Part shown: positions 1 through 20,795 of the stretch, in pieces | Position numbering within the stretch: position 1 is the stretch's first letter | Layout: each line of letters opens with the position of its first letter | DNA from: a virus | Lineage: Duplodnaviria > Heunggongvirae > Uroviricota > Caudoviricetes | Length of the DNA stretch: 20,795 bases | IMG/VR virus record: IMGVR_UViG_2529292920_000022 | Strand: one strand, 5' to 3' | Made by a program: the position numbers and the translations under genes | Notes under the pieces: model-generated | Database searches by the model: none | Told to the model about the DNA's origin: nothing | Seen by the model: the letters and a program-made list of their open reading frames with translations, nothing else

Positions 1-1260
1 ATGCCAAAACTCACAGATATGCAGATCCGCGCATGGATAAAGGCGGGAGACAGATTTGATGGCAAGGCAGACGGCAACGGCCTTTATATTTGCTACCCCA
101 AAAACTACACAGCCCCGTTCTGGCGATTCCGCTATAAGCTCGCAGGAAAGCAGCGGGCTATGGTTATAGGCTCTTACTCCGAACTGTCACTATCAAAAGC
201 CAGAGAAACAGCAAAAGAGCTGTCAGCCAGAGTTGCTCTTGGCTATGACGTAGCAGCAGAGAAACAGGAACGAAAAGCTGAAGCACTGGCAAAAATGGAG
301 GCTGAGAAAAACGCCATGCGTGTTTCAGATCTGGCCTCCGAATACTTCGAGCGCCAGATACTTCCGAGATGGAAACATCCCGATATCCTTCGCCGGAGAA
401 TTGATAAGGATATTAACCCCTGCATTGGGCATATGAAGGTAGAGGACGTTAAGCCACGCCACATTGACGACATGTTGAAAGGTATCGTTGACCGAGGAGC
501 ACCAACGATAGCAACAGATGTATTACGCTGGACACGCCGTATCTTTGACTACGGGATAAAACGCCACGCTCTGGAGATAAACCCTTGTTCAGCGTTTGAA
601 GTATCTGATGCTGGTGGTAAAGAGGTTTCCCGCGACCGTTGGCTAACTCGCGATGAGCTTATCAGGCTATTCGAGGCTATGCGCACCGCAAAAGGATTCA
701 GCCGCCAGAACGAACTGACATTTAAGCTATTGCTGGCACTATGCGTTCGTAAGATGGAGTTATGCGCCGCACGATGGGAAGAGTTTGATTTAGATGGTGC
801 GGTATGGCATTTGCCGGAAGAACGCAGCAAAAACGGAGACCCTATTGATATACCTCTACCTTCCCCAGCCGTTGAATGGTTGAGAGAGCTACACACCTTT
901 TCATGTAATAGCGCATGGGTGCTTCCAGCCAGGAAGATGCAAAACAGAATGATCCCACATATTCAGGAAAGCACTTTGCCCGTAGCACTGGCTAAGGTTC
1001 GCGCCGAAATGCCGGATGTGCCTAATTTCACGATTCACGACTTCCGACGCACCGCACGTACTCATTTAGCAGCGTTGGGTGTTGATCCTGTCGTGGCGGA
1101 ACGATGCCTCAATCATCGCATTAAGGGCGTAGAGGGGATTTATAACCGCCATCAGTATTTTGATGAGCGTAAAGCAGCACTGGCACAGTGGGCTGATCTG
1201 CTGGTGGCACTGGAAAGCGGAAAAGACTACAACGTAACGCCTCTCAGAAGGGCGAACTAA
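1..1260 (+). CDS. int: P4-family tyrosine integrase (CP4-57 IntA-like)
   Basis: 419-aa ORF. N-terminal region (GNGLYICYPKN...WRFRYKLAGKQRAMVIGSY) resembles the arm-binding domain of P4-type integrases; C-terminal region carries catalytic-type motifs (HDFRRTARTHL, NHRIKGVEGIYNRH). An AlpA gene lies downstream, the usual partner of this integrase class. Confidence 0.9.
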   Translation: MPKLTDMQIRAWIKAGDRFDGKADGNGLYICYPKNYTAPFWRFRYKLAGKQRAMVIGSYSELSLSKARETAKELSARVALGYDVAAEKQERKAEALAKMEAEKNAMRVSDLASEYFERQILPRWKHPDILRRRIDKDINPCIGHMKVEDVKPRHIDDMLKGIVDRGAPTIATDVLRWTRRIFDYGIKRHALEINPCSAFEVSDAGGKEVSRDRWLTRDELIRLFEAMRTAKGFSRQNELTFKLLLALCVRKMELCAARWEEFDLDGAVWHLPEERSKNGDPIDIPLPSPAVEWLRELHTFSCNSAWVLPARKMQNRMIPHIQESTLPVALAKVRAEMPDVPNFTIHDFRRTARTHLAALGVDPVVAERCLNHRIKGVEGIYNRHQYFDERKAALAQWADLLVALESGKDYNVTPLRRAN

Positions 1261-1355
1261 CTGAATAGATTGAGCCTAGCTCGACGGGGCGAAAAGCGGG
1301 AAGCCTTACCGCCTGGCTCAATCACAAAATAAGGCGCAGCGTAAAAGGTGACGCA

Positions 1356-2321
1356 ATGAACGACTCTCATGAAACAACAGTGGTGCATAGAAATTTATGG
1401 CAGGAATCAGGTATTCCACCTTTGGACTACTGCACGATAGAGCGAGCATCAAAATTATTAAATTGTGAAATTGATGATATATGGCATTGGAAAGATAGAC
1501 TACATATAGACTTTTATGTCTATGCTGACTTTCTTGATTTCATTGAATCTGATGCCACCATCCACTTCAAAAAAGATGCTAATTTTATAACTGATTTATT
1601 ACTTATGTACCCAGAAGAAGTAAGGTTTACATTTCCTTTTCTTATTACCAGCGCAAGCAACGAAGTTTATATCCCAGCATCTGAAAGCGGTGCTTATGAG
1701 CTATTTTATGCACATAAACCACTGACAGTTGAAGACAGCGACAATAAAAATGTTTTTGAACAAATTGGCAAAAACTCTTTTATTGTAAGAAAATCAATTG
1801 CATGTGGATTGTTGCGTGTACGCGGTAGAACAACACGACATTATCATTCACAAGAATGTGGAGAACCATATGTGCGACTTGAAGCAACATTTGATTGTGA
1901 TCTATATAAATTCAAAATGCAAAGTTCCCAAATTCACCTGAGTAGCCTGTCAGATAAAAACATTTATATAACAAAGGCTGATTTAGAATACCTTCATGAC
2001 GCAAAGGTTAATGGAAGTTTTGACGCAGCTAAGAGCAAAAAACGATACGAAATGGCGGTAGAACAGGAACTAATACCTGAAATAAAAAATAGCAACCATA
2101 ATGCCGAGAGACATGCTGAAAACAGGGAAAAACTTTTCAAATCTGCAATATATCTTTTGTCAAAGTATCCTGATGAATGCCGTGGCAAAAAGAAAGAAAT
2201 AAGCCCTGAGAAGTGGCGGGATTGCATAGTGGCTCATAAAGACGAAATTCCACCGTTAGCAATCACAAATGAAGATGTGATTTTGAGACACTTACGTGCT
2301 GCCGCCAACGGTAAGGGGTAG
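1356..2321 (+). CDS. Hypothetical protein, AT-rich cargo gene between int and alpA (same position as yfjH in CP4-57)
   Basis: 321-aa ORF with an AAAAGG Shine-Dalgarno upstream. Markedly lower GC than the flanking int and alpA. No motif I recognise. Followed by a strong intrinsic terminator. Confidence 0.6.
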   Translation: MNDSHETTVVHRNLWQESGIPPLDYCTIERASKLLNCEIDDIWHWKDRLHIDFYVYADFLDFIESDATIHFKKDANFITDLLLMYPEEVRFTFPFLITSASNEVYIPASESGAYELFYAHKPLTVEDSDNKNVFEQIGKNSFIVRKSIACGLLRVRGRTTRHYHSQECGEPYVRLEATFDCDLYKFKMQSSQIHLSSLSDKNIYITKADLEYLHDAKVNGSFDAAKSKKRYEMAVEQELIPEIKNSNHNAERHAENREKLFKSAIYLLSKYPDECRGKKKEISPEKWRDCIVAHKDEIPPLAITNEDVILRHLRAAANGKG

Positions 2322-2336
2322 AGTAGCTAACTATTC

Positions 2337-2367
2337 AGGCACAGTATCATTACTGTGCCTTTTTATT
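2337..2367 (+). terminator. Rho-independent terminator after the AT-rich cargo ORF
   Basis: 10-bp perfect stem AGGCACAGTA / TACTGTGCCT with a 4-nt loop, followed by a T-rich run. Confidence 0.6.
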
Positions 2368-2435
2368 GTTCATATATGTACAGATACTTCCTCCCGTAAC
2401 GAAGCAACAACTATCGCTAAGAGGTTACGGGAAGC

Positions 2436-2639
2436 ATGAACACCGACACTATTCCTACAAAAGGCTATATCAGACGCTTCCGCCTGGCTGAATTGCTGGG
2501 CGTTAGTGTATCCACCATCGACCGTAAAGTAAGAAACGGTTCACTACCACGTCCGGTAAAGCTGGGAGAAAAAATAACTGCGTTTGATGCGGTTGAGATT
2601 CACAACTGGCTGGCAGAACGCCGCGGGAAGGTGGCCTGA
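2436..2639 (+). CDS. alpA: AlpA-family transcriptional regulator / excisionase-like protein
   Basis: 67-aa ORF; the segment RRFRLAELLGVSVSTIDRKVRNGSLPRPVKLGEKITAFDAVEIHNWL matches the AlpA / MerR-like HTH pattern. Sits next to a P4-type integrase. The RBS region is flanked by an inverted repeat (CCCGTAAC ... GTTACGGG). Confidence 0.85.
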   Translation: MNTDTIPTKGYIRRFRLAELLGVSVSTIDRKVRNGSLPRPVKLGEKITAFDAVEIHNWLAERRGKVA

Positions 2640-2649
2640 TGGAAAAGAA

Positions 2650-3770
2650 AAACCGCCCATTACAGGCGGCTAATTCAGATATTCGCGTATCTGATGTTAC
2701 GCCCCTGACAAAATCCCTTCAAGCACCTGTATGGGTCCACCACATATTGCAATTTTTATTCTCTTTTAAAATATATTCCACGGGCGTCATTAGTGCGAGC
2801 GCCTTGTGGGGTCTTTTGCTGTTATACAGCACCAGATATTCCGCCAGCTTCTGGTTAAATAGCGCCAGATCTTCAAAGAGTAAAATCTCATTAAATTCAA
2901 TAAACTGCTCTCTTAACGTCCGGTTAAAACGTTCACAGATAGCGTTCATTTTTGGCGTGTAGGGATAGGTCCAGAGGTGTTTGATAGCGGCTTCCTGCAG
3001 CGTTTTGTCGAAGTTTCCCAGGAACTCTTTTCCGTTATCTGTGATTATCTGGCTGATACCGACCGGGAACAACCGGGCTGCGCGGCTGAAGAAGTGATTG
3101 ACGATATCACTGTTGAGTGACGGCACAGCCAGCGCCAGCGCGTAATTGCTGCATTCGTCGATCATGGTGATGACATAGCGACGCAGTTCGCCCATTCTGA
3201 GCTCAATGGCGTCCATCCCAATGAGCTCACCTGTCTTTACCGGGCGGTAGTGCTTTGGCCTGCGGGGTTTGGCAGACCGCTTTTTGACAAGCAGTGCCTT
3301 CCCCCGCGATCCCAGACGCACAGGTATCATCCGCATTTTATCATGTGCGGCAGCGATCATTCTGCCGATGGTGGAAACACTCGGACAGGCCAGATAGCGC
3401 TGTTCGCACCAGGGCTTCAGGCGAACAAAAATCTGCTCTTTACCGAGGTTCGGCAGCTCTGTCCTGAGGCGTCGAATCTCTTTCAGCACATCGGGATGCC
3501 AGTGTTTTTTTCGTCGCACCAGAGGTGCCTTACTGTGCGGGATTAGCCCCTCAGGTCCTTCCTTGTTCAGTAACTGACGCCACCAGTAAAGCGTGCGGCA
3601 GGACACGCCAAAGGCTTCAGAAGCTGCAGAAATACCGTGTTTATCCCAGAAGTGCAGAGCCTTCATTCTCATTGTTGCTATATCAGCCATCACTGAAAGC
3701 CTCAACGCATAATCGGCCGTTTGGTAGTACTTAGGATAGCCAACCATCAGATGCTGCATTTGCATAGTGC
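2650..3770 (-). mobile_element. IS481-family-like insertion sequence (single-ORF DDE transposase); boundaries approximate
   Basis: A single minus-strand ORF with an N-terminal HTH and an rve-type DDE core fills the gap between alpA and the next plus-strand gene. Imperfect inverted motifs near both ends (CATCAGAT-containing) are candidate terminal repeats. Exact ends and target-site duplication not resolved. Confidence 0.5.
2719..3765 (-). CDS. DDE transposase (rve / integrase core), IS481-family-like
   Basis: 348-aa ORF. N-terminal HTH (MADIATMRMKALHFWDKHGISAASEAFGVSCRTLYWWRQ) and candidate D, D, E residues (GMDAIEL, ITDNGKEF, NAICERFNRTL). The true start is probably the internal Met near 3690. 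Confidence 0.75.
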   Translation of the reverse strand: MQMQHLMVGYPKYYQTADYALRLSVMADIATMRMKALHFWDKHGISAASEAFGVSCRTLYWWRQLLNKEGPEGLIPHSKAPLVRRKKHWHPDVLKEIRRLRTELPNLGKEQIFVRLKPWCEQRYLACPSVSTIGRMIAAAHDKMRMIPVRLGSRGKALLVKKRSAKPRRPKHYRPVKTGELIGMDAIELRMGELRRYVITMIDECSNYALALAVPSLNSDIVNHFFSRAARLFPVGISQIITDNGKEFLGNFDKTLQEAAIKHLWTYPYTPKMNAICERFNRTLREQFIEFNEILLFEDLALFNQKLAEYLVLYNSKRPHKALALMTPVEYILKENKNCNMWWTHTGA

Positions 3771-3865
3771 AATCTCCCCTTACTTATCCGGAGGCAATTG
3801 CAATATCTCTGTGAACTTACACAGCACCAAAGCGCACACCGAAAAAGCATCGTGCCAGAGTCTAT

Positions 3866-4171
3866 ATGCTGCGTACTGGTATAGAGGGATGGACAGAAAA
3901 TGACATTCTTCGCTACTGCCGTCTGTCTTCTGGTCGTAACTATGCAACAGAGTTAGAACGCCAGCTTGGAATCACTCTGGAGCGTATCGACGAAAAGAAT
4001 CCTGATGGTATCGGAACACACCTTCGCTACCGTTTCTCCTGCCGTGGTGATGTTCTGAAAGTGATCACTCATGTTAACCATCTTGCGAACATAAATGATC
4101 ACAACGGACTTTCTCAGCAGGAAATTGCCGACATTCTGAAACTCTACCCGAACGCGTTTAACGCCGCCTAA
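3866..4171 (+). CDS. Hypothetical protein (101 aa); possibly a remnant of a gene disrupted by the IS
   Basis: Open frame immediately right of the IS with no convincing RBS at the annotated ATG. Confidence 0.35.
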   Translation: MLRTGIEGWTENDILRYCRLSSGRNYATELERQLGITLERIDEKNPDGIGTHLRYRFSCRGDVLKVITHVNHLANINDHNGLSQQEIADILKLYPNAFNAA

Positions 4172-4183
4172 CGGAGACTGAAA

Positions 4184-5017
4184 ATGAACATCGAAAAAAG
4201 CAGATTAATTTCTGAGGCCGCCCCTCATCTGAACGCCTCTCTGGGCACAATTAACGGTAATGAATTTGCCGCAATTGTCCCGGTTATTCCTGGTCATATC
4301 GGTGGGCGTGAAACCAATATTGTTAGCGCAAAAGCGTTACACAAAGCGTTGGGCGTGGGAAAAGACTTCTCTACATGGATCACTGATCGCATCTCTGAAT
4401 ATGACTTCACCATTGGGCACGATTACTCAGTCCATAAAACAATTTCCCCAAATTTGGGGAAAAGCCCGAATGGCGCGGCTTACAGCAAGATAAAGCACTC
4501 TGGCAGACCCGGCAAAGACTATCTGTTAAGTGTCGGAATGGCGAAAGAACTGGCAATGATCGAACGCAATGATCAGGGTCGCGCTATCCGCCGTTATTTC
4601 ATCCAGTGCGAGGAAGAATTACAGCGTACCGTGCCTGAAATCGCCGCCCGCTATCGTCGCCAGCTAAAAGCCCGTATTAGTGCCGCAAACAACTTTAAGC
4701 CAATGTGCGATGCGCTGAATATGGCCCGTGCCGAGATGGGGAAAATGACGCAGCAACACCACTACACAAACGAGAGCAATATGATTTCTCGTATCGTTCT
4801 TGGTGGGCTAACTGCTAAGCAGTGGGCGCGGATAAATGGCTATTCTGGCGAACCTCGCGACCATATGAACGCAGAACAGCTTGAGCACCTCTCATATCTC
4901 GAAAGCACCAATATCACGTTAATTGATATGGGCATGGAATATGAGCAGCGCAAAGGAGAACTCACCCGCCTGTCGCAACGCTGGCTCGCCAAGCGTCTGG
5001 AGGCGCTCAATGTCTAA
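4184..5017 (+). CDS. AntA/AntB-domain antirepressor-like protein
   Basis: 277-aa ORF. The segment KDYLLSVGMAKELAMIERNDQGRAIRRYFIQCEE and the preceding region match the AntA antirepressor domain pattern. Confidence 0.65.
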   Translation: MNIEKSRLISEAAPHLNASLGTINGNEFAAIVPVIPGHIGGRETNIVSAKALHKALGVGKDFSTWITDRISEYDFTIGHDYSVHKTISPNLGKSPNGAAYSKIKHSGRPGKDYLLSVGMAKELAMIERNDQGRAIRRYFIQCEEELQRTVPEIAARYRRQLKARISAANNFKPMCDALNMARAEMGKMTQQHHYTNESNMISRIVLGGLTAKQWARINGYSGEPRDHMNAEQLEHLSYLESTNITLIDMGMEYEQRKGELTRLSQRWLAKRLEALNV

Positions 5018-5189
5018 GCCAACAGGAACACCACAACCACAAAAACGCTACAAAGATGCCCACGGAGCACTCGTTACTGTCGAAAGCGTGTCTCACAACC
5101 GAGTGACGTTTTATCGCGACGGGTATCAATCGCCATGCGTACAACCGCTGGCGCGTTTCATGAAGGAGTTCGCGGAGGTTAACCAATGA
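5010..5189 (+). CDS. Small protein, DUF4222-like
   Basis: 59-aa ORF (MSKPTGTPQPQKRYKDAHGALVTVESVSHNRVTFYRDGYQSPCVQPLARFMKEFAEVNQ). GGAGG RBS 8 nt upstream; start overlaps the end of the upstream gene by 8 nt. Confidence 0.5.
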   Translation: MSKPTGTPQPQKRYKDAHGALVTVESVSHNRVTFYRDGYQSPCVQPLARFMKEFAEVNQ

Positions 5190-5619
5190 TACCCGTCCAG
5201 AAGAAGACATTTTCACTGGCTGGTATGTCGCCAAAATCCAGCAATATGACGGCAAAGTCAGGCATTAATACAGCAGATACAAGCAAAGTTTATCATTTGC
5301 TGGTGGTCGGAACGGATGCCTTAACCATACCAGAAATCTCGGGCGATGATATTAGCATTGAGAAGGTCAGCGGCTGCGCCAGAAAATTTCTGGTCGTAGA
5401 TGATGTCTTCCGCTCGCGTAGTGACTCCACAAAAACCTTCATCCGCGCGCGTGACGTTAACGAAATGAGCGCGATGTACTGTGCATCTGGTGCTTCCAAT
5501 AGCGAGTTTTCGGAGTCCATAAAAAAGAGCTTGCCGTTATGCGGCAACACGGTTTATGGTTATAAGGCACCTCATAAAACGGGTGCCGGGATTGGCGTCC
5601 TGGTAAATCGAATGGCGAC

Positions 5620-5847
5620 ATATGACGCGCCGAGCGTCTTTTTTTATGTCGTAGGTCTGACTCACCCATTTTTTGGGCGTTGGTGTATAATCCAGCGCCT
5701 TTGTCAATCAATGGTGGCTCAGGCAGGGGCTTCTTCGGAAGCGCCGGTATCCATTCGAGCCGGTTACGCCAACCCTGTCTGGGCTACCACCAGCGAAATT
5801 GGCGTTTCCGGTGGTAGCGTTACATGCTATCGAATGGAGGCTGCCAC
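5620..5847 (+). promoter_or_regulatory. Candidate terminator, promoter and structured leader upstream of the icd-like gene
   Basis: Short GC hairpin GACGC-GCCGA-GCGTC followed by a T7-8 run (about 5624-5645); extended -10 TGTATAAT (about 5684-5691); leader with a GCUUC-UUCG-GAAGC tetraloop hairpin and a 9-bp inverted repeat GCTACCACC / GGTGGTAGC; GGAGG RBS before the ATG at 5848. Confidence 0.3.
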
Positions 5848-6042
5848 ATGCTGGCTACTACCCCTACCCAAAAACCGCAATTTATCTGGATTATCGCCGC
5901 AGTTCGCCGCGATTGCCCGACAATTACCGCCAGAATTCATCATATTGCTGCCGAGTCTGAACGCGATGCTCGCCGTTCTCTGGTGCGCGATCACGTCTGC
6001 TTTTTTGCTGGTCGTATCCGCATGGAGGTGGCACATGATTAA
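5848..6042 (+). CDS. Icd-like (cell-division-inhibitor-like) small protein
   Basis: 64-aa ORF MLATTPTQKPQFIWIIAAVRRDCPTITARIHHIAAESERDARRSLVRDHVCFFAGRIRMEVAHD. The FxGR...V...H C-terminal pattern and size match Icd-like proteins of P1/P4-like elements. Good RBS. Confidence 0.55.
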   Translation: MLATTPTQKPQFIWIIAAVRRDCPTITARIHHIAAESERDARRSLVRDHVCFFAGRIRMEVAHD

Positions 6043-6253
6043 AACCTACGATGTGCATATGGATCCCCTCGAACGCACAAGCCAGATCATCACACTGACA
6101 GAAGTGATTAACGACATTCTGGTGAGCAACTCTCCCTCACGAGACGAAAGACTGAAGGCGTTACTCGCGATATTGGATCTCGCCGTTCGTGACGTTCATT
6201 TCCTGCTGGAAGGTGGCGAAATGCCAGTAAAAACGGGGGCAACCAATGAATAA
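6035..6253 (+). CDS. Hypothetical small protein (72 aa)
   Basis: ATG overlaps the icd-like stop (ATGATTAA); GGAGG RBS. It is the real 3' portion of the 355-aa ORF in the track, which I take to be a chimera. Confidence 0.5.
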   Translation: MIKTYDVHMDPLERTSQIITLTEVINDILVSNSPSRDERLKALLAILDLAVRDVHFLLEGGEMPVKTGATNE

Positions 6254-6440
6254 CTCAATTAATACCCCTCGCCTTACGTCCGCACTTCAATTAATCGAGC
6301 AAGCAGCGGCTGTCCTGGTTGCTGTCAGTCTTTCGGCTGAAGAAATGGACGCTACTGATGTCGTGGATGCGATTAAAGCGTGCTCATCTTTGGTTAACGA
6401 TGCCCGTGCAGAGCTGGTAATTCTTGGGGGTGAAAAATGA
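6246..6440 (+). CDS. Hypothetical small protein (64 aa)
   Basis: Start overlaps the upstream stop (ATGAATAA); part of a co-directional chain of coupled ORFs. Confidence 0.5.
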   Translation: MNNSINTPRLTSALQLIEQAAAVLVAVSLSAEEMDATDVVDAIKACSSLVNDARAELVILGGEK

Positions 6441-6700
6441 ATATCAACTTAATTTATCGTCATCCGTGTGAGCTGGAAATTGAATCATTGCTGAGCCGTG
6501 AAGAACCATATCCAGACACATTCACTCTTGCAGATCGCACGACTGAACGGCTTACCAGAGCGCGCACAGGTCTGGTTCATGTGATGAATGAGATTCTTCC
6601 ATCGGTGGGAGGGGAACAGGCGACAGTAATCACTAGCTGGCTACAAAAAGTTACCTCTCTGATAGATATCAGTTTAATCGATGCGGAGAGTGCGAAATGA
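6437..6700 (+). CDS. Hypothetical protein (87 aa)
   Basis: ATGA start/stop overlap with the upstream ORF. Confidence 0.5.
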   Translation: MNINLIYRHPCELEIESLLSREEPYPDTFTLADRTTERLTRARTGLVHVMNEILPSVGGEQATVITSWLQKVTSLIDISLIDAESAK

Positions 6701-6918
6701 CCAACATCCAGCTCATTGAAGCGCAATGTCGCATCGAACAGGTTCAGACTGTTTTAGGGTTCTGGCTTGAAGGGGCCAGCCCCAGCAACAGAGACAAGTT
6801 AATGATTGGCGCGGTTATGTCACTGCTCAATGGCGTACCAGAAGCTATTCAGGAAGCAGACGAATTGTTGGGCAAATATGAGTTACAGAATCATTCAGGC
6901 GAGGCGAAACATGAATAA
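6697..6918 (+). CDS. Hypothetical protein (73 aa)
   Basis: ATGA start/stop overlap with the upstream ORF. Confidence 0.5.
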   Translation: MTNIQLIEAQCRIEQVQTVLGFWLEGASPSNRDKLMIGAVMSLLNGVPEAIQEADELLGKYELQNHSGEAKHE

Positions 6919-7513
6919 TTTCTTAACTTTCCAGGCAGAAGCAACGCCTGACGGCGTAAACATCATGCACCGCAGCAACGATGGCATGACAGAACGCGTT
7001 GAGACCGTCTCATATATTGATGCCGTAAATCGTCTGGATGCCGAGGATTATGACGATAAACCAGATGAAGGTATGTCAATACATCTCGCTATTGCCGATG
7101 GCGGCAACCAGGGATATTTCGATTACACATCACAGCATAACGTCATTATGTGGAGATGGTTGATCGCAACAGTATTCATGCTGGAAATGAGAGAGGAAAA
7201 CGGCACTGTCAGCATCATTGATGATACTGGCAATCCTTCCGAAGTGGCTGTTTATTCCAACGGCATCGTCGCCATGCCGCTGTATCCAGTAGCAGAGCGC
7301 CTCGCTATGGCAAACAACATTGAGGGCGCGATGATAGAACGTTTTGGCATCGAGTCTGGCACAGAACGCTCCATCATTTTCTACAGAGCCATGATGGATG
7401 TGGAACAAGGAGCACTGACTCCATTTGGTCGTGAAACGCTTGCTGAACTTCACAACAGCTTTATAGCTGAACTGAATGAAAACGGCATGCCATCGGAACC
7501 AGTGACGCACTGA
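6911..7513 (+). CDS. Hypothetical protein (200 aa)
   Basis: Internal Met of track ORF 6806-7513; the start MNNFLTFQ overlaps the upstream stop (ATGAATAA). Confidence 0.5.
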   Translation: MNNFLTFQAEATPDGVNIMHRSNDGMTERVETVSYIDAVNRLDAEDYDDKPDEGMSIHLAIADGGNQGYFDYTSQHNVIMWRWLIATVFMLEMREENGTVSIIDDTGNPSEVAVYSNGIVAMPLYPVAERLAMANNIEGAMIERFGIESGTERSIIFYRAMMDVEQGALTPFGRETLAELHNSFIAELNENGMPSEPVTH

Positions 7514-7523
7514 GGATGGAACC

Positions 7524-7865
7524 ATGATTACTAAAAATTTCCGACTGAATGCGCTGGCAAATAAGTATGCGTCAGCACTGTATAACCACATTACCTCCAC
7601 CAGCGGCGGGGACTATTTCATGATTGATGCGGACGGAGAGGCCGTACGTGTGGAAATCGTCAATGGAGTAAAAGGCGTTCGCAGCCTGATCGATAGTTAC
7701 GCACTGGCAGCCATGAAAGTGTTCTACCCGCAGTGGGAAACCGTGGGGATCGAGCTTCTTGATCGTTGCGTCACTAAGGACAGATTGACTGACGTCGGGC
7801 GTGAGATATGGCAAAGCATGGTTAATGACATGGGCGCAACTGTAGCGGGAGGTTCTCATGCGTGA
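7524..7865 (+). CDS. Hypothetical protein (113 aa)
   Basis: Co-directional ORF in the pre-primase operon, with a short intergenic gap carrying an RBS-like GGAGGATGG. Confidence 0.5.
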   Translation: MITKNFRLNALANKYASALYNHITSTSGGDYFMIDADGEAVRVEIVNGVKGVRSLIDSYALAAMKVFYPQWETVGIELLDRCVTKDRLTDVGREIWQSMVNDMGATVAGGSHA

Positions 7866-8229
7866 AAATGCAGAAATGGCGCTTAGCTCCGCAATCGGAG
7901 AGCAGGTGGCAAAGATTGCTGGTGCTGTGTGGATTCATAACCTTCATTCTACTGGTGAAGAGAAAATGGCAATTCAGACGCCAGAGGGACGCACTATTAC
8001 TACATCTCTGAAGCCGTCAGATGTTTGTGATCTGATTTGCGCATTCATGTACCCAGCAATGAGGACTGTCCACGGCGATAAGTGGAAACTTGCGACAACC
8101 GCTGAATTTGATATGTGGCTAAACAATGATGGCATGCTGACTGATTACGGAATAACCAAGTGGCAGATGCTGGTTAGCCATATCGCAAACGCTATAGACC
8201 ACGTGGGGTACGGTGATGCGAAACATTGA
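7858..8229 (+). CDS. Hypothetical protein (123 aa)
   Basis: Start overlaps the upstream ORF end; its stop overlaps the primase start. Confidence 0.5.
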   Translation: MRENAEMALSSAIGEQVAKIAGAVWIHNLHSTGEEKMAIQTPEGRTITTSLKPSDVCDLICAFMYPAMRTVHGDKWKLATTAEFDMWLNNDGMLTDYGITKWQMLVSHIANAIDHVGYGDAKH

Positions 8230-10972
8230 TCTTATCCGTCAGGTTATCAGTGCGTCTGAAAACAACTGGCCTCATGTGCTGGGCTGCCTGAACATAAATG
8301 TCCCTGACTCTCCGCGCCGTCATGCTCCCTGCCCTGCATGTGGGGGCAAAGATCGATTCCGGTTCGATGACAACGGGCGCGGTAGCTTCATCTGTAATCA
8401 GTGCGGCGCTGGTGATGGGCTGGATTTAATTAAACGCGTAAATAACTGCGACACAACAGAGGCGGCGCTGCTTGCCGCTGATGTTCTGGGTATTGATTAC
8501 CGGACAACGGAAACACCAGAAGCCACCAGCCAGAAACGGGAACAACTGGAAACCGAGCGCCAGCAACGCGAACAGGAGCGCCTGAAAAGGGCGGAGAAGG
8601 ACGAACAACAAAGACGGGATACGTTTTCCCGTCAGTTTGATGACATGCGCAGAAAGGCTGTAAACGGCAAATCTGATTATCTGGTTGCGAAAGGGGTAGG
8701 TGATTTTACATTCCCCGTGTTGCCCGATGGATCTCTGTTGCTGGCGCTGGTGGATAAATCCGGCGCAGTCACAGCAGCACAGACTATTACCTCACATGGT
8801 GAAAAAAGACTCCTGACAGGTTCAGCAAAGCGGGGGGCATATCACGCCATAAACGCACCAGAAACAACACAGAGCATCTTAATCGCAGAAGGGCTGGCAA
8901 CGGCATTATCTGCCCATTTAATTCGTCCAGAGGCGCTGACAGTGGCGGCGATTGATGCCGGGAACCTGTTATATGTCGCCCAGGTACTGCGGGATAAATT
9001 TCCTTCAGCACAAATCATCATTGCTGCGGATAACGACCACAGCGAAGGAAGACAAAACACGGGGAGAATAGCAGCAGAAAAAGCAGCTTTATCTGTTTCT
9101 GGATGGGTGGCATTACCCCCGACAGGTCACAAAGCAGACTGGAATGATTACCACCAAAAACACGGCATTAAATGCGCCACAGAAGCGTTCAATAAGTCAA
9201 TGTACCAACCACAGGGTAATGGCGTGAAACAGGAGCCACAGACCATTGAGGGAAGCGATTTTAAGGTTATGGATACCGACCCACTGAAACCAAGAATAGA
9301 AAGCCGCGAGGATGGTATTTATTGGGTATCTCCGAGAGCTGACAGCCAGAGTGGAGAAATCATCAATAACGAAAGCTGGTTATGTTCTCCGTTAAGCGTT
9401 ATCGGTACTGGCAGAGACGATAAAGACCAGTATCTCATTCTTCGCTGGCTGTCGTTTGGTTCTGAAACGCCGACAACCGCTGCCATTCCACTGGCTGATA
9501 TTGGTGAACGTGAAGGATGGCGCACACTTAAAGCTGGTGGGGTAAATGTCACGACCAAAAGCAGCCTCAGAGCAATACTGGCAGACTGGCTACAACGCAG
9601 TGGCTCTCGTGAATTGTGGCGTGTTGCTCATGCCACTGGCTGGCAATGCGGAGCGTACATCATGCCTGATGGGGAAATCATCGGAACACCTGAAAATCCT
9701 GTGCTGTTCAGCGGGAGAAGCTCAGCCGCAGCCGGATATACCGTCTCAGGGAGCGCGCAAAGCTGGCGTGATAACGTGGCGCGTCTGGCCTTTGGTAACT
9801 ATTCAATGATGACCGGGATCGGCGCAGCACTGGCAGCACCATTGATTGGGCTGGTGGGCGCTGACGGGTTCGGCATTCATTTCTATGAGCAGTCGAGCGC
9901 AGGTAAGACCACCACGGCAAACGTGGCGAGCAGCTTATACGGCAACCCTGATTTACTGCGGCTGACGTGGTACGGAACCGCGCTGGGGCTGGCAAATGAG
10001 GCCGCCGCCCACAATGACGGACTAATGCCGCTTGATGAAGTTGGTCAGGGCGCTGATCCTGTCAGCGTTTCACAGTCTGCCTATGCGTTATTTAACGGTG
10101 TAGGGAAACTGCAAGGCGCTAAAGATGGTGGAAACCGGGATCTAAAACGCTGGCGTACAGTGGCAATCAGCACCGGAGAAATGGATTTAGAAACATTTAT
10201 CGCTACTTCCGGGCGAAAAACCAAAGCCGGGCAACTGGTGCGACTGCTGAATATTCCGTTGAGTAAAGCAGTACGCTTTCACGATTACCAGAACGGAAAA
10301 CAGCACGCAGACGCACTGAAAGACGCTTACCAGCATCACCATGGCGCAGCCGGGCGTGAGTGGATTAAATGGCTGGCAGACCACCAGCAACAGGCTATTA
10401 AAACTGTTCGTGATTGCGAAAGCAGATGGAGAAGCCTGATCCCACCCGATTATGGTGAGCAGGTTCACCGTGTAGCCGCGCGATTTGCCATTCTGGAGGC
10501 CGCATTGTTGTTAGGCGAGGTTGTAACAGGCTGGGATGCTCAGACATGCCGTGATGCGATACAGCACAGCTATAACGCATGGTTGCGCGAGTTCGGCACA
10601 GGTAACAAAGAGCATCAGCAGATTATTGAACAAACGGAGGCATTTCTTAATGCCTATGGGCTTAGCCGTTTTGCACCATTTCCATACAGCCCGGCAGATT
10701 TGCCCATCAAAGATTTAGCCGGATACCGTCAGCGTGGAGAACATGACGAAAGCCCAATGATTTTCTACACATTCCCGGCCACATTTGAAAAGGAGATCGC
10801 ATGTGGTTTCAACGCAAAACAGTTTGCTGAAGTGTTGAAAAAAGCCGGGATGCTAACCCCACCAAACAGCGGTCGTGGATACCAAAGAAAATCACCACGT
10901 ATTCAGGGACGACAAATAAACGTTTATGTACTCAATTACCAGCCAGGAGATTATAACTCATCTGAAGAATGA
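8213..10972 (+). CDS. Primase-helicase (P4 alpha-like: zinc-binding primase region, TOPRIM, C-terminal helicase domain)
   Basis: 919-aa ORF. N-terminal Cys cluster (CPACGGKDRF...CNQCG); TOPRIM-like acidic motifs (IAEGLATALS..., IIIAADNDHSEGRQNTG); Walker A-like GIHFYEQSSAGKTT and Walker B-like LMPLDEVG. The ATG at 8216 is the likely start (8213 is GTG). Confidence 0.9.
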   Translation: MMRNIDLIRQVISASENNWPHVLGCLNINVPDSPRRHAPCPACGGKDRFRFDDNGRGSFICNQCGAGDGLDLIKRVNNCDTTEAALLAADVLGIDYRTTETPEATSQKREQLETERQQREQERLKRAEKDEQQRRDTFSRQFDDMRRKAVNGKSDYLVAKGVGDFTFPVLPDGSLLLALVDKSGAVTAAQTITSHGEKRLLTGSAKRGAYHAINAPETTQSILIAEGLATALSAHLIRPEALTVAAIDAGNLLYVAQVLRDKFPSAQIIIAADNDHSEGRQNTGRIAAEKAALSVSGWVALPPTGHKADWNDYHQKHGIKCATEAFNKSMYQPQGNGVKQEPQTIEGSDFKVMDTDPLKPRIESREDGIYWVSPRADSQSGEIINNESWLCSPLSVIGTGRDDKDQYLILRWLSFGSETPTTAAIPLADIGEREGWRTLKAGGVNVTTKSSLRAILADWLQRSGSRELWRVAHATGWQCGAYIMPDGEIIGTPENPVLFSGRSSAAAGYTVSGSAQSWRDNVARLAFGNYSMMTGIGAALAAPLIGLVGADGFGIHFYEQSSAGKTTTANVASSLYGNPDLLRLTWYGTALGLANEAAAHNDGLMPLDEVGQGADPVSVSQSAYALFNGVGKLQGAKDGGNRDLKRWRTVAISTGEMDLETFIATSGRKTKAGQLVRLLNIPLSKAVRFHDYQNGKQHADALKDAYQHHHGAAGREWIKWLADHQQQAIKTVRDCESRWRSLIPPDYGEQVHRVAARFAILEAALLLGEVVTGWDAQTCRDAIQHSYNAWLREFGTGNKEHQQIIEQTEAFLNAYGLSRFAPFPYSPADLPIKDLAGYRQRGEHDESPMIFYTFPATFEKEIACGFNAKQFAEVLKKAGMLTPPNSGRGYQRKSPRIQGRQINVYVLNYQPGDYNSSEE

Positions 10973-10997
10973 GCTTCTTCATGTGCGTAGAAAAGGT

Positions 10998-11108
10998 GTT
11001 GGTTCAGTTGGTTCAGTTGGTTCAATTTGTAAAGAGTATTGTTTTATAAGGATTTTATTCTTTTTATTGAACCAACACTGAACCAACAACACGGTATTTT
11101 GAACCAAC
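10998..11108. repeat. Iteron array, putative replication origin (left copy of an inverted pair)
   Basis: Three tandem GTTGGTTCA 9-mers (about 10998-11024), a 44-bp AT-rich spacer, then three TGAACCAAC 9-mers (the reverse complement) at about 11069, 11079 and 11100. Lies immediately 3' of the primase gene. Confidence 0.6.
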
Positions 11109-11428
11109 ACAATGTGACTGAATTGATGCGCACAACACCTGGCTGGCATCAGAGAGTGTTTTACGAGACTTTCGTAAAATCCTGTGTACAAGGGCGTGAC
11201 GTTTTTGAAAGTGAGCACTACGAAATTTTCGTAGTTCAAAAAACAGCCTCTGAGAAGTTGTTATGCCTGTTCAGCAAACCATCCGCATAGCTGATCGCGA
11301 ATCAAATTACCAATGGAGCCAGAAGCAAGGGCAGAACTGAAAAGCGCCTGCCGTGAAGAGTAATGCGATACCATAAATATAGTTTTTAGAGTCCATAAAA
11401 AACCTGTCAAAACCTGACACACAGAACG

Positions 11429-11462
11429 ATGCCACCAGCTACTGAGCGGTGGCATTTTTTTG
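11429..11462 (+). terminator. Rho-independent terminator
   Basis: 8-bp stem ATGCCACC / GGTGGCAT with an 11-nt loop, followed by 8 or more T. Confidence 0.6.
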
Positions 11463-11556
11463 TGCTATTTGTTTCATATTTTGCAATTACGATGATGAAT
11501 ATTGCGATTTGTGAAACCATAATAACTGTTGTTTTATACAGTTCTAAGGGGGCGTT

Positions 11557-11718
11557 ATGGCTATTTCAGTAAAGCCGGTATTGATAAGTGAGAAGCAAAT
11601 GGAAGCGATAAAGAAAATTCAGGAAGAGCAGCGTAAAAAATCAGGAATTGGAGTAGCGCCAACTCTGCATGAAATTGCACGAGGGTTAATAGATAAGGCG
11701 CTGGCAGGCTGTATGTGA
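11557..11718 (+). CDS. Small hypothetical protein (53 aa), possible regulator
   Basis: ORF MAISVKPVLISEKQMEAIKKIQEEQRKKSGIGVAPTLHEIARGLIDKALAGCM with AAGGGGG RBS. Below the ORF-track length cutoff. First gene after the terminator and promoter-like AT-rich region. Confidence 0.4.
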   Translation: MAISVKPVLISEKQMEAIKKIQEEQRKKSGIGVAPTLHEIARGLIDKALAGCM

Positions 11719-11734
11719 AAATGGATGGCATCGC

Positions 11735-12196
11735 ATGGAACTAAAATTTATTGATAACCCTGTGCGATTACAGGCCTTTCTTAACGAGCCAGGCAATACC
11801 GAAAATATTGTTGAGCCGGGGCACACGTACTACATCAAGCCTGATGCGGTATATCTCGGCATCTACGAAGGATTAGTGCTGGCTGGCGTTCATGAAGTGC
11901 GTAACTTCTGGCATAGCGTTGTTGAATGCCATGCGGTGTACGACCCCGGATTCCGTGGTGAATATGCACTGCAAGGGCATCGATTATTCTGCAAATGGCT
12001 TCTCGAAAACTCACCATTCCTTAACAGCATCACCATGGTTCCTGACACCACCAAATACGGACGGGCAATTATCCGTTTGCTTGGCGCTACCCGTGTTGGT
12101 CACCTTGATGATGCTTATATCAGATGTGGTAAACCCGTCGGCGTAACGCTTTATCAGTTAACTCGGCAACAATATAAGGAATTCAGCGAATGTTAA
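11735..12196 (+). CDS. Phage virion-assembly-associated protein, P22 gp14-like by position (tentative)
   Basis: 153-aa ORF translationally coupled (ATGTTAA overlap) to the following three genes. Assigned by position in a gp14-gp7-gp20-gp16-like array; the sequence itself is not diagnostic to me. Confidence 0.4.
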   Translation: MELKFIDNPVRLQAFLNEPGNTENIVEPGHTYYIKPDAVYLGIYEGLVLAGVHEVRNFWHSVVECHAVYDPGFRGEYALQGHRLFCKWLLENSPFLNSITMVPDTTKYGRAIIRLLGATRVGHLDDAYIRCGKPVGVTLYQLTRQQYKEFSEC

Positions 12197-12867
12197 TTAC
12201 CCATATAGCTCATAAACATCTCAATCGTGCCGTATACGAAAAAGGCGGTGATGGTGGTGCCTCTAAAGCTCAGGCGAAGGCCCAGCAGCAGGCAATTGAT
12301 TTGCAGCGCGAGCAGTGGAATACGGTGATGAATAATCTCAAGCCGTATGCAGAAGTCGGATTGCCTGCTTTACAACAACTGCAAGGACTGATGACTCTGG
12401 AAGGGCAGAATAAAGCCGCGAATGATTTCTTTGGTTCTGGTTTATATAAAACACAGGCAGATCAGGCCCGTTATCAGAACCTTGTCTCAGCAGAAGCTAC
12501 CGGGGGGCTTGGCTCAACAGCTACCAGTAACCAGTTATCTTCCATTGCGCCCATGCTTTATAACAATTGGCTCAGTGGGCAAATGCAAAATTATGGAAAC
12601 CTGCTAAATGTCGGGATGAATGCGGCATCAGGGCAGGCAACGGCAGGGCAAAACTACGCCAATAATACCGGACAACTCTTGCAGGGGCTTGGCGCTATTC
12701 GTGCAGGTCAGGCGCAGCAGCCATCCAGTCTTGCGCGTGGTATTGGTGGGGCAGCATCAGGCGCTTTAGCGGGTGCGCAACTTGGTTCCGTTGTTCCTGG
12801 AATAGGAACTGCGGCCGGCGCTATTGGTGGTGGGCTTATTGGTCTTGTTGGGGGGCTTGGATTCTAA
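12190..12867 (+). CDS. Ejection (internal virion) protein, P22 gp7-like
   Basis: 225 aa (P22 gp7 is about 229 aa as I recall). Gln/Ala/Gly-rich with a Gly-rich hydrophobic C-terminus (GIGTAAGAIGGGLIGLVGGLGF). TAATG coupling to the next gene. Confidence 0.55.
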   Translation: MLITHIAHKHLNRAVYEKGGDGGASKAQAKAQQQAIDLQREQWNTVMNNLKPYAEVGLPALQQLQGLMTLEGQNKAANDFFGSGLYKTQADQARYQNLVSAEATGGLGSTATSNQLSSIAPMLYNNWLSGQMQNYGNLLNVGMNAASGQATAGQNYANNTGQLLQGLGAIRAGQAQQPSSLARGIGGAASGALAGAQLGSVVPGIGTAAGAIGGGLIGLVGGLGF

Positions 12868-14288
12868 TGGCGACATGGCAACTTGGCGGGCTGCCTAGCA
12901 TGGCACCGCAAAATGATAATGCTCCTCGTTCTTCCGTTCCTCAGCCTGTGCAGTATCAGCAGCAGCCAAACGTAGGTTTAATGGCGCTACAGGGGCTAAG
13001 AGGCGTTGCTGAGATTAATCAGCAGGCACGTCAACAACAGCGTAAATCAGAGTTTCAGAAAGCATATGCCGGGGCTTTTGAGTCTGGAGACAGAAACAAA
13101 ATGCGCAGTCTTATTTCTGAGTATCCAGAAGAATTTGAAAGCGTTCAGAAAGGGATGGGCTTTATTGATGACGACCAGAGAAATTCTATTGGTCATCTTG
13201 CGACTAGTGCTCAAATCGCATCTTCGCTCGGAACTGGGGCATTTGGAAAATTCATAGCAGATAACGAAGATGAAATGCGTCGCTTGGGAATTTCTCCTGA
13301 GTCTGTTGCCGAAATGCATGTTAATGATCCACAGGGATTCCAGCGGCTTGCTGGTAGTATGGCACTGTTTTCTCTCGGTCATGAGAAGTATTTCGATATC
13401 AAAGATCAAATGGAAGGTCGGGATATTGAGCGAGGCAGGCTGGCAGAGACAATCCGCAGCAATCAGGCTGGCGAAGCACTTCAGGCGAGAGGGCAGGATA
13501 TTAGCCGAGCAAATGCGTTAACGTCAGCATATGCACCAACAGCAGCAATGCAGAATTACAATCAGTACGCTCAAATGTTAAAGGCGGATCCAGAGGGGGC
13601 GGCGGCATTTGCGGCAGCGGCTGGAATTAATACAAACGCCAAAAAATTAATGAGTGTTAGAGAAAACGATGATGGCACTGTCACAAAATACTACACAGAC
13701 GGAAGTGAAGAGCAGGGAAAACTAAACCAGCCAATATCTGGAGATGGGTTTCGTCCAATAGCTTTGCCAACAGCCCAAAAGATCATGGAAAAGTCGCCAG
13801 AAGGGGCTAAAAAAGCTGCTGGATTTGCATACAGGGTTAGGGATGCTCTTGATTCAATAGATACACTGAAAGACCAGCTTAGCCCACAGCGAGTGGCGAT
13901 CATTAATAATGCTTTGGGTAATGGGACGCTGGCTAACTTAACGCTCAGCCCAACAGAGCAGCAATACGTTGTTAATGCTAATGACGCAATAATGGCAATA
14001 CTCCGTCAGGAAACAGGGGCAGCTATCGTACCTGCTGAAATGTCAAAATATTATCAAATGTATTTCCCTCAGCCTGGCGACTCCACAAAAACCATTGATA
14101 CCAAGCGCCGGAAGATGGAAAACCAGTTCAATTCGCTGAAAGCTGCTTCTGGTCGAGCTTATGATGCTTTGCGGGTTATTTCAGCAGTTGACAGAGGAAC
14201 GTCTTCTTCGTCGCAGACATTGCCGCAATCTGAGCAGGTATCACAGCCAGCAGCCAGCAGTAACTTTTCTTCACTATGGGGTGATTAA
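12867..14288 (+). CDS. Ejection protein, P22 gp20-like
   Basis: 473 aa (P22 gp20 is about 471 aa as I recall). Low-complexity Q/A-rich N-terminus. TAATG coupling on both sides. Confidence 0.55.
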   Translation: MATWQLGGLPSMAPQNDNAPRSSVPQPVQYQQQPNVGLMALQGLRGVAEINQQARQQQRKSEFQKAYAGAFESGDRNKMRSLISEYPEEFESVQKGMGFIDDDQRNSIGHLATSAQIASSLGTGAFGKFIADNEDEMRRLGISPESVAEMHVNDPQGFQRLAGSMALFSLGHEKYFDIKDQMEGRDIERGRLAETIRSNQAGEALQARGQDISRANALTSAYAPTAAMQNYNQYAQMLKADPEGAAAFAAAAGINTNAKKLMSVRENDDGTVTKYYTDGSEEQGKLNQPISGDGFRPIALPTAQKIMEKSPEGAKKAAGFAYRVRDALDSIDTLKDQLSPQRVAIINNALGNGTLANLTLSPTEQQYVVNANDAIMAILRQETGAAIVPAEMSKYYQMYFPQPGDSTKTIDTKRRKMENQFNSLKAASGRAYDALRVISAVDRGTSSSSQTLPQSEQVSQPAASSNFSSLWGD

Positions 14289-16393
14289 TGGCTAAAGCAT
14301 GGAAAGATGTTATCGCCTCTCCACAGTATCAGGCGTTAGCACCAGAACAAAAAGCGCAGGCTCAGGAGCAATACTTCAATGAAGTCGTTGCCCCGCAAGC
14401 CGGAGAAAGTGTAGAGCAGGCTAAGCAGGCTTTTTATGCTGCCTATCCACTACCATCAACGAATGAAATAGACCGATCCCAATCAGCAACTCAAAATATT
14501 CAACATACATCATCTGATAATTCTCTTGCGTCAGGGTATGCAAAGTTAGCTACTCAGCAAAGAGAGGGGCTTGAGCGTTCAGCAGAACAGGGAGCCAGTC
14601 TTGGGGCTGCGATGCGCGATGCTATAACAGGCGAAAGCCGAATGACTTCAGAGATGGAGAGACTGCAAAATGTCGCCTCTGCCCCAGAATTGAACTCACT
14701 AAGCATGGATGCCCTAAAGGCTGGATGGTCCCAACTTTTCGGCTCTGACGCGTCTCAGGAAAAGATTCTTCAGGGAATGGGGGCGACATTAAGGCAGGAT
14801 GAGAAGGGGAATACTATCGTTTCTCTGCCATCAGGTGATTATGCCCTGAACAAGCCGGGTTTATCACCGCAAGACCTGACTTCGTTTCTTGCTAATGCGT
14901 TGGCGTTTACACCAGCGGGCAGGGCTGGAACGGTGCTTGGTGCCATAGGAAAATCAGCAGCTACAGATTTAGCACTACAGGGAGCCACCAGCCTTGCTGG
15001 TGGAGAAGATATTGATCCGTTACAAACGGTAATTTCTGCTGGTATTGGTGGTATTGGTAAGGGGCTGGAAAATACAGCGAGTGCGGTTTCGAGGGCTGTT
15101 CGTGGTGATATGTCGCCTGAAGCAAAGGCTGCTGTCGACTTTGCATCGGAAAGAAATCTGCCGTTAATGACCAGTGACATGCTGAAAGATAAAACCTTTA
15201 TGCAGAGTCAGGCTCAGACATTAGGCGAAAGAGTTCCTTTTTTTGGAACCGGTAAGAATCGGCTGAATCAACAACAAGCACGAGAAAATTTAGTCAGAAC
15301 ATTTAGCGATGGTCTGGGTGGCATTTCTGATAAACAGCTTTATGAATCTGCGACTAAAGGGCAACAAAAATTCATTGAGGCAGCAGGAAAGCGATATAAC
15401 CGCATAATTGACGCTATGGGGGATACCCCTGTCGATCTCTCAAACACGGTAAAAGCTATCGACAATCAGATTGCCGTGTTAAGCCGCCCGGGCAAATCTC
15501 AGGATAGAGCCGCGGTAAAAGTCTTGCAGCAATTTAAAGACGATATCACCAGCGGACCAAATGACCTGCGCCTGGCGAGGGAAAACAGAACCGATCTTCG
15601 AAAGCGATTTATTGCGTCATCTGACACTGTTGATAAAGATACGCTCCAGAAAGCCAGCGATATTATCTACAAGGCATATACGGCGGATATGAAAAAAGCC
15701 GTAGCCAAAAATCTTGGAGCAGACGAAGCCATTAATATGGCAAGGGTTGATCGCTCATGGTCTAAATTCAATGACATGATGGGAAGAACGCGCGTTCAAA
15801 AGGCAATAGCCAGCGGCAAGGCCACGCCTGAGGATGTAACAAAACTCGTTTTTAGCCAAAGCCCATCAGAACGTTCTCAGCTTTACAGGCTTCTGGATGA
15901 CAATGGTAGGCAAAACGCACGAGCAGCCATAGTTCAGAATGCTGTAGATAAGGCGACTGATCCGTCTGGAAATATCAGTGTTGAGAAGTTTATTAATGCG
16001 TTACACCGGAACAGGAAGCAATCAGCAACTTTCTTTAAAGGCGTACATGGGAAGGAACTGGACGGCGTTATTAAATACCTCAACGATACAAGACACGCGG
16101 CAAAAGCGAACGTTCAAAACTTAAATGGTCAGCAGCTTTATGGATTGTTAGTTGGTGGTGGCATCATAAACGCAGCAGTATTAGCGGGGATGCTAAAAAC
16201 GGCTGCGTTTGTTGTTCCTGCTGCTGGTGCCGTAGGCGGAGCAGCGAAGGCATACGAAACCCCTGTTATACGAAATGCCTTGTTACGTCTGGCAAATACG
16301 CCAAAAGGTAGCACAGCATATGACAGAGCGATCAGTACGGTCACACAATCGCTCACCAGAGTCGCACAGGCATCACAAAAAGAAGCTCAATAA
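14288..16393 (+). CDS. Ejection protein, P22 gp16-like
   Basis: 701 aa. Ala/Gln/Gly-rich with a C-terminal hydrophobic Gly/Ala segment (LLVGGGIINAAVLAGMLKTAAFVVPAAGAVGGAA). Last gene of the four-gene coupled operon. Confidence 0.55.
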   Translation: MAKAWKDVIASPQYQALAPEQKAQAQEQYFNEVVAPQAGESVEQAKQAFYAAYPLPSTNEIDRSQSATQNIQHTSSDNSLASGYAKLATQQREGLERSAEQGASLGAAMRDAITGESRMTSEMERLQNVASAPELNSLSMDALKAGWSQLFGSDASQEKILQGMGATLRQDEKGNTIVSLPSGDYALNKPGLSPQDLTSFLANALAFTPAGRAGTVLGAIGKSAATDLALQGATSLAGGEDIDPLQTVISAGIGGIGKGLENTASAVSRAVRGDMSPEAKAAVDFASERNLPLMTSDMLKDKTFMQSQAQTLGERVPFFGTGKNRLNQQQARENLVRTFSDGLGGISDKQLYESATKGQQKFIEAAGKRYNRIIDAMGDTPVDLSNTVKAIDNQIAVLSRPGKSQDRAAVKVLQQFKDDITSGPNDLRLARENRTDLRKRFIASSDTVDKDTLQKASDIIYKAYTADMKKAVAKNLGADEAINMARVDRSWSKFNDMMGRTRVQKAIASGKATPEDVTKLVFSQSPSERSQLYRLLDDNGRQNARAAIVQNAVDKATDPSGNISVEKFINALHRNRKQSATFFKGVHGKELDGVIKYLNDTRHAAKANVQNLNGQQLYGLLVGGGIINAAVLAGMLKTAAFVVPAAGAVGGAAKAYETPVIRNALLRLANTPKGSTAYDRAISTVTQSLTRVAQASQKEAQ

Positions 16394-16397
16394 CTGG

Positions 16398-16421
16398 TTA
16401 GCCATGGATGGCTAATTTTTG
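16398..16421 (+). terminator. Candidate terminator between convergent genes
   Basis: Inverted repeat TTAGCCAT / ATGGCTAA followed by TTTTT, immediately after the gp16-like stop. Confidence 0.35.
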
Positions 16422-16831
16422 TTCTTTGCTCTCATCCATAGGTAAAGAAGGGAAAGAACAAGACAAAAAACAGAGAATAGATAACCTACCTCATATGGTG
16501 CGCCAAAAAAATTAGCCATTGATACGGGCAAAAAAGCTGAAGCGATCAAAATTGAAAGGCAAAAAATAAGCCCAGTAATATAGTTTATTAAATTCTTAAA
16601 TGAGAAACGTTTTGCTTGATTTACGGTCTTAACGAACGATCGCTTAACGACGGATAAAAGCAAATAGATGGCGACAGTTGCTAATGCCCCTTTCCACCAG
16701 TCTGGATATAGTTTTGCGACAATCAGACCAAGGAAAACCATGATGACAGCCTGAGCATTCACACCAACCCTCCCTTTAGCTTTGTTTAGAATGGCAATCA
16801 TCATATATCCAAGACATGGCATTTGGTACAT
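16412..16831 (-). CDS. AT-rich integral membrane protein; candidate superinfection-exclusion / moron protein
   Basis: 139-aa ORF with about four hydrophobic helices (VIMVFLGLIVAKLY, ATVAIYLLLSVV, GLIFCLSILIASAFL, LFSVFCLVLSLLYLW). Low GC. Convergent with the ejection operon, the position SieA occupies in P22. Confidence 0.55.
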   Translation of the reverse strand: MYQMPCLGYMMIAILNKAKGRVGVNAQAVIMVFLGLIVAKLYPDWWKGALATVAIYLLLSVVKRSFVKTVNQAKRFSFKNLINYITGLIFCLSILIASAFLPVSMANFFGAPYEVGYLFSVFCLVLSLLYLWMRAKNKN

Positions 16832-17285
16832 AGCTTGGGTCGGGATTTCAAATCCGATCCCCGTTGATGGGGCCGTTACAGTACGCGCATATCCTCTTTA
16901 TGTGAAACAGGAAGATTTTTCTGATATCACTGCCACAGCAAAACACCAATTTCGTGACCAGTACGCGCGCGAGGGGTATCAGTTGCAAAAAATTTTGCAA
17001 CTGCGTCCGACCAGTACGCACACGATGGCGGGGAGCACCATAAAACTGTTCTCTACATAAGACAGAGTGGTGGTGATGTGTTGATTATCGGCGTATATGC
17101 GCACAGGACGCGCTATGACGATGTTTTATGCGGGTACACCAATCACATGTATCTGGTGTGATCAATCGCGTTACATGACATCTCATGTTGTGCTGGTGAT
17201 TATCACGACGTTCTGAATCTGGCCTTTGCCTGATATTTTGCGACAAGTACGCGCGCGTAGCATCGACAGCATACACATTGGATAT

Positions 17286-17486
17286 TCATTTTGTGACCAA
17301 TGCGATAAGTAGCGGGATAAGAATTGATAAAATCAACAGGACGATGATCCACTTTTGATTCTCGTCCATCTTATCTGCTAGGCGACGCTCCATTCCGTGC
17401 ATATCACCGCGAATGGCAATCATCTCATTGCGAACATCCGAGAAGTGGTTGGCTTGATGTTCAATGTGTGGCGTTCTGCCTTTCAT
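17286..17486 (-). CDS. Small single-pass membrane protein (XhlA-like topology)
   Basis: 66 aa: a charged, helical N-terminal part followed by a C-terminal transmembrane segment (WIIVLLILSILIPLLIALV). Confidence 0.4.
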   Translation of the reverse strand: MKGRTPHIEHQANHFSDVRNEMIAIRGDMHGMERRLADKMDENQKWIIVLLILSILIPLLIALVTK

Positions 17487-17567
17487 GTCTGATCCTCACC
17501 TATCGTCACCACCTGATGGTGTATAAAGGTATTAGCCCAAGCAGCTTTCCAATGGGCACTCATGTTT

Positions 17568-19928
<2,361 letters not shown>

Positions 19929-19959
19929 ATCAGTGAGTAATATCCATACAGTATACCAC

Positions 19960-19977
19960 TGTATAACACTGTTATAC
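19960..19977. promoter_or_regulatory. Candidate operator palindrome upstream of the RHH gene
   Basis: GTATAACA-C-TGTTATAC, a perfect 8-bp inverted repeat around one central base, about 35 bp upstream of the RHH gene start. A neighbouring CAGTATA / CTGTATA motif is related. Confidence 0.3.
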
Positions 19978-20030
19978 GCTCAAATATCAGCCAGAAAATA
20001 ACAGACCAATCACAAATCTATCGCTGTGTT

Positions 20031-20151
20031 GTTGGTTCAGAGCTGGGCTGTGTTGGTTCAAAATGAGTTGATGTTGGTTCAATATTTTAGAAAAAACACA
20101 ATAAAAACAACGCTCTTTACAAATTGAACCAACTGAACCAACTGAACCAAC
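20031..20151. repeat. Iteron array (right copy; inverted relative to the 10998-11108 array)
   Basis: Three GTTGGTTCA at about 20031, 20052 and 20073; an AT-rich spacer; then three tandem TGAACCAAC at about 20125-20151. The flanking CTCTTTACAAAT and CACCTTTT are the reverse complement of the left-copy flanks. Confidence 0.6.
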
Positions 20152-20187
20152 ACCTTTTTGCTTATCTATATAATCTGAGAGGCAGAA

Positions 20188-20475
20188 ATGATAAAGGACA
20201 GGAAAGCTGAAGAGCTGGAGTCAAAAGGGCTATACCGGAGAGCTGCCGCACGATGGGCAGAAGTCATGATGCTGGCAGATGGCGATAAAGAACGTGAACA
20301 TGCAGCAAACAGACGCTCTGAATGTATCCGTAAGGCGGCACGCCCACCAGCAACTACAGACAGATTCGGAGATTTAAGACAGGCAGTTAAGCGGACTCAT
20401 TCGGCTCTTGGTATGGATGAGGAAGCGAGAGGGTACTTCAGGCGTTATCGCGATAAAGATTGCCAGAGACAGTAA
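20188..20475 (+). CDS. PerC-family transcriptional regulator-like protein
   Basis: 95-aa ORF; the N-terminus MIKDRKAEELESKGLYRRAAARWAEVM matches the PerC/Pch family pattern. TATAAT-like -10 and a GAGAGG RBS lie just upstream, directly next to the iterons. Confidence 0.65.
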   Translation: MIKDRKAEELESKGLYRRAAARWAEVMMLADGDKEREHAANRRSECIRKAARPPATTDRFGDLRQAVKRTHSALGMDEEARGYFRRYRDKDCQRQ

Positions 20476-20795
20476 TGCTCTCTCTGTTTTGGCAAATTAC
20501 CCCTCACTTTGAAGGGATCGGAGCTATAAAAATGGTGTTATCCGGAATCCTCAAATTGAGGATTGTGGAAGAATCAATGGGTTAGGTCATCGTGCAAATT
20601 TGCACTCTGCCAGCCAACGCAATTTCTCGTTGGCGGAAATATCAGGTATTTACTGAACGAACGGTCTACCAGTCTGTTCAGTTACCAGTTGCACATGGCT
20701 GTTTCATGTGAGAACGGAGGTTTTTTTCGGACATCGCTATTGGGTACAGCAATTTCACGAGCAATACGCGCGCGCAGGACAACAAGCCTGAACAT

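Follow-up and report, generated by a model that had tools for sequence, protein, structure and literature searches.

A large unnamed protein family between the integrase and alpA genes of satellites and islands with P4-type integrases: a candidate accessory component of the excision module

The DNA analyzed here (the window; 20,795 nucleotides, IMG/VR virus record IMGVR_UViG_2529292920_000022) is identical to a yicC-adjacent island present in many E. coli chromosomes. It begins with the gene for a P4-type tyrosine integrase (int, 1–1260, + strand; Arm-DNA-bind_3, Phage_int_M and Phage_integrase domains), the first gene of an int-X-alpA module in which alpA (2436–2639, +; Phage_AlpA/HTH_17) is the third. 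Between the two lies an open reading frame of 321 amino acids with an ATG start (1356–2321, +), here called X, the RefSeq entry of which (WP_001000004.1) bears the name 'hypothetical protein'. A Shine-Dalgarno sequence, AAGGTG (1343–1348, +), is found 7 nt upstream of the ATG, and the gene is followed by an intrinsic terminator (2337–2370, +) consisting of a 10-bp stem at 2337–2360 with a 4-nt loop and a T-run; other X alleles also keep the terminator, with altered stem bases. The GC content of X is 0.369, as compared with 0.498 for int and 0.505 for alpA, and its GC3 is 0.29, as compared with 0.49 for int. Searches of Pfam, NCBIfam and PHROGs gave no significant match for X, and neither X alone nor a profile found a match among PDB sequences. 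X is a real gene and not a chance ORF. An earlier, sequence-only reading of the locus had described an AT-rich ORF with its own ribosome-binding site and terminator, a GC content far below that of its neighbors and no family match, and in these respects the description held.

The end of int and the start of X are separated by a 95-nt spacer without an intervening gene, in which we found no promoter-like site. The spacer contains a full-length instance of Rfam RF02996, 'int-alpA RNA' (1269–1335, +; 60.6 bits vs. a gathering value of 35.8, E=1.4e-10), which is closed by a 9-bp stem, GATTGAGCC/GGCTCAATC (dG −32.4 kcal/mol, z −2.96), and ends 20 nt ahead of the X start codon. RF02996 was also present between int and an X-family gene in five other loci (L002, L009, L010, L019, and L027), and wherever the start of the X-family gene was defined (L002, L009, L019, and L027), 16–21 nt separated it from the end of the motif. 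This position was constant across different X alleles, including L019, where the integrase is only 29% identical to that of the window. The motif was missing from loci in which int and X adjoin or overlap, and it was not found before the non-X occupant of the slot described below. Rfam lists RF02996 as an sRNA without an assigned function, named for the flanking int and alpA, whereas in the window and the five other loci its place was specifically the gap separating int from an X-family gene; the literature searched yielded nothing on its function. The RNA at 1269–1335 probably forms the leader of X or the 3′UTR of int. Its fixed position before the ribosome-binding site of X suggests that RF02996 is a cis-acting leader of X-family genes rather than a free-standing sRNA.

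The alpA gene has a leader of its own, with a 9-bp inverted repeat, TCCCGTAAC/GTTACGGGA (2392–2432, +), that flanks the alpA Shine-Dalgarno sequence on both sides. The repeat was kept in six loci, one of which, L009, shows a compensatory double change (CCCATAAC/GTTATGGG), and it could be a translational hairpin or an alpA operator; this proximal part of the leader was conserved regardless of the X allele. We also observed four TGTACA(T/C) repeats between yicC and int, in attL just upstream of window nt 1 (L001:18660–18715), which probably serve as arm sites for the integrase or as sites for AlpA. A further TGTACA is located between the X terminator and the alpA leader (2377–2382).

A word-indexed search with X returned 48 homologous clusters, from Enterobacterales, and a profile search of a 50%-identity library returned 600 representatives at E≤1e-3 and 164 at E≤1e-10, nearly all of them 270–380 amino acids long. 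By these searches, X belongs to a large unnamed protein family of approximately 600 clusters at 50% identity. The named members, from Klebsiella, Salmonella, Cronobacter, Xenorhabdus, Brenneria, and Kosakonia, are all entered as 'hypothetical protein'. None of the 135 members scanned contained a Pfam domain, HTH_17 being matched weakly by one of them (E=0.005). The GC content of X was 7–20 points under that of its own int and alpA in nine of nine loci, and it was low at every codon position across the family. Since the trait is family-wide, the low GC of X is no sign of a separate acquisition.

The family alignments showed a semi-conserved N-terminal motif, IPPLDYCTIERASKLLNCEIDDIWHW, which lies within a predicted winged-HTH core of the MerR/Xis/AlpA type (residues ~21–57; 1416–1526, +). 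The core is followed by a hypervariable, beta-rich centre of ~140 residues (residues ~58–195; 1527–1940, +), in which neither the alleles nor the subgroups of the family can be aligned with each other. A conserved short stretch, (D/N)(L/I)(W/Y)IT, with a helix behind it, was also recognized, and the protein ends in a helical domain (residues ~247–321; 2094–2318, +; ERHAxNREKLFKSAIYLLSKYPDECRG..EISPEKWRDCI..EIPPL.ITNEDVILRHLR) with a long helix (~224–270) before it. The C-terminal ~75 residues were almost invariant in the closer subgroup.

AlphaFold2 with a 48-sequence alignment produced a moderate model of X (pLDDT 73, pTM 0.58). In the model, a beta-alpha-alpha-beta unit forms the N-terminus (pLDDT 82–91 over residues 21–60), and the rest comprises a beta-rich centre, the long helix and a small helical C-terminal bundle. 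The N-terminus is accordingly predicted to be a MerR/Xis/AlpA-like winged helix. An hhalign comparison of X with an AlpA alignment was in the correct register and gave this assignment weak support (E=0.018, probability 2.5%), and the match to the Pfam HTH_17/Phage_AlpA family HMMs was not significant. The excisionases of the Xis-AlpA-Vis-TorI group (HTH_17) have the same fold class as the predicted N-terminus of X, which likewise lies beside a tyrosine integrase gene. X differs from them in being 4–5 times larger, with the hypervariable centre and the conserved C-terminal domain in addition, and in that a canonical AlpA is already encoded just downstream of it. No nuclease, TIR, SIR2, NADase, ATPase, pore or membrane domain was visible in the X models or fold searches, Foldseek against viral structures (BFVD) gave nothing at E≤0.001, and no structural neighbor of the C-terminal domain was found.

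In the C-terminal 66 codons of X, synonymous sites were saturated (pS 0.7–1.0) and pN was low (0.05–0.3), so the conservation acts on the protein, and the domain is, as judged from this comparison, under strong purifying selection. On account of the saturation, we also rejected the idea that the 3′ end of X owes its conservation to a DNA function such as that of an alpA promoter. The possibility exists that the selected feature of the region is its AT-rich DNA or its RNA, that is, an H-NS-silenced spacer or the int-alpA RNA, and that the X ORF is incidental or decaying. The GC content, which is low at all codon positions family-wide, would fit such a situation, as would the conserved structured RNA adjoining the ORF and the 471 nt of AT-rich non-coding DNA found after an alternative occupant of the slot. 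We consider it very improbable, however, since the ORF is intact over its full, similar length in approximately 600 clusters, amino-acid change is very low in a C-terminal part whose synonymous sites are saturated, and a secondary-structure and domain model could be obtained for the protein.

The surroundings of X-family genes were examined in all 17 loci that could be inspected, with attachment sites by yicC, ssrA/smpB, tRNA genes near proA, and fis. In 17 of 17, a P4-type integrase gene was located directly 5′ of the X-family gene and an AlpA-like ORF 3′ of it, on the same strand. The elements included ones with cf-PICI capsid genes, P4-like Ogr/Delta and ASH genes, P22-like ejection genes or BREX, and some of their integrases were only 25–31% identical to that of the window. 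In the BREX-bearing island, the defence cargo was 3′ of alpA and X was still between int and alpA. The spacing between int and X was a 4-nt overlap (L040 and L044, fis-integrated satellites from IMG/VR), 0 (L015), 8–27 or ~92–96 nt. One of the loci containing int, int-alpA RNA, an X-family gene and an alpA-like gene (L019; Klebsiella phage P12620-1, PQ569648.1: 93181–95441) is part of a 106-kb 'phage' record, so that either a satellite or island is embedded in the record or the phage itself has the module. No match to X was found by tblastn in 50,697 phage records, and the same search with the family member P0080 gave one distant match, in a Klebsiella 'phage' record and again with int upstream.

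The sequence-only reading had regarded X as a cargo gene, to be doubted if one and the same gene filled the slot in every related island. At the level of the family, the slot gene was constant: as attachment sites, cargo and genera differed, an X-family gene filled the int-X-alpA position in all 17 loci. Since the family is always found between a P4-type int and alpA, X is more likely to be a part of the excision switch than anti-phage cargo.

At the level of individual alleles, the int-proximal slot was variable, as the sequence-only reading had proposed. Approximately 320 of 5,426 complete E. coli genomes had the window's integrase type, and among these the slot was occupied by the 321-aa X allele of the window (~77 genomes), a 316-aa X allele (~41 genomes), a 281-aa X allele (~37 genomes) or an unrelated 216-aa gene with a 471-nt AT-rich gap (~110 genomes). 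Thus, at least three highly divergent X alleles occur on near-identical E. coli islands. The product of the 216-aa gene (WP_001059729.1) did not belong to the X family by hmmsearch or hhalign; in L028:1566–2687 and L029:4266–5387, the gene overlaps int by 4 nt, and the DNA 3′ of it has 34% GC and no ORF over 471 nt. The gene could be functionally analogous to X without being homologous to it, or else be what is left of a different cassette.

The replacements were clean swaps between flanks of approximately 99% identity. Compared with the island carrying the 281-aa allele, the exchanged cassette was 1361–2392 (+), with flanks that were 99.3% identical to nt 1360 and 98.8% identical from nt 2393. 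The corresponding values were 99.2% to nt 1248 and 86% from nt 2121 for the 316-aa allele, and 99.0% to nt 1241 and 81% from nt 2449 for the 216-aa occupant. Because the cassette reaches 43 nt before alpA, the X terminator and the distal alpA upstream region were swapped along with X. The island backbone of ~18 kb (alpA, antA, ash with the isrK/C4 RNAs, primase, ejection proteins, ImmA/IrrE, and PerC) was the same for each X allele, the window island being 98–99% identical to the 281-aa-allele island over nt 3823–16411 and 94–99% identical to the 316-aa-allele island. The attL region upstream of int was 99% identical whatever the occupant of the slot. Allele-specific arm sites in attL were therefore rejected, and the X alleles are not matched to the integrase arm sites there. 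Since integrases with ~98–99% identity pair with unrelated X alleles or with the 216-aa gene, X cannot be an indispensable site-specific cofactor of the window integrase. Co-variation of the X C-terminus with Int and AlpA was borderline (rho 0.42–0.50), the 281-aa allele being a counter-example.

Several other features of the island were recorded. The isrK RNA and the C4 antisense RNA, which are the immunity RNAs of the P4 type (5567–5644 and 5707–5794, +), lie within ORF 5186–6253, which RefSeq names 'ash family protein', an annotation that may be spurious or overlapping; the island uses P4-like RNA immunity though it is without psu, delta, and sid. Just 3′ of alpA, an IS element (2728–3822; transposase ORF 2719–3765, − strand, rve/rve_3 and HTH) is inserted that is absent from the otherwise identical islands L001, L030, and L031. 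It disrupts the 143-aa gene normally found after alpA, and ORF 2639–2962 is therefore a chimera. P22-type ejection/injectosome genes (11735–16393, +; DUF2824, Inj_translocase, injection protein) are present in a satellite devoid of capsid, portal and terminase genes, and the same odd content, ejection genes without capsid genes, has been reported for the Kapi1-dependent PICI EcCIMP1. A second variable region (16412–19608) is occupied in the window by an IS21-type pair (istA-like 17793–18815, IstB 18880–19542) and in sister islands by an ImmA/IrrE peptidase gene and small hypothetical genes. At the far end, the island has a PerC-family regulator gene (20188–20475, +); for the PerC homologue of EcCIMP1, repression of LEE1 in Citrobacter rodentium has been reported.

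The exchange of divergent alleles and an unrelated gene as cassettes in otherwise 98–99% identical islands is also what would be expected if X were an anti-phage or interference factor, a single island protein that senses or blocks phage and has its centre shaped by an arms race. Every occupant of the slot is AT-rich, the GC content of the slot analogues being 0.34 for P4 cII, 0.37 for yfjH, and 0.43 for the 216-aa gene. Immune genes are found at the 5′ or 3′ ends of PICIs (PMC11364771) and beside int in P4 (PMC13586616), where cII, directly 3′ of int, is part of the gop-beta-cII system (PMC13586616), and EcCIMP1-type islands confer an unexplained superinfection immunity without a known defence system (PMC11773190). 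The sequence-only reading had suggested a stand-alone abortive-infection or exclusion factor. The results argue against this: no defence model in PADLOC-DB was shared across the 135 family members scanned, none of the effector domains looked for (nuclease, TIR, SIR2, ATPase or membrane) was seen, and the architecture predicted for X is a DNA-binding one. The PDC-S31 match that PADLOC gave for X (E=0.002) was common to none of the other 134 members and was therefore put down to chance. By tblastn, X had no similarity to phage or Tai proteins, and the Tai proteins are encoded downstream of pri in PICIs, not between int and alpA (PMC11364771). Furthermore, X was found between int and alpA even where the BREX cargo was elsewhere, and its linkage to int persisted down to an integrase identity of ~25%, which is atypical of hotspot cargo.

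The slot analogues cII and yfjH are not homologous to X. P4 cII is, like X, int-adjacent and AT-rich with a terminator of its own, but the hhalign probability was 0.2%, and cII (sce7726 family) matches NCBIfam NF033832 at 2.5e-44, whereas X and its relatives do not. The sequence-only reading had likened the position of X to that of yfjH in CP4-57. The likeness in position by int, and in AT-richness, was seen, whereas yfjH is on the opposite strand and no homology was found (BLASTP E=0.44, hhalign probability 0.3%). Homology of X to YfjH, P4 cII, and the 216-aa gene was looked for and none was detected. Taken together, a defence role of X appears unlikely.

It is also possible that X regulates the island switch in an allele-specific manner, or determines its specificity, by controlling alpA and/or int. 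It could then be a helper-sensing or an immunity/incompatibility factor that functions like Stl of the SaPIs or the immunity repressors of phages, with the alleles kept by frequency-dependent selection as islands compete for one att site. Stl is, like X, encoded next to int and has an N-terminal HTH, and its remaining domains diverge among otherwise similar islands. A predicted HTH combined with a hypervariable domain directly upstream of alpA, the presence of at least three X alleles on one island backbone with one att site, and the swapping of the terminator and the distal alpA upstream region together with X, in a cassette that extends to 43 nt before alpA, are all consistent with such a role. 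In EcCIMP1, the alpA upstream DNA from −449 to +50 is helper-inducible (PMC11773190). However, X has no homology to Stl, and it is co-oriented with alpA with a strong terminator in between, whereas the SaPI stl and str genes are divergent. P4-type RNA immunity is already provided in the island by isrK and C4 (5567–5794), the proximal part of the alpA leader stays conserved from one X allele to the next, and X is missing from approximately one-third of the islands. In addition, the sole experimental phenotype of the gene class discussed below is loss of excision, not derepression (PMC10803314). We therefore regard a regulator of this kind as improbable.

The closest parallel to X in position is found in the Vibrio PICMI satellites, in which genes termed iolg (integrase-overlapping gene) or icg (integrase-contiguous gene) sit between int and alpA (PMC10803314). 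Thirteen divergent families of such genes are distinguished, and a few elements have none (PMC10803314). When iolg was deleted from PICMI115, helper-induced excision was lost, as were packaging and transduction, and the defect was complemented by a construct carrying int/iolg; the authors propose an excision complex of Int, IOLG and AlpA, the mechanism of which is left open (PMC10803314). Like the iolg/icg genes, X-family genes share the strand of int and alpA and lie between the two, are highly diverse, and are missing from some elements. The iolg genes overlap int by 1, 4 or 13 nt, and the X-family genes of L040 and L044 overlap it by 4 nt (ATGA type). An icg-like arrangement is seen in L015, with a gap of 0, and in the window X is contiguous with int across the 95-nt structured RNA, without overlap. 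The iolg class is a positional one of 13 unrelated families, and X is placed in it by position, not by sequence; no Vibrio PICMI was recovered among the viral contigs searched. In EcCIMP1, a related PICI of E. coli, the slot contains no more than a small unrelated ORF, and the element still excises (PMC11773190). This ORF, EcCIMP1_002, was considered as a relative of X and rejected.

The explanation that we tentatively favor, and to which we give a little less than an even chance, is that X may be an accessory, DNA-binding part of the int-X-alpA module for excision and activation, the enterobacterial counterpart of the iolg/icg genes, and not cargo. X would be transcribed together with int, and where the spacer exists, its translation would start 20 nt past the structure of the int-alpA RNA. 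The N-terminal Xis/MerR-like winged helix would bind DNA, the long helix would probably dimerize, and the conserved C-terminal bundle may contact a conserved partner. We infer that X would in this way assist or gate the excision and activation that depend on Int and AlpA, and the hypervariable centre would supply an allele-specific function. Given that one and the same integrase functions with various X alleles and also in their absence, X, if it acts in excision, is a modulator or interchangeable cofactor and not an obligatory site-specific partner.

A more far-reaching version is that the whole X family consists of modular recombination/activation factors in which an Xis-like winged helix is joined to a hypervariable specificity domain and a conserved partner-binding domain. 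Their expression would be set by the int-alpA RNA, and the alleles would be specificity, immunity or incompatibility types that decide, for islands with one integrase and one att site in common, the timing of excision or the helper or competitor to which it responds. We put this forward as a speculation that is unlikely to hold; if it were true, the orphan Rfam motif RF02996 would gain a function.

Satellites and islands with P4-type integrases are found in a large share of Enterobacterales genomes, and their switch from the integrated to the excised state is only partly understood. The iolg/icg class was already known, if barely characterized. The present analysis adds that one large unnamed family of approximately 600 clusters fills the position of the PICMI int-overlapping gene across many element types, and it connects a protein family and an Rfam motif, both of them orphans, with the question of satellite excision. 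It also calls for caution, in that AT-rich genes next to int should not be scored automatically as defence candidates. With the natural swaps of X alleles in E. coli, the joint action of Int, AlpA and the int-overlapping gene, a question left by the PICMI study, becomes testable.

Follow-up and report, generated by a model that had tools for sequence, protein, structure and literature searches.

Members of the IS481 family of insertion sequences (IS) are about 1-1.3 kb long, carry imperfect inverted repeats opening with 5′-TGT, produce a short direct duplication of their target and encode a DDE transposase (rve fold), related to IS3 OrfB, in one long ORF, with no programmed frameshift. The target duplication of IS481 from Bordetella pertussis, the prototype of the family, is 6 bp long (NCTAGN). 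This IS alters the expression of neighbouring genes (PMC6161684). ISKpn28, another member of the family, is found on plasmids of Klebsiella pneumoniae; it disrupts mgrB and, in Escherichia coli, hlyA (PMC6101004, PMC7841143), and the sequence ATATTGCAATT was reported as its inverted repeat in the study of mgrB disruption (PMC6101004).

The genes that characterise P4-like satellites (integrase, AlpA and alpha-type primase/helicase) are present in the window, i.e. the whole stretch of 20,795 nucleotides analysed here. An IS481-family element lies in the gene that follows alpA, hereafter orf143. It is very likely that an intact copy of a recently active, ISKpn28-related IS transposed into codon 30 of orf143 and inactivated this gene, with probable polarity on the genes downstream. 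This is an ordinary, recent gene disruption of a known kind, and nothing mechanistically new is in evidence.

Genetic context

The window starts with a gene encoding a tyrosine integrase (int, 1-1260), which in relatives adjoins yicC. The gene alpA (2436-2639, plus strand) encodes a 67-aa protein with an AlpA/excisionase-type HTH (Pfam Phage_AlpA, E = 2.2e-8) and is the first gene of a rightward operon. It is separated from the preceding ORF by a terminator-like hairpin (2337-2360). The genes from alpA through the primase gene (8213-10972; Zn_Ribbon_Prim, Toprim_3, DUF927; phrog_1139) are co-directional, and their junctions overlap or do not exceed 12 nt. This tight packing and the hairpin before alpA are consistent with a single operon headed by alpA. 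The antA-type antirepressor gene (4184-5017, plus strand; Pfam AntA, E = 2.7e-21; PHROG anti-repressor Ant) begins 12 nt past the stop codon of orf143 and would thus be reached first by any polarity. An Ash-family protein is also encoded in the island.

Further to the right, a block of P22-type genes (11735-16393) includes DUF2824, ejection protein gp7, Inj_translocase (gp20-like) and a 701-aa ORF that occupies the place of gp16. It is followed by an IS21-family pair (17793-19542) of istA-like (340 aa) and istB-like (220 aa) genes, both apparently short, and then by a gene encoding a homologue of PerC-family transcriptional activators (20188-20475). Neither tRNA genes nor visible capsid or tail genes were found in the window, and no Pfam match to psu, delta, sid, epsilon or capsid-redirecting genes was obtained when its larger ORFs were compared with general Pfam models. 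The gene content points to a satellite-like island (P4-type primase) with the order integrase-alpA-orf143-antirepressor-ash-primase, orf143 being translationally coupled to alpA, and with yicC as neighbour of the integrated island. In Klebsiella and Pectobacterium, the same order is kept: integrase, an ORF of about 280-320 aa, alpA, orf143 (stop/start overlap), AntA or Bro-N, DUF927 primase.

Boundaries and target of the insertion sequence

The ends of the IS were set by fetching independent copies anchored on the terminal sequences. All 17 copies compared, including ISKpn28, are 1096 bp long, from TGTATGGGTCCACC... through ...GTGAACTTACACA, which corresponds to positions 2728-3823 of the window (minus strand, TGT...ACA termini). 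One end reads TGTATGGGTCCAC... and the other TGTGTAAGTTCAC...; these imperfect terminal inverted repeats (about 27/28 bp) have in common the sub-terminal 11-mer ATATTGCAATT, found at 2744-2754 and 3796-3806. The size and the TGT-type inverted repeats are thus those of the IS481 family.

The short direct duplication expected for the family is also present. The IS is flanked by two copies of GCACC (2723-2727 and 3824-3828), the empty site was verified in relatives, and 14/17 of the copies compared have an intact 5-bp direct repeat. The sequence-only reading had given 2640-4171 for an IS481-like insertion and had left its ends and duplication to be defined. That span does contain the IS; it is, however, the extent of the IS together with the gene that it splits, the IS alone being delimited by the 17 copies at 2728-3823 and its duplication as GCACC.

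The left flanks were compared (window 2719-2727 and loci L001-L006, L016-L017 and L022-L029). In the window, the left copy of the duplication is directly preceded by TCAA (2719-2722). The three bases to the left of the duplicated pentamer are CAA in 17/17 copies (about 14 independent sites, ISKpn28 included), and position -9 relative to the IS is T or G in all 17. Two other delimitations were considered. Including this CAA in the IS was rejected: the empty site still has CAA, which is the invariant Gln28 codon of orf143, so that CAA reflects a target preference and is not IS sequence. A 6-bp duplication (A+N5) with IS ends TGT...CAC fits the sequence as well as a 5-bp one; the 5-bp duplication was preferred for its symmetric TGT/ACA termini.

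Occurrence and recent activity of the insertion sequence

The region 2640-4171 was compared by megablast with 5,426 complete E. coli genomes. The IS was matched in 1,825 of these, at roughly 2,500 places in all and up to 38 per genome, and the top matches are limited to the IS (query positions ~74-81 to ~1184-1191). The insertion itself is absent from these complete RefSeq genomes, none of the 5,426 giving a match that covers at least 80% of 2640-4171. When the copy in the window is compared with those at 13 other sites in E. coli and E. albertii, 0-1 nt differ, and at least 17 plasmids of E. coli or E. albertii have a copy with 100% identity along all 1096 nt. It follows from these near-identical and identical copies that the IS copy is intact and that the element was recently active. 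The literature and the record annotations yield no name for it beyond 'IS481 family' and its relative ISKpn28, and PGAP labels its protein no more precisely than 'IS481 family transposase' or 'integrase core domain-containing protein'.

Many copies of this IS and of ISKpn28 are located about 70 nt upstream of different type I toxin genes of the hok family (hokA, hokD-like, plasmid hok and a Hok/Gef gene; right flanks of loci L016-L018, L023, L024, L026, L028 and L029). The divergence of the flanks suggests that hok loci are an insertion hot spot.

When species-representative genomes were searched with the end of the IS, two matches were obtained, too few for target statistics: one in Escherichia ruysiae and one in a 566-bp Streptomyces contig. 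The latter, an exact 27-nt match on NZ_BAAAHF010000206.1 (L020) from an assembly of Streptomyces malaysiensis, is most likely due to enterobacterial contamination of that assembly.

The transposase and its target-encoded end

The transposase CDS (2719-3765, minus strand) encodes 348 aa and matches Pfam rve, rve_3 and HTH_32. Its best NCBIfam model is transpos_IS481 (NF033577; 221.6 bits, just short of the cutoff of 224, E = 1.5e-65), matched over positions 2-283 of 284, and the runner-up, IS3, reaches 98.3 bits. The assignment to an IS481-like insertion near alpA made from the sequence alone is confirmed, and RefSeq labels identical or near-identical proteins 'IS481 family transposase'. The DDE triad is D185/D243/E278 (spacing 58/35), with R285 at +7. 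The single long ORF, the DDE transposase with its rve fold and the lack of programmed frameshift are as in other members of the family; the HTH is N-terminal.

The reading frame has no stop codon inside the IS, either in the window copy or in ISKpn28. Thr346 is the final codon encoded by the IS; the last two codons and the TGA stop (2719-2721) belong to the flanking target DNA. The motif (T/G)CAA-N5 places TG(A/C) in frame, so that a T at -9 leads to an immediate stop after two extra residues. This is the case of the TCAA target in the window; with other flanks, the tail is about 5 to more than 30 residues long. Because the frame is open at the IS end, PGAP calls proteins of 348-371 aa or flags them as 'incomplete'. 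Judging from the frames, the C-terminal tail of the transposase would be encoded by the target and would differ for every copy of the IS or of ISKpn28. As regards annotation, a transposase whose stop codon lies beyond the element should not be flagged as truncated on that ground alone.

The disrupted gene

The gene orf143 is split at codon 30 (Pro), 88 nt past its start, and the whole split gene spans 2639-4171. In the sequence-only reading, the IS occupies the place of a regulatory or cargo gene next to alpA; it is in fact located inside the gene that follows alpA. The 5′ fragment (2639-2727, plus strand) comprises codons 1-29 and 2 nt of codon 30; its ATG (2639) overlaps the stop codon of alpA (cTGATGg), and its frame runs on into antisense IS sequence, giving a 107-aa fusion ORF that ends at 2962. 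The 3′ fragment (3829-4171, plus strand) extends from the last base of codon 30 to the stop; it encodes the invariant basic motif RTPKKHRARVY (codons 32-42) and the domain that is predicted to fold. Removal of 2728-3828 (the IS and one copy of the repeat) restores an in-frame ORF of 432 nt and 143 codons from 2639 to 4171. A remnant had previously been proposed on the right of the IS only, the 5′ fragment now included in the 107-aa fusion ORF having been missed.

The empty site was reconstructed by joining 2300-2727 to 3829-4400. This reconstruction was found in 660 of the 5,426 complete E. coli genomes, and its 1000 nt are 100.0% identical over the full length in at least 17 complete E. coli chromosomes, which have an intact 143-aa ORF at this position. 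Both this match and that of the IS are far beyond chance. In E. coli G3X16-2, RefSeq annotates a 143-aa hypothetical protein (WP_000412540.1) that directly adjoins alpA. In a large protein collection, at least 1000 contigs encode exactly this 143-aa sequence. Of the 608 homologues found, nearly all are 143-145 aa long and align over the full length; they are encoded by Escherichia, Salmonella, Klebsiella, Citrobacter, Enterobacter, Serratia, Pectobacterium and others. In an alignment of 26 sequences, the invariant residues are M1, N5-P7, Q9-A11, Q28, R32, P34-R40, Y42 and M43.

A 101-aa ORF (3866-4171, plus strand), for which no family was matched, can be read in the 3′ fragment. The sequence-only reading had noted that it lacks a good start signal and may be the 3′ remainder of a disrupted gene. 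Both points hold: its ATG is the invariant internal Met43 of the 143-aa protein, not preceded by any Shine-Dalgarno-like sequence, and IS-free relatives carry the 143-aa ORF. What these relatives have at this position is this ORF, joined to alpA by an ATGA overlap, and not an intact, free-standing 101-aa gene with its own promoter. The tail being readable only from Met43, its product lacks RTPKKHRARVY and half of the first predicted helix.

The 101-aa ORF could in principle be a complete and independent gene, the IS being merely inserted in the spacer between alpA and this ORF. Some gene callers do annotate 101 aa at IS-free loci (L008 and L013), but these two loci have the full 143-codon frame from an ATG that overlaps the upstream stop. 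In addition, RefSeq annotates 143 aa, alignments with homologues from other genera cover 100% of its length, i.e. all 143 aa, and IS-free loci are devoid of any intergenic spacer. This possibility is therefore extremely improbable, and the 101-aa ORF is best considered as the 3′ part of orf143.

The function of orf143 was searched by profile and structure comparisons. Only sub-threshold Pfam matches to HTH_91 and HTH_24 (winged-helix) were obtained, in at most 4/26 family members, and there was no match in PHROGs or in the PDB sequence profile. The AlphaFold2 model (mean pLDDT 74.8) has residues 1-33 disordered, followed by H-H-H-beta-beta-H-H. A Foldseek search of this model against PDB and BFVD gave nothing at E<=0.001; its best, non-significant matches are generic winged helices of MarR/TFIIE type (TM ~0.3). 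The product is possibly a winged-helix protein, these matches being a weak hint.

A terminator-like hairpin followed by a T-run is found on the minus strand at 2651-2671, just past the transposase stop and within the conserved codons 5-11 of orf143. It is also present in IS-free relatives and may be due to chance (mean of 1.8 such sites per region in shuffled sequence).

The 101-aa form in other genomes

The exact 101-aa product has been deposited from several assemblies as 'hypothetical protein', and eight contexts of the exact ORF were inspected. The insertion is carried by only one of them, AIEZ01000032.1 (GCA_000249135.2), which matches the window at 100% identity along 10,171 nt; the IS insertion is thus specific to one lineage. 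Three contexts, all IS-free, have a 1-nt deletion at codon 23 of orf143 (two sequence variants) and an identical 101-codon tail (L009, L010 and L012, each at 5866-6015, which corresponds to about 2705-2710 of the window). These deletions indicate that orf143 was inactivated elsewhere independently of the IS. Two contexts (L008 and L013) have an intact 143-codon frame shortened by the gene caller, one has Ns in the region and one has an extra codon.

L008 and L013 (5244-5963) come from another E. coli lineage in which the module from orf143 to the primase gene is joined to a different integrase gene, next to proA. Their homology to the window starts 11 nt before the ATG of orf143, and no alpA was called there. 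This points to a modular recombination exactly at the alpA/orf143 junction.

The codon-23 deletions raise the possibility that the insertion is neutral: E. coli could already do without orf143 or the island, or these could be in decay, and the 101-aa form read from Met43, or none, could be enough. The invariance of Met43 across the family and the second IS (IS21 family, ~17.8-19.5 kb) in the same island would agree with this. However, the frameshifted contigs were retrieved with the 101-aa sequence and are a biased sample, no Shine-Dalgarno-like sequence precedes Met43, and the 143-aa form is found on at least 1000 contigs versus about 30 collection blocks for the 101-aa form. Furthermore, the conservation of the 42 N-terminal residues from genus to genus, the invariant RTPKKHRARVY among them, is an argument for selection acting on the protein in its full length. 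A neutral insertion is thus unlikely, although it is the least unlikely of the alternatives: E. coli may not need the N-terminal part of orf143, or orf143 at all, or the product read from Met43 may still be functional. The preferred reading remains the disruption of a conserved gene.

Consequences of the insertion

The proposed sequence of events would begin with transposition of the IS into codon 30 of orf143, duplicating GCACC. The gene is split into a 29-codon head fused to unrelated codons and a tail readable from Met43 only, and its function is presumably lost. The insertion would also add about 1.1 kb of antisense IS RNA between alpA and antA, leaving about 1.2 kb untranslated from 2962 to antA. 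Transcription from the alpA promoter into the genes from antA to the primase gene would probably be reduced by polarity, and the AlpA-dependent induction and the replication programme of the island would probably be weakened. Polarity is plausible because the operon is tightly packed and the insert between alpA and antA brings about 1.1 kb of untranslated sequence. GC-skew and composition were uninformative as hints of Rho-utilisation sites.

Uncoupling instead of silencing would be expected if the transposase-upstream end of the IS carried an outward promoter from which the remnant of orf143, antA and the replication genes are transcribed outside the control of alpA. In IS481 of B. pertussis, such a promoter (Pout), located near IRL and directed opposite to the transposase gene, drives flanking genes such as katA and bteA (PMC6161684). 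The equivalent end in the window (3823) points sense-wise into the operon; since it faces antA, compensation is conceivable. However, a consensus scan detected no sigma-70-like site, outward or for alpA, on either strand of 2250-4300, and a laxer scan gave a single weak candidate (CAGCCA-18-CATAAT, 3684-3713, 8/12 positions matched) whose -10 is not conserved in ISKpn28 (CATAAG). Moreover, the IS of the window is only distantly related to that of Bordetella. Expression from an outward promoter is accordingly quite improbable, clearly more so than a neutral insertion, and inactivation of orf143 with probable polarity is retained.

Two further proposals are speculative and rather doubtful: that the choice of target may set the length and activity of the transposase and, separately, that orf143 may encode an uncharacterised partner of AlpA in satellite induction. 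If the former were true, target-set transposase tails could be the reason why independent insertions recur at a short distance upstream of hok-family toxin genes.

The main value of the finding is for clean annotation, in which the 101-aa and 107-aa ORFs should appear together as the two parts of a single gene disrupted by an IS. The strain is also a natural knockout of a conserved, uncharacterised, alpA-coupled gene in a widespread enterobacterial satellite-like island. As many isogenic-like IS-free relatives exist, it offers a ready-made comparison for the role of orf143 and of the operon.

Comparison with known elements

The island resembles the AlpA-led P4-like satellites and PICI-type islands of Enterobacterales by its tyrosine integrase, its AlpA-type regulator heading a co-directional operon, its antirepressor, its Ash-family protein and its P4 alpha-like primase (zinc-ribbon, Toprim, DUF927). 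It differs from them in that P22-type ejection-protein genes and a PerC homologue are found instead of psu/sid/delta-type or capsid-redirecting genes, which gave no match in Pfam scans of the larger window ORFs. No characterised counterpart of orf143 is found in these satellites and islands.

The IS resembles the prototype IS481 of B. pertussis in its DDE (rve) transposase, encoded by one ORF with no frameshift, in its length of about 1 kb and its TGT-type termini, and in a target duplication that is short and shows sequence preference. The relation is distant, the match to the family HMM (221.6) being just below the NCBI cutoff (224). Unlike in Bordetella, the duplication is 5 bp long in a CAA-N5 context, and no conserved outward promoter was detected in the window IS by the promoter scans.

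Isoforms of an IS are conventionally defined in ISfinder by roughly >=95% aa and >=90% nt identity. Compared with copies named ISKpn28 by PGAP, the window IS has 75.4% nt identity over 1096 bp and 80% aa identity over 346 residues, well short of the near-identity required for ISKpn28 or its isoform. By these thresholds, it would be a separate IS, a distinct relative of ISKpn28. Both are 1096 bp long; the terminal ~30 nt on the transposase-distal side are identical, and those on the opposite side nearly so. They also have in common the sub-terminal ATATTGCAATT repeats, the 5-bp duplication, the CAA-N5 target context and a transposase ORF that is open at the end of the element.

Follow-up and report, generated by a model that had tools for sequence, protein, structure and literature searches.

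In the 20,795-nt viral window considered here (the whole stretch of DNA, to which all positions refer), antA and the DUF4222 gene following it are the last two genes of the tightly coupled alpA–orf143–antA–DUF4222 operon. The homologue of the c4–icd part of the P1 immI region, and also of the immunity region of P4, is the RNA immunity cassette downstream of this operon rather than ant. Tempting as it is to read ant beside icd as a P1 immI module, this proximity does not make one. The best explanation as a whole, which we consider rather probable, places antA in the Bro zone of an alpA operon, outside the C4 cassette, with an eta-like read-through of the latter and a DdrC-like Ant protein.

The antA gene (4184–5017, plus strand) encodes a 277-aa protein of two domains, with matches in Pfam and PHROG. 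Residues 47–129 match the full length of the Pfam AntA model, PF08346 (76.4 bits, E 2.7e-21; the gathering cut-off is 27 bits), and two PHROG families labelled 'anti-repressor Ant', 5817 and 377, match as well. The original prediction of a 277-aa protein with an AntA-like antirepressor domain is thus supported, and indeed its coordinates, lengths and domain calls are all correct, far beyond chance. In the domain search that it suggested for this protein, the AntA model matches and KilAC yields no Pfam match even at E 0.1; the NCBIfam search produced no match. There are 7409 relatives at E≤1e-3, and both domains are conserved across the 33 full-length relatives that were aligned, all 33 of which have the Pfam AntA domain. 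The N-terminal domain (about residues 25–150) is of the AntA type, a beta-hairpin and a winged helix, whereas the C-terminal one (about 151–276) is an uncharacterised helical bundle, covered by no Pfam family in this protein or in any of the 33 relatives. The nearest phage homologues are those of Edwardsiella phage EPP-1 (63.5% identical) and Klebsiella phage P12620-1, and the neighbours of both are all hypothetical. No functional work on an AntA-domain protein, and no experimental study of this architecture, came up in the literature search.

The DUF4222 gene (5010–5189, plus strand) encodes a 59-aa protein (Pfam PF13973, 87 bits, E 5.8e-25). It overlaps antA by 8 nt, its ATG being situated within the last antA codons (ATGTCTAA) with a GGAGG Shine–Dalgarno sequence 7 nt upstream, so that the claim of a small DUF4222-like protein coupled to antA holds in both respects. 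The junction sequences show the geometry of coupling not only to antA, but also to the next ORF. The gene is present in EcCIMP1 and in the related loci L006, L007 and L009. Since tblastn gives no match in three other related loci (L008, L010, L011), the antA–DUF4222 pair is not obligatory. In our literature search five papers mention the family, though neither in their titles nor in their abstracts.

The first gene of the operon, alpA (2436–2639, plus strand), encodes an AlpA/Vis-like regulator (Pfam Phage_AlpA, 34 bits), and a terminator-like hairpin is situated just upstream of it (2337–2360). The alpA stop codon overlaps the start of orf143 (TGATG), encoding a hypothetical protein of 143 aa that has no match in Pfam, NCBIfam or PHROG; some records name this product 'PM1773 family'. 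In the window an insertion sequence cuts orf143 into a 5' part (2639–2727) and a 3' part (3829–4171), both on the plus strand, and the stop codon of the latter precedes the antA start by 12 nt; the gene is uninterrupted in E. coli strain 755 (L001 8918–9349) and in EcCIMP1. All junctions from alpA to DUF4222 are overlapping or 12 nt apart, with a Shine–Dalgarno sequence at each, and no terminator-like site was found on the plus strand between 2360 and 5624. The pairing of orf143 with antA is conserved in the Escherichia, Shimwellia, Enterobacter, Orbaceae and Gilliamella loci. No LexA box was found near antA or alpA. The perfect LexA match at 3809–3824 is situated at the end of the insertion sequence, and LexA control of these genes was rejected.

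The insertion (2728–3822, minus strand) belongs to the IS481 family, with a transposase matching rve, rve_3, HTH_32 and LZ_Tnp_IS481, and is flanked by a 6-bp duplication, AGCACC (2722–2727 and 3823–3828). It is specific to the window: the strain 755 copy, 100% identical in all else, lacks it. Since it separates alpA from antA, helper-induced expression of antA is probably impaired in this copy, and the island copy, carrying IS insertions, may be defective. Going further, one could suppose that antA and DUF4222, being cut off within their operon, are unexpressed and have no current role in this host, that is, are silent or decaying cargo. In agreement with that, the element interrupts orf143 on the opposite strand and is missing from the strain 755 island. 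However, the insertion appears to be recent, since both genes are intact and do not differ from those of the uninterrupted copy, and transcription outward from the element, or read-through of it, is possible. Moreover, the explanation would account for the window copy only, whereas the pair is intact in 615 of 5426 complete E. coli genomes (about 11%). We regard it as unlikely.

Between the DUF4222 gene and icd there are two RNA genes, both missed in the original prediction. The first is a leader RNA of the isrK family (5567–5644, plus strand; Rfam RF01394, 67.1 bits), the counterpart of P4 seqA and P1 a1/b1; its intrinsic terminator is situated at 5624–5638 and precedes a T-run. A PLE-like constitutive promoter upstream of it (TTGCCG, an 18-nt spacer and TATGGT; 5531–5560, plus strand) is putative, assigned by alignment to P4 only, where TATAGT is annotated as the '-10', a TTGCCT is recognisable by eye 17 nt before it, and isrK begins at a distance of 7 nt after it. 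Both boxes are weak, with four of six matches each, below the consensus scan; the window, EcCIMP1 and L006 do not differ in this sequence.

The second RNA gene is that of the C4/CI-type antisense immunity RNA (5707–5794, plus strand), a full-length match to Rfam RF01695 (79.5 bits, E 2e-14). Its upstream target copies are inside isrK, at 5592–5598 and 5608–5615, and the downstream ones, similar to a2/b2 or seqC and recognised by complementarity to C4, occupy 5799–5838 on the plus strand: TTGGCGT at 5799–5805 and TCGAATGGA at 5830–5838, the latter overlapping the GGAGG Shine–Dalgarno sequence of icd. The script used for this comparison recovers the annotated a1, b1, a2 and b2 sites of P1, and the two-site pattern, annotated in P1, is seen by eye in P4. 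The recognition elements of C4 (RNA positions 44–53 and 60–66) co-vary with the targets in six loci and P1; the target sequences differ among the window, L006–L010 and P1, while their complementarity and spacing are conserved. Given isrK and C4 with co-varying two-site targets, a c4–icd module homologous to P1 immI is present.

The icd-like, or kil-like, ORF (5848–6042, plus strand) matches the NCBIfam model phage_ICD_like with 71 bits. It is 64 aa long from the ATG at 5848, or 72 aa if the start is at 5824, and shares 28% identity with P1 Icd (pairwise E 5e-7); the same model assigns 52.6 bits to P1 Icd and 73.9 bits to the P4 Kil region. In the 100% identical copy of strain 755, RefSeq annotates antA, DUF4222 and the icd-like gene. 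The icd stop codon overlaps the ATG of an unannotated 72-aa ORF (6035–6253, plus strand) without a Pfam match, whose position is that of ant in P1 and of epsilon in P4; beyond it there are small helical proteins and the primase. The antA–DUF4222 pair had been placed upstream of icd: the Icd-like gene is there, though not adjacent, as about 660 nt with the promoter and two RNA genes lie between.

As in P1/P7 immI, the c4 gene is followed immediately by the icd ORF, and the targets have the a1/b1 plus a2/b2 geometry, the second downstream one being situated over the icd ribosome-binding site. The order in P1, however, is promoter–c4–icd–ant, and ant is an output of C4 control, translationally coupled to icd. 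In the window antA precedes the whole cassette; 690 nt separate its end, at 5017, from C4. Lying upstream of the cassette and outside it, antA therefore does not encode a C4-gated output as in P1. For a P1-style module, in which C4 blocks the translation of icd, and hence of ant, and loss of C4 control releases the antirepressor, one can cite the homologous C4, a/b sites and Icd-like ORF and the presence of an AntA-family gene less than 700 nt away. Yet the order is reversed, the ant–DUF4222 part ending at 5189, upstream of both C4 and the putative promoter, the genes after icd are those listed above, and the upstream position of antA is kept in four genera. Moreover, P1 Ant1/2 contain KilAC without an AntA domain, Ant1 carrying only KilAC, and no relation of the antA product to them was detected (BLASTP 22.7 bits, hhalign probability 0.2%). 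We consider this mechanism highly improbable. The 'P1-style immI module' of the original prediction thus stands as regards the c4–icd homology, which proves closer than had been supposed there, and falls as regards the position of ant and its relation to Ant1/2, and the analogy to icd–ant fails, the antA–DUF4222 pair being upstream of the cassette promoter, in the alpA operon. Homology of the antA product to P1 KilA and to Kapi1_032, as well as to Ant1/Ant2, was examined by BLASTP, Pfam and hhalign and rejected.

The same cassette also resembles P4: the Rfam matches to isrK and C4, the promoter geometry, an Icd-like Kil and the downstream primase operon are common to both. The order of the P4 region is retained, namely the promoter (by alignment only), the seqA leader/isrK, CI/C4, and seqC over the Kil/Icd start. 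Because P4 shares the arrangement of isrK, C4/CI and Kil, the c4–icd module need not be an import from P1. There are differences as well. In P4, epsilon follows kil, whereas no epsilon homologue was found in the island, neither among the small ORFs after icd nor elsewhere. In addition, the long ORF of P4 directly follows vis (alpA), whereas in the window orf143, antA and DUF4222 are intercalated, and the long ORF of the window is out of frame with icd.

This long ORF, 355 codons at 5186–6253 (plus strand), starts with an ATG overlapping the DUF4222 stop (ATGA, with a GGAGG Shine–Dalgarno sequence) and spans the promoter, both RNA genes and icd, up to the start of the next gene. In P4, likewise, the long ORF begins at the stop of the upstream gene, here vis, and spans the RNA gene, at the published position of eta (PMC10111431). 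One open frame of 293–428 codons crosses C4 in all six loci examined, and in the window, L006 and EcCIMP1 it is out of frame with icd; by our own estimate, the icd-crossing part would be open by chance in roughly 3% of cases. In one close comparison (11 differences, split 6/1/4), third positions are not clearly favoured over the first 115 codons, and the N-terminal third has no match. RefSeq labels the ORF an 'ash family' pseudogene, and its Pfam Phage_ASH match (residues 124–232, that is, nucleotides 5555–5882) covers isrK and C4. A conventional 'Ash' protein was rejected, as the match coincides with the two RNA genes; the 137-aa 'cI/ash' ORF of P4 matches the same Pfam family and is situated over the C4/CI RNA gene.

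The following scheme would account for this arrangement. The cassette would consist of the PLE-like promoter, the isrK/seqA-type leader with its terminator, C4/CI, the Icd/Kil ORF, the small ORFs and the primase. C4 would pair with two short sites, each present once in the leader and once over the icd ribosome-binding site, and in the resting island this pairing would hold the downstream replication operon silent. Ant would be produced solely upon firing of the alpA promoter; alpA of EcCIMP1 is induced by the helper and autoactivated (PMC11773190). The alpA transcript, covered by ribosomes through the ATGA-coupled ORF as in the case of P4 eta, could then extend across the immunity cassette by read-through and turn replication on.

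The island type is not new. Judged by sequence, this is a phage-inducible chromosomal island (PICI) of the EcCIMP1 type. EcCIMP1 is a PICI of E. coli MP1 with the P22-like phage vB_EcoP_Kapi1 as its helper (Pick, Stadel and Raivio 2025, PMC11773190), classified by its authors as a variant of PICI type C; helper-driven induction, excision and transfer were shown for EcCIMP1 itself (PMC11773190). Positions 3816–13027 of the window are 97.5% identical to it, and the annotated order is shared: int, alpA, the 143-aa ORF, antA, DUF4222, the 'ash' pseudogene, the Icd-like gene, six small ORFs, the TOPRIM/DUF927 primase, DUF2824, a gp7-like gene, ejection proteins and PerC. The antA/AntB gene of EcCIMP1 is annotated with the same length (834 nt). 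The two islands differ in the integrase and the attachment site (by yicC, as seen in the strain 755 copy, versus tRNA-Thr near proA in MP1), the distal end and the IS481-family insertion, which is found in the window and not in EcCIMP1. The original assignment to a P4-type island needs correction. This is not a P4-like satellite in the strict sense of the SatelliteFinder set (sid, psu, delta, epsilon, alpha, alpA, int): Psu, Sid, Delta and epsilon (Pfam Derepression) had no match among the scanned ORFs of the window in a general Pfam scan.

The four zones of Gram-negative PICIs follow each other in order: int with alpA, the Bro zone with immunity RNAs, the primase, and captured helper late genes. 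The Bro zone, between int/alpA and the replication genes, contains domain-shuffling genes of the Bro network (AntA, ANT, Phage_ASH and Phage_pRha among others), C4 and isrK, with the logic of P4 eta (Mageeney et al. 2023, PMC10111431). The window is one instance of it, with no essential difference. The architecture of AntA plus a helical bundle, and DUF4222, are absent from that analysis (PMC10111431). The synteny alpA–orf143–antA–(DUF4222)–isrK–C4–icd–primase holds in four genera. As a discovery the finding has little weight: hundreds of genomes carry annotations of the antA–DUF4222 pair, of the genes around it and of this type of island, and two papers describe them.

The role of Ant in a satellite of P22-like phages is an ordinary question. 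The original prediction suggested that an antirepressor could derepress the helper prophage or sense its induction. The molecular activity of Ant, as well as that of the DUF4222 protein, is something that we infer. Satellite antirepressors have precedents: RstC of the Vibrio satellite RS1 is one, and P4 epsilon (Pfam Derepression) is an established case. By analogy, Ant could derepress a resident helper, P22-like or lambdoid, independently of SOS by binding its CI/C2-type repressor. This might happen when the island arrives in a lysogen, or else serve as a feed-forward lock after alpA has been switched on. The family name and the PHROG labels point in this direction, P22 Ant and P1 Ant are real antirepressors of the same domain-shuffling network (PMC10111431), no epsilon homologue was found elsewhere in the island, and its late genes are P22-like (84%, 58% and 35% identical to Kapi1_055 to Kapi1_057). 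On the other hand, the C-terminal domains of P22 Ant (P22_AR_C) and P1 Ant (KilAC) are absent from Ant, whose own C-terminal domain is in no characterised family, there is no LexA box nearby, and in EcCIMP1 antA is behind a promoter that requires prior helper induction. The whole EcCIMP1 island, rather than this gene, changed neither the induced Kapi1 titres nor cI-lux, and a Kapi1-like prophage occurred in only 2 of 21 other EcCIMP1-carrying strains in the authors' database search (PMC11773190). On this evidence an antirepressor role is possible, if rather doubtful. Kapi1 has antirepressors of its own, with the domains Rha+KilAC and Bro-N+P22_AR_C; in the tblastn search of island proteins against Kapi1 only int, DUF2824, gp7 and gp20 match.

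The predicted structure leads to the DNA-binding side of the preferred explanation. In the AF2 model of Ant (pLDDT 86), the N-terminal beta-hairpin and winged helix would derive from the KilA-N/Bro-N/AntA network, while both domains together appear to resemble DdrC of Deinococcus radiodurans (PDB 7qvb, 7udi, 8u0g), the only significant PDB match to the predicted fold (12–17% identity, TM 0.3–0.45). No sequence similarity to DdrC was detected, and neither the protein alone nor the 33-member profile matched any PDB chain at E≤1. The domain orientations differ, as reflected in the TM range, and the likeness, being at the level of fold only, does not establish homology. DdrC is a DNA-binding protein induced by DNA damage, with biology unrelated to that of Ant, and according to its authors its winged helix does not contact DNA (PMC9303277). 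The model suggests that Ant is no less likely a DNA-binding regulator than a protein that binds a repressor. Binding of the helper repressor is the main alternative, and a protein–protein role is possible because the Bro network includes true antirepressors, among them P22 Ant and P1 Ant. The stronger version, in which Ant is a DdrC-like dimeric DNA-binding protein of a widespread phage and satellite family, with the AntA domain joined to a conserved, unnamed helical bundle, and does not bind repressors at all, we put forward tentatively. Such a protein might compact, bridge or mark the replicating helper or island DNA, or repress the late or ejection genes of the helper. If this is true, DdrC, an 'orphan' repair factor of Deinococcus, gains its first relatives, in mobile elements.

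Finally, the C4 cassette of the window is about 40% diverged from that of EcCIMP1 over some 250 nt, while the surrounding DNA is about 98% identical. As the cassette is swapped, heteroimmunity between the two islands is predicted. With the C4/target cassette exchanged in an otherwise nearly identical background, nature provides in them a clean pair for testing how specific RNA-based immunity is in PICIs.

The antA gene (4184-5017, + strand) encodes a 277-aa protein, Ant, that matches the PHROG "anti-repressor Ant" families and carries, at aa 47-129, the Pfam AntA domain (PF08346, 76.4 bits) anticipated in the original prediction. It overlaps by 8 nt (ATGTCTAA) the DUF4222 gene (5010-5189, + strand; 59 aa, Pfam DUF4222, 87 bits), whose ATG is preceded at 7 nt by GGAGG. 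The Icd-like ORF (5848-6042) scores 71 bits with the NCBIfam model phage_ICD_like and is 28% identical to P1 Icd. In E. coli strain 755, RefSeq annotates the same three genes in a copy that is 100% identical. Given these matches, the overlap and the RefSeq record, the AntA-domain gene, the small gene coupled to it and the Icd-like gene are all real. Of 5426 complete E. coli genomes, 615 contain 80% or more of antA-DUF4222.

The region 3816-13027 is 97.5% identical to EcCIMP1, a PICI of E. coli MP1 with the P22-like phage Kapi1 as the helper that induces and transduces it (PMC11773190), and the annotated gene order is the same. Excision and transfer of EcCIMP1 need alpA, the alpA-lux reporter is switched on with helper induction and not with mitomycin C alone, and the island alters neither Kapi1 titres nor cI-lux (PMC11773190). 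The four-zone plan of Gram-negative PICIs was already defined by Mageeney et al. 2023, including a Bro zone with domain-shuffling AntA/ANT/Phage_ASH genes and the C4 and isrK RNAs (PMC10111431). The order alpA-orf143-antA-(DUF4222)-isrK-C4-icd-primase, where orf143 encodes a hypothetical protein of 143 aa, is kept in Escherichia, Shimwellia and Enterobacter; a locus from the Orbaceae retains orf143, antA, C4 and primase, and DUF4222 has no match in three of the related loci. This gene arrangement has been described in print before and carries annotations in many genomes.

Between DUF4222 and icd lie two RNA genes, isrK (5567-5644, Rfam, 67.1 bits) and the C4 antisense RNA (5707-5794, Rfam, 79.5 bits). 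Two elements of C4 each have two complementary sites, the first within the isrK leader and the second immediately 5' of icd: for positions 60-66 these are 5592-5598 and 5799-5805, and for loop positions 44-52 they are 5608-5615 and 5830-5838, the last of which overlaps the GGAGG of icd. The same script recovered this four-site geometry, with differing sequences, in five related loci and in P1, where its output was exactly the annotated a1, b1, a2 and b2 sites. Since the target sites co-vary with C4, there is good evidence, from sequence comparison, that the antisense pairing is under selection. The candidate promoter (5531-5560; TTGCCG, 18 nt, TATGGT), placed by alignment with P4 only, occupies the same position as that of P4, where the "-10" TATAGT is annotated 7 nt before isrK and TTGCCT lies 17 nt further upstream. 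Like the window, P4 yields isrK and C4 matches, two-copy complementarity to its C4 loop is seen by eye, and its Kil region fits the Icd-like model (73.9 bits). Judged by these sequence features, every part of a P1/P4-type switch is present in the C4 cassette.

A third conserved complementarity involves 7-10 nt just 3' of C4 (5810-5818 with 5783-5791), which can pair with the closing stem of C4 at its 3' arm and mimic the 5' arm. It recurs at the same offset (+16 to +19) in the related loci L006-L010; all the PICI loci have it, as does P4 by eye, but P1 does not. It may serve as a processing signal or form an alternative fold in the precursor.

The original prediction likened the three genes together to the icd-ant region of P1/P7. 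A module homologous to the P1 immI c4-icd is indeed present, its layout being that of the P4 immunity region; however, the likeness is confined to the RNA-icd cassette. The location of ant differs from that in P1, and its product is not a P1-type Ant. The P1 operon reads promoters, a1/b1, c4, a2/b2, icd and ant1/ant2, with ant overlapping the icd stop, whereas antA-DUF4222 lie before the candidate promoter of the cassette and end at 5189. P1 Ant1 has the KilAC domain only, and its comparison with Ant gives 22.7 bits in BLASTP and a profile-profile probability of 0.2%, so a relationship of the two proteins was rejected. Where P1 has ant and P4 has epsilon, the window has a 72-aa ORF (6035-6253, + strand) that is not annotated and whose ATG overlaps the icd stop. 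It has no family match, and a helical structure is predicted for it as for the next three small ORFs; neither it nor the small ORFs 3' of icd match the P4 epsilon family.

Upstream, the genes follow one another almost without gaps: alpA and orf143 overlap at stop and start, 12 nt separate the orf143 stop from antA, and the DUF4222 stop overlaps the ATG of a 355-codon ORF (5186-6253; ATGA, with GGAGG ahead), matching the overlap of the vis stop with ATGATGATG in P4. No terminator-like site was found on the + strand from the hairpin preceding alpA (2337-2360) to the isrK terminator. By analogy with P4, a similar read-through logic would apply, with orf143-antA-DUF4222 inserted after alpA and ahead of the long, eta-like ORF.

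Across isrK and C4, a single frame remains open in the window and in five related loci, with a length of 293-428 codons. The four loci that are more distant have this ORF in frame with icd and sharing its stop, as described for P4 eta/kil, whereas in the window and L006 it is out of frame with icd and ends at the next gene. In the window, the 72-aa ORF is in the frame of the long ORF. The ORF is annotated as "ash family, pseudogene", with Pfam Phage_ASH at aa 124-232, that is, nt 5555-5882, covering both RNA genes. In the P4 records, the corresponding homologous region bears the label "put. ash gene" or "cI gene product (aa 1-137)"; this 137-aa ORF matches the same Pfam family and overlies the P4 C4/CI RNA gene, the immunity factor CI being now known to be an RNA (PMC10111431). 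As the Phage_ASH matches fall on RNA genes in both elements, genes annotated as "Ash family protein" in E. coli genomes correspond for the most part to RNA genes lying within an eta-like ORF. Among temperate phages, isrK and C4 also lie inside a long ORF in Salmonella phage 118970_sal3 (2149-3291 of the compared locus) and in SfV orf37 (2143-2979). The sal3 ORF runs on into a Rha-family regulator domain, and therefore the C4 cassette there is inside a Bro-network regulator gene, not upstream of a replication operon. Another RNA, the int-alpA motif (RF02996, 1269-1335, + strand, 60.6 bits), lies directly 3' of the integrase gene and is also found in L005, L006, L010 and L011.

The stretch 5591-5836 is about 40% diverged from L006 (7408-7653) and EcCIMP1 (reverse strand), with no indels and the frame still open, amid DNA that is about 98% identical. 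In the long ORF, EcCIMP1 can be aligned base for base to L006, and the start codon is kept. Compared with EcCIMP1, the window cassette is changed in its recognition elements, in both target copies and in the spacer between; the promoter, terminator and icd show few or no differences. The pattern resembles a swap of the cassette that sets immunity specificity. Because C4, the spacer and the target copies differ, the window island and EcCIMP1/L006 are predicted to have different immunity specificity, that is, to be heteroimmune.

Ant has 7409 relatives among 1.84 billion representative proteins. In 33 full-length relatives the AntA domain is conserved together with a C-terminal domain that has no Pfam family (motif R...GK.T..HHY.NE....LG....RD.L...QL..L......N..L...G....RK). 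The AlphaFold model (pLDDT 86, pTM 0.70) features a beta-hairpin, a winged helix, long connecting helices and a helical bundle. Its only significant matches among solved structures are chains of DdrC, a Deinococcus DNA-binding protein for which the structure authors knew no structural homologues; DdrC may thus be related to this phage/satellite family. No LexA box was found near antA, and no similarity to Kapi1's own antirepressors. On these grounds and the predicted fold, a DNA-binding regulator is a tentative first choice, short of even chances, a repressor binder is rather unlikely, and the remainder goes to other functions. What keeps the locus of value is the function of this conserved satellite protein, whose predicted fold is DdrC-like, and the natural swap of the immunity cassette.

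This copy also carries an IS481-family element (2728-3822, - strand; 6-bp duplication AGCACC), missing from the 100% identical island of strain 755, that splits orf143 and parts alpA from antA. It probably impairs helper-induced expression. Its right end and the target duplication form, by chance, a perfect LexA-box-like palindrome (3809-3824).

The late zone (11735-16393, + strand) encodes homologues of P22-type internal/ejection proteins: DUF2824, gp7 and a gp20-type translocase (84%, 58% and 35% identical to Kapi1_055 to _057), and a gp16-like DNA-transfer/transglycosylase protein. A satellite with its own ejection proteins is unusual, and these may be linked to the superinfection immunity reported for EcCIMP1 (PMC11773190). 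The distal end (17793-20475) holds further mobile-element debris, namely an rve/HTH_38 transposase (17793-18815) and an IS21 IstB fragment (18880-19542), and a PerC-family activator (20188-20475, 114 bits); EcCIMP1 likewise has a PerC-family regulator.

Follow-up and report, generated by a model that had tools for sequence, protein, structure and literature searches.

The closest described systems are the immunity regions of satellite phage P4 (PLE, seqA, CI RNA, seqC and the nested genes eta and kil) and of phages P1/P7, and the isrK-orf45-anrP locus of Salmonella Gifsy-1 (IsrK sRNA, STnc1160). In P4, according to the summary of Forti et al. 1999 given in PMC10111431, the eta gene holds a constitutive promoter, seqA and CI, with Kil as a truncated form of Eta; there is coupling between eta and the alpA homologue, and termination is prevented when eta is translated. 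Translation of eta in P4 allows transcription from an upstream promoter to get past immunity. IsrK of Gifsy-1 is structurally homologous to P4 SeqA, and it is the nucleotides of orf45 that are conserved, not its amino acids (PMC4825925).

We analysed a stretch of 20,795 nucleotides (the window) from a virus of the Caudoviricetes (IMG/VR record IMGVR_UViG_2529292920_000022). Positions 5186-6253 very probably make up an immunity region of the P4 type, which belongs to an integrated P4-like / PICI-like element, and the 355-aa ORF spanning them would be the counterpart of P4 eta. The genes of this element are arranged in the order integrase, int-alpA RNA, AlpA, AntA, DUF4222, immunity locus, a chain of small coupled genes and a Toprim/DUF927 primase. 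Within the immunity locus, a promoter-like element is followed by an isrK RNA, a variable spacer, a C4 RNA, the sites b2 and a2, and an icd-like gene, and all the elements of the locus described below lie on the + strand. Matches to the locus were found in 1,290 of 5,426 complete E. coli genomes; the comparative set used in this study consists of 78 related loci, and the pairing statistics were computed on 69 distinct sequences. The initial annotation had described 5186-5847 as a region without a confident gene and as a possible immunity RNA locus. The RNA part of this proposal holds; the absence of a gene does not, as the region is crossed by an ORF whose frame is conserved open in the relatives. 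The more specific suggestion of a structured regulatory RNA of the P1/P7 c4 or P4 CI type, directly upstream of the icd-like gene, is borne out by full-length Rfam matches and by compensatory changes in the stems.

In P4, Rfam matches to isrK, c4-a1b1 and C4 are found in the same order and spacing as in the window, and are followed by a 65-aa icd-like ORF. As in the window, the long ORF of P4 begins with an ATGA on the stop codon of the upstream gene, PF10554 covers the equivalent stretch of P4 ORF199 (82.4 bits), and a TTGCCT-18-TATAGT block stands at an equal distance from the isrK match; the window's element also encodes a P4-like integrase, AlpA and primase. However, the loop and target sequences differ from those of P4, implying a different immunity specificity, and C4 follows the terminator after a spacer of 62 nt in the window and of 107 nt in P4. 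The gene content differs too: three extra genes (the 143-aa ORF, AntA and DUF4222) separate alpA from the ORF in the window, and the gene located after icd is not P4 epsilon. Finally, kil is nested in frame in P4, whereas the window ORF is +1 to the icd-like gene and runs into the next gene. As the eta-like frame of the window is not the icd frame, its product would differ from P4 Eta, and roles for which Eta needs Kil as its C-terminus are not transferable to it.

The immI operon of P1/P7 (c4 antisense RNA, sites a1 b1 / a2 b2, icd, ant) has in common with the window (i) a C4 RNA of the same Rfam family, two loops of which pair with sites before icd, one of them on its ribosome-binding site, (ii) a duplicate pair of sites upstream, and (iii) an icd-like gene as first regulated gene. 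In P1/P7, the antirepressor gene ant follows and overlaps icd, whereas in the window an AntA-family gene (AntA domain identified by profile search) is located upstream of the immunity locus, at 4184-5017. The upstream pair of sites of the window also differs in that it scores weakly against the c4-a1b1 model (17.9 bits, cut-off 46.7) and well against isrK. To our knowledge, no long ORF crosses the P1 locus. Gifsy-1, for its part, shares with the window an RNA of the isrK family whose terminator is leaky, a complementary downstream RNA segment, and an ORF across the C4-like segment that shows the conservation pattern mentioned above and is coupled to the next gene (PMC4825925). With its 45 codons, the Gifsy-1 ORF extends from a point downstream of isrK to the beginning of an antirepressor gene, whereas the ORF of the window has 355 codons, begins 381 nt before isrK and reads across the icd-like gene. 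In the window, an ATG at position 5711, at the 5' edge of C4 and in the frame of the long ORF, may by analogy be the counterpart of the first AUG of orf45; the corresponding columns, ATGGT, are invariant in 78/78 loci.

The RNA elements of the immunity locus

The similarity between loci starts at a block, AAAAAG-GCTTGCC-N17/18-TATGG, which is kept in nearly all relatives. In the window, this block corresponds to a putative internal promoter at 5531-5560, the likely counterpart of the P4 PLE, which is preceded by an A-run (5521-5526) and composed of a -35 TTGCCG (5531-5536), an 18-nt spacer and a -10 TATGGT (5555-5560). Only 8/12 consensus positions are matched, which explains why this promoter-like element was missed by a simple promoter scan. 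The RNA is expected to start near 5567, where the isrK / P4 seqA-type RNA (5567-5645) begins. This RNA matches Rfam RF01394 at 5567-5644, over model positions 1-77 of 77 (67.1 bits, cut-off 50, E-value 1e-12). It comprises a first hairpin (5567-5586), a second hairpin (5587-5602) exposing site b1 (5592-5598) in its loop, the single-stranded site a1 (5608-5615), and an intrinsic terminator detected by a terminator scan, with a stem at 5624-5638 and a U-run, encoded by T7, at 5639-5645; the short hairpin and T-run recognised by the initial annotation are this terminator. In the alignment of the relatives, the isrK helices are 96-99% paired, with compensatory changes.

The C4 / P4 CI-type antisense RNA lies at 5707-5794 and matches RF01695 over model positions 1-87 of 87 (79.5 bits, cut-off 45, E = 2e-14); covariance-model searches, which had been proposed as a means of verifying the RNA locus, were therefore positive at full length, for RF01695 as for RF01394. 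Its outer stem (5712-5728 / 5773-5789) is 99.8% paired, with double changes in 10/17 pairs, and this tRNA-like stem is followed by a nearly invariant CCA at 5790-5792. Hairpin 1 (5729-5742, GCUUC-UUCG-GAAGC), already noticed as a UUCG-tetraloop hairpin, has compensatory changes in 5/5 pairs, and a further hairpin (5743-5764) bears loop a' (5750-5758) and precedes the single-stranded b' (5766-5772). The minimum-energy fold (-47.2 kcal/mol, z = -5.8) is the Rfam structure; this z value and the Rfam E-values place the structures far outside what chance would give. Target b2 is presented in the loop (5799-5805) of a hairpin located at 5783-5818, the helix of which is 99.6% paired with compensatory changes in 4/8 pairs. 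Because the 3' arm of the C4 stem is also the 5' arm of the b2 hairpin, these two structures are mutually exclusive in a given molecule. Target a2 (5830-5838) is complementary to a' at 9/9 positions and overlaps the icd-like Shine-Dalgarno sequence GGAGG (5836-5840), the whole feature spanning 5830-5840. Where one 9-bp inverted repeat had been described, there are two perfect ones: 5750-5758/5830-5838, which is loop a' versus target a2, and 5783-5791/5810-5818, which forms the b2 hairpin. As the initial annotation had it, these elements immediately precede the icd-like ribosome-binding site; the ATG of the gene is at 5848.

The relatives were aligned for compensatory changes in the stems, as had also been suggested, and such changes are present. 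The C4 loops co-vary with the upstream pair of sites in isrK and with the downstream pair, one member of which lies on the icd-like Shine-Dalgarno sequence. Downstream, a'-a2 is 94.5% paired, with 7/9 pairs compensatory and at most five pair types per position, and b'-b2 is 99.2% paired, with 6/7 pairs compensatory; upstream, a1-a' and b1-b' are 97.3% and 97.9% paired respectively in the 69 distinct sequences, with double changes in 13/15 pairs. Taking the whole structure in these sequences, 93.1% of cells pair, versus 79.2% in shuffles, and double changes are found in 44/68 pairs; the observed values were reached by 0/500 shuffles, and slid controls gave 35-48% pairing. The cognate duplex has an energy of -24.0 kcal/mol, compared to -10.8 +/- 4.0 for non-cognate duplexes. 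The relatives display 30 (a', b') combinations, drawn from 26 a-types and 10 b-types. Divergence reaches 29% inside 5522-5847 versus 0.5-9% in the flanks, and these values show a cassette-wise exchange of immunity specificity.

The spacer between isrK and C4 holds a hairpin of its own (5675-5700; stem 5676-5683 / 5692-5699; -17.9 kcal/mol), preceded by a conserved U6 run (5669-5674). In the full 78-sequence alignment this hairpin is just 48% paired, the indel classes being misaligned there; the class with a 145-nt spacer was used alone instead, and its alignment fold gave compensatory changes in 6/9 pairs. The loop, UGUAUAAU, holds a TATAAT hexamer (5686-5691) that the initial annotation had interpreted as an extended -10. 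The hexamer is indeed perfect, but it is preceded by GTG and not by TGn, has no -35, and is enclosed in the hairpin loop. It is 20 nt upstream of the C4 match, and in the 145-nt class most loci have retained TATAAT or depart from it at one position, as if it were the promoter of C4 itself, which would then be an independent unit and not a product processed from isrK read-through. We give this proposal only a slim chance of being right, however: the promoter scan did not report TATAAT at 5686-5691, the stem closing the loop co-varies, and several relatives have GTCATA, AGCATT or CGTTAC in place of the hexamer. Moreover, four spacer classes lack the whole hairpin (relatives with an isrK-C4 spacing of 103-136 nt are devoid of it) and still have C4, and in Gifsy-1 deletion of the isrK promoter led to the loss of the RNA downstream of IsrK (PMC4825925). 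TATAAT at 5686 is hence unlikely to be a promoter; the conserved promoter-like element is that at 5531-5560, further upstream.

The long reading frame across the RNA locus

The eta-like ('ash family') ORF (5186-6253, 355 aa) was obtained from the ORF listing; it is named 'ash family protein' by PGAP and matches Pfam PF10554. It traverses the entire RNA locus and then the icd-like gene, which it reads in the +1 frame, before terminating in the reading frame of a 72-aa gene. The icd-like / P4 kil-like gene (5848-6042, 64 aa; NCBIfam NF033153 phage_ICD_like, 71.4 bits) is, by analogy, probably the first gene under RNA control. Its product is 46% identical to the 65-aa P4 ORF, which we take to be kil. 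The 72-aa gene (6035-6253, from the ORF listing) shares its reading frame with the eta-like ORF, overlaps the end of the icd-like gene by 8 nt and is annotated separately in a relative with a truncated ash ORF; Pfam and PHROGs profile searches gave no family match for this gene, and no Ant/AntA domain.

The initial annotation had judged the 355-aa ORF implausible and its 5' part a possibly decayed gene. The comparison of the relatives contradicts both statements. First, the ash frame is stop-free from isrK to the icd ATG in 76/78 loci, the other frames averaging 3.1 and 3.9 stops. When only distinct sequences are considered, 63/66 are open, and one of the three 'closed' ones is P4, which is offset by an alignment gap; as these open-frame counts come from related sequences, they overstate the number of independent events. 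In shuffled window sequence, the same stretch was open in only 2.5% of trials. Second, isrK and C4 are separated by 9 different distances (103 to 190 nt), which are all 1 mod 3 except in one locus, so that the indels are multiples of three. Third, the start of the ORF overlaps or abuts the upstream stop codon (ATGA, ATGnnTAA or TAATG) in 74/77 loci, whatever the upstream gene. In the window, the start codon at 5186 and the stop codon TGA of DUF4222 share bases (ATGA, 5186-5189), and a GGAGG stands 9 nt upstream: the coupling to this gene and the good ribosome-binding site mentioned in the initial annotation are present, and the 5' part is intact. Fourth, the loci fall into two frame classes, 45 with the ORF +1 to icd (as in the window) and 31 with the ORF in frame (as in P4). 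When the ORF is +1 to icd, it meets no stop inside icd in 42/42 distinct sequences; by contrast, among the sequences with eta in the icd frame, only 6/31 have a +1 frame free of stops (Fisher 3e-14). An intact, conserved gene over 5186-5840 had been thought to argue against a regulatory RNA; the intact ORF is there and the RNA is not refuted by it, both coexisting in the same stretch.

The PF10554 match covers aa 124-232 of the ORF (nt 5555-5881; 105.2 bits, cut-off 26), and phrog_6928, labelled 'transcriptional repressor', matches the ORF with 99 bits; the N-terminal 123 aa had no match in Pfam, NCBIfam or PHROGs. A functional protein under sequence constraint, such as a 'Bro network' DNA-binding regulator or a 'transcriptional repressor', as PHROGs and old annotations of P4 cI have it, with the embedded RNAs being secondary, would account for the existence of these family models, for the conservation and coupling of the ORF and for a short N-terminal motif, Q-K-x-F-x-L-A-G-L/M, also present in P4 Eta, which hints at some peptide-level or DNA-level constraint. 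The way in which the sequence varies nevertheless makes such a protein very unlikely. dN/dS values range from 0.5 to 1.1: 0.5-0.67 in the N-terminal part, a median of 0.77 in the other N-terminal family, and 1.09 in 5522-5847, where the 95 differences are distributed 35/31/29 by codon position, dN/dS being confounded in this RNA-overlapping segment by RNA constraints and cassette exchange. Codon-position variability is flat (21/20/23). In addition, the N-terminal parts range from 13 to >300 aa with many indels, 31 loci have Kil as C-terminal part and 45 have another frame followed by a further gene, and the stretch lying under the family models is accounted for column by column by RNA pairing. 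In P4, the immunity factor reportedly is the CI RNA and not the product of the cI ORF (Forti et al. 1995), which also counts against a functional protein.

The converse proposal, that the RNAs alone are real and that the 355-aa ORF is an artefact of chance or of annotation, Phage_ASH being a translated conserved RNA locus, draws on the exact coincidence of the Pfam and PHROG matches with the isrK-C4-target stretch, on a dN/dS of ~1 in the Phage_ASH stretch, with changes spread equally over the codon positions, and on the overlap of the ORF with two genes having their own ribosome-binding sites, but is very improbable, as it runs strongly counter to the open frame, the frame-preserving spacer lengths, the purge of stops from the icd +1 frame only where the ORF uses it and the coupled start, as well as to reports that P4 eta is translated and functional (according to PMC10111431) and that Gifsy-1 orf45, across the equivalent segment, is seen by Western blot (PMC4825925). 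Phage_ASH as a pure RNA translation artefact is rejected on the basis of the frame, indel and stop-codon tests; what survives of it is that the amino-acid conservation in the Phage_ASH domain can be explained by RNA constraints.

Since the frame is kept open and coupled while the amino-acid sequence evolves almost neutrally, translation itself, and not the protein, seems to be selected. We propose, with arguments that we weigh as evenly balanced, that the ash/eta ORFs of P4-like satellites and PICIs are translation-only: a frame open and coupled at both ends would be selected because it lets ribosomes carry upstream transcription past the RNA immunity, and the peptide would be nearly free to drift. 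Two features favour this translation-only reading: (i) in the commoner arrangement (45/76 loci, including the window) there is no in-frame kil and the ORF fuses to the next gene, and (ii) the +1 frame of icd is purged of stops in every sequence in which the ORF uses it.

Proposed mechanism and consequences for annotation

We infer the transcription start, termination efficiency, RNA processing and Rho dependence at this locus by homology with P4, P1/P7 and Gifsy-1. Transcripts from the internal promoter would be untranslated, and many of them would end at the isrK terminator to yield a short decoy RNA. Read-through transcripts would be processed to stable C4 RNA; the tRNA-like stem of C4 and its CCA constitute an RNase P substrate in P1 and P4, and we propose the same processing here. 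C4 would then pair with b2 and a2 and block ribosome entry at the icd-like gene, so that the RNA would be exposed to premature termination, silencing the coupled downstream genes, primase included. Pairing of C4 with b1 and a1 on the nascent RNA, which helps termination in P4, may act likewise in the window, and free IsrK may titrate C4 as it does the C4-like segment in Gifsy-1. The 355-aa ORF would be translatable only from transcripts begun further upstream, in the ATGA-coupled alpA-antA-DUF4222 operon. Ribosomes moving through the leader would open up the terminator as well as the target structures and keep Rho off the RNA; transcription from the upstream promoter would consequently be insensitive to immunity. 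In the window, the upstream operon is interrupted by an IS insertion at 2728-3815, by which the window differs from locus L001, and the bypass route may therefore be broken in this particular element.

In RefSeq, the whole 1,068-bp ORF is named 'ash family protein', and the icd-like gene, the 72-aa gene and both RNAs are left out; PHROGs labels the same stretch 'transcriptional repressor'. A survey of P4-like elements took PF10554 as a marker of epsilon (PMC8628076). This use is mistaken, as profile searches of P4 showed that PF10554 matches Eta and not epsilon. Reading the locus as an RNA immunity cassette leads to the right regulatory reading of many Enterobacteriaceae satellites. The comparison presented here extends a result obtained with a single phage, P4, and suggests that ribosome transit through the immunity leader is the conserved feature. 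If the translation-only reading is true, what PF10554 and several of the 'transcriptional repressor' families in PHROGs capture would be RNA conservation and not a family of proteins, and the a' and b' loops would constitute a combinatorial immunity code in two parts, of which at least 26 x 10 types are represented in the relatives.

The C4 and isrK RNAs upstream of the icd-like gene

Scanning the window against all Rfam families yielded three matches over the curated cut-offs: the C4 antisense RNA (RF01695) at 5707–5794 (79.5 bits, cut-off 45) and isrK (RF01394) at 5567–5644 (67.1 bits, cut-off 50), both full length, and the int-alpA RNA (RF02996) at 1269–1335 on the plus strand (60.6 bits, cut-off 35.8; model positions 1–71 of 71), which sits in the gap that follows the integrase stop (1260), ahead of the next ORF (1356). 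A permissive scan of 5000–6300 recovered C4 and isrK again, plus a weak c4-a1b1 match overlapping isrK (5554–5606; 17.9 bits, below the cut-off of 46.7). The locus is bounded by the DUF4222 gene (5010–5189) and the icd-like gene (5848–6042). An initial annotation made from the sequence alone had proposed a structured regulatory RNA upstream of icd-like, and the C4 and isrK matches bear this out, as do the co-varying stems and targets described below. The elements it had listed are all present: a hairpin with a T-run, a TATAAT, a UUCG hairpin, 9-nt inverted repeats and an ATG at 5186 on the DUF4222 TGA.

Folded alone, C4 adopts the Rfam structure (−47.2 kcal/mol, z = −5.8), with GCUUC-UUCG-GAAGC as hairpin 1 (5729–5742). 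A terminator scan placed the isrK terminator at a hairpin (5624–5638) followed by seven T. There are two perfect 9-nt inverted repeats, 5750–5758/5830–5838 and 5783–5791/5810–5818. The exposed C4 loop a' (5750–5758) is complementary to a2 (5830–5838), which overlaps the icd Shine-Dalgarno GGAGG, and b' (5766–5772) is complementary to b2 (5799–5805); a' and b' also match two sites within isrK, a1 (5608–5615) and b1 (5592–5598). The b2 hairpin and the C4 outer stem are mutually exclusive.

Relatives were gathered with the Icd-like protein as bait, a sampling blind to the upstream ORF. It gave 100 loci (20 from Enterobacteriaceae species-representative genomes and 80 from IMG/VR), to which phage P4 and two E. 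coli records were added, and the leader regions of the relatives align well. Across 78 sequences (69 distinct), the structure was 93.1% paired, compared to 79.2% in column shuffles and 35–48% when the partners were slid along the alignment; both-sided changes occurred in 44 of 68 pairs. The compensatory stem changes that the initial annotation had named as a check are found in the C4 outer stem (99.8% of cells paired, both-sided changes in 10/17 pairs) and in hairpin 1 (99.4%, 5/5). The most telling pairings are those of intermolecular type: a' with a2 (94.5%, 7/9), b' with b2 (99.2%, 6/7), a1 with a' (97.3%, 7/8) and b1 with b' (97.9%, 6/7). Thirty different (a', b') combinations, built from 26 a-types and 10 b-types, were observed, and the summed duplex energy was −24.0 kcal/mol for cognate partners versus −10.8 ± 4.0 for non-cognate ones. 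This diversity, together with the cognate advantage, is the hallmark of an antisense regulator whose specificity can be exchanged (heteroimmunity). The a2 site is mostly a perfect complement of a', whereas the pairing of a1 with a' often includes a G-U pair or mismatch (e.g., GTTGTCGG vs GTTATCGG); in the window, the duplex energies are −11.3 kcal/mol for a'-a1 and −13.5 kcal/mol for a'-a2.

The spacer between the two RNAs (5646–5706) contains an invariant U6 run (5669–5674) and a hairpin whose stem co-varies and whose UAUAAU loop is mostly conserved. These two features are confined to the class in which isrK and C4 are spaced by 145 nt and are found in none of the 103–136-nt classes; in P4, the spacer is longer and unrelated.

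Maintenance of the eta-like reading frame

A 355-aa ORF (5186–6253), the counterpart of P4 eta and named 'ash family protein' in RefSeq, runs through the whole locus. Its match to Pfam PF10554 (aa 124–232, nt 5555–5881) covers exactly the RNA locus, and a spurious family was expected at first. That explanation was rejected after frame, indel, stop and start-coupling tests, and the earlier dismissal of the ORF as implausible does not hold. Nine spacings occur between isrK and the C4 stem (103, 106, 115, 130, 133, 136, 144, 145 and 190 nt), every one of them 1 mod 3 except in a single locus that lacks one base of a T-run. Between isrK and the icd ATG, the ORF's frame is stop-free in 76 of 78 loci, while the other two frames hold means of 3.1 and 3.9 stops, and shuffled window sequence was open in 2.5% of trials. 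The frame is closed only in L082 (IMGVR_UViG_3300045988_146558) and L027: the former has a T-run shorter by one base, which reflects either a sequencing error in the homopolymer or a genuine frameshift, and in the latter unrelated sequence replaces the isrK part, 28 nt from the contig start.

The start of the ORF is coupled as well. In 74 of 77 loci the start codon overlaps or abuts the preceding stop (ATGA, ATGnnTAA or TAATG), although the preceding genes differ; in the window, the ATG at 5186 shares bases with the DUF4222 stop codon, TGA. At the other end, two arrangements occur: the ORF shares the icd frame in 31 loci (the P4 arrangement) and runs +1 to it in 45 loci (the arrangement of the window). 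An ORF of this +1 class nearly always crosses the entire icd gene and continues into the gene that follows. No stop interrupts the +1 frame of icd in any of the 42 distinct +1-class sequences, whereas only 6 of 31 in the in-frame class are stop-free there (Fisher 3e-14, ignoring relatedness). Taken as a whole, these sequence comparisons indicate that the eta-like frame is maintained and is not an artefact.

The encoded protein itself is under little constraint. Between the window and its E. coli relatives, 5522–5847 shows 95 differences in 324 nt, spread evenly over codon positions (35/31/29; dN/dS 1.09); the N-terminal part (5186–5521) shows 10–32 differences in 336 nt (e.g., 14/5/11; dN/dS 0.5–0.67), and the commonest other N-terminal family has many indels, a codon-position variability of 21/20/23 and a median dN/dS of 0.77. 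The length of the N-terminal part varies from 13 to over 300 aa. Given the frame tests and this near-neutral amino-acid change, selection seems to keep the open frame and the coupling, with the protein sequence barely constrained. In Gifsy-1, orf45 occupies the equivalent segment and is translated; its nucleotides are conserved and its amino acids variable (PMC4825925). A short motif, (V/L)Q-K/N-K-x-F-x-L-A-G-L/M (window 5195–5230), follows the start of eta-like ORFs with otherwise unrelated N-termini, in P4 Eta as LQKLPFSGL (8767–8710); it may act as a signal in the peptide or as an element of the DNA or RNA. All 78 loci carry ATGGT (5711–5715) unchanged at the 5' edge of C4. Its ATG is in frame with the eta-like ORF (codon 176); it may be the equivalent of the first orf45 start codon and permit internal initiation on read-through transcripts.

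The 29% divergence of 5522–5847 (95/324 positions, window versus the relatives L005, L030, L105 and L106) stands against 0.5–9% in its flanks, with 1–7 changes in each of two downstream segments and 10–32 in the N-terminal part. As the flanks are far less diverged, the segment looks like an exchanged immunity cassette, and immunity specificity appears to be swapped by recombination.

Putative promoter elements, phage P4 and a proposed silencing mechanism

P4 carries the elements in the same order as the window (isrK, C4, icd-like ORF). On its minus strand, isrK matches at 8692–8615, c4-a1b1 at 8705–8653 and C4, the CI RNA region, at 8507–8420, followed by a 65-aa ORF 46% identical to the window Icd-like protein. 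As PMC10111431 recounts for P4, summarising Forti et al. 1999, eta carries a constitutive internal promoter; in the same account, CI and seqA interactions soon terminate the transcript from this promoter, its processing yields the immunity RNA CI, and Kil is a truncated form of Eta. The paper also reports that the C4 and isrK Rfam models match Gram-negative PICIs. IsrK has been termed a structural homologue of P4 SeqA (PMC4825925).

A block, AAAAAG-GCTTGCC-N17/18-TATGG (5521–5560), is conserved in nearly all relatives, and similarity between otherwise different loci starts there. P4 has TTGCCT-18-TATAGT at an equal distance from its isrK match. We take the block, which has 8/12 consensus positions and was unlisted by a simple promoter scan, as a putative PLE equivalent; the eta-like start always lies upstream of it. 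The TATAAT at 5686–5691, initially read as an extended −10, was rejected as such because it is preceded by GTG instead of TGn and has no −35. The hexamer is part of a hairpin loop (6/9 pairs of that hairpin co-vary) and is missing from four spacer classes that retain C4.

By homology, untranslated transcripts from the internal promoter would yield a short IsrK-like RNA, and read-through with processing would yield C4. C4 would block icd translation and cause premature termination, to which the seqA/IsrK sites may contribute, or they may titrate C4. Most ORFs downstream overlap by 4 or 8 nt (5848–6042, 6035–6253, 6246–6440, 6437–6700, 6697–6918, about 6911–7513, 7524–7865, 7858–8229 and the primase, 8213–10972), and a block at icd could therefore silence the entire chain. 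All of this would be overridden when the eta-like ORF is translated from transcripts of the alpA-antA-DUF4222 operon; the preserved open frame agrees with the P4 model, where passing ribosomes would shield upstream-promoter transcripts from termination.

The element and its annotation

At the start of the window lies a P4-like integrase (1–1260), followed by AlpA (2436–2639), AntA (4184–5017) and DUF4222; downstream of the locus are small coupled ORFs, then a Zn-ribbon/Toprim/DUF927 primase and, after it, genes with similarity to those of phage ejection proteins. The late genes (11735–16393) are named DUF2824, phage DNA-ejection protein and lytic-transglycosylase-type in the annotation of the E. 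coli O111:H8 island (NZ_CP077574). Window positions 1–13027 are 99.75–100% identical to that island, apart from one insertion, and the two diverge past 13027. The insertion (2728–3815; 1,088 bp, 11-bp target duplication) carries an IS481-like minus-strand transposase with rve and HTH domains and splits a 143-aa ORF between alpA and antA. As it lies in the operon meant to feed ribosomes into the eta-like ORF, the immunity bypass may be broken in the window copy. DNA similar to 5000–6260 is present in 1,290 of 5,426 complete E. coli genomes, and the E. coli PICI EcCIMP1 (helper phage Kapi1) has an antirepressor, an Ash family protein and a primase (PMC11773190).

Where the 355-aa ORF is intact (L001, the O111:H8 island, and relatives L105 and L106), RefSeq lists the 'ash family protein' and omits the icd-like and 72-aa (6035–6253) genes; where it is truncated (L002), both are annotated. 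The C4 and isrK RNAs are annotated in none of these four records. When translated, the isrK-C4-target stretch is matched by PF10554 and PHROGs 6928, 3960, 821 and 995, protein-family models that carry the labels 'Ash' or 'transcriptional repressor/regulator'. In P4, PF10554 matches ORF199 (Eta) and not epsilon, which is PF25738, yet PF10554 served as the epsilon marker in PMC8628076. The locus is well supported as a genuine P4-type RNA immunity locus, and the only part beyond earlier descriptions is the comparative support for a proposed translation-only ORF and for its out-of-frame variant crossing icd.

Follow-up and report, generated by a model that had tools for sequence, protein, structure and literature searches.

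Seven tightly packed small ORFs behind a C4/CI-type antisense RNA in the predicted early operon of an EcCIMP1-type island

The region between the icd-like gene and the primase gene of this viral element raises the question of whether its small ORFs form a genuine operon, how such an operon would be controlled, and what its proteins might do. The window analyzed here is the complete stretch of 20,795 nt. A previous sequence-only reading had described six translationally coupled small ORFs at this place. The chain exists at 6035-8229, but it consists of seven ORFs (A to G), which are arranged end to end on the + strand between the icd-like gene and the primase gene.

5848-6042, + strand: icd-like leader ORF, 64 aa from the ATG at 5848 (72-aa version from the ATG at 5824)
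6035-6253, + strand: ORF A, 72 aa, pI 4.8, with the ribosome-binding site GGAGGT
6246-6440, + strand: ORF B, 64 aa, pI 4.2
6437-6700, + strand: ORF C, 87 aa, pI 4.9
6697-6918, + strand: ORF D, 73 aa, pI 4.7
6911-7513, + strand: ORF E, 200 aa, strongly acidic (net charge -22)
7524-7865, + strand: ORF F, 113 aa
7858-8229, + strand: ORF G, 123 aa
8216-10972, + strand: primase-helicase with zinc ribbon, Toprim, and DUF927 (Pfam PF08273, PF13362, PF06048), closing the coupled chain

It had been claimed that every start in the chain overlaps the preceding stop. Among the junctions internal to A-G, five of six overlap by 4 or 8 nt; the claim fails at E/F, where a 10-nt gap (TGAggatggaaccATG) contains the ribosome-binding site GAGGA. 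The overlap motifs are also more varied than stated: 8 nt at A/B and D/E (ATGAATAA in both cases), 4 nt at B/C and C/D (ATGA), and 8 nt at F/G (ATGCGTGA). At the upstream end, icd and A share 8 nt (ATGATTAA), and an icd stop overlapped by the next start is a constant feature of nine loci; at the downstream end, G overlaps the primase gene by 14 nt if the latter starts with the ATG at 8216, and by 17 nt with the GTG at 8213 as start. From the icd stop to the primase, each ORF start either overlaps the preceding stop or is found within 10 nt of it. When ORFs of at least 60 aa in the region 5801-8300 are considered, there are six junctions with a 4- or 8-nt overlap on the + strand and zero on the - strand, while 500 shuffles gave a mean of 0.01 such junctions and a maximum of 1. 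Nine loci from Escherichia, Kosakonia, Enterobacter, and Cedecea were compared, and 42 of their 51 icd-to-primase junctions overlap. Of the nine exceptions, eight represent one recurrent gap of 9-12 nt that follows E; the ninth is a deletion hybrid. Promoter-like and terminator-like sites were looked for on the + strand of 5640-9860, and none was found. The shared orientation, the tight coupling geometry, the lack of an internal promoter- or terminator-like site, and the conservation of this geometry in nine loci from four genera all support a real operon that runs into the primase gene.

The possibility that the small ORFs are a non-coding spacer with chance open frames would agree with their lack of a family annotation and with the fact that A and B have no diverged relatives. 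We nevertheless consider it extremely improbable, and it is already contradicted by the coding evidence. ORFs C to G have intact relatives at 35-93% amino acid identity in several genera (43-93% in other genera for C, D, E, and F; 35-66% for G). No allele of A or B is broken, and their variable sites fall mainly on third codon positions; a third-position bias without any disrupted allele was seen for A, B, C, E, F, and G. The fold of F is predicted with high confidence (see below), and the junction pattern is missing from the shuffles and from the opposite strand. A different alternative concerns ORF A only, which may be no separate gene but the C-terminal part of an "ash family" protein of 355 aa (5186-6253) whose frame continues across RNA genes (see below) and the icd region. 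The ash frame is indeed open throughout 5186-6253, and many genomes have the 355-aa protein in their PGAP annotation. However, the part of the frame matched by Pfam Phage_ASH (aa 124-212, nt 5555-5821) lies where the isrK and C4 RNA genes are and includes a terminator-like hairpin. In the overlap with icd, the variable sites are distributed over the icd codon positions as 6/9/20, and icd third positions are second positions of the ash frame. The long ORF is broken in EcCIMP1 and in two further loci (L025 and L026), in which A is intact and is then annotated alone (as WP_021548277.1). In locus L003, it is the icd frame to which the upstream ORF is fused instead. A separate GGAGGT site precedes ORF A, whose ATG overlaps the icd stop. 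We consider it very unlikely that A is merely the end of the long protein. The previous count of six is probably explained by ORF A, because PGAP usually omits it or fuses it into the 355-aa protein. The "ash family protein" calls (Pfam PF10554) represent an annotation problem, as they largely translate RNA genes and conceal a real small ORF. ORF A has 11 alleles, all of them intact (variable sites by codon position: 2/4/9). Of 5426 E. coli genomes, 488 contain it (identity ≥ 95.9%), and more than 800 contigs carry it called as a 72-aa protein.

The statement that the small proteins match no recognized family was confirmed by profile and structure searches. No match was obtained for A-G in Pfam (at E ≤ 0.1), NCBIfam, or the PDB, and matches to the PADLOC defence-system models were at chance level only (E ≥ 0.005). 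ORFs D (phrog_20558, E = 2.9e-9), E (phrog_1515, E = 7.7e-46), and F (phrog_37628, E = 3.1e-50) match PHROGs of unknown function, while A, B, C, and G have no PHROG match. In the phage collection, C and D gave no tblastn match, and homologues of A, B, C, and G did not turn up there, with C the only one of these four used as an individual query. All seven proteins are acidic. ORF B is annotated as a hypothetical protein. ORF C has relatives with 59% identity directly after icd in islands of Kosakonia and Enterobacter. Relatives of D with 43-48% identity occur in Enterobacter and Cedecea, with two tandem copies in the latter, and the variable sites of D by codon position are 1/0/7. We considered whether a single helix-loop-helix family comprises A, B, C, and D as paralogues, together with comparable small ORFs of relatives; nothing was significant after 36 comparisons, the best hhalign values being P = 8e-4 for the weak profile link between B and an 81-aa ORF from Cedecea, P = 0.004 for B/D, and P = 0.025 for A/D. 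A homologue search with concatenated A+B+C+D returned almost only "ash" ORFs that contain A.

The longer ORFs can be characterized further. ORF F has 137 homologues across Enterobacterales. Its AlphaFold2 model (pLDDT 92, pTM 0.84) consists of a helix, a beta-hairpin, and three helices, and has no relative in the PDB or among the predicted viral structures of BFVD (Foldseek against BFVD: none at E ≤ 0.001). Sequence-profile searches of the PDB with E, F, and G gave nothing significant. In a profile-profile comparison, F and G match with a probability of 94% (E = 1.4e-7, 91 columns) and have the invariant residues W-E/K, LTxxG, and W in common; by this comparison, they are tandem paralogues. 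For the C-terminal half of E, the comparison gives P = 0.001-0.008 only, with the same order of secondary-structure elements. ORF E has an N-terminal beta/alpha part and a C-terminal domain that is probably F-like. An F/G fusion protein (P0267) was also considered as evidence for paralogy; it carries no weight because it is a simple deletion and not a product of recombination at homologous positions. ORF G represents a rare family with five full-length relatives in 1.84 billion representatives (35-66% identity). A scan of genome contigs with E alone retrieved five loci only. Temperate phages (phi467, phiP27, Stx1/Stx2 phages, and prophages of Klebsiella and Yersinia) encode relatives of E (30-35% identity) and F (54-64%) between the repressor and xis/int, in their early-left operons. 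These operons are also long chains of small tightly packed ORFs, but they have no C4 or icd before them and no primase after them.

To which kind of element does the chain belong? The element EcCIMP1 of E. coli MP1 has been described as a phage-inducible chromosomal island (Pick, Stadel & Raivio 2025, PMC11773190), and 9.2 kb of it are 97.5% identical to positions 3823-13027 of the window. The EcCIMP1 counterparts of A to G have 97-100% protein sequence identity (100% for C and D; 97-99% for A, B, E, F, G, and the primase, the latter with 99%). The layout with int, alpA, and primase, a size of about 20 kb, and the lack of capsid and lysis genes are those of a Gram-negative phage-inducible chromosomal island (PICI) of the EcCIMP1 type, and an int-alpA RNA was found in the window by Rfam. 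We interpret the region as the probable early (replication) operon of such an island in E. coli. Both islands have alpA, antA/B, DUF4222, "ash", icd, the DUF927 primase, P22-like ejection-protein genes, and PerC as common neighbours. They have different integrases and integration sites (yicC-dinD for the island in the window; tRNA-Thr near proA for EcCIMP1 in MP1). EcCIMP1 carries the homologues of A-G as uncharacterized hypotheticals, and its description (PMC11773190) is without discussion of these ORFs, C4, or isrK RNAs. Excision and transduction of EcCIMP1 occur only with the helper Kapi1, a P22-like phage (PMC11773190); these observations were made on EcCIMP1 itself.

Upstream of the chain, two RNA elements and their target sites were identified.

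5567-5644, + strand: isrK/seqA-like (a1b1-type) target element (Rfam RF01394, 67.1 bits)
5592-5598 and 5608-5615, + strand: box a (TTGGCGT) and box b (TCGAATGG) of this element, both complementary to C4 RNA
5707-5794, + strand: C4/CI-type antisense RNA (Rfam RF01695, 79.5 bits with a threshold of 45, full length)
5748-5759, + strand: hairpin-2 loop of C4 (TATCCATTCGAG), anti-box b
5764-5773, + strand: 3' single strand of C4 (TTACGCCAAC), anti-box a
5799-5840, + strand: target sites in the icd 5'UTR, with box a (TTGGCGT, 5799-5805) and box b (TCGAATGGA, 5830-5838)

The isrK-like element ends in a terminator-like hairpin (5624-5638) followed by a run of T (U in the RNA). The icd-like ORF, which is assigned to NCBIfam NF033153 (phage_ICD_like, E = 4.6e-20) and to phrog_1743, has a ribosome-binding site (GGAGG, 5836-5840) that ends 7 nt before its ATG and is overlapped by box b. 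The C4 loop contains a perfect 9-nt complement of this box (TCCATTCGA / TCGAATGGA). Cognate pairs of C4 loop and box b are complementary over 8-10 nt in nine of nine loci, which have eight different loop specificities, while non-cognate pairs reach at most 6 nt. A complement of 8 nt arises from a shuffled loop with a probability of P = 0.005. Box a and its C4 counterpart co-vary through six variants. Nowhere in the locus is variation as high as in the C4 region, where 37 of 88 sites are variable, whereas icd to E are conserved. Rfam matches to both isrK and C4 were obtained for 10 of 11 related loci and also for P4, and one locus (L004) additionally matches RF03163 (c4-a1b1). A Cedecea locus (L008) has the coupled chain without an Rfam match to C4 or isrK. 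The earlier reading did not mention the C4/CI-type antisense RNA at the icd ribosome-binding site, which is the main regulatory feature.

The gene order (isrK/seqA-like element, C4/CI-type antisense RNA, icd-like leader ORF, A-G, primase-helicase) is the same as in the left (alpha) operon of P4, which has seqA/isrK, CI RNA, an icd-like ORF, epsilon, ORF151, cnr (ORF106), and the alpha primase. In P4, epsilon and ORF151, which follow the icd-like ORF, each have an 8-nt overlap, and start/stop overlaps of 8 nt are likewise found in the window. The differences are in the cargo. The slot between the RNA and the primase has three small ORFs in P4 and seven in the window; the C-terminal primase domain is of alpha type in P4 and DUF927 in the window; and the island lacks sid, delta, and psu of P4 but carries P22-type ejection genes. 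Proteins A-G have no Pfam match to the family of P4 epsilon (Derepression, PF25738), hhalign gave none below P = 0.05 with epsilon, and similarity to ORF151 was not detectable. Similar relationships exist to the immI region of P1/P7, which consists of the c4 antisense RNA, icd, and ant1/ant2. A C4-family RNA, upstream targets of the a1/b1 type, a box on the icd ribosome-binding site, a downstream start that overlaps the end of icd, and an RNA-target specificity that varies between elements are common to both. The cargo after icd is an antirepressor in P1/P7 and consists of seven uncharacterized proteins and the primase in the window, where the antA/B-type antirepressor gene is located upstream of the RNAs. 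Reportedly, icd is required for ant expression in immI of P1/P7, as worked out by Riedel in 1993 and Biere in 1992.

We consider it rather likely that the early operon of EcCIMP1-type islands is built like the P4 left operon and P1 immI, with an antisense RNA and a coupled chain. By this analogy, the operon is probably under antisense-RNA control. In the resident state, the C4-like RNA would block ribosome loading on icd, as in P1 immI and P4 immunity. ORFs A-G and the primase would be read mainly by ribosomes passed on from the preceding ORF, and untranslated mRNA would be exposed to Rho-dependent termination, so that a single block at icd would suffice to keep the whole chain off. Expression of A-G and the primase would thus depend on icd translation, and expression of ant in P1 needs icd (PMC8201110). 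Upon helper-induced transcription, the C4-like RNA would be outrun, and the whole chain would be made together and in fixed proportions.

The overlaps might instead represent compact phage-style packing, with each ORF using its own ribosome-binding site, the C4-like RNA acting purely by transcription termination, and the coupling being devoid of regulatory information. A purine-rich motif resembling a ribosome-binding site is present 5-12 nt upstream of each ORF, which would permit independent initiation, and the downstream starts are not consistently base-paired in the predicted mRNA structures (mean unpaired probability of 0.20-0.69 for the start regions, without a pattern). Similar overlaps occur elsewhere in the island (8 nt at ant/DUF4222, 4 nt at DUF4222/5186). 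The isrK-like element carries a terminator-like hairpin, and the CI RNA of P4 has been described mainly as causing premature transcription termination, for which translational coupling is not needed. However, box b overlaps the ribosome-binding site of icd in all loci, at the position expected for translational repression as in P1 immI, and changes together with the C4 loop; the no-gap rule starts exactly at the icd stop and persists while the islands shuffle their gene content. The packing explanation seems doubtful to us. Slightly less probable is an alternative concerning function, namely that some or all of A-G act on the primase-helicase as Cnr analogues, in a role as replication accessory or copy-number factors; this applies above all to E, F, and G, the ORFs next to the primase gene. 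ORF G overlaps the primase start by 14 nt, and P4 ORF106 (cnr, DUF5375), which controls copy number (PMC8628076), has the same position just upstream of alpha. A weak similarity of E to ORF106 (hhalign P = 0.04 over 53 columns) and a precomputed PF17345 tag on 3 of 120 E relatives point in the same direction. Against this, hmmscan did not find DUF5375 (PF17345) in E or 46 relatives with E-values up to 10. A diverse Cnr profile could not be built because a scan of viral contigs with Cnr gave near-identical copies only. In phi467, phiP27, and a Yersinia prophage, the relatives of E and F are in early-left operons, away from a primase; in another island at the yicC site, the G-like gene adjoins a P22 gp7-like gene and is far from the primase; and F and G are missing from islands whose primase has the same N-terminal part. 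DUF927, DUF5906, and P4-family helicase domains can all follow the cassette of small ORFs.

While the operon architecture is of a known kind, the cargo proteins are uncharacterized. We tentatively suggest that A-G may be accessory early effectors which bind helper or host proteins (of the anti-repressor, anti-defence, or takeover type) rather than dedicated replication or capsid-sizing factors. The evidence on roles (context, charge, and absent matches) makes any such assignment a guess and points to no specific target. An anti-repressor or host-directed role, as had been proposed in the sequence-only reading, is plausible by analogy because the corresponding slot in P4 holds epsilon (the helper derepression protein) and cnr (a copy-number regulator) (PMC8628076), and because A-G are all acidic. 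The capsid redirection also proposed there appears unlikely because relatives of E and F occur in early-left operons of ordinary temperate phages. It is conceivable, though doubtful, that E, F, and G constitute an undescribed fold family (helix, beta-hairpin, three helices; no relative in PDB or BFVD) of helper- or host-directed effectors that is shared by temperate phages and EcCIMP1-type satellites. One such role would be to trigger or fine-tune the P22-like helper in the manner of an anti-repressor; another would be to inhibit a host protein of defence or repair. ORFs A-D might in that case form a diversifying collection of small, acidic, helical binding proteins that act in similar ways.

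Genes located between the immunity RNA and the primase would provide the first products as the satellite wakes up. The seven conserved acidic proteins, three of them with a probable shared uncharacterized fold, are candidate factors for satellite-helper or satellite-host interference. An antisense RNA of the P1/P4 type with many co-varying specificities provides a testable model for silence and for the avoidance of cross-talk. EcCIMP1-type islands affect helper-phage biology and virulence regulation, and the region is matched in 569 of 5426 complete E. coli genomes, which is roughly a tenth.

The window represents an Escherichia coli chromosomal island which is inserted between yicC and dinD, with 100% identity to NZ_CP183129.1. 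The region has matches in 569 of the 5426 complete E. coli genomes. Positions 3823-13027 show 97.5% sequence identity to EcCIMP1, the phage-inducible island of E. coli MP1, which requires the P22-like helper phage Kapi1 for its excision, circularisation and transduction (PMC11773190). Seven consecutive ORFs (A to G) separate the icd-like gene from the primase gene on the + strand:

ORFs A to G and their junctions
6035-6253, +, ORF A, 72 aa; overlaps icd by 8 nt (ATGATTAA)
6246-6440, +, ORF B, 64 aa; overlaps A by 8 nt (ATGAATAA)
6437-6700, +, ORF C, 87 aa; overlaps B by 4 nt (ATGA)
6697-6918, +, ORF D, 73 aa; overlaps C by 4 nt (ATGA)
6911-7513, +, ORF E, 200 aa; overlaps D by 8 nt (ATGAATAA)
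7524-7865, +, ORF F, 113 aa; follows E after a gap of 10 nt which contains GAGGA
7858-8229, +, ORF G, 123 aa; overlaps F by 8 nt (ATGCGTGA) and the primase gene by 14 nt

The coupled chain from icd to the primase gene is unbroken. Each ORF start is preceded by a purine-rich motif resembling a ribosome-binding site. When only ORFs of at least 60 aa are considered, the + strand of 5801-8300 has six junctions with an overlap of 4 or 8 nt, compared to 0.01 per shuffle, and the opposite strand of this region has none. A scan of the + strand at 5640-9860 revealed neither promoter-like nor terminator-like sites. The overlaps and the shuffle comparison bear out the coupled operon running to the primase that had been claimed in the sequence-only reading. 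That reading had slightly miscounted the small ORFs (six instead of seven) and had every start overlapping the preceding stop, which does not hold for the E/F junction.

The sequence-only reading had also omitted the regulatory context. Immediately upstream of icd, which itself matches NCBIfam phage_ICD_like, Rfam detects an isrK-type element (5567-5644) followed by a C4 antisense RNA (5707-5794). Both RNA genes are present, and the complementarity of C4 to the icd ribosome-binding site co-varies. Hairpin 2 of C4 has a 12-nt loop (5748-5759) including TCCATTCGA, the exact complement of TCGAATGGA at 5830-5838, a box overlapping GGAGG, the ribosome-binding site of icd; within the isrK linker, TCGAATGG (5608-5615) is also complementary to this loop. 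Nine loci have eight distinct loop sequences between them; a loop matches its cognate ribosome-binding-site box over 8-10 nt, compared to at most 6 nt for non-cognate pairs, and shuffled loops rarely attain 8 nt (P=0.005). A second C4 segment (5764-5773) is complementary to TTGGCGT, which both the isrK loop and the icd 5'UTR contain, and this pairing co-varies as well (six variants). Among close relatives, variation within the locus peaks in the C4 region (37 of 88 sites), with icd to E conserved, a pattern expected of immunity specificity. This suggests that EcCIMP1-like islands have many immunity types, with at least eight loop/box specificities. The hypervariability takes in the C4 flanks (5645-5847 in the window, compared with the related loci L002-L010 and L028).

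The gene order in P4 is the same as in the window: isrK, C4 (the CI RNA), an icd-like ORF, small ORFs and the alpha primase. In P4, the likeness to icd is confined to the C-terminus of the ORF preceding epsilon; epsilon and ORF151 each start at an 8-nt overlap and are followed by ORF106 (DUF5375), presumably cnr, and the alpha primase. In P1 immI, c4 reportedly occludes the icd ribosome-binding site, and untranslated icd is said to undergo Rho-dependent termination before ant (Citron & Schuster 1990; Biere et al. 1992; Riedel et al. 1993). Of the P4 products, epsilon serves to inactivate the helper repressor, and copy number is under cnr control (PMC8628076). Relatives of CI and seqA in Gram-negative PICIs are detected by the C4 and isrK models (Tommasini et al., PMC10111431). 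The operon has a known architecture, that of the P4 left operon and P1 immI, within an element of the published EcCIMP1 kind; the new details are the domain of F and G (and probably E), an ORF A overlooked by annotation, and the large number of C4 specificities that co-vary.

While the island is resident, its C4-like RNA would block translation of icd. Because the downstream ORFs probably rely on ribosomes coming from upstream, and mRNA devoid of translation would be prone to Rho-dependent termination, this block would spread to A to G and the primase and would keep replication off. Helper-induced transcription may override it, probably via AlpA as in EcCIMP1, and the eight products would then arise together. 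The main rival explanation is that the overlaps reflect simple compaction and that the RNA works through transcription termination alone. mRNA folding prediction gave no evidence that the ORF starts are occluded.

Across nine loci, the ORFs between icd and primase form a modular set of two to seven in which A, B and G are rare, and the C-terminal domain of the primase varies (DUF927, DUF5906 or P4-family). Despite this modular content, 42 of 51 junctions overlap, and eight of the nine others are one and the same gap of 9-12 nt after E, where the stop codon lies within TGAGGGGG. The no-gap rule holds in the nine loci, a synteny check which the earlier reading had proposed. The sole long gap in any chain (54 nt) follows an ORF of L004 (NZ_LR898868.1, 5201-5407), an in-frame deletion hybrid between the N-terminus of an L003-type 59-aa ORF and the C-terminal half of C. 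Of 11 related loci, 10 carry isrK and C4, all but that of Cedecea davisae (L008). Its coupled seven-ORF chain before the primase (2780-4970) includes two tandem copies of D; an Rfam search of this locus matched neither C4 nor isrK, and the icd match is weak. Its control element may differ from the C4/isrK type.

The conservation check supports the earlier view that the ORFs are real genes. Intact relatives of C, D, E and F, with 43-93% aa identity, occur in Kosakonia, Enterobacter, Cedecea and other E. coli islands, and E and F have 534 and 137 homologues across Enterobacterales, respectively. For G, only a handful of relatives (35-66% identity) were found among 1.84 billion representatives. 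A and B are known only as near-identical copies (A in 488 genomes with at least 95.9% nucleotide identity), and all of their alleles among 21 loci are intact. Variable sites by codon position number 2/4/9 in A (P=0.03) and 2/2/6 in B over these loci, 4/0/11 in F and 1/0/7 in D. Identity to the EcCIMP1 proteins is 97% for A, B, E and F, 99% for G and the primase, and 100% for C and D; the ORFs are not discussed in the EcCIMP1 paper (PMC11773190).

PGAP, the NCBI annotation pipeline, lists B to G as hypothetical proteins and either leaves out ORF A or fuses it into a 355-aa 'ash family protein'. Comparative sequence data indicate that ORF A is independent of this long ORF, because the latter is disrupted in EcCIMP1 and in the related loci L025 and L026 while A is kept (with a stand-alone annotation in L026), because variation in the icd overlap tracks the icd frame (6/9/20) with a pattern wrong for the ash frame, and because gene calls for the 72-aa protein exist on over 800 contigs. 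The Pfam Phage_ASH (PF10554) match in the ORF at 5186-6253 covers nt 5555-5821 and coincides with the isrK and C4 RNA genes, and likewise in P4 (L032, 8168-8584). The 355-aa protein annotated in many RefSeq genomes seems to result from reading through two RNA genes, the icd region off-frame and ORF A. We find that the P4 epsilon ORF matches PF25738; PF10554 serves as a marker for P4 epsilon (PMC8628076). The name 'nicotinic acetylcholine receptor subunit beta' on many database copies of C (6437-6700), an 87-aa bacterial protein, is spurious and propagated.

A to G are conserved predicted proteins without assigned function. As the sequence-only reading had stated, none matches a recognised family: searches of Pfam, NCBIfam and PADLOC had no matches, and PHROG matches (D, E and F only) are to functionally uncharacterised families. 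All seven proteins are acidic (pI 4.2-5.6; net charge of E, -22). Profile comparison identifies F and G as paralogues (hhalign probability 94%, E=1.4e-7, 91 columns). Residues 100-186 of E are probably related to the F domain, as they align with F residues 31-105 (P=0.001) and share the motif LTxxGRE. AlphaFold2 predicts F with confidence (pLDDT 92, pTM 0.84) as a helix, a beta-hairpin and three helices; its model of E is moderate (pLDDT 71), with an N-terminal beta/alpha part followed by an F-like element order. A comparison of A to D gave no support for mutual paralogy. The 94-aa protein P0267 is a natural fusion of F residues 1-68 and G residues 97-123, which arose by a deletion spanning the F/G junction.

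Relatives of E (30-35% identity) and F (54-64%) occur in temperate phages (phi467, phiP27, Stx1/Stx2 phages, Klebsiella and Yersinia prophages), in small-ORF chains of the early-left operon between repressor and xis/int, and do not adjoin a primase. In another yicC-site island, a G-like gene adjoins a P22 gp7-like gene. These contexts speak against both a dedicated primase cofactor and a role in capsid sizing and favour general early accessory functions; a Cnr-like role, by analogy to P4, would be a minority possibility. Enterobacterial-type homologues of E (34%) and F (64%; 68% at the DNA level) are also encoded at about 23069-24734 of OM284015.1 ('Elizabethkingia phage EKP1'), a record assigned to a Bacteroidota host. 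The assigned host, or else the purity of the record, looks questionable.

The upstream part of the island (2436-5189), to which the alpA/2639 ORF belongs, is likewise tightly packed (antA/B overlaps the DUF4222 gene by 8 nt, and the latter overlaps the ORF at 5186 by 4 nt) and runs into an isrK-like terminator hairpin at 5624-5644. The order of antirepressor, DUF4222 and isrK is reminiscent of the Gifsy-1 orf45-anrP-isrK locus. An int-alpA RNA motif (RF02996, 60.6 bits) is located at 1269-1335, directly 3' of the integrase gene, and is also carried by the related loci L006 and L009. P22-type DNA-ejection genes are aboard the island at 11735-16393 (a DUF2824 protein, a 225-aa ORF, a 473-aa 'phage DNA ejection protein' and a 701-aa ORF), which is consistent with a P22-like helper. 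It is unusual for a satellite to bring its own ejection proteins, and the EcCIMP1 paper offers no explanation. A gene for a PerC-family regulator is found at the far end of the island (20188-20475); its EcCIMP1 homologue represses LEE1 expression in Citrobacter rodentium (PMC11773190).

Follow-up and report, generated by a model that had tools for sequence, protein, structure and literature searches.

Antirepressors decide prophage induction, and many members of the family defined by the Ant N-terminal domain carry a C-terminal KilAC/ANT domain (PF03374). In the immI region of phage P22, the ribbon-helix-helix repressors Arc and Mnt bind dyad-symmetric operators at Pant and Pmnt. Cis-acting stem-loops also occur within viral coding sequence, where they are recognised by excess synonymous constraint together with covariation.

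As to whole elements, the closest described system is EcCIMP1, the phage-inducible chromosomal island (PICI) of Escherichia coli MP1; according to the main text of its description, it is mobilised by the P22-like phage Kapi1, has AlpA as its master regulator and undergoes helper-dependent excision and transfer, a demonstration that concerns EcCIMP1 itself and not the copy considered here (Pick et al. 2025, PMC11773190). A term search of the same main text found no mention of the intergenic region between the origin and the ejection operon, of its terminator or of the gene remnant that it holds.

The stretch of DNA analysed here, 20,795 nucleotides in length and referred to as the window (IMG/VR record IMGVR_UViG_2529292920_000022), is 99.7% identical to an E. 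coli island located at proA/tRNA-Thr-yagU. The annotated locus with this identity encodes an integrase (int), an AlpA-type regulator, an AntA/B antirepressor, Ash and a TOPRIM/DUF927 primase, and further along DUF2824, ejection genes of the P22 type and PerC. As this near-identical annotated locus fits the published description of EcCIMP1 (PMC11773190), the window is assigned from its sequence to the EcCIMP1-like PICIs. It resembles EcCIMP1 in its insertion site (tRNA-Thr, between proA and yagU), in its gene set (int, AlpA, antirepressor, Ash, primase, DNA-transfer genes and PerC) and in its size of about 20 kb; an integrase lies beside tRNA-Thr, AlpA, PerC and a primase with an origin are present, and capsid and lysis genes are lacking. 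Two dyad-symmetric sites between the origin and the ejection operon had been taken, in an earlier sequence-only reading, for paired operators of a dimeric regulator. That interpretation is largely refuted, the region being an ordinary operon end and a scrap of a gene in a known island family. The reading that we consider probable is that the dyads are scars inherited from an Ant-family antirepressor gene and not operators, that they lie in a variable slot of an EcCIMP1-like island, that the terminator ends the early operon, and that the ejection operon is served by a promoter of its own.

The interval between origin and ejection operon

The primase gene stops at 10972 and is directly followed by the origin iterons (10998-11110, no strand assigned), which a repeat search resolves into three copies of GTTGGTTCA(G/A)T and, beyond an AT-rich spacer, three of TGAACCAACA in inverted arrangement; on the far side, the ejection-side genes start at 11557 with a 53-aa ORF placed ahead of the DUF2824 and ejection genes, so that the location first given for the dyads, between origin and ejection operon, is borne out. 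Rfam matches in the whole window are restricted to C4, isrK and int-alpA, all of them outside the region; its covariance models gave no relevant match between 10900 and 11800 even at E = 10, and Rfam scans of related loci likewise left the region without a match.

Sister E. coli islands have positions 10973-11166 and 11307/11327-11560 in common with the window and carry other cassettes in between, namely an unrelated 152-aa ORF (islands L006 and L008) or a 93-aa ORF (L007); these three islands are without the dyads yet keep the origin, the terminator, the promoter and the 53-aa ORF, with no visible loss of the flanking modules. The cassette ORFs were considered as defence genes and dropped, no match being found with PADLOC, Pfam or PHROG. 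Islands of a further type, with a DUF5906 primase, match the window only from about 11152-11158 on, and the L008 type matches only up to 11166 at that junction; two breakpoints of the mosaic thus meet at dyad 1. The stretch from the origin to the terminator is thus a recombination-prone cargo slot. Its present occupant is nevertheless common: of the roughly 520-590 E. coli genomes with such islands, about 455 keep the segment carrying the dyads at 95-100% identity, the segment occurs in two different replication-module backgrounds, and only two variants of the dyads were seen, both C -> T and each retaining a G.U pair. Beyond E. coli, the 53-aa ORF led to relatives in Leclercia, Pectobacterium and Pantoea, in which the dyads are likewise absent; altogether the dyads are missing from L006, L007, L008, L011, L012, L013 and L014, all of which retain the 53-aa ORF and the promoter block.

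The two dyads and the antirepressor gene remnant

Dyad 1 (11159-11179, + strand) reads TTTTACGA-GACTT-TCGTAAAA, with 8-bp arms around a 5-nt spacer, and dyad 2 (11218-11234, + strand, extending to 11217-11235) reads CTACGAAA-T-TTTCGTAG, with 9-bp arms when extended and a 1-nt centre. Both had been picked out from the sequence and hold up, dyad 1 lying one base to the right of the first estimate; so does their common TACGA/TCGTA core, with the cores 57 bp apart from start to start where about 60 bp had been given. The pattern TACGA-N5-TCGTA occurs exactly twice in the window (11162-11176 and 11219-11233) against an expectation of 0.03 from shuffles, none of 100 shuffles yielding two matches, and the two cores are identical at 13 of 15 positions. 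Both dyads belong to a set of 10 distinct perfect hairpin sites in the window (at least 8 bp, loop of at most 5 nt; 1.6 expected). As RNA, the dyad 1 hairpin has a dG of -8.3 (z = -3.2) and that of dyad 2 a dG of -8.6 (z = -3.9). Positions 11149-11162 and 11240-11253 are complementary at 12 of 14 positions, and a single long hairpin over 11149-11253, with these segments as outer arms and dyad 1 paired with dyad 2, was considered and set aside: it is marginal against shuffles (z = -2.1), and the outer arm is absent from islands of the DUF5906 type.

By homology, the dyads lie within a degenerate remnant of an Ant-family antirepressor gene (11155-11306, + strand), of the type of the P1 Ant1/2 N-terminal domain (PHROG 1726). 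Both share one reading frame, in which dyad 1 encodes (V)FYETFVK and dyad 2 encodes EHYEIFVV. The second of the two fragments that make up the remnant (11205-11306) corresponds in nucleotide alignment to nt 155-267 of intact phage genes of 232-242 aa, with a 9-nt deletion and a frame-shifting 1-nt deletion near 11253; tblastn accordingly recovers it in two frames, as residues 49-74 and 64-88 of the phage proteins. In blastn, the remnant matches genes of phiKp_30 (E = 8e-13) and ZX1 (E = 2e-6). The intact homolog matches PHROG 1726, ‘anti-repressor’, at E = 1e-100, is 59% identical to P1 ant, with an N-terminal domain of the P1 Ant1/Ant2 type, and adjoins arc and ant in the immI region of P22-like E. 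coli prophages; its N-terminal domain type is present in 239 phage records from many hosts.

Dyad 2 is identical in nucleotide sequence to the conserved hairpin of the intact type-A genes of this family. As intact ant genes keep a selected hairpin at the same codons (see below), dyad 2 is, on direct homology, to be read as an inherited copy of the ant stem-loop, coming from a type-A allele of a P22-like prophage. Fragment 1 (about 11155-11204) is more diverged and is joined to fragment 2 at a common TTGAA. Its dyad has the same geometry and frame as dyad 2 and lies 19 codons upstream of it, and its flanks, TTTTAC...AAAATCC followed by ACAAGGGC, are similar to those of the P1 allele; when the dyad-1 segment is aligned locally with P1 ant, the top-scoring match coincides exactly with the hairpin of P1, at a borderline score of 36 against 25.7 +/- 3.6 in shuffles. 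Fragment 1 with dyad 1 is thus probably a second copy of the same segment, derived from a P1-like allele; the 12/14 complementarity suggests, more weakly, that dyad 1 might instead have arisen by partial copying of the dyad-2 arm in inverted orientation.

Compared with ant1/ant2 in the immI region of P1, positions 11205-11306 are homologous to the region coding for the N-terminal domain, and both dyads stand at the hairpin position and in the reading frame of the Ant family. The remnant differs in that it is about 50 codons long, duplicated and frameshifted, and is without a start, the first ~50 codons and the whole C-terminal half. Only residues ~49-88 are represented, and a stop codon lies at 11288-11290; being partial, deleted, frameshifted and interrupted by a stop, 11155-11306 is a pseudogene fragment and not a gene. 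The same conclusion is drawn from the comparison of the window with island L004, in which one synonymous and five nonsynonymous differences were read from the alignment of the remnant, and from a search of 5.8 billion proteins, in which the fused peptide FYETFVKSCVQGRDVFESEHYEIFVV was found only in short E. coli ORF calls at this same locus and in no intact protein. Searched by tblastn against a phage collection, the fused peptide gives matches confined to its fragment-2 part. Judged from its sequence, the remnant is unable to make an antirepressor. An 83-aa ORF on the + strand (11039-11290) was rejected as a real gene: it starts inside the iterons, shows the ratio of one synonymous to five nonsynonymous differences and has homologs only at this locus. 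The minus-strand ORFs 10979-11239 and 11261-11455 were likewise considered and rejected.

The slot between the origin and the early-operon terminator would thus be filled, as in most E. coli relatives, by a dead phage antirepressor gene of the Ant family, reduced to two in-frame copies of its hairpin that lie 19 codons apart, one from a type-A allele and the other probably from a P1-like allele. In the island, the dyads would play a passive part, as scars only.

The stem-loop of intact Ant-family genes

A perfect hairpin of 8 bp or more stands at the codon position of dyad 2 in 126 of 140 unique Ant-family ORFs, as against only 13 hairpins of this kind elsewhere in 111.6 kb. The palindrome follows the DEL(E/D)G motif at a fixed codon position, and at least eight different stem sequences are found at the site. 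In type-A genes, the DNA GAGCACTACGAAATTTTCGTAGTTCAAAAA is invariant across 21 unique sequences, in which codons 55-64 form the sole run of six or more fully invariant codons. Other Ant subfamilies have different palindromes at the same codons, and their amino acids shift in step. The stem GCACTACAC-AAAAA-GTGTAGTGC encodes the peptide EHYTKSVVQ and the stem GACCTACAC-AAAAA-GTGTAGGTC the peptide ETYTKSVG; between the two, two compensatory pair swaps bring about the H->T and V->G replacements together. In the YE[I/S/T/N]FV subfamily, the loop centre alone varies, and the YKSFV subfamily shows a G:C -> A:U pair change. Further subfamilies are NCKTFAV and TGKKFRL, the latter with the stem AACCGGAA...TTCCGGTT, the Pseudomonas subfamily GVCKKIAHP with the stem GGGGTATGCAA...TTGCACACCCC, and the P1 allele EFYTKSAKS with the stem TTTTACAC...GTGCAAAA.

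When 32 distinct 29-mers are aligned at the site, 89.9% of cells are paired versus 63.5 +/- 1.8% in shuffles, none of 500 shuffles being as high; the alignment is centred on the palindrome itself, whose centre lies 28-34 nt past the conserved DEL codons in nearly all of them. All nine pairs of the stem vary on both sides, while slid controls are 25-45% paired. Mismatches in the stem include 5 G.U and 7 A.C, similar numbers that are compatible with action as RNA or as DNA. On this pairing and covariation, the hairpin of the ant genes appears clearly to be under selection. Like the stem-loops embedded in the coding sequence of other viruses, it is found at a fixed position, is invariant at synonymous sites and shows compensatory changes, some of which alter amino acids in step; it differs from them in sitting in a regulatory gene of DNA phages and in having given no match in Rfam. 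The phages whose antirepressor genes carry it infect Escherichia, Klebsiella, Salmonella, Shewanella, Acinetobacter, Pseudomonas and the aphid symbiont Hamiltonella. No description of an intragenic ant hairpin was found in Rfam or in the literature searched and, as far as these searches show, a covarying stem-loop within Ant-family genes is a new observation: a stem-loop kept by compensatory changes even where these replace amino acids.

The type-A palindrome occurs once in the phiKp_30 genome, and on this single copy an operator network in the phages was rejected. A bolder proposal is that the palindrome is a functional cis-element through which a trans-acting factor, protein or RNA, controls the antirepressor, the two tandem copies that the island has kept past its origin, within the early transcript, serving as a decoy or sensor that couples this transcript or the lysis-lysogeny control of the helper to that factor; we regard this combined proposal as decidedly speculative and improbable. 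If true, a cis-element within antirepressor genes would be a new and directly testable layer of control.

The selected hairpin of the intact genes bears on the question of whether the island's copies are truly inert. They could have been co-opted and still act, for example as RNA stem-loops near the 3’ end of the early transcript, by stabilising or processing it, or by binding and titrating a factor that recognises the ant hairpin. Both stems have remained perfect although the reading frame around them is wrecked, both observed variants preserve pairing through G.U, the copies are oriented with early-operon transcription, and the cassette that holds them is present in most E. coli islands of the family and in two replicon backgrounds. 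However, the hairpin part is highly identical between intact genes too, so that identity need not mean selection in the island, and variation in the population is too low to reveal constraint; L006, L007 and L008 do without the dyads and have not visibly lost any flanking module, the other genera lack them as well, and the known helper, Kapi1, has neither an Ant-N gene nor the palindrome. Co-option is accordingly held to be unlikely.

The proposal of paired operators, bound by a dimeric regulator of the island or of the helper (AlpA, the 53-aa protein or a PerC-like protein) and controlling a local promoter or read-through, draws its strength from the geometry, since two TACGA-N5-TCGTA sites 57 bp apart are far above chance; a small, possibly ribbon-helix-helix-like ORF is adjacent, and the covariation of the palindrome is also compatible with protein binding of co-evolving specificity. 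The comparison with the immI operators of P22 goes some way in the same direction, as short dyad-symmetric sites lie beside such an ORF and the intact homolog of the remnant is itself located in an immI region beside arc and ant. It fails in that the island dyads have no overlapping promoter, are derived from coding sequence and are not conserved with the candidate regulator; to our knowledge, their sequences bear no resemblance to Arc or Mnt operators. A sigma-70 promoter scan of both strands of 10800-11900 found no promoter-like site, and the nearest candidate -10 box (11518-11523) is ~290 bp away from the dyads. No further copies of the dyad motif were found elsewhere in the island. In islands with the DUF5906 primase, a mutation of TCGTA to TTGTA makes dyad 1 asymmetric, and the conserved element beside the ejection operon is a different palindrome (11471-11517). 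The conservation of the dyads in related elements, on which the operator claim could be checked, came out against it in the E. coli sisters as in the other genera: the dyads are missing where the candidate regulators and the target operon persist. Related dyad-symmetric sites are thus present, whereas a nearby promoter and conservation with regulator and target are not; with both sites stemming in addition from the coding sequence of a foreign gene, the claim is not borne out, and we consider it highly improbable that the dyads are operators. For the island, a false lead is thereby removed, and the real candidates are the terminator at 11428-11461, as the end of the early operon, and the palindrome with its -10 box at 11471-11523, as the control region of the ejection-protein operon.

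Terminator, untranslated block and downstream palindrome

The intrinsic terminator at 11428-11461 (+ strand) was located by folding and by a scan of the window, at the end of the alpA-to-primase (early/replication) unit. Its stem (11428-11456) has 12 pairs with one bulged A, a TGCCACC/GGTGGCA core and an ACUG loop, and is followed by a T-run at 11455-11461; the folding energy of -17.9 kcal/mol (z = -4.4) is not equalled in any of 200 shuffles. The strong terminator reported from the sequence is therefore genuine, with a co-oriented transcription unit on either side, although its T-run is a T7 and not the T8 that had been counted. Only three further clear terminators were found on the + strand of the window, at 2337-2360, 5624-5638 and 16396-16417, and the scan shows the one at 11428-11461 to be the first past the primase gene. 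A GC-rich stem-loop with a U-tract is thus found at the end of a co-oriented block, and its position is conserved. All E. coli variants have it, L007 with an altered bulge and an intact stem; the folded segments of the Leclercia islands L011 and L012 have a GC hairpin of their own, with different stems, and a U-tract, immediately ahead of the conserved promoter block, and in Pantoea (L014) the alignment shows a GC-rich dyad, GCCCTGCGAACGCGGGGC, then a T-run at the terminator position, the folded segment being one without the 5’ arm. From the gene order and the lack of an earlier terminator, we infer that 11428-11461 serves as the end of the early operon: transcription from alpA through the primase gene would cross the origin and the remnant and halt there.

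Between remnant and terminator, an island-specific untranslated block (11307-11427, + strand) is retained whichever cassette precedes it; within it lie AGTTTTTAGAGTCCATAAAAAA (11381-11402) and, at 11399-11418, tandem 10-mers, and positions 11373-11427 are almost invariant in E. coli. The block is read in different frames in different island variants, which argues that 11373-11461 is conserved as nucleic acid. A 22-23-nt motif of this stretch is also found upstream of isrK (5504-5526) and in other islands. Such features raise the question of whether a small RNA of about 11373-11461, derived from a 3’ UTR or independently transcribed and consisting of an AU-rich single strand, a small hairpin and the terminator, ends here. 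No other part of the intergenic region is conserved so well among the E. coli variants of the island, irrespective of the cassette upstream; the core motif of the stretch is found again in Leclercia and in a different type of island, and the stretch folds at z = -4.5, although this is mostly the contribution of the terminator. The promoter scan and the Rfam search at E = 10 speak against such an RNA, as do the loss of the small internal hairpin in L258, which lacks the terminator arm as well, the occurrence of the motif at 5504-5526 with no nearby + strand terminator before isrK, and pairing with the operon leader or with the island sRNAs (isrK, C4 and int-alpA) that is not significant. A small RNA ending at the terminator is therefore rated as quite unlikely, next to a terminator that would simply close the early operon.

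About 60 nt past the terminator, the ejection operon, comprising the 53-aa ORF and the ejection proteins, would start from its own regulated promoter. The 53-aa ORF (11557-11718, + strand), the first of the operon, is conserved in all relatives; an AF2 single-sequence model of its product shows an extended N-terminus and two helices (pLDDT 77.6), a fold compatible with a ribbon-helix-helix protein, and the product may possibly be a small DNA-binding protein. The stronger claim of a proven ribbon-helix-helix protein was rejected, with no support from Pfam, PHROG, PDB-sequence or Foldseek searches.

Ahead of this ORF, and beyond the coordinates first singled out, the repeat search found a palindrome, GTTTCATATTTTGCAAT-N13-ATTGCGATTTGTGAAAC, with 17-nt arms (11471-11517), which together with an abutting -10-like box forms a conserved element at 11471-11523 (+ strand). 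The box reads CATAAT (11518-11523), with TATAAT in relatives, and lies ~33 nt ahead of the start codon. As the palindrome takes the place of a good -35 box, the promoter of the ejection operon is probably regulator-dependent, acting through AlpA or the 53-aa protein. We take the element as the candidate promoter/operator for the operon that comprises the 53-aa ORF and the ejection genes, and it is the best-conserved regulatory candidate; the columns of its palindrome and -10 box are the only strongly conserved ones in an alignment across five genera.

A variable cargo slot between the origin and the terminator

The stretch running from the origin to the intrinsic terminator (11428-11461) is a variable cargo slot, as is seen when window positions 11167-11306 are compared with the corresponding parts of two sister E. 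coli islands (L008 4038-4465 and L007 3436-4000) and of the DUF5906-primase island type (L004 4833-5803). Depending on the island, the slot holds the ant remnant (a degenerate fragment of an Ant-family antirepressor gene), a 152-aa ORF, a 93-aa ORF, or a pair of ORFs of 78 and 245 aa that accompanies a different primase. None of the slot ORFs matched a PADLOC, Pfam or PHROG family.

In intact Ant-family genes from phages of many different hosts, a single fixed codon position within the N-terminal domain is the site of a covarying hairpin, for example in P1 (L095, about 1626-1650) and in Pseudomonas phage Alize (L102). The hairpin is present in 126 of the 140 unique ORFs and was seen in phage loci L015-L104 and L115-L255; searches of Rfam and of the literature did not find it. 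Near the right end of the island, 60 nt (20527-20586) share 85% identity with the inside of the anti-repressor gene Kapi1_032 (13227-13286) of the helper phage Kapi1 and are possibly another antirepressor scrap.

Probable control region and first genes of the ejection operon

Beyond the terminator, the only non-coding columns strongly conserved across the Escherichia, Leclercia, Pectobacterium and Pantoea relatives are those of a palindrome (17-nt arms separated by a 13-nt spacer) and of the -10-like box that it adjoins (11471-11523), upstream of the 53-aa ORF; to judge by its sequence, this element is likely to be the promoter/operator of the ejection operon. The 53-aa ORF itself (11557-11718) is kept in five genera with 19 invariant residues, and its product, modeled as two helices following an extended N-terminus, had no match in any of the family and structure libraries searched. 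Close copies of virion/ejection genes of the helper are present in the island: over 11735-12324, which takes in the DUF2824 gene and the first part of the ejection gene after it, the DNA is 81.5% identical to Kapi1 27948-28536.

A recurrent motif and tandem 10-mers

The motif (G)AGTTTTyrGAGTCCATAAAAAA recurs at several places in the window and in other loci; it may serve as a recombination linker or as a binding site, or be a scrap of a gene. One copy lies upstream of the terminator (11381-11402), two are found in a Leclercia island (L011 2799 and 2834), and a 21/24 match falls within the P22-like small-terminase gene of phiKp_30 (L256 22884-22897; codons KFSESIKKG). Another occurs in an unrelated PerC/ProQ island (L258 3509), where its flanks join the two contexts that are found separately in the window. 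Directly ahead of the terminator stand the tandem 10-mers AAAACCTGTC and AAAACCTGAC (11399-11418), retained in the PerC/ProQ island as the tandem pair AAAACCGGTC and AAAACTTGTC.

A further copy of the motif (5504-5526) lies about 40 nt upstream of isrK. The 355-aa ORF annotated in RefSeq as "Ash family protein" (5186-6253) spans both the isrK (5567-5644) and C4 (5707-5794) RNA genes, and the annotation of its 5' part as coding is probably wrong.

Follow-up and report, generated by a model that had tools for sequence, protein, structure and literature searches.

P22-type ejection genes in a probable member of the EcCIMP1 family of phage satellites

Known satellites and the P22-type ejection module

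EcCIMP1, a phage-inducible chromosomal island (PICI) of E. coli MP1, circularises with Kapi1 only, requires int and alpA (the latter being its master activator, required for excision), and is transduced by the P22-like Kapi1; transfer is inefficient and the transduction frequency low (Pick, Stadel & Raivio, ISME J 2025; PMC11773190). In the same report the element is classed as Type C #var01, because a packaging-redirection gene is missing; its ejection genes are drawn as 'DNA transfer' and taken as packaging candidates, and the element is also stated to have 'no structural genes'. That the 'DNA transfer' genes are the ejection module was missed.

Three further systems invite comparison. Classical Gram-negative PICIs (EcCICFT073, EcCIEDL933) share the general plan of int, alpA, primase and ori, followed by a helper-exploitation module and a perC-like gene, over ~10–20 kb; their post-primase module, however, redirects the packaging of cos/pac siphoviruses (Rpp, capsid morphogenesis), whereas the element described here has podovirus ejection proteins. 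The capsid-forming PICIs (cfPICIs) are alike in encoding virion proteins of their own and taking the remainder from the helper, but their capsid, portal, connectors and terminase are self-encoded and only the tails are stolen, whereas the EcCIMP1 family encodes internal ejection proteins only and has to obtain all other parts from elsewhere. In P22-like phages (P22, Sf6, HK620, CUS-3, Kapi1) the same four gene families are found, in the same order, with overlapping starts and the same mosaic pattern (gp7 and the gp20 N-terminus conserved, gp16 hypervariable), and a variable envelope-protein gene lies past gene 16 on the opposite strand, as sieA does in P22. There, in contrast, the module sits behind gene 26 in the late operon of phages that have portal, coat, scaffold, terminase, gp4, gp10, needle and tailspike; the satellite is without all of these, and its isolated module is preceded by a satellite-specific leader.

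The island and its ejection cassette

The window, a stretch of 20,795 nucleotides (IMG/VR record IMGVR_UViG_2529292920_000022), is a further member of this already known type of element (Table 1). Judged from its sequence, it very probably represents an EcCIMP1-family PICI, a satellite of P22-like (Lederbergvirus) phages: nucleotide identity to EcCIMP1 is 97.5% across positions 3823–13027 (9.2 kb), and the backbone is collinear, including the leader and a 53-aa ORF that is 100% identical. Both elements have int, alpA, AntA, DUF4222, Ash, small ORFs, a Toprim/DUF927 primase, iterons, leader, 53-aa ORF, gp14, gp7, gp20, gp16 and perC. A preliminary description of this DNA had placed an ejection operon inside an int–alpA–primase satellite, and the domain matches of the backbone (P4-type integrase, AlpA, AntA, Ash, Toprim/DUF927 primase) agree; its view that such an arrangement was undescribed does not stand, the sister element with the same gene order having been published in 2025 as a Kapi1-mobilised PICI.

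Table 1. Features of the window
Feature	Position	Strand	Details
P4-type tyrosine integrase	1..1260	+	Arm-DNA-bind_3, Phage_int_M, Phage_integrase domains
int-alpA RNA motif	1269..1335	+	Rfam RF02996
AlpA-family regulator	2436..2639	+	
IS insertion	2728..3822	-	rve-type transposase at 2719-3765
AntA antirepressor and Ash-family genes	4184..6253	+	
isrK	5567-5644		inside Ash region
C4 antisense RNA	5707-5794		inside Ash region
Primase-helicase	8213..10972	+	zinc ribbon, Toprim, DUF927
Iteron cluster 1	10998..11108		3 GTTGGTTCA copies, AT-rich spacer, 3 inverted copies
Conserved leader	11327..11556	+	TGTCA-N5-TGACA repeat, intrinsic terminator 11429-11461, promoter-like stretch
53-aa ORF	11557..11718	+	first gene of the operon
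gp14 homologue, 153 aa	11735..12196	+	DUF2824 PF11039, 1.5e-61
gp7 ejection protein, 225 aa	12190..12867	+	P22_gp7 PF25688, 6.6e-73, residues 16-223
gp20 ejection protein, 473 aa	12867..14288	+	Inj_translocase PF16928, 3.1e-58
gp16 ejection protein, 701 aa	14288..16393	+	PHROG 770 'DNA transfer protein', 2.1e-161, residues 19-700
Terminator-like hairpin	16396..16417	+	directly past gp16
Predicted four-helix membrane protein, 129-139 aa	16412..16831	-	sieA position in P22
IS21-family insertion	17707..19606	+	istA-like 17793-18815, istB 18880-19542
Iteron cluster 2	20031..20151		mirror image of cluster 1, directly upstream of perC
PerC-family regulator	20188..20475	+	

As in PICIs of the Gram-negative type, integrase, AlpA and the primase module with its adjacent ori are co-oriented. 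Related genomes have yicC on one side of the island and dinD on the other; the window ends without flanks, and it is from sister copies, ~19 kb long and at either yicC/dinD or a tRNA-Thr site, that a discrete island within the ~10–20 kb range, at an att site between core genes, can be recognized. Pfam and PHROG returned no match in the window to a packaging-redirection gene (terS/Rpp or capsid morphogenesis), the island showed neither a terS nor any resemblance to the terS/pac region of Kapi1, and SatelliteFinder logic would yield 'Type C'. Capsid, tail, terminase and lysis genes were not found in the window; since ejection (E) proteins are virion components, the lack of structural genes that marks PICIs holds here in part. 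Classification as a P4-like satellite was rejected: there is no Psu or Sid match (Pfam, PHROG), the primase is of the Toprim/DUF927 type, and the resemblance ends with the integrase type and AlpA.

The window and EcCIMP1 have different integrases and different att sites, yicC/dinD for the former and tRNA-Thr near proA for the latter in MP1; they also differ in the last two ejection genes. Those of EcCIMP1 encode a gp20 of 439 aa and a gp16 of 906 aa (SLT domain), against 473 and 701 aa here; the gp20s are 48% identical, at the N-terminus only, and the gp16s give no BLAST match. Past gp16, EcCIMP1 has a lipoprotein in place of the four-helix membrane protein. The window copy also has two IS insertions: the first breaks the ORF downstream of alpA and is absent from sister elements, and the IS21-family insertion is missing from most of them.

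The sequence GTTGGTTCA occurs 12 times in the window against an expectation of 0.13, in two clusters of mirror orientation; the two inverted iteron arrays reported to flank the operon are therefore real. The first, directly past the primase stop, is presumed to be the ori. The leader that follows is nearly invariant among family members irrespective of cargo. It contains an intrinsic terminator (stem 11429–11454, T-run to 11461) and a weak promoter-like site (-10 CATAAT here, TATAAT in relatives; -35 weak), which is the sole promoter candidate visible for the operon. A terminator and a small ORF do mark the operon's start, as first described; the product of this ORF, with a predicted structure of a short N-terminal stretch and two helices, is a putative ribbon-helix-helix regulator.

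The four coupled genes next in line lie exactly where they had been reported, with overlapping starts, and their proposed match to P22 gp14–gp7–gp20–gp16 was upheld by full-length Pfam and PHROG profile matches in P22 order: homology is strong for all four. In addition to the matches in Table 1, gp20 matches PHROG 917 (1.7e-112, residues 1–473) and gp16 has a precomputed match to PF26808, Phage_P22_gp16. The end of gp14 and the start of gp7 share 7 nt (ATGTTAA), and TAATG forms the junction of both gp7/gp20 and gp20/gp16; gene order and overlaps agree with P22, Sf6 and Kapi1. Aligned with the gp7s of these three phages (mean column identity 74%), the window's gp7 keeps the Gly-rich hydrophobic tail that the preliminary description had pointed out.

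Similarity to phages changes along the cassette. Nucleotide homology to Kapi1 begins precisely at the gene 14 ATG and has 81% identity over ~600 bp; within the island, phage homology is limited to the ejection cassette. The gp14 is 98% identical to that of EcCIMP1 and 84% to that of Kapi1, and gp7 is 99% identical to that of EcCIMP1 and 55–58% to phage gp7s; compared with the proven helper Kapi1, the island alleles have 26% (gp20) and 24% (gp16) identity. The gp20 is a mosaic, with residues 1–190 unlike an island allele (CP53) to which its C-terminal part is nearly identical, and residues 69–701 of gp16 are 93.7% identical to gp16 of a complete P22-like prophage (L039). The cassette is a complete and functional-looking P22-type ejection set.

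The hairpin past gp16 has a 16-nt core that is the same as sequence following Kapi1 gene 16. The membrane-protein ORF beyond it, whose counterpart at that position of prophage L039 is 87% identical, shares position, orientation, size class and predicted multi-pass topology with SieA of P22 (Leavitt et al., PMC10461980). Nonetheless, neither blastp nor phmmer found significant similarity between the 139-aa ORF and the SieA of P22 (type A) or HS1 (type B), and the SieA motif FnRYPnEAnnFNK is absent; it was rejected as a SieA protein. The cassette in the 'hijack' slot appears to include the envelope-protein gene that trails gene 16 in phages.

Distribution and selection in E. coli

In a survey of 5,426 complete E. 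coli genomes, ~8%, pathogens included, carry an EcCIMP1-family island. The leader is present in 498 genomes, with gp14 next to it in 239, gp20 directly in 214 and other cargo in 33. Ejection genes stand behind the conserved leader in ~93% of family members, roughly half of the family having all four genes and half gp20 and gp16 alone: the ejection cassette is the norm of the EcCIMP1 family. Among the matches listed for the exact gp16 protein, all ten contexts are islands. The ejection genes are intact and under purifying selection, with island-to-island dN/dS of 0.08–0.29 (0.16 for the primase), no stop codons among 12–15 copies, and full length in most members read of the 90% cluster. Alleles are common to islands and complete P22-like prophages (gp16 and the downstream membrane gene have 93% DNA identity to L039), and the cassette shows mosaic exchange with prophages. 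The prevalence, the cassette frequency, the four- and two-gene versions, the purifying selection and the prophage-shared alleles are new here.

These data bear on whether the operon is phage debris. A tblastn search of the window with the terminase, portal, scaffold, coat, gp4, gp10, needle, tailspike and lysis proteins of Kapi1 gave zero matches, in keeping with the reported absence of portal, coat, scaffold, terminase, tail-needle and tailspike genes, and a complete or defective P22-like prophage was rejected on this result; in other species 14 P22-like prophage loci were recovered, and every one of them has terminase, portal, scaffold, coat, gp4, gp10, gp26 and tailspike genes beside their E genes. 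It is highly improbable that the cassette is a decaying, functionless piece of a neighbouring P22-like prophage, deletion-fused to the island, although occasional deletion derivatives (H158–H160) and one true prophage remnant with a truncated gp16 (L040) were found. In at least 450 complete genomes its boundaries are precisely the same, whichever of two att sites is occupied and whichever primase is present; it falls within the experimentally mapped 19,963-bp EcCIMP1; its ORFs are intact, with dN/dS well under 1; and no gene 26 remnant lies upstream. The fused remnant offered as the ordinary alternative is refuted by the comparative check suggested alongside it: hundreds of genomes have the operon together with the int–alpA–primase backbone, the primase being of two or more types and the attachment site one of two.

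Possible roles of the cassette

We tentatively propose as the likeliest reading, giving loading and delivery a little less than an even chance, that helper capsids receive a DNA-delivery conduit of the satellite's own making. The 'hijack' slot downstream of primase and ori, behind the leader of terminator, promoter and small ORF, would hold the ejection cassette for this use. Once a P22-like helper turns lytic the island would excise and replicate, as demonstrated for EcCIMP1, and would express the ejection operon; its gp20 and gp16, with gp7 and gp14 where present, would enter helper procapsids via their conserved N-terminal regions, and the resulting particles would bear a satellite-specified conduit. 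Foreign E-protein sets do assemble into P22 virions and function, and gp20 and gp16 must be cognate while gp7 is interchangeable (Leavitt et al., PMC10461980); the minimal island version retains exactly gp20 and gp16, the pair needing cognate partners. Procapsid binding involves gp7 residues 21–154 and the gp20 N-terminal part (PMC8402733), and both regions are conserved here. The inefficient transfer of EcCIMP1 by Kapi1 counts against this proposal, as does the harm that mixed island and helper sets could cause.

What the satellite would gain, given that helper-made E-proteins are already present, is conjecture. The likely benefit would be independence from the helper's hypervariable conduit alleles, which would make many helpers usable, and possibly entry into cells that exclude the helper's conduit type, for example by SieA-like exclusion in lysogens, the recipients a satellite needs. 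SieA escape mutations fall in gp16 and gp20, and the HK620 E-protein set is partly SieA-resistant (PMC10461980); evasion is not guaranteed, however, because SieA types A and B block most E-protein sets tested. The wider proposal, that EcCIMP1-type satellites fit their own gp20/gp16 conduit into helper-built P22-like capsids and so have an entry specificity apart from the helper's, with one conduit-allele pool for satellites and phages, is more doubtful and on balance somewhat unlikely.

Alternatively, the cassette could be an interference or exclusion device, in which gp20 and gp16 poison helper virions by non-cognate co-assembly or disturb the conduit of superinfecting P22-like phages in the resident cell. 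PICIs commonly interfere with their helpers. EcCIMP1 has been published to add to the superinfection immunity of Kapi1 lysogens and to confer a Kapi1-dependent competitive benefit, but the immunity could stem from the envelope-protein gene past gp16 or from other island genes, and the unchanged Kapi1 titre after induction, also published, argues against strong poisoning. When one foreign gp16 or gp20 is put into P22, the protein is incorporated but the particles are dead (PMC10461980); because mismatched gp16/gp20 has this effect, mixing island and helper sets could be harmful. The island gp20 and gp16 are indeed highly divergent from those of Kapi1, yet some island alleles are near-identical to prophage alleles and so would not poison such phages, and purifying selection over the full length, C-terminal regions included, exceeds what a decoy needs. 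We regard interference or exclusion as an unlikely role. It is quite improbable that the cassette acts mainly as DNA, a homology arm ~10 kb downstream of pac that recombines with the helper late region so that the island is packaged in a helper headful. Such a role would suit the missing terS and terS/pac similarity, the restriction of phage homology to the cassette with its evident mosaic exchange, the RecT recombinase encoded by Kapi1 and the low transduction frequency; it does not call for intact ORFs under purifying selection in hundreds of genomes, EcCIMP1 transfer needs its own integrase and circularisation, and with the proven helper the island shares no more than ~600 bp at 81% identity.

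Theft or remodelling of capsids, tails and packaging enzymes is known from satellites; one that contributes just the DNA-delivery conduit would, if our proposal is true, represent a new mode of helper exploitation. With perC-like virulence regulators and accessory genes of defence type on board, the family affects gene flow through its mode of transfer. It also provides a natural system for asking what makes gp16 and gp20 vary more than any other virion genes of P22-like phages, and how they are recognised by SieA and other exclusion proteins; with Kapi1 and EcCIMP1, a published pair of helper and satellite, the question can be tested directly. If satellite-specified conduits are real, the satellite could pass SieA-like exclusion in helper lysogens or exploit many helpers, and satellites would be among the forces that make P22-like ejection proteins so extremely variable.

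The ejection cassette and its setting

Four consecutive genes of the window (11735-16393) constitute a P22-type ejection module. Profile searches gave strong family matches for gp14, gp7, gp20 and gp16 alike, and for gp16 a precomputed match to PF26808 (Phage_P22_gp16) is also on record; no solved structures of gp20 or gp16 relatives were found by sequence. The starts of gp7, gp20 and gp16 each overlap the stop of the gene before, with the junction ATGTTAA between gp14 and gp7 and TAATG at the other two. Searches of the window for terminase, portal, scaffold, coat, gp4, gp10, needle, tailspike and lysis genes detected none. Besides the cassette there is a P4-type integrase, AlpA, AntA, Ash, a Toprim/DUF927 primase, two IS elements and PerC.

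Features of the window and the basis of each assignment
Feature	Position	Strand	Basis or remark
int-alpA RNA motif	1269-1335		Rfam
int-alpA gap	1356-2321		321-aa ORF; weak PADLOC PDC-S31 match (E = 0.002)
rve-type IS	2728-3822
RNA matches within ORF annotated Ash, beside AntA	5567-5794		Rfam: isrK, 67 bits; C4 antisense RNA, 79.5 bits
Iteron cluster	10998-11108		directly 3′ of primase stop
Palindrome TACGAGACTTTCGTA	11162-11176		15 nt
Palindrome TACGAAATTTTCGTA	11219-11233		15 nt
Intrinsic terminator	11429-11461		upstream of 53-aa ORF
53-aa ORF	11557-11718	+	ORF map; precedes gp14
gp14, 153 aa	11735-12196	+	DUF2824, 1.5e-61 (profile search)
gp7, 225 aa	12190-12867	+	PF25688, 6.6e-73 (profile search)
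gp20, 473 aa	12867-14288	+	PF16928, 3e-58; PHROG 917 across full length
gp16, 701 aa	14288-16393	+	PHROG 770, 2e-161, residues 19-700
139-aa membrane protein	16412-16831	-	no matches in Pfam, PHROG, PADLOC
IS21-family element	17707-19606
Iteron cluster	20031-20151		just 5′ of perC

The nonamer GTTGGTTCA occurs 12 times in the window (0.13 copies expected), in two clusters that are mirror images of each other. Since the ORFs, homology, terminator, iterons and missing virion genes all check out, the preliminary description was accurate in reporting four coupled genes of these sizes that match the P22 module, without other virion genes, downstream of a terminator and a small ORF, between two inverted iteron arrays and in a satellite-like setting with P4-type integrase and primase.

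That description also took the arrangement to be undescribed, which no longer holds: EcCIMP1, a 19,963-bp island of E. coli MP1 with the same gene order, was published in 2025 (Pick, Stadel and Raivio, ISME J 2025, PMC11773190). The MP1 locus includes the 53-aa ORF and all four ejection genes, and EcCIMP1 DNA is 97.5% identical to window 3823-13027. Because gene order is shared and the DNA so similar, we assign the window to the EcCIMP1 family of PICIs, as a copy with a different integrase and att site. It departs from the PICI definition in having no packaging-redirection gene among its Pfam and PHROG matches and in being only partly free of structural genes; with P4-like satellites it shares the integrase and AlpA, and nothing further.

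EcCIMP1 excises and circularises only when the P22-like phage Kapi1 (genus Lederbergvirus) is present, depends on its own integrase and alpA, and is transduced by Kapi1 at low frequency; Kapi1 titre is the same with or without the island, and superinfection immunity of lysogens is increased by it (PMC11773190). Its authors coloured the genes ‘DNA transfer’ and stated that phage structural genes are absent (PMC11773190); they did not recognise them as the P22 ejection module. The MP1 transcriptome paper reports that some EcCIMP1 genes, left unnamed in its text, are up-regulated in lysogens.

The two IS elements of the window disrupt two ORFs, one that follows alpA and one of 151 aa on the minus strand, so this copy may be impaired; the same IS21 insertion is present in assembly GCA_000249135.2. 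The Rfam matches in the early region of the island suggest an immunity circuit of the P1/P7-like c4-icd-ant kind. Accessory genes vary among copies at two hot spots: the int-alpA gap, which holds other genes in other copies, and the region downstream of the cassette, where the JP538 island has an Abi-family gene (22235-23212 of that locus, L001).

Distribution and maintenance of the cassette

Comparative genomics confirmed that the operon travels with the satellite backbone, in hundreds of E. coli genomes, and that it is at least 99% identical in many complete ones. In JP538 the core genes yicC and dinD flank the island (∼19 kb), which has no other P22 material. A census of 5,426 complete E. 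coli genomes with the leader (window 11327-11705: terminator, promoter-like stretch and 53-aa ORF) as query found the conserved leader in 498. It is followed by gp14 in at least 239 genomes, directly by gp20, with gp14 and gp7 missing, in 214 (e.g., CP53 and AH19E045) and by unrelated small genes in 33 (e.g., 30COLEC). Such an island is thus found in ∼8% of these genomes, and ejection genes in roughly nine of ten family members. The backgrounds on which the cassette occurs include two att sites and no fewer than two types of primase, Toprim/DUF927 and DUF5906. One locus with the cargo seen in 33 genomes (L006, NZ_CP070930.1 1399296-1425675) has a P4-type primase and the family leader and small ORF, with three unrelated small genes replacing the ejection genes; its insertion site, near torI/dsdC, adjoins a P22-like prophage at the tailspike/gtr end of the latter.

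In the index of the assembly collection, 266 blocks contain the exact 701-aa gp16, and all ten contexts shown were islands; cluster names take in Citrobacter, Salmonella and Shigella. A gp7 alignment run over one representative genome per species gave 16 loci. Full P22-like prophages account for 14 of these, and an island in one Escherichia species for another; the last is a truncated gp7-like fragment from Streptomyces that is itself uninformative. Lying at the very end of a 7,502-bp S. harenosi contig (81% over 37 residues), it probably stems from contamination or is there by chance. With this single island among the scan loci, the island form seems centred on Escherichia and close relatives. 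Matches in IMG/VR were all prophage predictions from isolate genomes and are uninformative on packaging.

Island-to-island comparisons gave dN/dS values of 0.29 for gp14 and 0.12 for gp7 (both window against EcCIMP1), 0.08-0.29 for gp20 and 0.14-0.20 for gp16, even over its whole length; the primase, the comparison gene, gave 0.16. Among 12-15 island copies, synonymous and non-synonymous polymorphic codons numbered 13 and 6 in gp14, 12 and 3 in gp7, 5 and 7 in gp20, and 5 and 3 in gp16, with no stop codon in any cassette gene. The ORF of JP538 gp16 (L001 18889-20994) is intact, so that the RefSeq flag on it (‘pseudogene, missing C-terminus’) is an artefact of annotation. In many genomes RefSeq labels the intact 701-aa gp16 ‘incomplete; missing C-terminus’, and some records call gp20 ‘acyltransferase’; such artefacts conceal the ejection module.

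Boundaries, alleles and flanking sites

Homology to Kapi1 sets in precisely with the ATG of gene 14, and the terminator after gene 16 has a 16-nt core common to Kapi1 and the window; with both ends so marked, the cassette is exactly the slot from gene 14 to just beyond gene 16. Within it relationships differ by gene. Window gp14 is of Kapi1 type (84% identity, against 23% to the Sf6 type); for gp7, identity to the phage proteins is 55-58%. Phage gp20s match over the N-terminal ∼200 residues only (35-57%), the best whole-length match being APSE P33 (52%); among sequenced phages gp16 is closest to N7 and HZ41 (67%). Against Kapi1, identities of the island proteins are 57% (gp7), 26% (gp20) and 24% (gp16). 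Islands hold at least three unrelated types of gp16, and window gp20 is mosaic when compared with its CP53 counterpart, the breakpoint lying near residue 190.

Alleles are shared directly with a complete P22-like prophage from a fox isolate (L039), whose gp16 is 93.7% identical to residues 69-701 of the window protein and whose opposite-strand membrane-protein gene 3′ of gp16 is 87% identical to that of the window, in a common DNA block (window 14516-16784) of 93% identity. This allele sharing indicates that islands and phages exchange within the ejection module.

Each island variant has its own small envelope protein encoded in the slot 3′ of gp16 (also L002 7632-8330, L003 19067-19507 and L005 17047-17442): the window has a four-helix membrane protein, EcCIMP1 a lipoprotein, and other variants secreted or membrane proteins. 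A LAGC lipobox marks the lipoprotein, one membrane protein is Bax1-I-like, and three of the products have their first ∼30 residues in common. These are candidate exclusion genes; identity of the window protein with SieA found no support from sequence.

A blastn search (word size 9) of the window and EcCIMP1 against whole Kapi1 for a pac-site or terS mimic matched only the cassette, though a short pac site could escape it. Nor does the region 5′ of the operon resemble the Kapi1 Q-holin interval, as a mimic of the helper late promoter (PR′/qut) would. A consensus scan found no operon promoter; by eye there is a good -10 with a weak -35 only. The 53-aa ORF has no match in Pfam, PHROG, PDB or Foldseek that would identify it as ribbon-helix-helix; its AlphaFold model (pLDDT 78) has a disordered N-terminus and two helices, and it is a putative regulator of that fold. 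Between iterons and leader, the palindromes TACGAGACTTTCGTA and TACGAAATTTTCGTA, 57 nt apart and kept in most family members, look like operators. The iteron cluster upstream of perC, three GTTGGTTCA copies, an AT-rich spacer and three inverted copies, is kept in EcCIMP1 and other family members, and is a candidate second origin, or regulatory or handcuffing site.

What the cassette may do

In P22 the ejection proteins enter procapsids via scaffold-dependent binding of N-terminal parts (gp7 21-154, gp20 1-314; PMC8402733). Complete sets taken from widely divergent P22-like phages assemble and work in P22, with gp7 interchangeable and gp16 and gp20 necessarily a cognate pair (PMC10461980). SieA blocks the conduit; escape mutations lie in gp16 and gp20, and the HK620 set is partly resistant. 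Given these constraints, and because islands keep the N-terminal assembly regions and the minimal cassette is exactly the gp20-gp16 pair, we tentatively propose, at somewhat less than an even chance, that helper procapsids are loaded with the ejection proteins of the island, which then make up the conduit for DNA delivery in the particles so formed. The satellite would thereby be freed from the helper's conduit type. Helper-dependent excision and transfer are published for EcCIMP1; expression timing, capsid loading and benefit to the satellite are as we infer them.

An interference or exclusion device would fit the modest superinfection-immunity phenotype of EcCIMP1 and the lethality of mismatched gp16 and gp20, but EcCIMP1 leaves Kapi1 titre unchanged and the variable gene for an envelope protein 3′ of gp16 could account for the immunity instead; we regard it as unlikely. 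Less probable still is a homology arm by which the island recombines into the helper late region for co-packaging: this is compatible with the absence of terS or pac similarity, yet leaves both the protein-level constraint and the need for the island's own integrase unexplained. A remnant of a P22-like prophage, which the preliminary description offered as the ordinary alternative, is excluded: the census, the exactness of the boundaries and the ends mapped for EcCIMP1 all contradict it, and we give it hardly any weight.

By its sequence the window element adds a new member to a satellite family already in the literature, and we found no mention of ejection proteins in the major satellite surveys. 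What goes beyond the searchable literature is the recognition of these genes as a complete gp14-7-20-16 module: one that is standard cargo of the EcCIMP1 family, that comes in four-gene and two-gene forms, and whose alleles are common to islands and phages.

Follow-up and report, generated by a model that had tools for sequence, protein, structure and literature searches.

The window analysed here is a stretch of 20,795 nt of viral DNA (IMG/VR record IMGVR_UViG_2529292920_000022). At positions 16412..16831 of its minus strand, the ORF listing gives a reading frame of 139 codons that is convergent with a gp16 homologue (14288-16393, plus strand), the two stop codons being separated by 18 nt. 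The reading frame is a real gene, but 139 aa overstates its length: translation almost certainly starts at the GTG at 16762 and yields 116 aa. The gene and its homologues are called the ORF116 family below. The locus comprises the following features.

16412..16762, minus strand: coding sequence of the ORF116 family, an exchangeable cassette (GTG at 16762-16760, TAG at 16414-16412)
16763..16831, minus strand: 5' leader, corresponding to the first 23 codons of the 139-aa reading, with the Shine-Dalgarno sequence AGGGAGG at 16769-16775
16763..17266, minus strand: upstream flank of the slot, non-coding and conserved (94-97% identity to islands with other cassettes)
17286..17486, minus strand: 66-aa ORF (phrog_6324) with a C-terminal hydrophobic segment, upstream of the slot gene
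16396..16417, no strand assigned: hairpin GGTTAGCCA-TGGA-TGGCTAATT between the convergent stops, followed by a T-run on the plus strand
14288..16393, plus strand: gp16-type ejection (DNA transfer) protein, 701 aa
11735..14288, plus strand: rest of the ejection block
11735-12196, plus strand: gp14-like DUF2824 gene
12190-12867, plus strand: gp7-like gene
12867-14288, plus strand: gp20-like gene

The length of 116 aa is adopted because all divergent homologues open with MN(A/G/Y)Q at the codon matching GTG 16762, the Shine-Dalgarno sequence lies 6 nt 5' of that codon, and DNA similarity begins at 16783 for the Edwardsiella copy and at 16769 for the Yersinia copy. The same GTG also starts unrelated cassettes in related islands, where the same 23 upstream "codons" precede it, and at locus L041 a 2-nt deletion in the leader puts the upstream ATGs out of frame. 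Judged from these comparisons, the leader is probably untranslated. PGAP annotates the gene at 129 or 109 aa. The GC content is 37.9% within 16412-16762, while gp16 and gp20 have 47% and the upstream flank has 46.7%, and the shift falls exactly on the edges of the cassette. Thus, of the low-GC protein of 139 aa with about four helices that had been described in the earlier note, the composition and the four hydrophobic helices stand, and the length is revised.

The facing genes are of the P22 ejection type according to their profile matches (gp7, phrog_598; gp20, PF16928 at 3e-58; gp16, phrog_770 at 2e-161), which confirms the convergence with an ejection operon that the same note had claimed. 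Directly past the gp16 stop lies the hairpin (AGCCAnGGAnGGCT), which is found in all loci and in P22, where it is conserved between gene 16 and sieA. It includes the stop codon of the ORF and marks the 3' boundary of the slot in which the gene resides. It is likely to be the terminator of the ejection operon, and it possibly functions in both directions.

The elements that carry the gene

The window represents an integrative island of about 17 kb, with an integrase, AntA, Ash, a Zn-ribbon/Toprim/DUF927 primase, the gp14-7-20-16 block, the slot, and a PerC regulator. Its landmarks are given below.

1-1260: integrase
8213-10972: primase
11735-16393: gp14/7/20/16 block
20188-20475: PerC-family regulator

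A P22-like prophage was considered and rejected, as there are no capsid, portal, terminase or tail genes in the window. The regulatory and replication genes of the island are P4-like (Ash, AntA and the primase), and an Icd-like gene is present in its relatives. The island lies between yicC and dinD in E. coli 755, and its architecture recurs in Edwardsiella and in several IMG/VR contigs, as well as at loci L005, L016-L021, L031 and L032. By its gene content, it has the appearance of a satellite providing ejection proteins of its own. No description of satellites carrying P22-type ejection genes was found in the literature, and the occurrence of the slot in islands that have ejection-protein genes alone suggests a type of phage satellite not described before.

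Loci with an ORF116 gene are of two kinds, namely complete P22-like prophages and islands devoid of virion genes. Among the former are a Yersinia prophage (L006) and one of APEC O1 (L014), in both of which the gene is found between gene 16 and the tailspike gene. The order in APEC O1 is terminase, portal, coat, gp4, gp10, needle, gp14, gp7, gp20, gp16 and the ORF116 gene, beyond which lie genes for a YafO toxin and ClpP, arc/mnt, ant, and the tailspike gene.

The association with gp16 is very tight. The stop codon of gp16 is 17-21 nt away, in convergent orientation, at 26 of the 27 loci with the gene, and every intact copy is accompanied by a gp16 of the clade found in the window (60-100% identity), which is only about 30% identical to the gp16 proteins of P22 and HS1. 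The exception to this linkage is a single decayed remnant (L015, E. coli O111:NM FWSEC0005, 12001-12390), in which the membrane-protein gene and the PerC gene remain beside ykgL. There, gp16 was lost along with the rest of the island.

The slot past gene 16

P22-like phages have, between genes 16 and 9, a variable "ant moron" that holds sieA, genes of the hkcB/hkcC type and immI (Villafane et al., 2008; PMC2629481). The gene sieA, whose position is between genes 16 and 9, is present in just 22 of 66 P22-like phages (Leavitt et al., 2024; PMC10883804). Given this variability and the patchy presence of sieA, a different small membrane protein at its place is unsurprising in kind, and the ORF116 gene is one more occupant of the region. 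What is new here is the orphan family itself, the definition of the slot at the nucleotide level, and the codon-precise exchange with a SieA gene. In contrast to the ant moron as a whole, its first position behaves here like a defined site for cassettes, whose junctions at the start codon and the terminator are fixed, and which is retained in islands where the remainder of the phage is missing, whether through loss or because it was never present.

The sieA gene of P22 is likewise convergent with gene 16 and ends 23 nt past it. In the APEC O1 copy, the 33-nt leader and the start codon together differ from those of P22 sieA at one position, ggtatcctgc[g/a]caaaactaaggaggttggtGTG, the upstream flanks being ggtatcctgcGcaaaactaaggaggttggtGTG in APEC O1 and ggtatcctgcAcaaaactaaggaggttggtGTG in P22 sieA. 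The positional equivalence to P22 sieA proposed in the earlier note thus holds at nucleotide resolution, for both leader and hairpin, and more strongly than had been suggested. Members of the P22 SieA family and of the ORF116 family both occur in P22-like prophages between gene 16 and the immI/tailspike region, and no SieA match was found among the sampled loci that carry an ORF116 gene.

To survey the slot, viral contigs were scanned, as a scan of genome contigs returned no locus with the family profile and three with the gp16 alignment. The latter alignment found 80 IMG/VR loci, 78 of them assessable, in which the convergent ORF past gp16 was classified. The slot was empty in seven of these, and its main occupants were as follows.

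14 of 78 loci: ORF116-family protein
5 of 78 loci: SieA-family protein
22 of 78 loci, the commonest in the survey: protein of about 106 aa with one transmembrane segment (phrog_10450), as in phage N7 (L008:5902-6222)
about 6 of 78 loci: 62-aa protein with two transmembrane segments (phrog_21338; L104 and relatives)
4 of 78 loci: secreted protein of about 130 aa with N- and C-terminal cysteines (phrog_2651; L040:5124-5560, L042, L078, L080)

None of the slot cassettes matches a PADLOC model. As non-membrane and single-pass proteins are also found in the slot, position alone does not determine function, and the phrog_2651, phrog_10450 and phrog_21338 proteins are candidates for envelope-acting exclusion functions.

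The strongest evidence for a common site comes from loci whose flanks are nearly identical to those of the window. At L041 and L082, where gp16 is 98% identical to that of the window, a 204-aa SieA-family protein is placed on the same Shine-Dalgarno sequence and the same GTG, its gene ends at the same hairpin, and the flanks are 94-99% identical to the window. The assignment of the L041 protein to the SieA family relies on hmmsearch (1.1e-12), on a match to phrog_7745 (4e-4) and on its C-terminal NRYPGEA. At L040 and L042 (gp16 98 and 92% identical, respectively, to that of the window), the slot holds the secreted protein of about 130 aa. For all four loci, homology to the window breaks off at 16411-16413 and sets in again at 16757-16759, so that the swapped segment extends from codon 2 to the stop codon and all three cassettes keep the same Shine-Dalgarno sequence and GTG. 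This exchange between near-identical flanks suggests that the ORF116 gene and sieA are alternative loads of one expression site. The ORF116 gene has the SD-GTG leader and the post-gp16 hairpin and is replaceable between conserved flanks, the three properties of the positional class.

Since gp16 genes that are 92-98% identical bear three unrelated cassettes, the cassette is not co-adapted to a particular gp16. Co-adaptation within the module that the earlier note had proposed together with the ejection operon was therefore rejected.

The SieA-family protein of L041 (L041:5127-5736) and L082 is 21% identical to P22 SieA, and a C-terminal NRYPGEARRARK replaces the FNK-ending motif. It may represent a further SieA type beyond types A to C.

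Upstream of the slot, the neighbours of the ORF116 gene differ between the window, L005, L006 and L014, and the DNA is not conserved between these contexts. An upstream partner gene was considered and rejected, as the 108-aa secreted protein encoded upstream in Yersinia has no counterpart in the window. The 66-aa ORF of the window may be co-transcribed with the slot gene. The promoter of the slot is presumed to lie within 16763..17266 or further upstream. In both the window and APEC O1, no sigma-70 consensus promoter was detected on the right strand upstream of the gene, and expression in the integrated state is for that reason only assumed. A scan of 16300-17800 against Rfam returned nothing but one chance-level match. 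The segment 16832-17285 (about 450 nt) is without an annotated gene, yet it is 94-97% conserved among islands with different cassettes; it might harbor a promoter, a regulatory RNA or the remnant of a gene.

The window carries two IS insertions relative to E. coli 755. One is an IS21-family element at 17707-19606 (istA, 17793-18815; istB, 18880-19542), which splits a 147-aa island ORF located on the same strand upstream of the slot gene and intact at L001:7767-8210. The flanking matches overlap by about 7 bp, consistent with a target duplication.

The protein and its relation to SieA

Four Kyte-Doolittle peaks are centred on residues 31, 58, 94 and 124 (numbering of the 139-aa reading). The AlphaFold2 model, computed from a 7-sequence alignment, is of low confidence (pLDDT 57, pTM 0.39) and contains four helices, at about residues 3-18, 22-48, 55-85 and 90-114, which agree with the hydrophobicity peaks. 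Among 11 family members, the central loop (loop 2) has two to five Lys and Arg residues per sequence and the C-terminal tail one to three, with zero to two in each of the two short loops, which also contain acidic residues. Based on the hydrophobic segments, the modelled helices and this charge distribution, the product is predicted to be an integral inner-membrane protein with four transmembrane helices in an N-in/C-in topology, which would place both termini and the K/R-rich central loop in the cytoplasm. This prediction bears out the multi-pass protein that had been proposed from the sequence.

The most conserved segment of the family, (I/V)VAKLYPDWW, covers the last part of helix 1 together with the first short loop, and its KLYPDWW part is predicted to lie at the periplasmic end of that helix. 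Helix 1 has an invariant Lys and no acidic residue in any member, and the proteins end with ...LYLWxRxKNKN, a few residues past helix 4. Pairwise dN/dS values among family members range from 0.14 to 0.42, with synonymous sites saturated in the deep comparisons, which indicates a real protein under purifying selection; the reading frames are intact down to 34% identity.

The family appears to be confined to enterobacteria. A word-indexed search recovered 22 clusters, all from this group (E. coli, Salmonella, Edwardsiella and Yersinia), and an exhaustive profile search of 1.84 billion representatives only seven, again all enterobacterial, four of which are remote (34-38% identity). Among 5,426 complete E. 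coli genomes, 229 (about 4%), including APEC and O111 strains, carry the gene, and its location is always chromosomal. As tblastn against 50,697 phage records yielded no match, it is known only from integrated elements. A literature search with the protein accessions found nothing.

No family was matched by the protein in Pfam (E<=0.1) or by the gene in PHROGs (E<=0.01), neither the protein nor the family profile had a meaningful match in PADLOC or among PDB sequences, and NCBIfam returned only noise, at 15 bits compared with cut-offs of 200-739. Confident homology to a transporter or a holin, which the earlier note had named as contrary evidence, was thus looked for in Pfam, PHROGs and NCBIfam and not found, and neither these databases nor PADLOC gave a match to a transporter, holin or defence model. 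SMR/EmrE-type transporters with four transmembrane segments have a conserved membrane-embedded Glu in helix 1. ORF116 proteins have no acidic residue there, and the SMR family gave no Pfam match at E<=0.1 and nothing above noise in NCBIfam. Similarly, GtrA was not matched in Pfam. The GtrA-like four-helix flippases of P22-like phages are placed in a gtrABC operon beside the integrase gene, whereas the ORF116 gene is monocistronic beside gp16, with neither gtrB nor gtrC as a neighbour.

SieA resides in the inner membrane, with three helices in type A and four in types B and C, and it carries the conserved cytoplasmic motif FxRYPxEAxxFNK (Leavitt et al., 2024; PMC10883804). It stops DNA injection, and alterations in C-terminal parts of gp16 and gp20 overcome the block (PMC10883804). 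ORF116 shares with types B and C its small size, its predicted inner-membrane character and its four predicted helices. In contrast, proteins of the P22 SieA family (PF26849, phrog_7745) have 164-212 aa, while the ORF116 protein has 116 aa and almost no C-terminal tail, and the conserved KLYPDWW segment of ORF116 is predicted to be periplasmic, while the SieA motif is cytoplasmic. If ORF116 excludes phages, the contact that it makes may therefore differ from that of SieA.

Sequence comparisons between the two families were negative. BLASTP against P22 SieA gave nothing significant. SieA profiles were built from P22, its homologues, the type B protein of HS1, a Morganella protein and the divergent L041 type, and hhalign probabilities for the ORF116 family were 2% against type A, 0.2% against types A and B together, 0.1% against HS1 type B and 0.5% against a broad profile of 18 sequences that included the Morganella protein and the L041 type. 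As a positive control, the type A profile matched type B at 99.5% (E 1.4e-22). A search of 5.8 billion proteins with the SieA profile collected 44 SieA proteins and not one ORF116 member. The family phrog_7745 matches P22 SieA, HS1 SieA and the L041 protein but not the ORF116 gene, and in precomputed Pfam annotations PF26849 is assigned to the SieA matches and nothing to the ORF116 homologues. The RYPxEA core is invariant in the SieA alignment, and the motif or its core is present in every SieA-family protein of the slot; the motif, including RYP, is absent from the ORF116 family, in which the invariant residues R147, Y148, P149, E151, A152 and K157 of SieA have no counterpart. By these sequence criteria, ORF116 is not a detectable member of the SieA family, and homology to the SieA with which the earlier note had compared it finds no support. 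Nor was a sequence relationship or a PHROG match found to other characterised exclusion proteins, which had been proposed for comparison as well.

Candidate functions

The reading that we tentatively favour, with a little less than an even chance, is superinfection exclusion by a functional analogue of SieA, unrelated to it in sequence and expressed as inner-membrane cargo from a prophage or a satellite. The gene would be a low-GC cargo ("moron") cassette in an expression slot that directly follows gene 16 of P22-like elements, and its transcription would run antisense to the late operon, presumably from the integrated element. From the inner membrane, its product would keep an incoming P22-like phage from passing its DNA through the gp20/gp16 conduit. 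Gene structure, membrane character, purifying selection, the identity of the slot and the exchange with a SieA-family gene are shown by the data above; that the gene is expressed in the lysogen, how its product is oriented in the membrane and that it excludes phages are inferred. This reading is favoured by the occupation of the sieA slot, the identity of leader and hairpin, the cassette exchange, the gp16 linkage, the four helices, the constraint on the protein and its moron-like GC content, as well as by the lack of SieA matches at ORF116 loci and of transporter, holin or defence matches. It is weakened by the lack of homology to SieA, the mixed contents of the slot, the predicted periplasmic location of the conserved motif, the missing promoter and the low confidence of the model.

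T4 Imm and HK97 gp15 are small membrane proteins of resident phages that stop DNA translocation across the inner membrane. Their mechanism is the one proposed for ORF116, while the number of helices and the target phages differ, and no sequence relationship was detected (no PHROG match at E<=0.01).

A more specific combination is doubtful. ORF116 would represent a new class of DNA-entry blockers that acts through its periplasm-facing KLYPDWW loop, and would be one allele of a plug-in exclusion slot, with a single shared start codon and terminator, in P22-like prophages and satellite-like islands. The islands would both equip the capsids of a helper with DNA-delivery proteins of their own and bar further P22-like phages from infecting the cell.

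Other functions are conceivable for such cargo. Mobile-element hotspots likewise have a fixed position at which unrelated genes replace each other between conserved flanks. If the slot were a general anti-phage hotspot like those of P2 and P4, ORF116 might be a defence protein that does not block entry, such as a membrane effector of abortive infection that forms a pore or depolarises the membrane when triggered by infection. Several unrelated cassettes, a small multi-pass membrane protein and the presence of the gene in satellite-like islands would all fit. It is nevertheless unlikely, as ORF116 stands alone, lacking both a PADLOC match and any partner or sensor that is retained from one context to the next, and SieA, the sole characterised occupant of the slot, blocks entry (PMC10883804). 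The slot also differs from other mobile-element hotspots in that it lies past a P22-type gene 16 and in that its cassettes each encode one small envelope protein and use a common start codon.

Host-fitness factors are frequent among the products of morons, and the permissive cargo site might as well hold a membrane protein for lysogenic conversion, with a role in envelope stress tolerance, small-molecule transport or colonisation. The frequency of the gene in E. coli genomes, APEC and O111 strains among them, the PerC-family regulator on the same island and the retention of the gene without gp16 at the decayed locus L015 are in line with this proposal. The very tight linkage to gp16 and the sharing of the slot with sieA argue against it, as do the lack of matches to small four-helix families (the Pfam scan at E<=0.1 returned neither SMR nor GtrA) and a helix 1 that has an invariant Lys instead of an acidic residue. 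A host-fitness role thus seems distinctly unlikely.

It is improbable that ORF116 is a true but extremely diverged SieA that has lost its C-terminal cytoplasmic tail. Slot, orientation, leader and terminator are those of sieA, the four helices recall types B and C, and hhalign weakly aligns RFSFKNLINYITGL with KFSPERFENRITDALG immediately ahead of the penultimate helix. That alignment, at a probability of 2%, vanishes with richer profiles (0.2-0.5%), the invariant SieA residues listed above are unmatched in ORF116, and SieA members of 21-26% identity were picked up with these methods.

The small size, the several transmembrane helices and the charged C-terminal tail might suggest a holin, an antiholin or another protein of lysis, which is highly improbable. 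The gene is oriented antisense to the late operon, matches no holin in Pfam or PHROGs and adjoins no endolysin or spanin gene; it occurs in islands without any lysis genes, and APEC O1 and HS-type prophages have their lysis cassette before the terminase genes.

To return to exclusion by a SieA analogue, SieA is the only characterised blocker of the P22-like gp20/gp16 DNA conduit, and its mode of action is not yet understood (PMC10883804). If the proposal is correct, that conduit could be probed independently with a second membrane protein, unrelated to SieA, from the same slot, and the position past gene 16 would be a plug-in site at which exclusion or other envelope genes are swapped with codon precision. 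The slot provides a simple rule for finding more such genes, with at least five cassette types here, four of them without assigned function. Given its presence in about 4% of complete E. coli genomes, the gene may affect the host range of P22-like phages used in typing or therapy.

The island may possess another cargo or defence position. Directly past the integrase gene, a low-GC gene (34-36%) at 1356-2321 on the plus strand codes for a 321-aa protein that has no Pfam family and only a weak PADLOC match (PDC-S31, E 0.002). The second IS of the window (2728-3822, with an rve-type transposase ORF at 2719-3765 on the minus strand), inserted relative to E. coli 755, sits between this gene and the regulatory genes of the island.

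Follow-up and report, generated by a model that had tools for sequence, protein, structure and literature searches.

Between two minus-strand genes of a P4-type mobile element (16412-16831 and 17286-17486), a short sequence with an alternating CG core recurs at 16876-17310 in a 455-bp gap, and the locus raises the question of what such a repeat is for: a sequence-only reading had offered a binding site for a regulator, a remnant of a small repeated element, or a recombination scar. The window analyzed here is the whole 20,795-nt stretch of the Caudoviricetes record IMGVR_UViG_2529292920_000022, whose closest match was strain 755.

The island and its variable cargo

The window is a P4-type integrative, satellite-like island (Table 1). 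It encodes an integrase, its own replication gene and an immunity region, and it is integrated site-specifically between yicC and dinD, flanked by the attL/attR core repeat GTGTACATA(A/G)(G/A)GGTGTACATAAT, with more TGTACA repeats beside the integrase gene. The attR core, found in one relative (L003) as GTGTACATAAGGGTGTACATAAT, lies just past the window end. We did not detect capsid, tail or terminase genes among the window open reading frames (ORFs) scanned with PHROGs and Pfam, several of which had no family match. The cluster at 11735-16393 is annotated as phage DNA ejection/injection proteins, with PHROGs and Pfam E-values of 1e-61 to 5e-179. When the INPHARED phage collection was compared with a 1.4-kb region around the motif copies, matches ran through the insertion sequence only, which interrupts a minus-strand 147-aa gene.

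Table 1. Features of the window, in window coordinates
Feature	Position	Strand	Details
P4-type tyrosine integrase	1-1260	+	Arm-DNA-bind_3, Phage_int_M and Phage_integrase domains
isrK/C4 immunity RNAs	5567-5794		Rfam search of the window
TOPRIM/DUF927 primase-helicase	8213-10972	+	phrog_1139 DNA primase, E = 6e-178
P22-like internal virion/DNA-ejection cluster	11735-16393	+	homologs of P22 genes 14, 7, 20 and 16
Variable gene, 139-aa predicted membrane protein	16412-16831	-	cargo position 1
Conserved, mostly non-coding block	16759-17266		carries copies A-C
Weak partial copy	16876-16891	+	TTACAGTACGCGCATA, 10/16 of core; right half only, CAGTACGCGC; alone not significant
Copy A, extended unit	~16947-16976		CAA-22mer-AGGGG
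Copy A	16950-16971	+	exact 22-mer TTTCGTGACCAGTACGCGCGCG
Perfect palindrome	16980-17003		CAGTTGCAAAAAATTTTGCAACTG, between copies A and B
Copy B	17003-17024	+	core GACCAGTACGCACACG at 17009-17024, 14/16 match
Copy C	17236-17257	+	TTTTGCGACAAGTACGCGCGCG, 19/22 match, core 15/16; followed by TAGCATCGA
66-aa gene	17286-17486	-	phrog_6324, function unknown; 3' end overlaps weak copy 17289-17310
Weak partial copy	17289-17310	+	TTTTGTGACCAATGCGATAAGT; left half only, TTTTGTGACCAAT; alone not significant
IS21-family insertion sequence (istA, istB)	17707-19608	+	target duplication GCTAT
PerC-family activator gene	20188-20475	+	Pfam PerC, E = 3e-33
Copy D	20753-20774	+	TTTCACGAGCAATACGCGCGCG, 18/22 match, core 14/16; near the island right end

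The island shares with P4-like satellites the P4-type integrase, the C4/isrK immunity RNA region, a large primase, an AlpA-type helix-turn-helix gene with an int-alpA RNA, Icd-like and ash genes, and variable cargo beside a conserved backbone. It differs from them in that no psu, delta, sid or P2-type cos was seen and in that its virion-related genes are P22-like rather than P2-related. To our knowledge, ejection proteins supplied by the satellite itself are not known from described satellite families, and a literature search for satellites with P22-type ejection proteins returned nothing specific.

The block that carries copies A-C is flanked by two variable cargo positions, 16413-16758 and 17267-17610. 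In the first, the 139-aa gene product gave no match in family searches, and other genes stand in its place in the relatives L004 and L005. Among 5426 complete Escherichia coli genomes, the core of the block (16832-17290) was present in 545 at 95-99% identity, and the wider stretch 16400-17706 was kept in only 29.

The repeat itself was confirmed. Allowing up to three mismatches, the 16-nt core GACCAGTACGCGCGCG occurs at four sites in the window, all on the + strand, against a chance expectation of 0.07, and no shuffled sequence reached four sites; the mismatches, by core start, are none at 16956, two at 17009, one at 17242 and two at 20759. The longer 22-mer has one exact match and one with three mismatches (copies A and C), against none expected from 100 shuffles. 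The copy noted at about 20760 beyond perC was found; it lies ~280 nt 3' of that gene and ~100 nt inside the attR core, and in many related islands (L002, L005 and L006 among them) a copy likewise follows the perC stop codon by ~50 nt. The degenerate copies that had been proposed fared unevenly: the one near 17010 is copy B, and those near 16875 and 17290 match only 10 and 8 of the 16 core positions (the latter from core start 17295). The distance from copy A to copy B is 53 nt, and the spacings in the window are 53, 80 and 233 nt. The starts at 17242 and 17295, like those at 16956 and 17009, are separated by 53 nt. A local alignment of the two window regions that contain the motif extends over only 33 nt.

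Several short-element identities were tried and rejected. A miniature transposable (MITE) or REP-like element, one of the earlier suggestions, is contradicted by the lack of inverted ends and target duplications and by flanks that carry no information beyond a unit of ~31 nt. The motif resembles solitary CRISPR repeats and mini-arrays on mobile elements in being a ~30-nt unit in non-coding mobile-element DNA, and in several taxa two or three copies lie 59-63 nt apart; it differs in having no repeat hairpin, no cas genes and other spacings in the window, and no Rfam CRISPR direct repeat matched even at E ≤ 10. A likeness of copy D to Mu ends or MuA sites (13 of 20 bases) was dropped.

Correspondence with Sf6-type small-terminase genes

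The motif has a coding counterpart in small-terminase (terS) genes. In these genes the 22-mer encodes F-R/C-D-Q/K-Y-A-R-A of the TerS protein, and E-F-R-D-Q-Y-A-R in Sf6-type terS, where the ~22-31-nt unit is the DNA of codons ~E57-R67, after the helix-turn-helix DNA-binding domain. The proteins encoded over the motif are homologs of Sf6 gene 1 and HK620 terS, and they match the solved Sf6 small-terminase structures 3HEF and 4DYQ (E = 1e-80). The terS DNA of Sf6 and HK620 reads GCAAAGCATGAGGATTTTCGCGACAAGTACGCG, and that of a P22-like prophage in strain 97-3250 reads GAGTTTCGTGACCAGTACGCGAAG; the latter shares 18 contiguous identical nucleotides, TTTCGTGACCAGTACGCG, with copy A of the island that this strain also carries (L004). 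Identity between the motif and Sf6/HK620-type and related terS genes, including this co-resident prophage, spans 18-22 nt. E. coli island copies match the local helper terS only through TACGCG, after which the island has CGCGCG where the phage has AAGGCA, and the CG core thus fits a "YARARE" class of TerS; we did not find this class in E. coli.

The same segment is constrained at the DNA level in the phage genes themselves, where no other part of terS is as fixed at synonymous sites. In 24 dereplicated, related terS genes, a small sample compared without phylogenetic correction, D60 is GAC and Y62 is TAC in all 24, and these are the only fully occupied codon columns, out of ~88, without synonymous change. 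Neighboring codons are strongly fixed (GAG in 18/19, TTT in 22/24, GCG in 20/24), and other Asp and Tyr columns are mixed. Such synonymous freezing is what a pac site within a gene should show, and it points to a putative cis-acting DNA site at the motif segment in the phages. Leavitt and colleagues reportedly placed the pac site of Sf6 in the part of terS that encodes the DNA-binding domain. That the site lies within terS is stated in a preprint (bioRxiv 10.1101/851345, citing Leavitt et al. 2013).

Because the motif is terS coding DNA, the copies could be functionless debris, left when the terS genes of some ancestral phage decayed or were duplicated. The sequence upstream of copy A, GCAAAACAC, does resemble Sf6 terS GCAAAGCAT slightly (GCAAARCA), and non-coding copies often vary at codon-wobble positions. 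A decayed pseudogene should retain protein similarity in one frame beyond the motif, but tblastn with five TerS proteins against the window gave only matches of 8-12 residues around the copies (E > 1), and ORF 16782-17060 contains copies A, B and 16876 in a different frame each. Within the window the copies thus do not share one frame of paralogous coding sequence, although elsewhere the motif has a coding counterpart in terS. Decay would also leave ragged edges, but 50 independent contexts stop at the same two boundaries; some intergenic gaps, such as one of 160 nt in locus L085, are too short for a gene remnant; and the block persists at 95-99% identity in the 545 genomes beside variable neighbors. 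We consider debris quite improbable.

Distribution and recombination of the motif in other genomes

The motif does not occur at background frequency: in a search of 185,579 species, each represented by a single genome, we found the pattern TTTYGNGACMAGTACGCGCGCG at only 54 loci. The shared unit GAG-22mer-CGAGGG stands in 50 distinct contexts, most of them non-coding, from many phyla, and their alignment carries zero information outside positions -3 to +27, AT-rich genomes (GC 0.34-0.42) included. The alignment of copies with flanks that the sequence-only reading had proposed ends in a sharp-edged unit of ~31 nt; a longer repeated unit, a miniature element and an attachment site of the island were rejected. 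In IMG/VR, the pattern with TTC in place of TTT was found at five loci, all within terS genes, and the TTT form at 36 loci, seven of them coding; the other loci, many of which are redundant E. coli island copies, fall within short ORFs or outside coding sequence. The non-coding copies thus keep TTT. A 32-nt motif query against cultured phages returned chance-level matches in actinophages only, and a literature search for the sequence string returned nothing relevant.

A handful of the 50 non-enteric contexts were annotated, and these are integrase/primase islands, with P4-type integrases, primases (D5_N, Prim-Pol) and AntA. Across the island family, copies keep one orientation relative to the integrase and primase genes, whichever way the surrounding DNA is transcribed.

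Recombination at the motif copies, one of the options raised by the sequence-only reading, is directly visible at cargo junctions. In relative L005, 53 bp are deleted exactly between copies A and B, and with them the palindrome at 16980-17003, whose center differs between strains and which is therefore dispensable there. In islands where an Abi gene takes the place of the 66-aa gene as cargo, homology ends at 17266, 9 nt past copy C, and in L004 it stops at 20721, just before copy D. The module comprising the 66-aa gene, the 147-aa gene and perC has direct motif copies on both sides in L002, L005 and L006, and in Haemophilus a RelE toxin-antitoxin cassette is bracketed by copies at a distance of 816 bp. 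The copies that flank cassettes have diverged at several bases and thus are not fresh duplications.

These exchanges recall the "boundary sequences" that the HK620 genome description is said to have recognized between modules of lambdoid and P22-like phages. Both are short conserved sequences at the junctions of exchangeable modules where recombination can be seen; however, boundary sequences are local to related phages, whereas conservation of the island motif reaches across phyla, and within terS it falls on a constrained coding segment. The motif might be a junction sequence of this kind and nothing more, a short shared stretch with no site function at which islands and phages recombine and which ends up flanking swapped cargo. 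The A-B deletion, the Abi replacement and the flanked perC and RelE cassettes all fit. A passive crossover point would not be expected, however, to hold 22-31 nt identical across phyla, or to keep a GC-rich sequence with sharp edges in AT-rich genomes, and the synonymous constraint at the same terS bases would be left unexplained. As a full account we find it rather improbable, although it is compatible with a packaging function as a secondary consequence of that function.

Candidate functions of the motif

We propose that the motif copies are mimics of pac sites, the TerS recognition sites of phages, used to hijack headful packaging, a proposal to which we would give even chances. When a P22/Sf6-like helper replicates in the same cell, its TerS ring would bind the island copies like the pac site of the helper and would hand the DNA to the large terminase. 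Helper capsids would then be filled by the headful mechanism, in the + direction, with DNA cut from the island, whether excised and replicated or still chromosomal. A set of copies in the same orientation, free of coding constraint, could compete well against the single site of the helper. As the only sequence common to otherwise unrelated modules, the motif would also serve as a crossover point, which may be why copies lie at cargo junctions. A single pac site suffices for packaging, and a pac mimic need not be multi-copy or lie at cargo junctions.

Much of the evidence already given bears on this proposal: the 18-22-nt identity between the copies and the putative pac segment, and the constraint on that segment in the 24 terS genes. 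Headful phages such as P22 (gene 3), Sf6 (gene 1) and SPP1 carry pac inside their own terS, and the motif likewise corresponds to an internal, synonymously constrained segment of Sf6-type terS and is directional; these phages have one such site, whereas the island has four to six copies in non-coding DNA, outside any terS, in an element without terminase. The 22-bp P22 pac site given in PMC9611059 is unrelated in sequence to the motif, and the same paper describes specific TerS-pac binding as difficult to show in vitro.

Candidate helpers coexist with the island in some hosts. Two E. coli lineages contain both the island and a P22-like prophage, 97-3250 and the O111:H8 strain 02-3334, and in the latter the island block is accompanied by a complete prophage whose terS is identical to Sf6 gp1. 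Across the 5426 E. coli genomes, the block is present in 545 and the 5' half of Sf6-type terS in 237, and both occur together in 52 against 23.8 expected when clonal structure is ignored. About 90% of block-bearing genomes, including strain 755, are without a resident Sf6-type terS.

Piracy of packaging sites by satellites is known, with the pac/terS of SaPIs, the cos sites of E. coli PICIs with Rpp, and the cos site of P4 as examples. The island resembles these satellites in being integrative, in having its own integrase, replication and immunity functions without capsid or terminase, and in carrying a candidate site for a helper terminase. It differs in that the presumed helper is a P22/Sf6-like podovirus and the site is multi-copy and common to many phyla. 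PHROGs and Pfam scans of the window ORFs detected no island-encoded TerS, Rpp or Ppi homologs. A further precedent, involving pac and TerS in Vibrio PLE, is the subject of a preprint (bioRxiv 10.1101/2024.04.22.590561).

That the motif is a protein-binding site is the best supported of the options raised from the sequence, but the likelier binder would be a phage small terminase rather than a transcription regulator. As a regulatory or RNA element, the motif would be an operator for a regulator of the island or helper, or would act through an antisense RNA that represses helper TerS; a minus-strand transcript running from 17286 to 16831 would carry the complement of helper terS mRNA. Copies A-C do occupy the promoter/5' region of the minus-strand gene for the 139-aa protein, within a string of minus-strand genes; the core of copy C, TACGCGCGCGTA, is a 12-nt palindrome; complementarity to terS mRNA is perfect over 18-22 nt; and in four related satellites (L011, L022, L026 and L031) a copy lies ~170 nt upstream of the isrK/C4 immunity RNAs. 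However, Rfam searches, one over the full window and a permissive one (E ≤ 10) over 16300-17750, gave no match over the copies; folding of the 454-nt gap showed no excess stability over shuffled controls on either strand (z = -1.66 and -1.29); and a promoter/terminator scan found no enrichment. An antisense role could not be general, given that copies run in the sense direction of local transcription in Haemophilus islands, 3' of perC and ahead of isrK, and a regulator site is not expected to be common to many phyla. We therefore regard a regulatory or RNA function as unlikely.

A role in site-specific recombination, with the P4-type integrase or excisionase using the copies as attachment or arm-type sites, or with the copies being att sites left over from tandem integrations, would suit the nearness of copy D to the attR core, a similar Serratia copy that adjoins dinD, the direct repeats that flank modules, and the P4-type integrases near copies in two other loci (L051 and L075). 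We consider it very improbable: the attL/attR core and the TGTACA repeats are unrelated to the motif, which is absent on the attL side; copies A-C remain ~1.7 kb from the attachment site even when the insertion sequence is discounted; the flanking copies differ at several bases; and neither the terS identity nor the synonymous constraint would be explained. Scarcely credible is the reading of the copies as replication-origin iterons bound by the island primase-helicase. They are direct repeats in non-coding DNA of primase-encoding elements, and in loci L085 and L084 a copy lies 60-200 nt 3' of the primase gene, but iterons are replicase-specific and would not be expected to match terS, whereas replicases as unrelated as TOPRIM/DUF927, D5_N and Prim-Pol are found with one and the same motif; the motif in the window is 5.9 kb away from the primase gene.

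A bolder extension of the pac-mimic proposal, which we hold tentatively and think could well be wrong, is that the ~31-nt tag GAG-TTTYGNGACCAGTACGCGCGCG-CGAGGG is the ancestral recognition site of the widespread Sf6-type TerS, embedded in terS and also transferred to non-coding stretches of many unrelated integrative islands in Enterobacteria, Pasteurellaceae, Alphaproteobacteria, Acidobacteria and Bacteroidota. It would then be a near-universal ticket for headful packaging and a crossover point for defense and accessory cassettes, and the E. coli members would be an undescribed satellite type with its own P22-type ejection proteins.

If the motif copies are pac mimics, they would give the exact recognition sequence for a large terminase family in which DNA specificity has been hard to pin down biochemically, would explain the position of cargo hotspots in islands, and would offer an easy way to recognize packaging-competent islands of many phyla by sequence. 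They would also reveal a satellite family, with PerC-type virulence regulators and abortive-infection cargo, that parasitizes P22/Sf6-like phages in E. coli, O26/O111 Shiga-toxin lineages among them.

Motif copies and the island that carries them

The 22-mer TTTCGTGACCAGTACGCGCGCG is found exactly at 16950-16971 and again, with 3 mismatches, at 17236-17257. A 16-nt core, GACCAGTACGCGCGCG, is present four times with at most 3 mismatches (16956, 17009, 17242, and 20759), on the + strand every time, against a chance expectation of 0.07 in shuffled sequence, so the recurring CG-core motif described by the sequence-only reading is real. The degenerate copy proposed at 17009 (+) was borne out, whereas those at 16876 and 17289-17310 are half-copies, neither significant alone; the former matches the core at 10 of 16 bases, and only the left half of the latter is present. 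The possibility that the copies are paralogous coding sequence in a shared frame was not upheld, as the copies at 16876, A, and B each lie in a different frame of the ORF at 16782-17060. Since TTTYGNGACMAGTACGCGCGCG matches only 54 loci when one genome per species is searched (185,579 species), the motif is far from background frequency.

The window is an integrative island located between yicC and dinD, with junction repeats GTGTACATA(A/G)(G/A)GGTGTACATAAT and its right junction ~90 bp past the window end. Its gene content is satellite-like (see table) and includes AntA, ash, and Icd-like genes; genes for terminase, capsid, or tail were not detected in the window. Among satellite families described so far, we know of none that provides ejection proteins of its own. 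The isrK/C4 pair sits within an ORF (5186-6253) annotated in other records as "ash family protein," a label that may hide an RNA-based, P4/P1-type immunity region. The IS21-family element disrupts a minus-strand gene for 147 aa. Strain 755 has this gene uninterrupted, and its island is ~99.8% identical to the window over the aligned part, the element aside. A perfect 24-nt palindrome, CAGTTGCAAAAAATTTTGCAACTG, lies between copies A and B (16980-17003); its A/T center is strain-variable while the arms remain complementary, and GTGCAAATTTGCAC at ~20593 resembles it. Three overlapping repeats spaced by 9 bp (ACAAATTGAACCAAC once, ACCAACTGAACCAAC twice) at 20119-20151 possibly form a regulatory array; the perC start codon follows ~40 nt later.

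Features of the island and positions of the motif copies
Feature	Position	Remarks
P4-type integrase	1-1260	
int-alpA RNA	1269-1335	Rfam, 60.6 bits, above gathering score
isrK	5567-5644	Rfam, 67 bits, above gathering score
C4 antisense RNA	5707-5794	Rfam, 79.5 bits, above gathering score
TOPRIM/DUF927 primase	8213-10972	
P22-like internal-virion/DNA-ejection genes	11735-16393	homologs of P22 genes 14, 7, 20, 16
Cargo positions flanking the conserved block	16413-16758 and 17267-17610; also 6803-7780 in L004 (strain 97-3250)	gene content strain-dependent
Copies A, B, C	16950-16971, 17003-17024, 17236-17257	in 455-bp gap between two minus-strand genes
IS21-family element	17707-19608	istA 17793-18815, istB to 19542; 5-bp target duplication GCTAT
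Copy D	20753-20774	~280 nt 3′ of perC, ~100 nt ahead of attR core

The motif as a segment of the small terminase gene

Scanning IMG/VR with a degenerate 22-mer identified 36 loci. GC-rich phage contigs carry the 22-mer within genes, where it encodes ...TVFRWL....EF(R/C)DQYARAREAQAD..ADEI..., and the proteins concerned are homologs of the Sf6 (gene 1) and HK620 small terminases (TerS) and also match solved Sf6 structures. From these coding matches and the Sf6/HK620 terS DNA over the segment, GCAAAGCATGAGGATTTTCGCGACAAGTACGCGAAGG, the motif is, by sequence comparison, the DNA of TerS codons about 57-67, which follow the helix-turn-helix DNA-binding domain. When five TerS proteins were compared with the window by tblastn, the matches obtained were limited to 8-12 residues (E > 1), at copies A, C, and D, and no TerS-like sequence was found elsewhere in the window. 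A decayed terS gene is contradicted by these short matches, the mixed frames, and the fixed edges of the repeated unit.

Synonymous constraint was assessed by aligning the codons of 24 Sf6-type terS genes (IMG/VR, dereplicated), with no correction for phylogeny. Among ~88 conserved degenerate columns, D60 (GAC, 24/24) and Y62 (TAC, 24/24) are the sole fully occupied columns without synonymous change, and nearby columns are strongly fixed (E57 GAG 18/19, F58 TTT 22/24, A63 GCG 20/24). The remaining Asp columns split from 11:10 to 20:3 and the remaining Tyr columns 18:3 and 15:9. The Arg wobble and Q/K positions vary in terS, and the identical positions vary in the E. coli noncoding copies. The simplest reading is that a cis-acting DNA site is embedded in terS exactly at the motif segment. 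The packaging-start site (pac) of Sf6 is reportedly within the part of terS for the DNA-binding domain. That Sf6 pac lies inside terS is stated in a passage of bioRxiv 10.1101/851345 citing Leavitt et al. 2013, and sequence-specific TerS-pac binding in vitro has been elusive (PMC9611059).

A discrete unit and recombination at its copies

Our genome scan detected the 22-mer in 50 distinct contexts outside TerS genes, almost all within short ORFs, from Alpha-, Beta-, Gamma-, and Deltaproteobacteria, Acidobacteria, Bacteroidota, Nitrospinaceae, Saccharibacteria, and AT-rich Pasteurellaceae and Marinicella. Two Nocardia matches within longer ORFs may be genuine coding sequence. In the flanks of the 50 contexts, which the search pattern left unconstrained, information is present at -3 to -1 (GAG) and +22 to +27 (CGAGGG) and none farther out; the motif is a discrete unit of ~31 nt with fixed edges. 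It corresponds to E-F-R/C-D-Q-Y-A-R-A-R in the codon form of one TerS gene (L171). Decay would be expected to give ragged edges and to lose the GC-rich 22-mer in genomes of 34-42% GC.

Clusters of two or three copies spaced 59-63 nt are found in the mutually unrelated Alcaligenaceae, Fulvimarina, Lichenibacterium, Rhodothermaceae, and Zoogloeaceae (loci L051, L065, L067, L073, and L083); at L073 the repeated unit reaches 30 nt with a 32-nt spacer, and in the window a 53-nt spacing occurs twice. Such regularity could come from helical phasing or a mini-array-like organization. The 59-63-nt tandem spacing, in five or six taxa, also raised a CRISPR-like solitary repeat, which was set aside as there was no repeat-family match, hairpin, or cas context. 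In Serratia sp. 2723, a single copy (L053, 6068-6089) lies ~400 nt 5′ of dinD. On its other side are fimbrial genes, not an island, and the copy may be the scar of an island lost from the integration site that is used in E. coli.

The block at 16759-17266 is 95-99% conserved in 545 genomes (query 16832-17290), whereas the wider stretch 16400-17706 is retained in only 29 because the genes on either side have been exchanged between islands. The left cargo position is occupied by one of several membrane proteins (139, 146, or 204 aa) and the right by an Abi-family gene or a 66-aa gene; together they look like a defense/accessory hotspot. Recombination, suspected earlier in the form of scars, is visible at the copies themselves: the right-hand exchange starts 9 nt past copy C, and precisely the 53 bp between copies A and B is deleted in the relative L005. 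In relatives L002, L005, and L006, copy C lies at one end of the 66aa-147aa-perC module and a further copy, ~50 nt after perC, at the other. Among the handful of nonenteric contexts annotated, two copies bracket a RelE toxin-antitoxin cassette in Haemophilus islands (AntA, D5_N primase). Four related P4-like satellites carry a copy ~170 nt upstream of isrK/C4. Copies within one element share orientation relative to the integrase/primase genes regardless of local transcription. In E. coli Survcare253 (L006, 5001), block sequence from window position 17150 rightward is joined directly to a truncated lambdoid-prophage rusA, so that deletion or recombination has linked the 73aa-147aa-perC module to another mobile element.

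Putative packaging sites and possible helper phages

Strain 97-3250 carries both the island and a P22-like prophage (L181) encoding TerS, a PBSX-family TerL, portal, P22-type coat, gp4, and gp10. The prophage terS, CAGGAGTTTCGTGACCAGTACGCGAAG, shares 18 contiguous identical bases with island copy A, wobble bases included. The O111:H8 strain 02-3334 contains the block and a complete P22-like prophage with a terS identical to Sf6 gp1. In the latter prophage a gp7-type "DNA transfer protein" gene is interrupted by an IS1203 element (L187, 21911-23916); the island encodes an intact homolog, so the two elements could conceivably complement each other. Of 5426 complete E. coli genomes, 545 carry the block and 237 the 5′ half of an Sf6-type terS; from their union of 730, 52 genomes contain both, against 23.8 expected (hypergeometric p = 2e-8, clonal structure ignored). 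A resident Sf6-type terS is absent from most island carriers, among them strain 755, which matches the window most closely. Agreement of the copies with the local helper terS is confined to the left 18-21 nt, and the CG core (CGCGCG after TACGCG) fits the "YARARE" TerS class, not the "YAKATE" class of E. coli P22-like prophages.

We put the chances at about even that the copies are surrogate pac sites for headful packaging by a helper. That they are a passive boundary sequence, which would account for their presence at cargo junctions, is unlikely, as cross-phylum identity and the constraint in terS are left unaccounted for. Functionless terS debris is less likely still, being contradicted by the fixed unit edges and tblastn. 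The same low probability attaches to a regulator site, one of the original suggestions, or an antisense RNA against helper terS mRNA: copies A-C would indeed be antisense within the local minus-strand transcript, but copies at other loci are in sense orientation, and RNA-family match and structure signal are both absent at the copies. An integrase attachment or arm site is highly improbable given the different sequence of the island junction repeat, and origin iterons scarcely plausible given that the ~31-nt unit accompanies three unrelated primase types.

Piracy of packaging sites is known from satellites such as SaPI, PICI, and P4. PLE is a further precedent (bioRxiv 10.1101/2024.04.22.590561). 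Pac sites inside terS genes are likewise a known kind of site; in the literature that could be searched, whose coverage is incomplete, we came across no account of the motif or of satellites of this kind. Compared with these systems, what would be new here is a terS-derived, multicopy, noncoding site, its near-identity in islands of many phyla, and a P4-like island with P22-type ejection proteins. If the copies are surrogate pac sites, the TerS ring of a P22/Sf6-like helper would bind them, island DNA would consequently be cut, and helper capsids would be filled with it in the + direction by a headful mechanism; several coding-free copies may compete well with the single site of the helper. 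Because the motif would be the one sequence common to otherwise unrelated modules, crossovers would concentrate at it, placing copies at cargo junctions.

Follow-up and report, generated by a model that had tools for sequence, protein, structure and literature searches.

A distal mirror-image iteron array adjoins the perC-like gene of an EcCIMP1-like phage-inducible chromosomal island

The window (the whole 20,795-nucleotide stretch analyzed here) is, judged by its gene content and order, an EcCIMP1-like phage-inducible chromosomal island (PICI) of Escherichia coli, and the perC-like gene at its right end directly follows an iteron array, designated A2, that is the mirror image of an array beside the primase gene, designated A1. 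Our reading is that the right half of an origin lies in front of perC, that the primase binds it, that occupancy alters the activity of the perC promoter and that PerC acts as a modulator; we give this model as a whole a probability of about 0.5. The perC gene is itself unremarkable, since both its family and the type of satellite that carries it are known and it has been annotated before, and PerC genes and iteron origins located 3' of pri are likewise known PICI features. No distal PICI iteron array is described in the literature searched, where the split mirror-image origin and the co-variation between primase motif and iteron also appear to be undescribed; a conserved mirror-image second array with an outward promoter-like junction, present in several PICI lineages, is thus the part that was not found there.

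Gene order in the window matched that of EcCIMP1 of E. coli MP1 (L007) and of the copies L001 and L002. L001, from strain ISHS7, is the closest complete genome and lacks the insertion sequences (IS) of the window; its island lies between yicC and dinD and runs from int through HTH/alpA, an antirepressor, ash, the TOPRIM-DUF927 primase and DNA-ejection proteins to perC, which is the last gene. In the window, a tyrosine integrase (1..1260, plus strand) forms the left island end, as in L001, and an intact AlpA-like HTH gene (2436..2639, plus strand) occupies the place of an annotated HTH regulator in L001. The primase/helicase initiator (8213..10972, plus strand) contains Zn-ribbon, Toprim, DUF927 and C-terminal domains according to Pfam and is annotated in L001 as a "TOPRIM and DUF927 domain-containing protein." An integrase at one end, alpA, pri-rep and mostly rightward transcription make up the layout given for Gram-negative PICIs (Fillol-Salom et al. 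2018). AlpA has been identified as the master activator of PICIs (PMC6092414, PMC11773190), a role that the gene at 2436..2639 may have by analogy.

Two insertions distinguish the window from L001. Comparison by blastn placed an IS of approximately 1.1 kb at 2728-3815, where it cuts the gene after alpA, and an IS21-family insertion with IstA/IstB open reading frames was delimited at 17707..19606 (plus strand) by its ORFs, its inverted ends and the blastn breakpoints. The latter is not present in L001 and interrupts a 147-aa gene divergent from perC, of which the 5' two-thirds remain at 19614..19916 (minus strand); the intact gene spans 19574-20017 in L001. By eye the N-terminus of its product is ribbon-helix-helix-like, and a Pfam search with it returned no match. 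Between the two arrays, the cargo encodes DUF2824, P22 gp7, a gp20-type translocase and a gp16-like protein (Pfam, PHROG). The element region was found in 814 of 5,426 complete E. coli genomes, from commensal and diverse strains, and a related element is available as a 12.2-kb circular record (L028).

The first-pass annotation had described the final open reading frame as a PerC-like regulator, and alignment bears this out. The product of 20188..20475 (plus strand; 95 aa plus stop), encoded by the last island gene before the right end and the last before dinD in L001, matched the Pfam PerC family PF06069 over its full length (E value of 3.1e-33; 114.3 bits against a cutoff of 22.6; positions 1 to 89 of 90) and also phrog_994 (E value of 2.7e-37). 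PF06069 was assigned to 98 of 99 homologues of the protein, which are all of the 98 with a Pfam annotation, and hundreds of E. coli genomes in RefSeq have the protein labeled as a PerC family regulator. Both the size and the conserved N-terminal motif fit the family (about 90 to 105 aa), the motif KAE-LE-KGLYRRAA-RW being common to the window protein and PerC/Pch-type proteins, and residues D4, E8, L10, E11, G14, Y16, R18, R22, W23 and C46 were invariant in alignments of 54 and 7 sequences. A 104-aa Pch-type protein encoded beside lambdoid lysis genes shares 52% identity over 88 residues. PerC of the EPEC EAF plasmid, PchA-C of EHEC prophages and the ANR family (Aar) are small helical proteins like that of the window, but assignment to the ANR family (NCBIfam NF033650) was rejected, as only a weak, subthreshold match confined to residues 5 to 52 was obtained (26.2 bits against a cutoff of 32).

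Structure prediction by AlphaFold was poor without an alignment (pLDDT of 67) and reached a pLDDT of 78 with 54 sequences, with a confident three-helix N-terminal half (>90, residues 1 to 50). Foldseek searches of the PDB with this model found nothing significant (best E value of 2.8) and hence no fold-based lead to function, while a PDB sequence search with the PerC profile returned solely a designed coiled coil (E value of 0.011).

To follow the gene beyond E. coli, species-representative genomes were scanned with the PerC alignment, which identified 18 loci in Escherichia, Enterobacter, Kluyvera, Shimwellia, Citrobacter, Buttiauxella, Lelliottia and Yokenella. Homologues lie inside PICIs of Enterobacter, Kluyvera, Shimwellia, Lelliottia and Buttiauxella, and in most primase-bearing loci perC is located 0.1 to 1 kb 3' of an iteron array and the DUF927 primase, usually in the order pri-ori-(ssb)-(proQ/FinO)-perC. 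The non-Escherichia genera with a PICI perC are not known to carry the LEE.

This distribution bears on what PerC does, as does the occurrence of the element in commensal and diverse E. coli at the frequency given above. Since PerC/Pch-family proteins can activate virulence regulons, the window PerC could be a LEE activator of attaching-and-effacing E. coli whose expression is triggered when the element replicates. Its membership of the family is genuine, it has the similarity to a Pch-type protein noted above, and some E. coli PICIs encode PerC alleles, certain of which are reported to activate the LEE (Fillol-Salom et al. 2018, PMC6092414); Pch itself relieves H-NS silencing (PMC4764244). 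Conversely, perC is conserved in the PICIs of genera that are not known to carry the LEE, overexpression of EcCIMP1_025, the nearest tested homologue, in Citrobacter rodentium silenced LEE1-lux, and the PerC-like proteins of EcCIEDL933 and EcCICFT073 were without effect on LEE1 (PMC11773190). EcCIMP1_025, the tested protein of this island type, is only 49 to 53% identical to the window allele. We regard a LEE activator switched on in this way as highly improbable, and the suggestion that activation is the default function of PICI PerC proteins fared poorly and is unlikely. An ANR-like role has been proposed for PICI PerC by Pick et al. (PMC11773190), and by analogy the window PerC is expected to be a modulator of H-NS-type silencing complexes, or an ANR-type anti-activator, rather than a dedicated LEE activator.

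Comparison with EcCIMP1_025 (WP_000617443.1, also present in L002) further revealed that the first 27 or so residues of the two proteins are nearly identical, with one conservative change, whereas the rest has diverged; the upstream DNA is nearly identical as well. A nearly identical 5' part joined to a diverged remainder indicates a recombination breakpoint within perC, and the window allele is mosaic.

The array adjoining the 5' region of perC is formed by the 9-mer TGAACCAAC, of which 12 exact copies were found in the 20.8-kb window against 0.24 expected; none of 100 shuffles reached 12. All 12 copies are confined to A1 and A2, so that one iteron forms two separated clusters on the same replicon, a trait of bipartite origins of the P4 ori/crr type. 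A1 (10998..11108, copies on both strands) starts 26 nt after the primase stop codon and consists of a tandem triple on the minus strand (10998-11024, three exact copies), a 43-nt spacer of 84% AT and three spaced exact copies on the plus strand (11068, 11079 and 11100); it lies where a Gram-negative PICI origin is located. A2 (20031-20151) has three spaced iterons on the minus strand with a 21-nt period (20031-39, 20052-60 and 20073-81), a 43-nt spacer (20082..20124) whose AT content of 79%, compared with 52% for the window, makes it a candidate melting region, and a right tandem triple on the plus strand (R3, 20125..20151), which forms the promoter-proximal edge and stops 36 nt short of the perC ATG. 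The two arrays match each other as an inverted repeat (55 nt, 96% identity) and are 9 kb apart in the window, 6.4 kb apart in L001 and 1.9 kb apart in L028. The array reported at perC is thus real, but it is a second, distal mirror array and not the one beside the primase.

Alignment of the A1 and A2 copies of five elements showed every iteron to be invariant, within an invariant block of the form AAAACAA..CTTTACAAAT-(TGAACCAAC)x3-ACCTTTT. The spacers between the spaced iterons of A2 have strongly diverged into window-type and L002-type haplotypes, and all six A2 iterons are unchanged between them. Invariance of the iterons amid diverged spacers argues that A2 is under selection. The possibility that A2 is a dead duplicate was considered and is disfavored by the same observation, together with the existence of distal arrays in other lineages.

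What A2 corresponds to became apparent from relatives of the element. The closest relatives of the primase (about 80% identical) have a single compact origin of approximately 260 bp, which begins with a reverse tandem triple of iterons and an AT-rich region, continues with five forward iterons (three spaced and two more) and a single reverse one, and closes with a forward tandem triple. Beyond it come a conserved junction (ACnnTTTyTGyTTAT-TA-rich-A-run) and then the next gene. In L014 (Enterobacter adelaidei) the compact origin is built from TGAACCAAC and is directly followed by perC; L012, L013 and L016 have GAGACAAC at all 12 positions, followed by ssb-perC; and L027, a capsid-forming PICI of E. 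coli, again has a compact origin with TGAACCAAC. The right part of the L027 origin matches A2 in its reverse iterons, its AT-rich spacer ending in CTTTACAAAT and its triple, and the A2 triple is homologous to the right triples of the compact origins of both L014 and L027. Given this match, A2 and the perC junction together correspond to the right half of an origin that was ancestrally compact. By this homology, the two origin halves of the EcCIMP1 lineage are separated by approximately 7 kb of P22-type ejection-protein cargo, and each half is nonetheless complete in itself, with an AT-rich spacer flanked by two iteron sets. A scan of IMG/VR for triples of this iteron recovered inverted triples both 233 nt apart (compact) and about 7.5 kb apart (split).

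Split arrays are not restricted to this iteron. Three other E. coli PICI lineages have distal arrays near the right end that are made of their own, different iteron and are likewise arranged as mirror images. Those of L004 and L006 use TAACCCGC, with the arrays of L004, a capsid-forming PICI, located at 11356-11491 and 19767-19912, and those of L005 and L009 use CTTGTCCC.

The first-pass annotation had also assumed that the primase is the protein that binds the iterons, and a comparison of primases agrees with it. Among the 946 alignment columns, 17 of the 27 that separate users of GAACCAAC from users of GAGACAAC are located in the last 96 (hypergeometric probability of 1e-11). The window, L014 and L027 have the motif GRGYQ(R/Q)KSP-RI(Q/D)GRQ(I/F)NVYVL in common, though the core of the L027 primase is only 70% identical, and L012, L013 and L016 carry GRGYQGRV-RE(G/D)GRQIRVYVL despite a core identity of 85 to 92%. 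The window segment RKSPRIQGRQINV is the counterpart of the GRV-RE(D/G)GRQIRV version found in GAGACAAC users. Three further iteron types correspond to three further primase motifs, for five specificities in all; the C-terminal motif tracks the iteron type and not the phylogeny of the core, in a comparison of few lineages. Residues 886 to 911 of the window primase (SGRGYQRKSPRIQGRQINVYVLNYQP; 10868..10945, plus strand) are, on the basis of this co-variation, the candidate determinant of iteron recognition. The pattern fits a C-terminal segment that recognizes the iterons, with co-inheritance of primase and origin by module exchange as the alternative. Because the motif co-varies with the iteron, the primase is the likely iteron-binding initiator, and A1 and A2 are both most likely bound by the TOPRIM-DUF927 primase via this segment. 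The co-variation amounts to a putative specificity code for PICI replication and incompatibility that is open to direct test.

The upstream neighbors of perC are on the opposite strand, and these leftward genes cut it off from the main rightward operon, so perC needs a promoter within the 260 bp upstream. A -10-like hexamer, TATAAT (TATAGT in some copies), is located at 20169..20174 (plus strand), 17 nt past the last iteron and 13 nt before the ATG, and a Shine-Dalgarno-like GAGAGG at 20177..20182 (plus strand) lies 5 nt before the ATG and is identical in L001, L002, L007, L026 and 13 IMG/VR loci. A strict consensus scan of 19850-20795 for sigma-70 promoters and terminators found none. In a relaxed hexamer search the best plus-strand hit was TATAAT with the -35 hexamer CCAACA (20147-20152, three of six matches, 16-nt spacer), which overlaps the last iteron; any -35 spaced 16 to 18 nt from TATAAT falls within that iteron. 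Initiation about 7 nt after TATAAT (approximately 20180-20183) would leave a leader of 5 to 8 nt in which the Shine-Dalgarno sequence is cut, and, as the predicted start falls inside it, TATAAT and GAGAGG would not both be fully usable by one transcript. The earlier claim that a -10 and a ribosome binding site sit next to the iterons therefore stands as to the presence of both hexamers within 36 nt but not as to an evident promoter, and TATAAT is regarded as a candidate perC promoter. An Rfam scan of 16300-20795 (E value of ≤0.1) detected no RNA family. Read-through from perC into int in the circular form was also considered and is disfavored, a terminator-like hairpin being present between perC and int in L028.

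Past the right triple, every lineage has a T-rich/TA-rich/A-run element, which is conserved across at least four iteron specificities. The gene after it is perC in the window type and in L014, ssb in L012, L013 and L016, and an unrelated 111-aa gene in L027, while in the distal arrays of L004 to L006 the element is sited after the last gene and has none downstream. From 25 right-side junctions with this iteron in IMG/VR, perC was the first gene in 13 and the second in 4 more, and a weaker PerC match was located about 2.2 kb downstream of 1 other. Since the junction precedes whatever gene follows, or none, the adjacency of iterons and perC is best described as a general junction between origin and downstream operon, and the idea of a perC-specific design does not hold. 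The element is limited to the right-triple side and absent at the primase-side triple, an asymmetry more in keeping with a directional signal, for instance a promoter, than with a symmetric component of the origin, although the element could be an origin element rather than a promoter. Geometry is also not uniform, as L008 has no -10 in the 20 nt that separate its last iterons from the following start codon.

A generic junction raises the possibility that the adjacency is purely historical: cargo split a compact origin, perC stayed with the right half, and A2 may bind the initiator as an auxiliary site in replication or copy control, like crr of P4 or incA of P1, while perC is expressed independently of occupancy. 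The varied or missing downstream genes in other PICIs, the position of the L004 to L006 distal arrays after the last gene and the coexistence of compact and split forms with the same iteron are all consistent with such a history. Against independence from occupancy, the candidate -35 overlaps the last iteron, RNA polymerase could hardly disregard three bound sites at about -56 to -30, and elements of at least four iteron specificities have kept the junction. We consider a purely historical adjacency unlikely.

The model that we prefer, in which occupancy alters perC transcription, can be set out as follows. The primase/initiator would bind both A1 and A2, and perC would be transcribed from TATAAT at 20169, the only strong element in the upstream 260 bp. 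The tandem triple would then cover about -56 to -30 of the perC promoter, with the -35 region inside the last iteron, and for this reason occupancy by the initiator should change perC transcription, probably to a measurable extent. Occlusion is favored as the direction, by analogy with P1, F and pSC101, and perC would then be turned down as primase accumulates after induction; with so poor a -35, the initiator might also activate from a class II-like position. That perC expression is coupled to replication is a plausible hypothesis.

The direction of coupling might instead be the reverse, with outward transcription from the perC and divergent promoters supercoiling the AT-rich spacer negatively and helping to open the origin, in which case the TA-rich junction would be conserved for the sake of replication. 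Transcription of gidA aids the opening of oriC, and transcription from pR aids that of ori-lambda. A2 does lie between divergently transcribed genes, and the TA-rich junction is kept beside distal arrays without a downstream gene and solely on the outward side of the right triple. This explanation assumes, however, that A2 fires as an origin, and no such outward promoter is present on the triple side of A1, beside the primase stop; we judge reverse coupling to be decidedly unlikely.

If the initiator does control the junction, satellites of this kind would tie the expression of accessory genes to the switch from the integrated to the replicating state, and, if so, regulators acting on virulence genes or H-NS-silenced genes of the host could be among them. 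The broadest form of the preferred model would be a modular, bipartite origin of enterobacterial PICIs, in which the primase-proximal and the mirror-image distal half may be parted by kilobases of cargo while each retains the element-specific iteron read by the primase C-terminus, whose distal half is a crr-/incA-like control site and whose initiator-gated outward promoter switches PerC-like regulators at replication; this generalization is put forward only tentatively, as more doubtful than the model for the window itself.

Of the systems already described, EcCIMP1 is the nearest. It is a PICI of E. coli MP1 mobilized by the P22-like phage Kapi1 (Pick, Stadel & Raivio 2025, PMC11773190), with which helper-dependent excision, replication and transfer have been shown (PMC11773190). 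Like the window, it has int, alpA, an antirepressor, ash, the primase, DUF2824 and P22-type ejection genes and a far-end perC; its primase is 99% identical to the TOPRIM-DUF927 primase of the window, both arrays are present with the same 9-mer and the perC 5' region is identical. The two differ in the integration site (thrW/proA-yagU for EcCIMP1, between yicC and dinD for the L001 copy), in the gene divergent from perC (alpA_1 in EcCIMP1, the 147-aa gene in the window) and in the two IS insertions of the window copy. The paper describing EcCIMP1 (PMC11773190) makes no mention of iterons or of an origin. The Gram-negative PICI origin of Fillol-Salom et al. (2018, PMC6092414), shown to be functional for EcCICFT073, has an AT-rich region flanked by two iteron sets and located 3' of pri-rep; it resembles the window in having iterons directly 3' of pri-rep and an AT-rich middle. 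Unlike it, the window has two inverted units kilobases apart, the second adjoining perC near the right end.

A closer parallel for the split arrangement is the satellite P4, whose ori and crr loci are reportedly served by the alpha primase-helicase. As in the window, a satellite with a fused initiator has two clusters of the same iteron kilobases apart, and in P4 alpha the iterons are recognized by a C-terminal DNA-binding domain; the helicase module differs, being of the DUF927 type in the window, and no PerC gene is known at P4 crr. Iteron plasmids offer the parallel for the junction. The incC/repA/incA region of P1, ori2/repE/incC of F and pSC101 combine initiator-occluded promoters with auxiliary iteron loci, and they share with the window repeats that overlap a promoter (a candidate promoter in the window) and a second iteron cluster, which in the plasmids is a control locus. 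The gene on the iteron side is the initiator in these plasmids, whereas in the window it is the accessory regulator perC.

A second, mirror-image iteron array near the right end is also present in other Escherichia coli phage-inducible chromosomal islands (PICIs), one of them capsid forming. In this capsid-forming island (L004), the two arrays lie at 11356-11491 and 19767-19912, and in three other loci they occupy 10427-10562 and 17234-17379 (L006), 10790-10917 and 13079-13122 (L005), and 8790-8917 and 11082-11103 (L009). The iteron of each distal array is that of the element's own primase-proximal origin, being either TAACCCGC or CTTGTCCC in an element-specific manner. A basic motif at the C terminus of the primase (residues 886-911, window 10868-10945) covaries with the iteron sequence over five iteron types. 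This motif is a candidate for the element that sets specificity in the replication and incompatibility of PICIs. The distal arrays of L004, L006, and L005 are followed by a conserved noncoding stretch, TTTTGTATATATATATACGAAAAATTGCATTCAG...CCATTRCTTATGG... (19920-20060, 17387-17530, and approximately 13170-13280, respectively), within which no conserved open reading frame was found; it could be a promoter or leader, a small RNA, or a packaging or att-related site.

A circular 12.2-kb record deposited as a plasmid (L028; accession number NZ_CP148430.1, positions 1-12152) is a circular form of an EcCIMP1-like island that lacks the cargo of ejection proteins. Along the circle, pri is followed by the primase-proximal array, the distal array, perC, a terminator-like hairpin, and then int; the perC of this record shares 99% identity with that of the window. 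This suggests an episomal or excised state.

The perC gene is mosaic when the window copy (20188-20475) is compared with those of L002 (14159-14440) and EcCIMP1 itself (L007; 9535-9816). The promoter region and the first ~84 nt of perC are nearly identical to those of the EcCIMP1_025 allele, beyond which protein identity falls to about 40 to 50%; this drop implies a recombination breakpoint inside perC, near 20271. Located 60 nt past the perC stop codon is a perfect 7-bp hairpin, AATCCTC AAATT GAGGATT (20530-20556), which has no T-run. It might serve as a weak terminator or, close to the right end, as a site for protein binding. Three copies of an ~29-nt repeat (…CAATTTCRYGASCARTACGCGCGCG) were identified near the island's right part and 3' of perC (16943-16971, 17229-17257, and 20746-20774).

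Two insertion sequences interrupt genes of the island. An IS100-like element of the IS21 family encoding IstA/IstB (17707-19606) has inserted near codon 101 of a 147-amino-acid gene that is transcribed divergently from perC, leaving a remnant at 19614-19916 on the minus strand. The intact form of this gene gave no family match; the N terminus of its product is ribbon-helix-helix-like in appearance, and the protein could regulate the divergent promoters locally. The second, a ~1.1-kb element encoding a 348-amino-acid transposase (2728-3815), sits about 30 codons inside the gene after alpA, which is itself intact (2436-2639).

Between the two origin halves, the satellite carries a module (11735-16393) encoding its own DUF2824 protein and homologs of gp7, gp20, and gp16, the ejection proteins of P22. 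This P22-type cargo matches the P22-like helper of the satellite.
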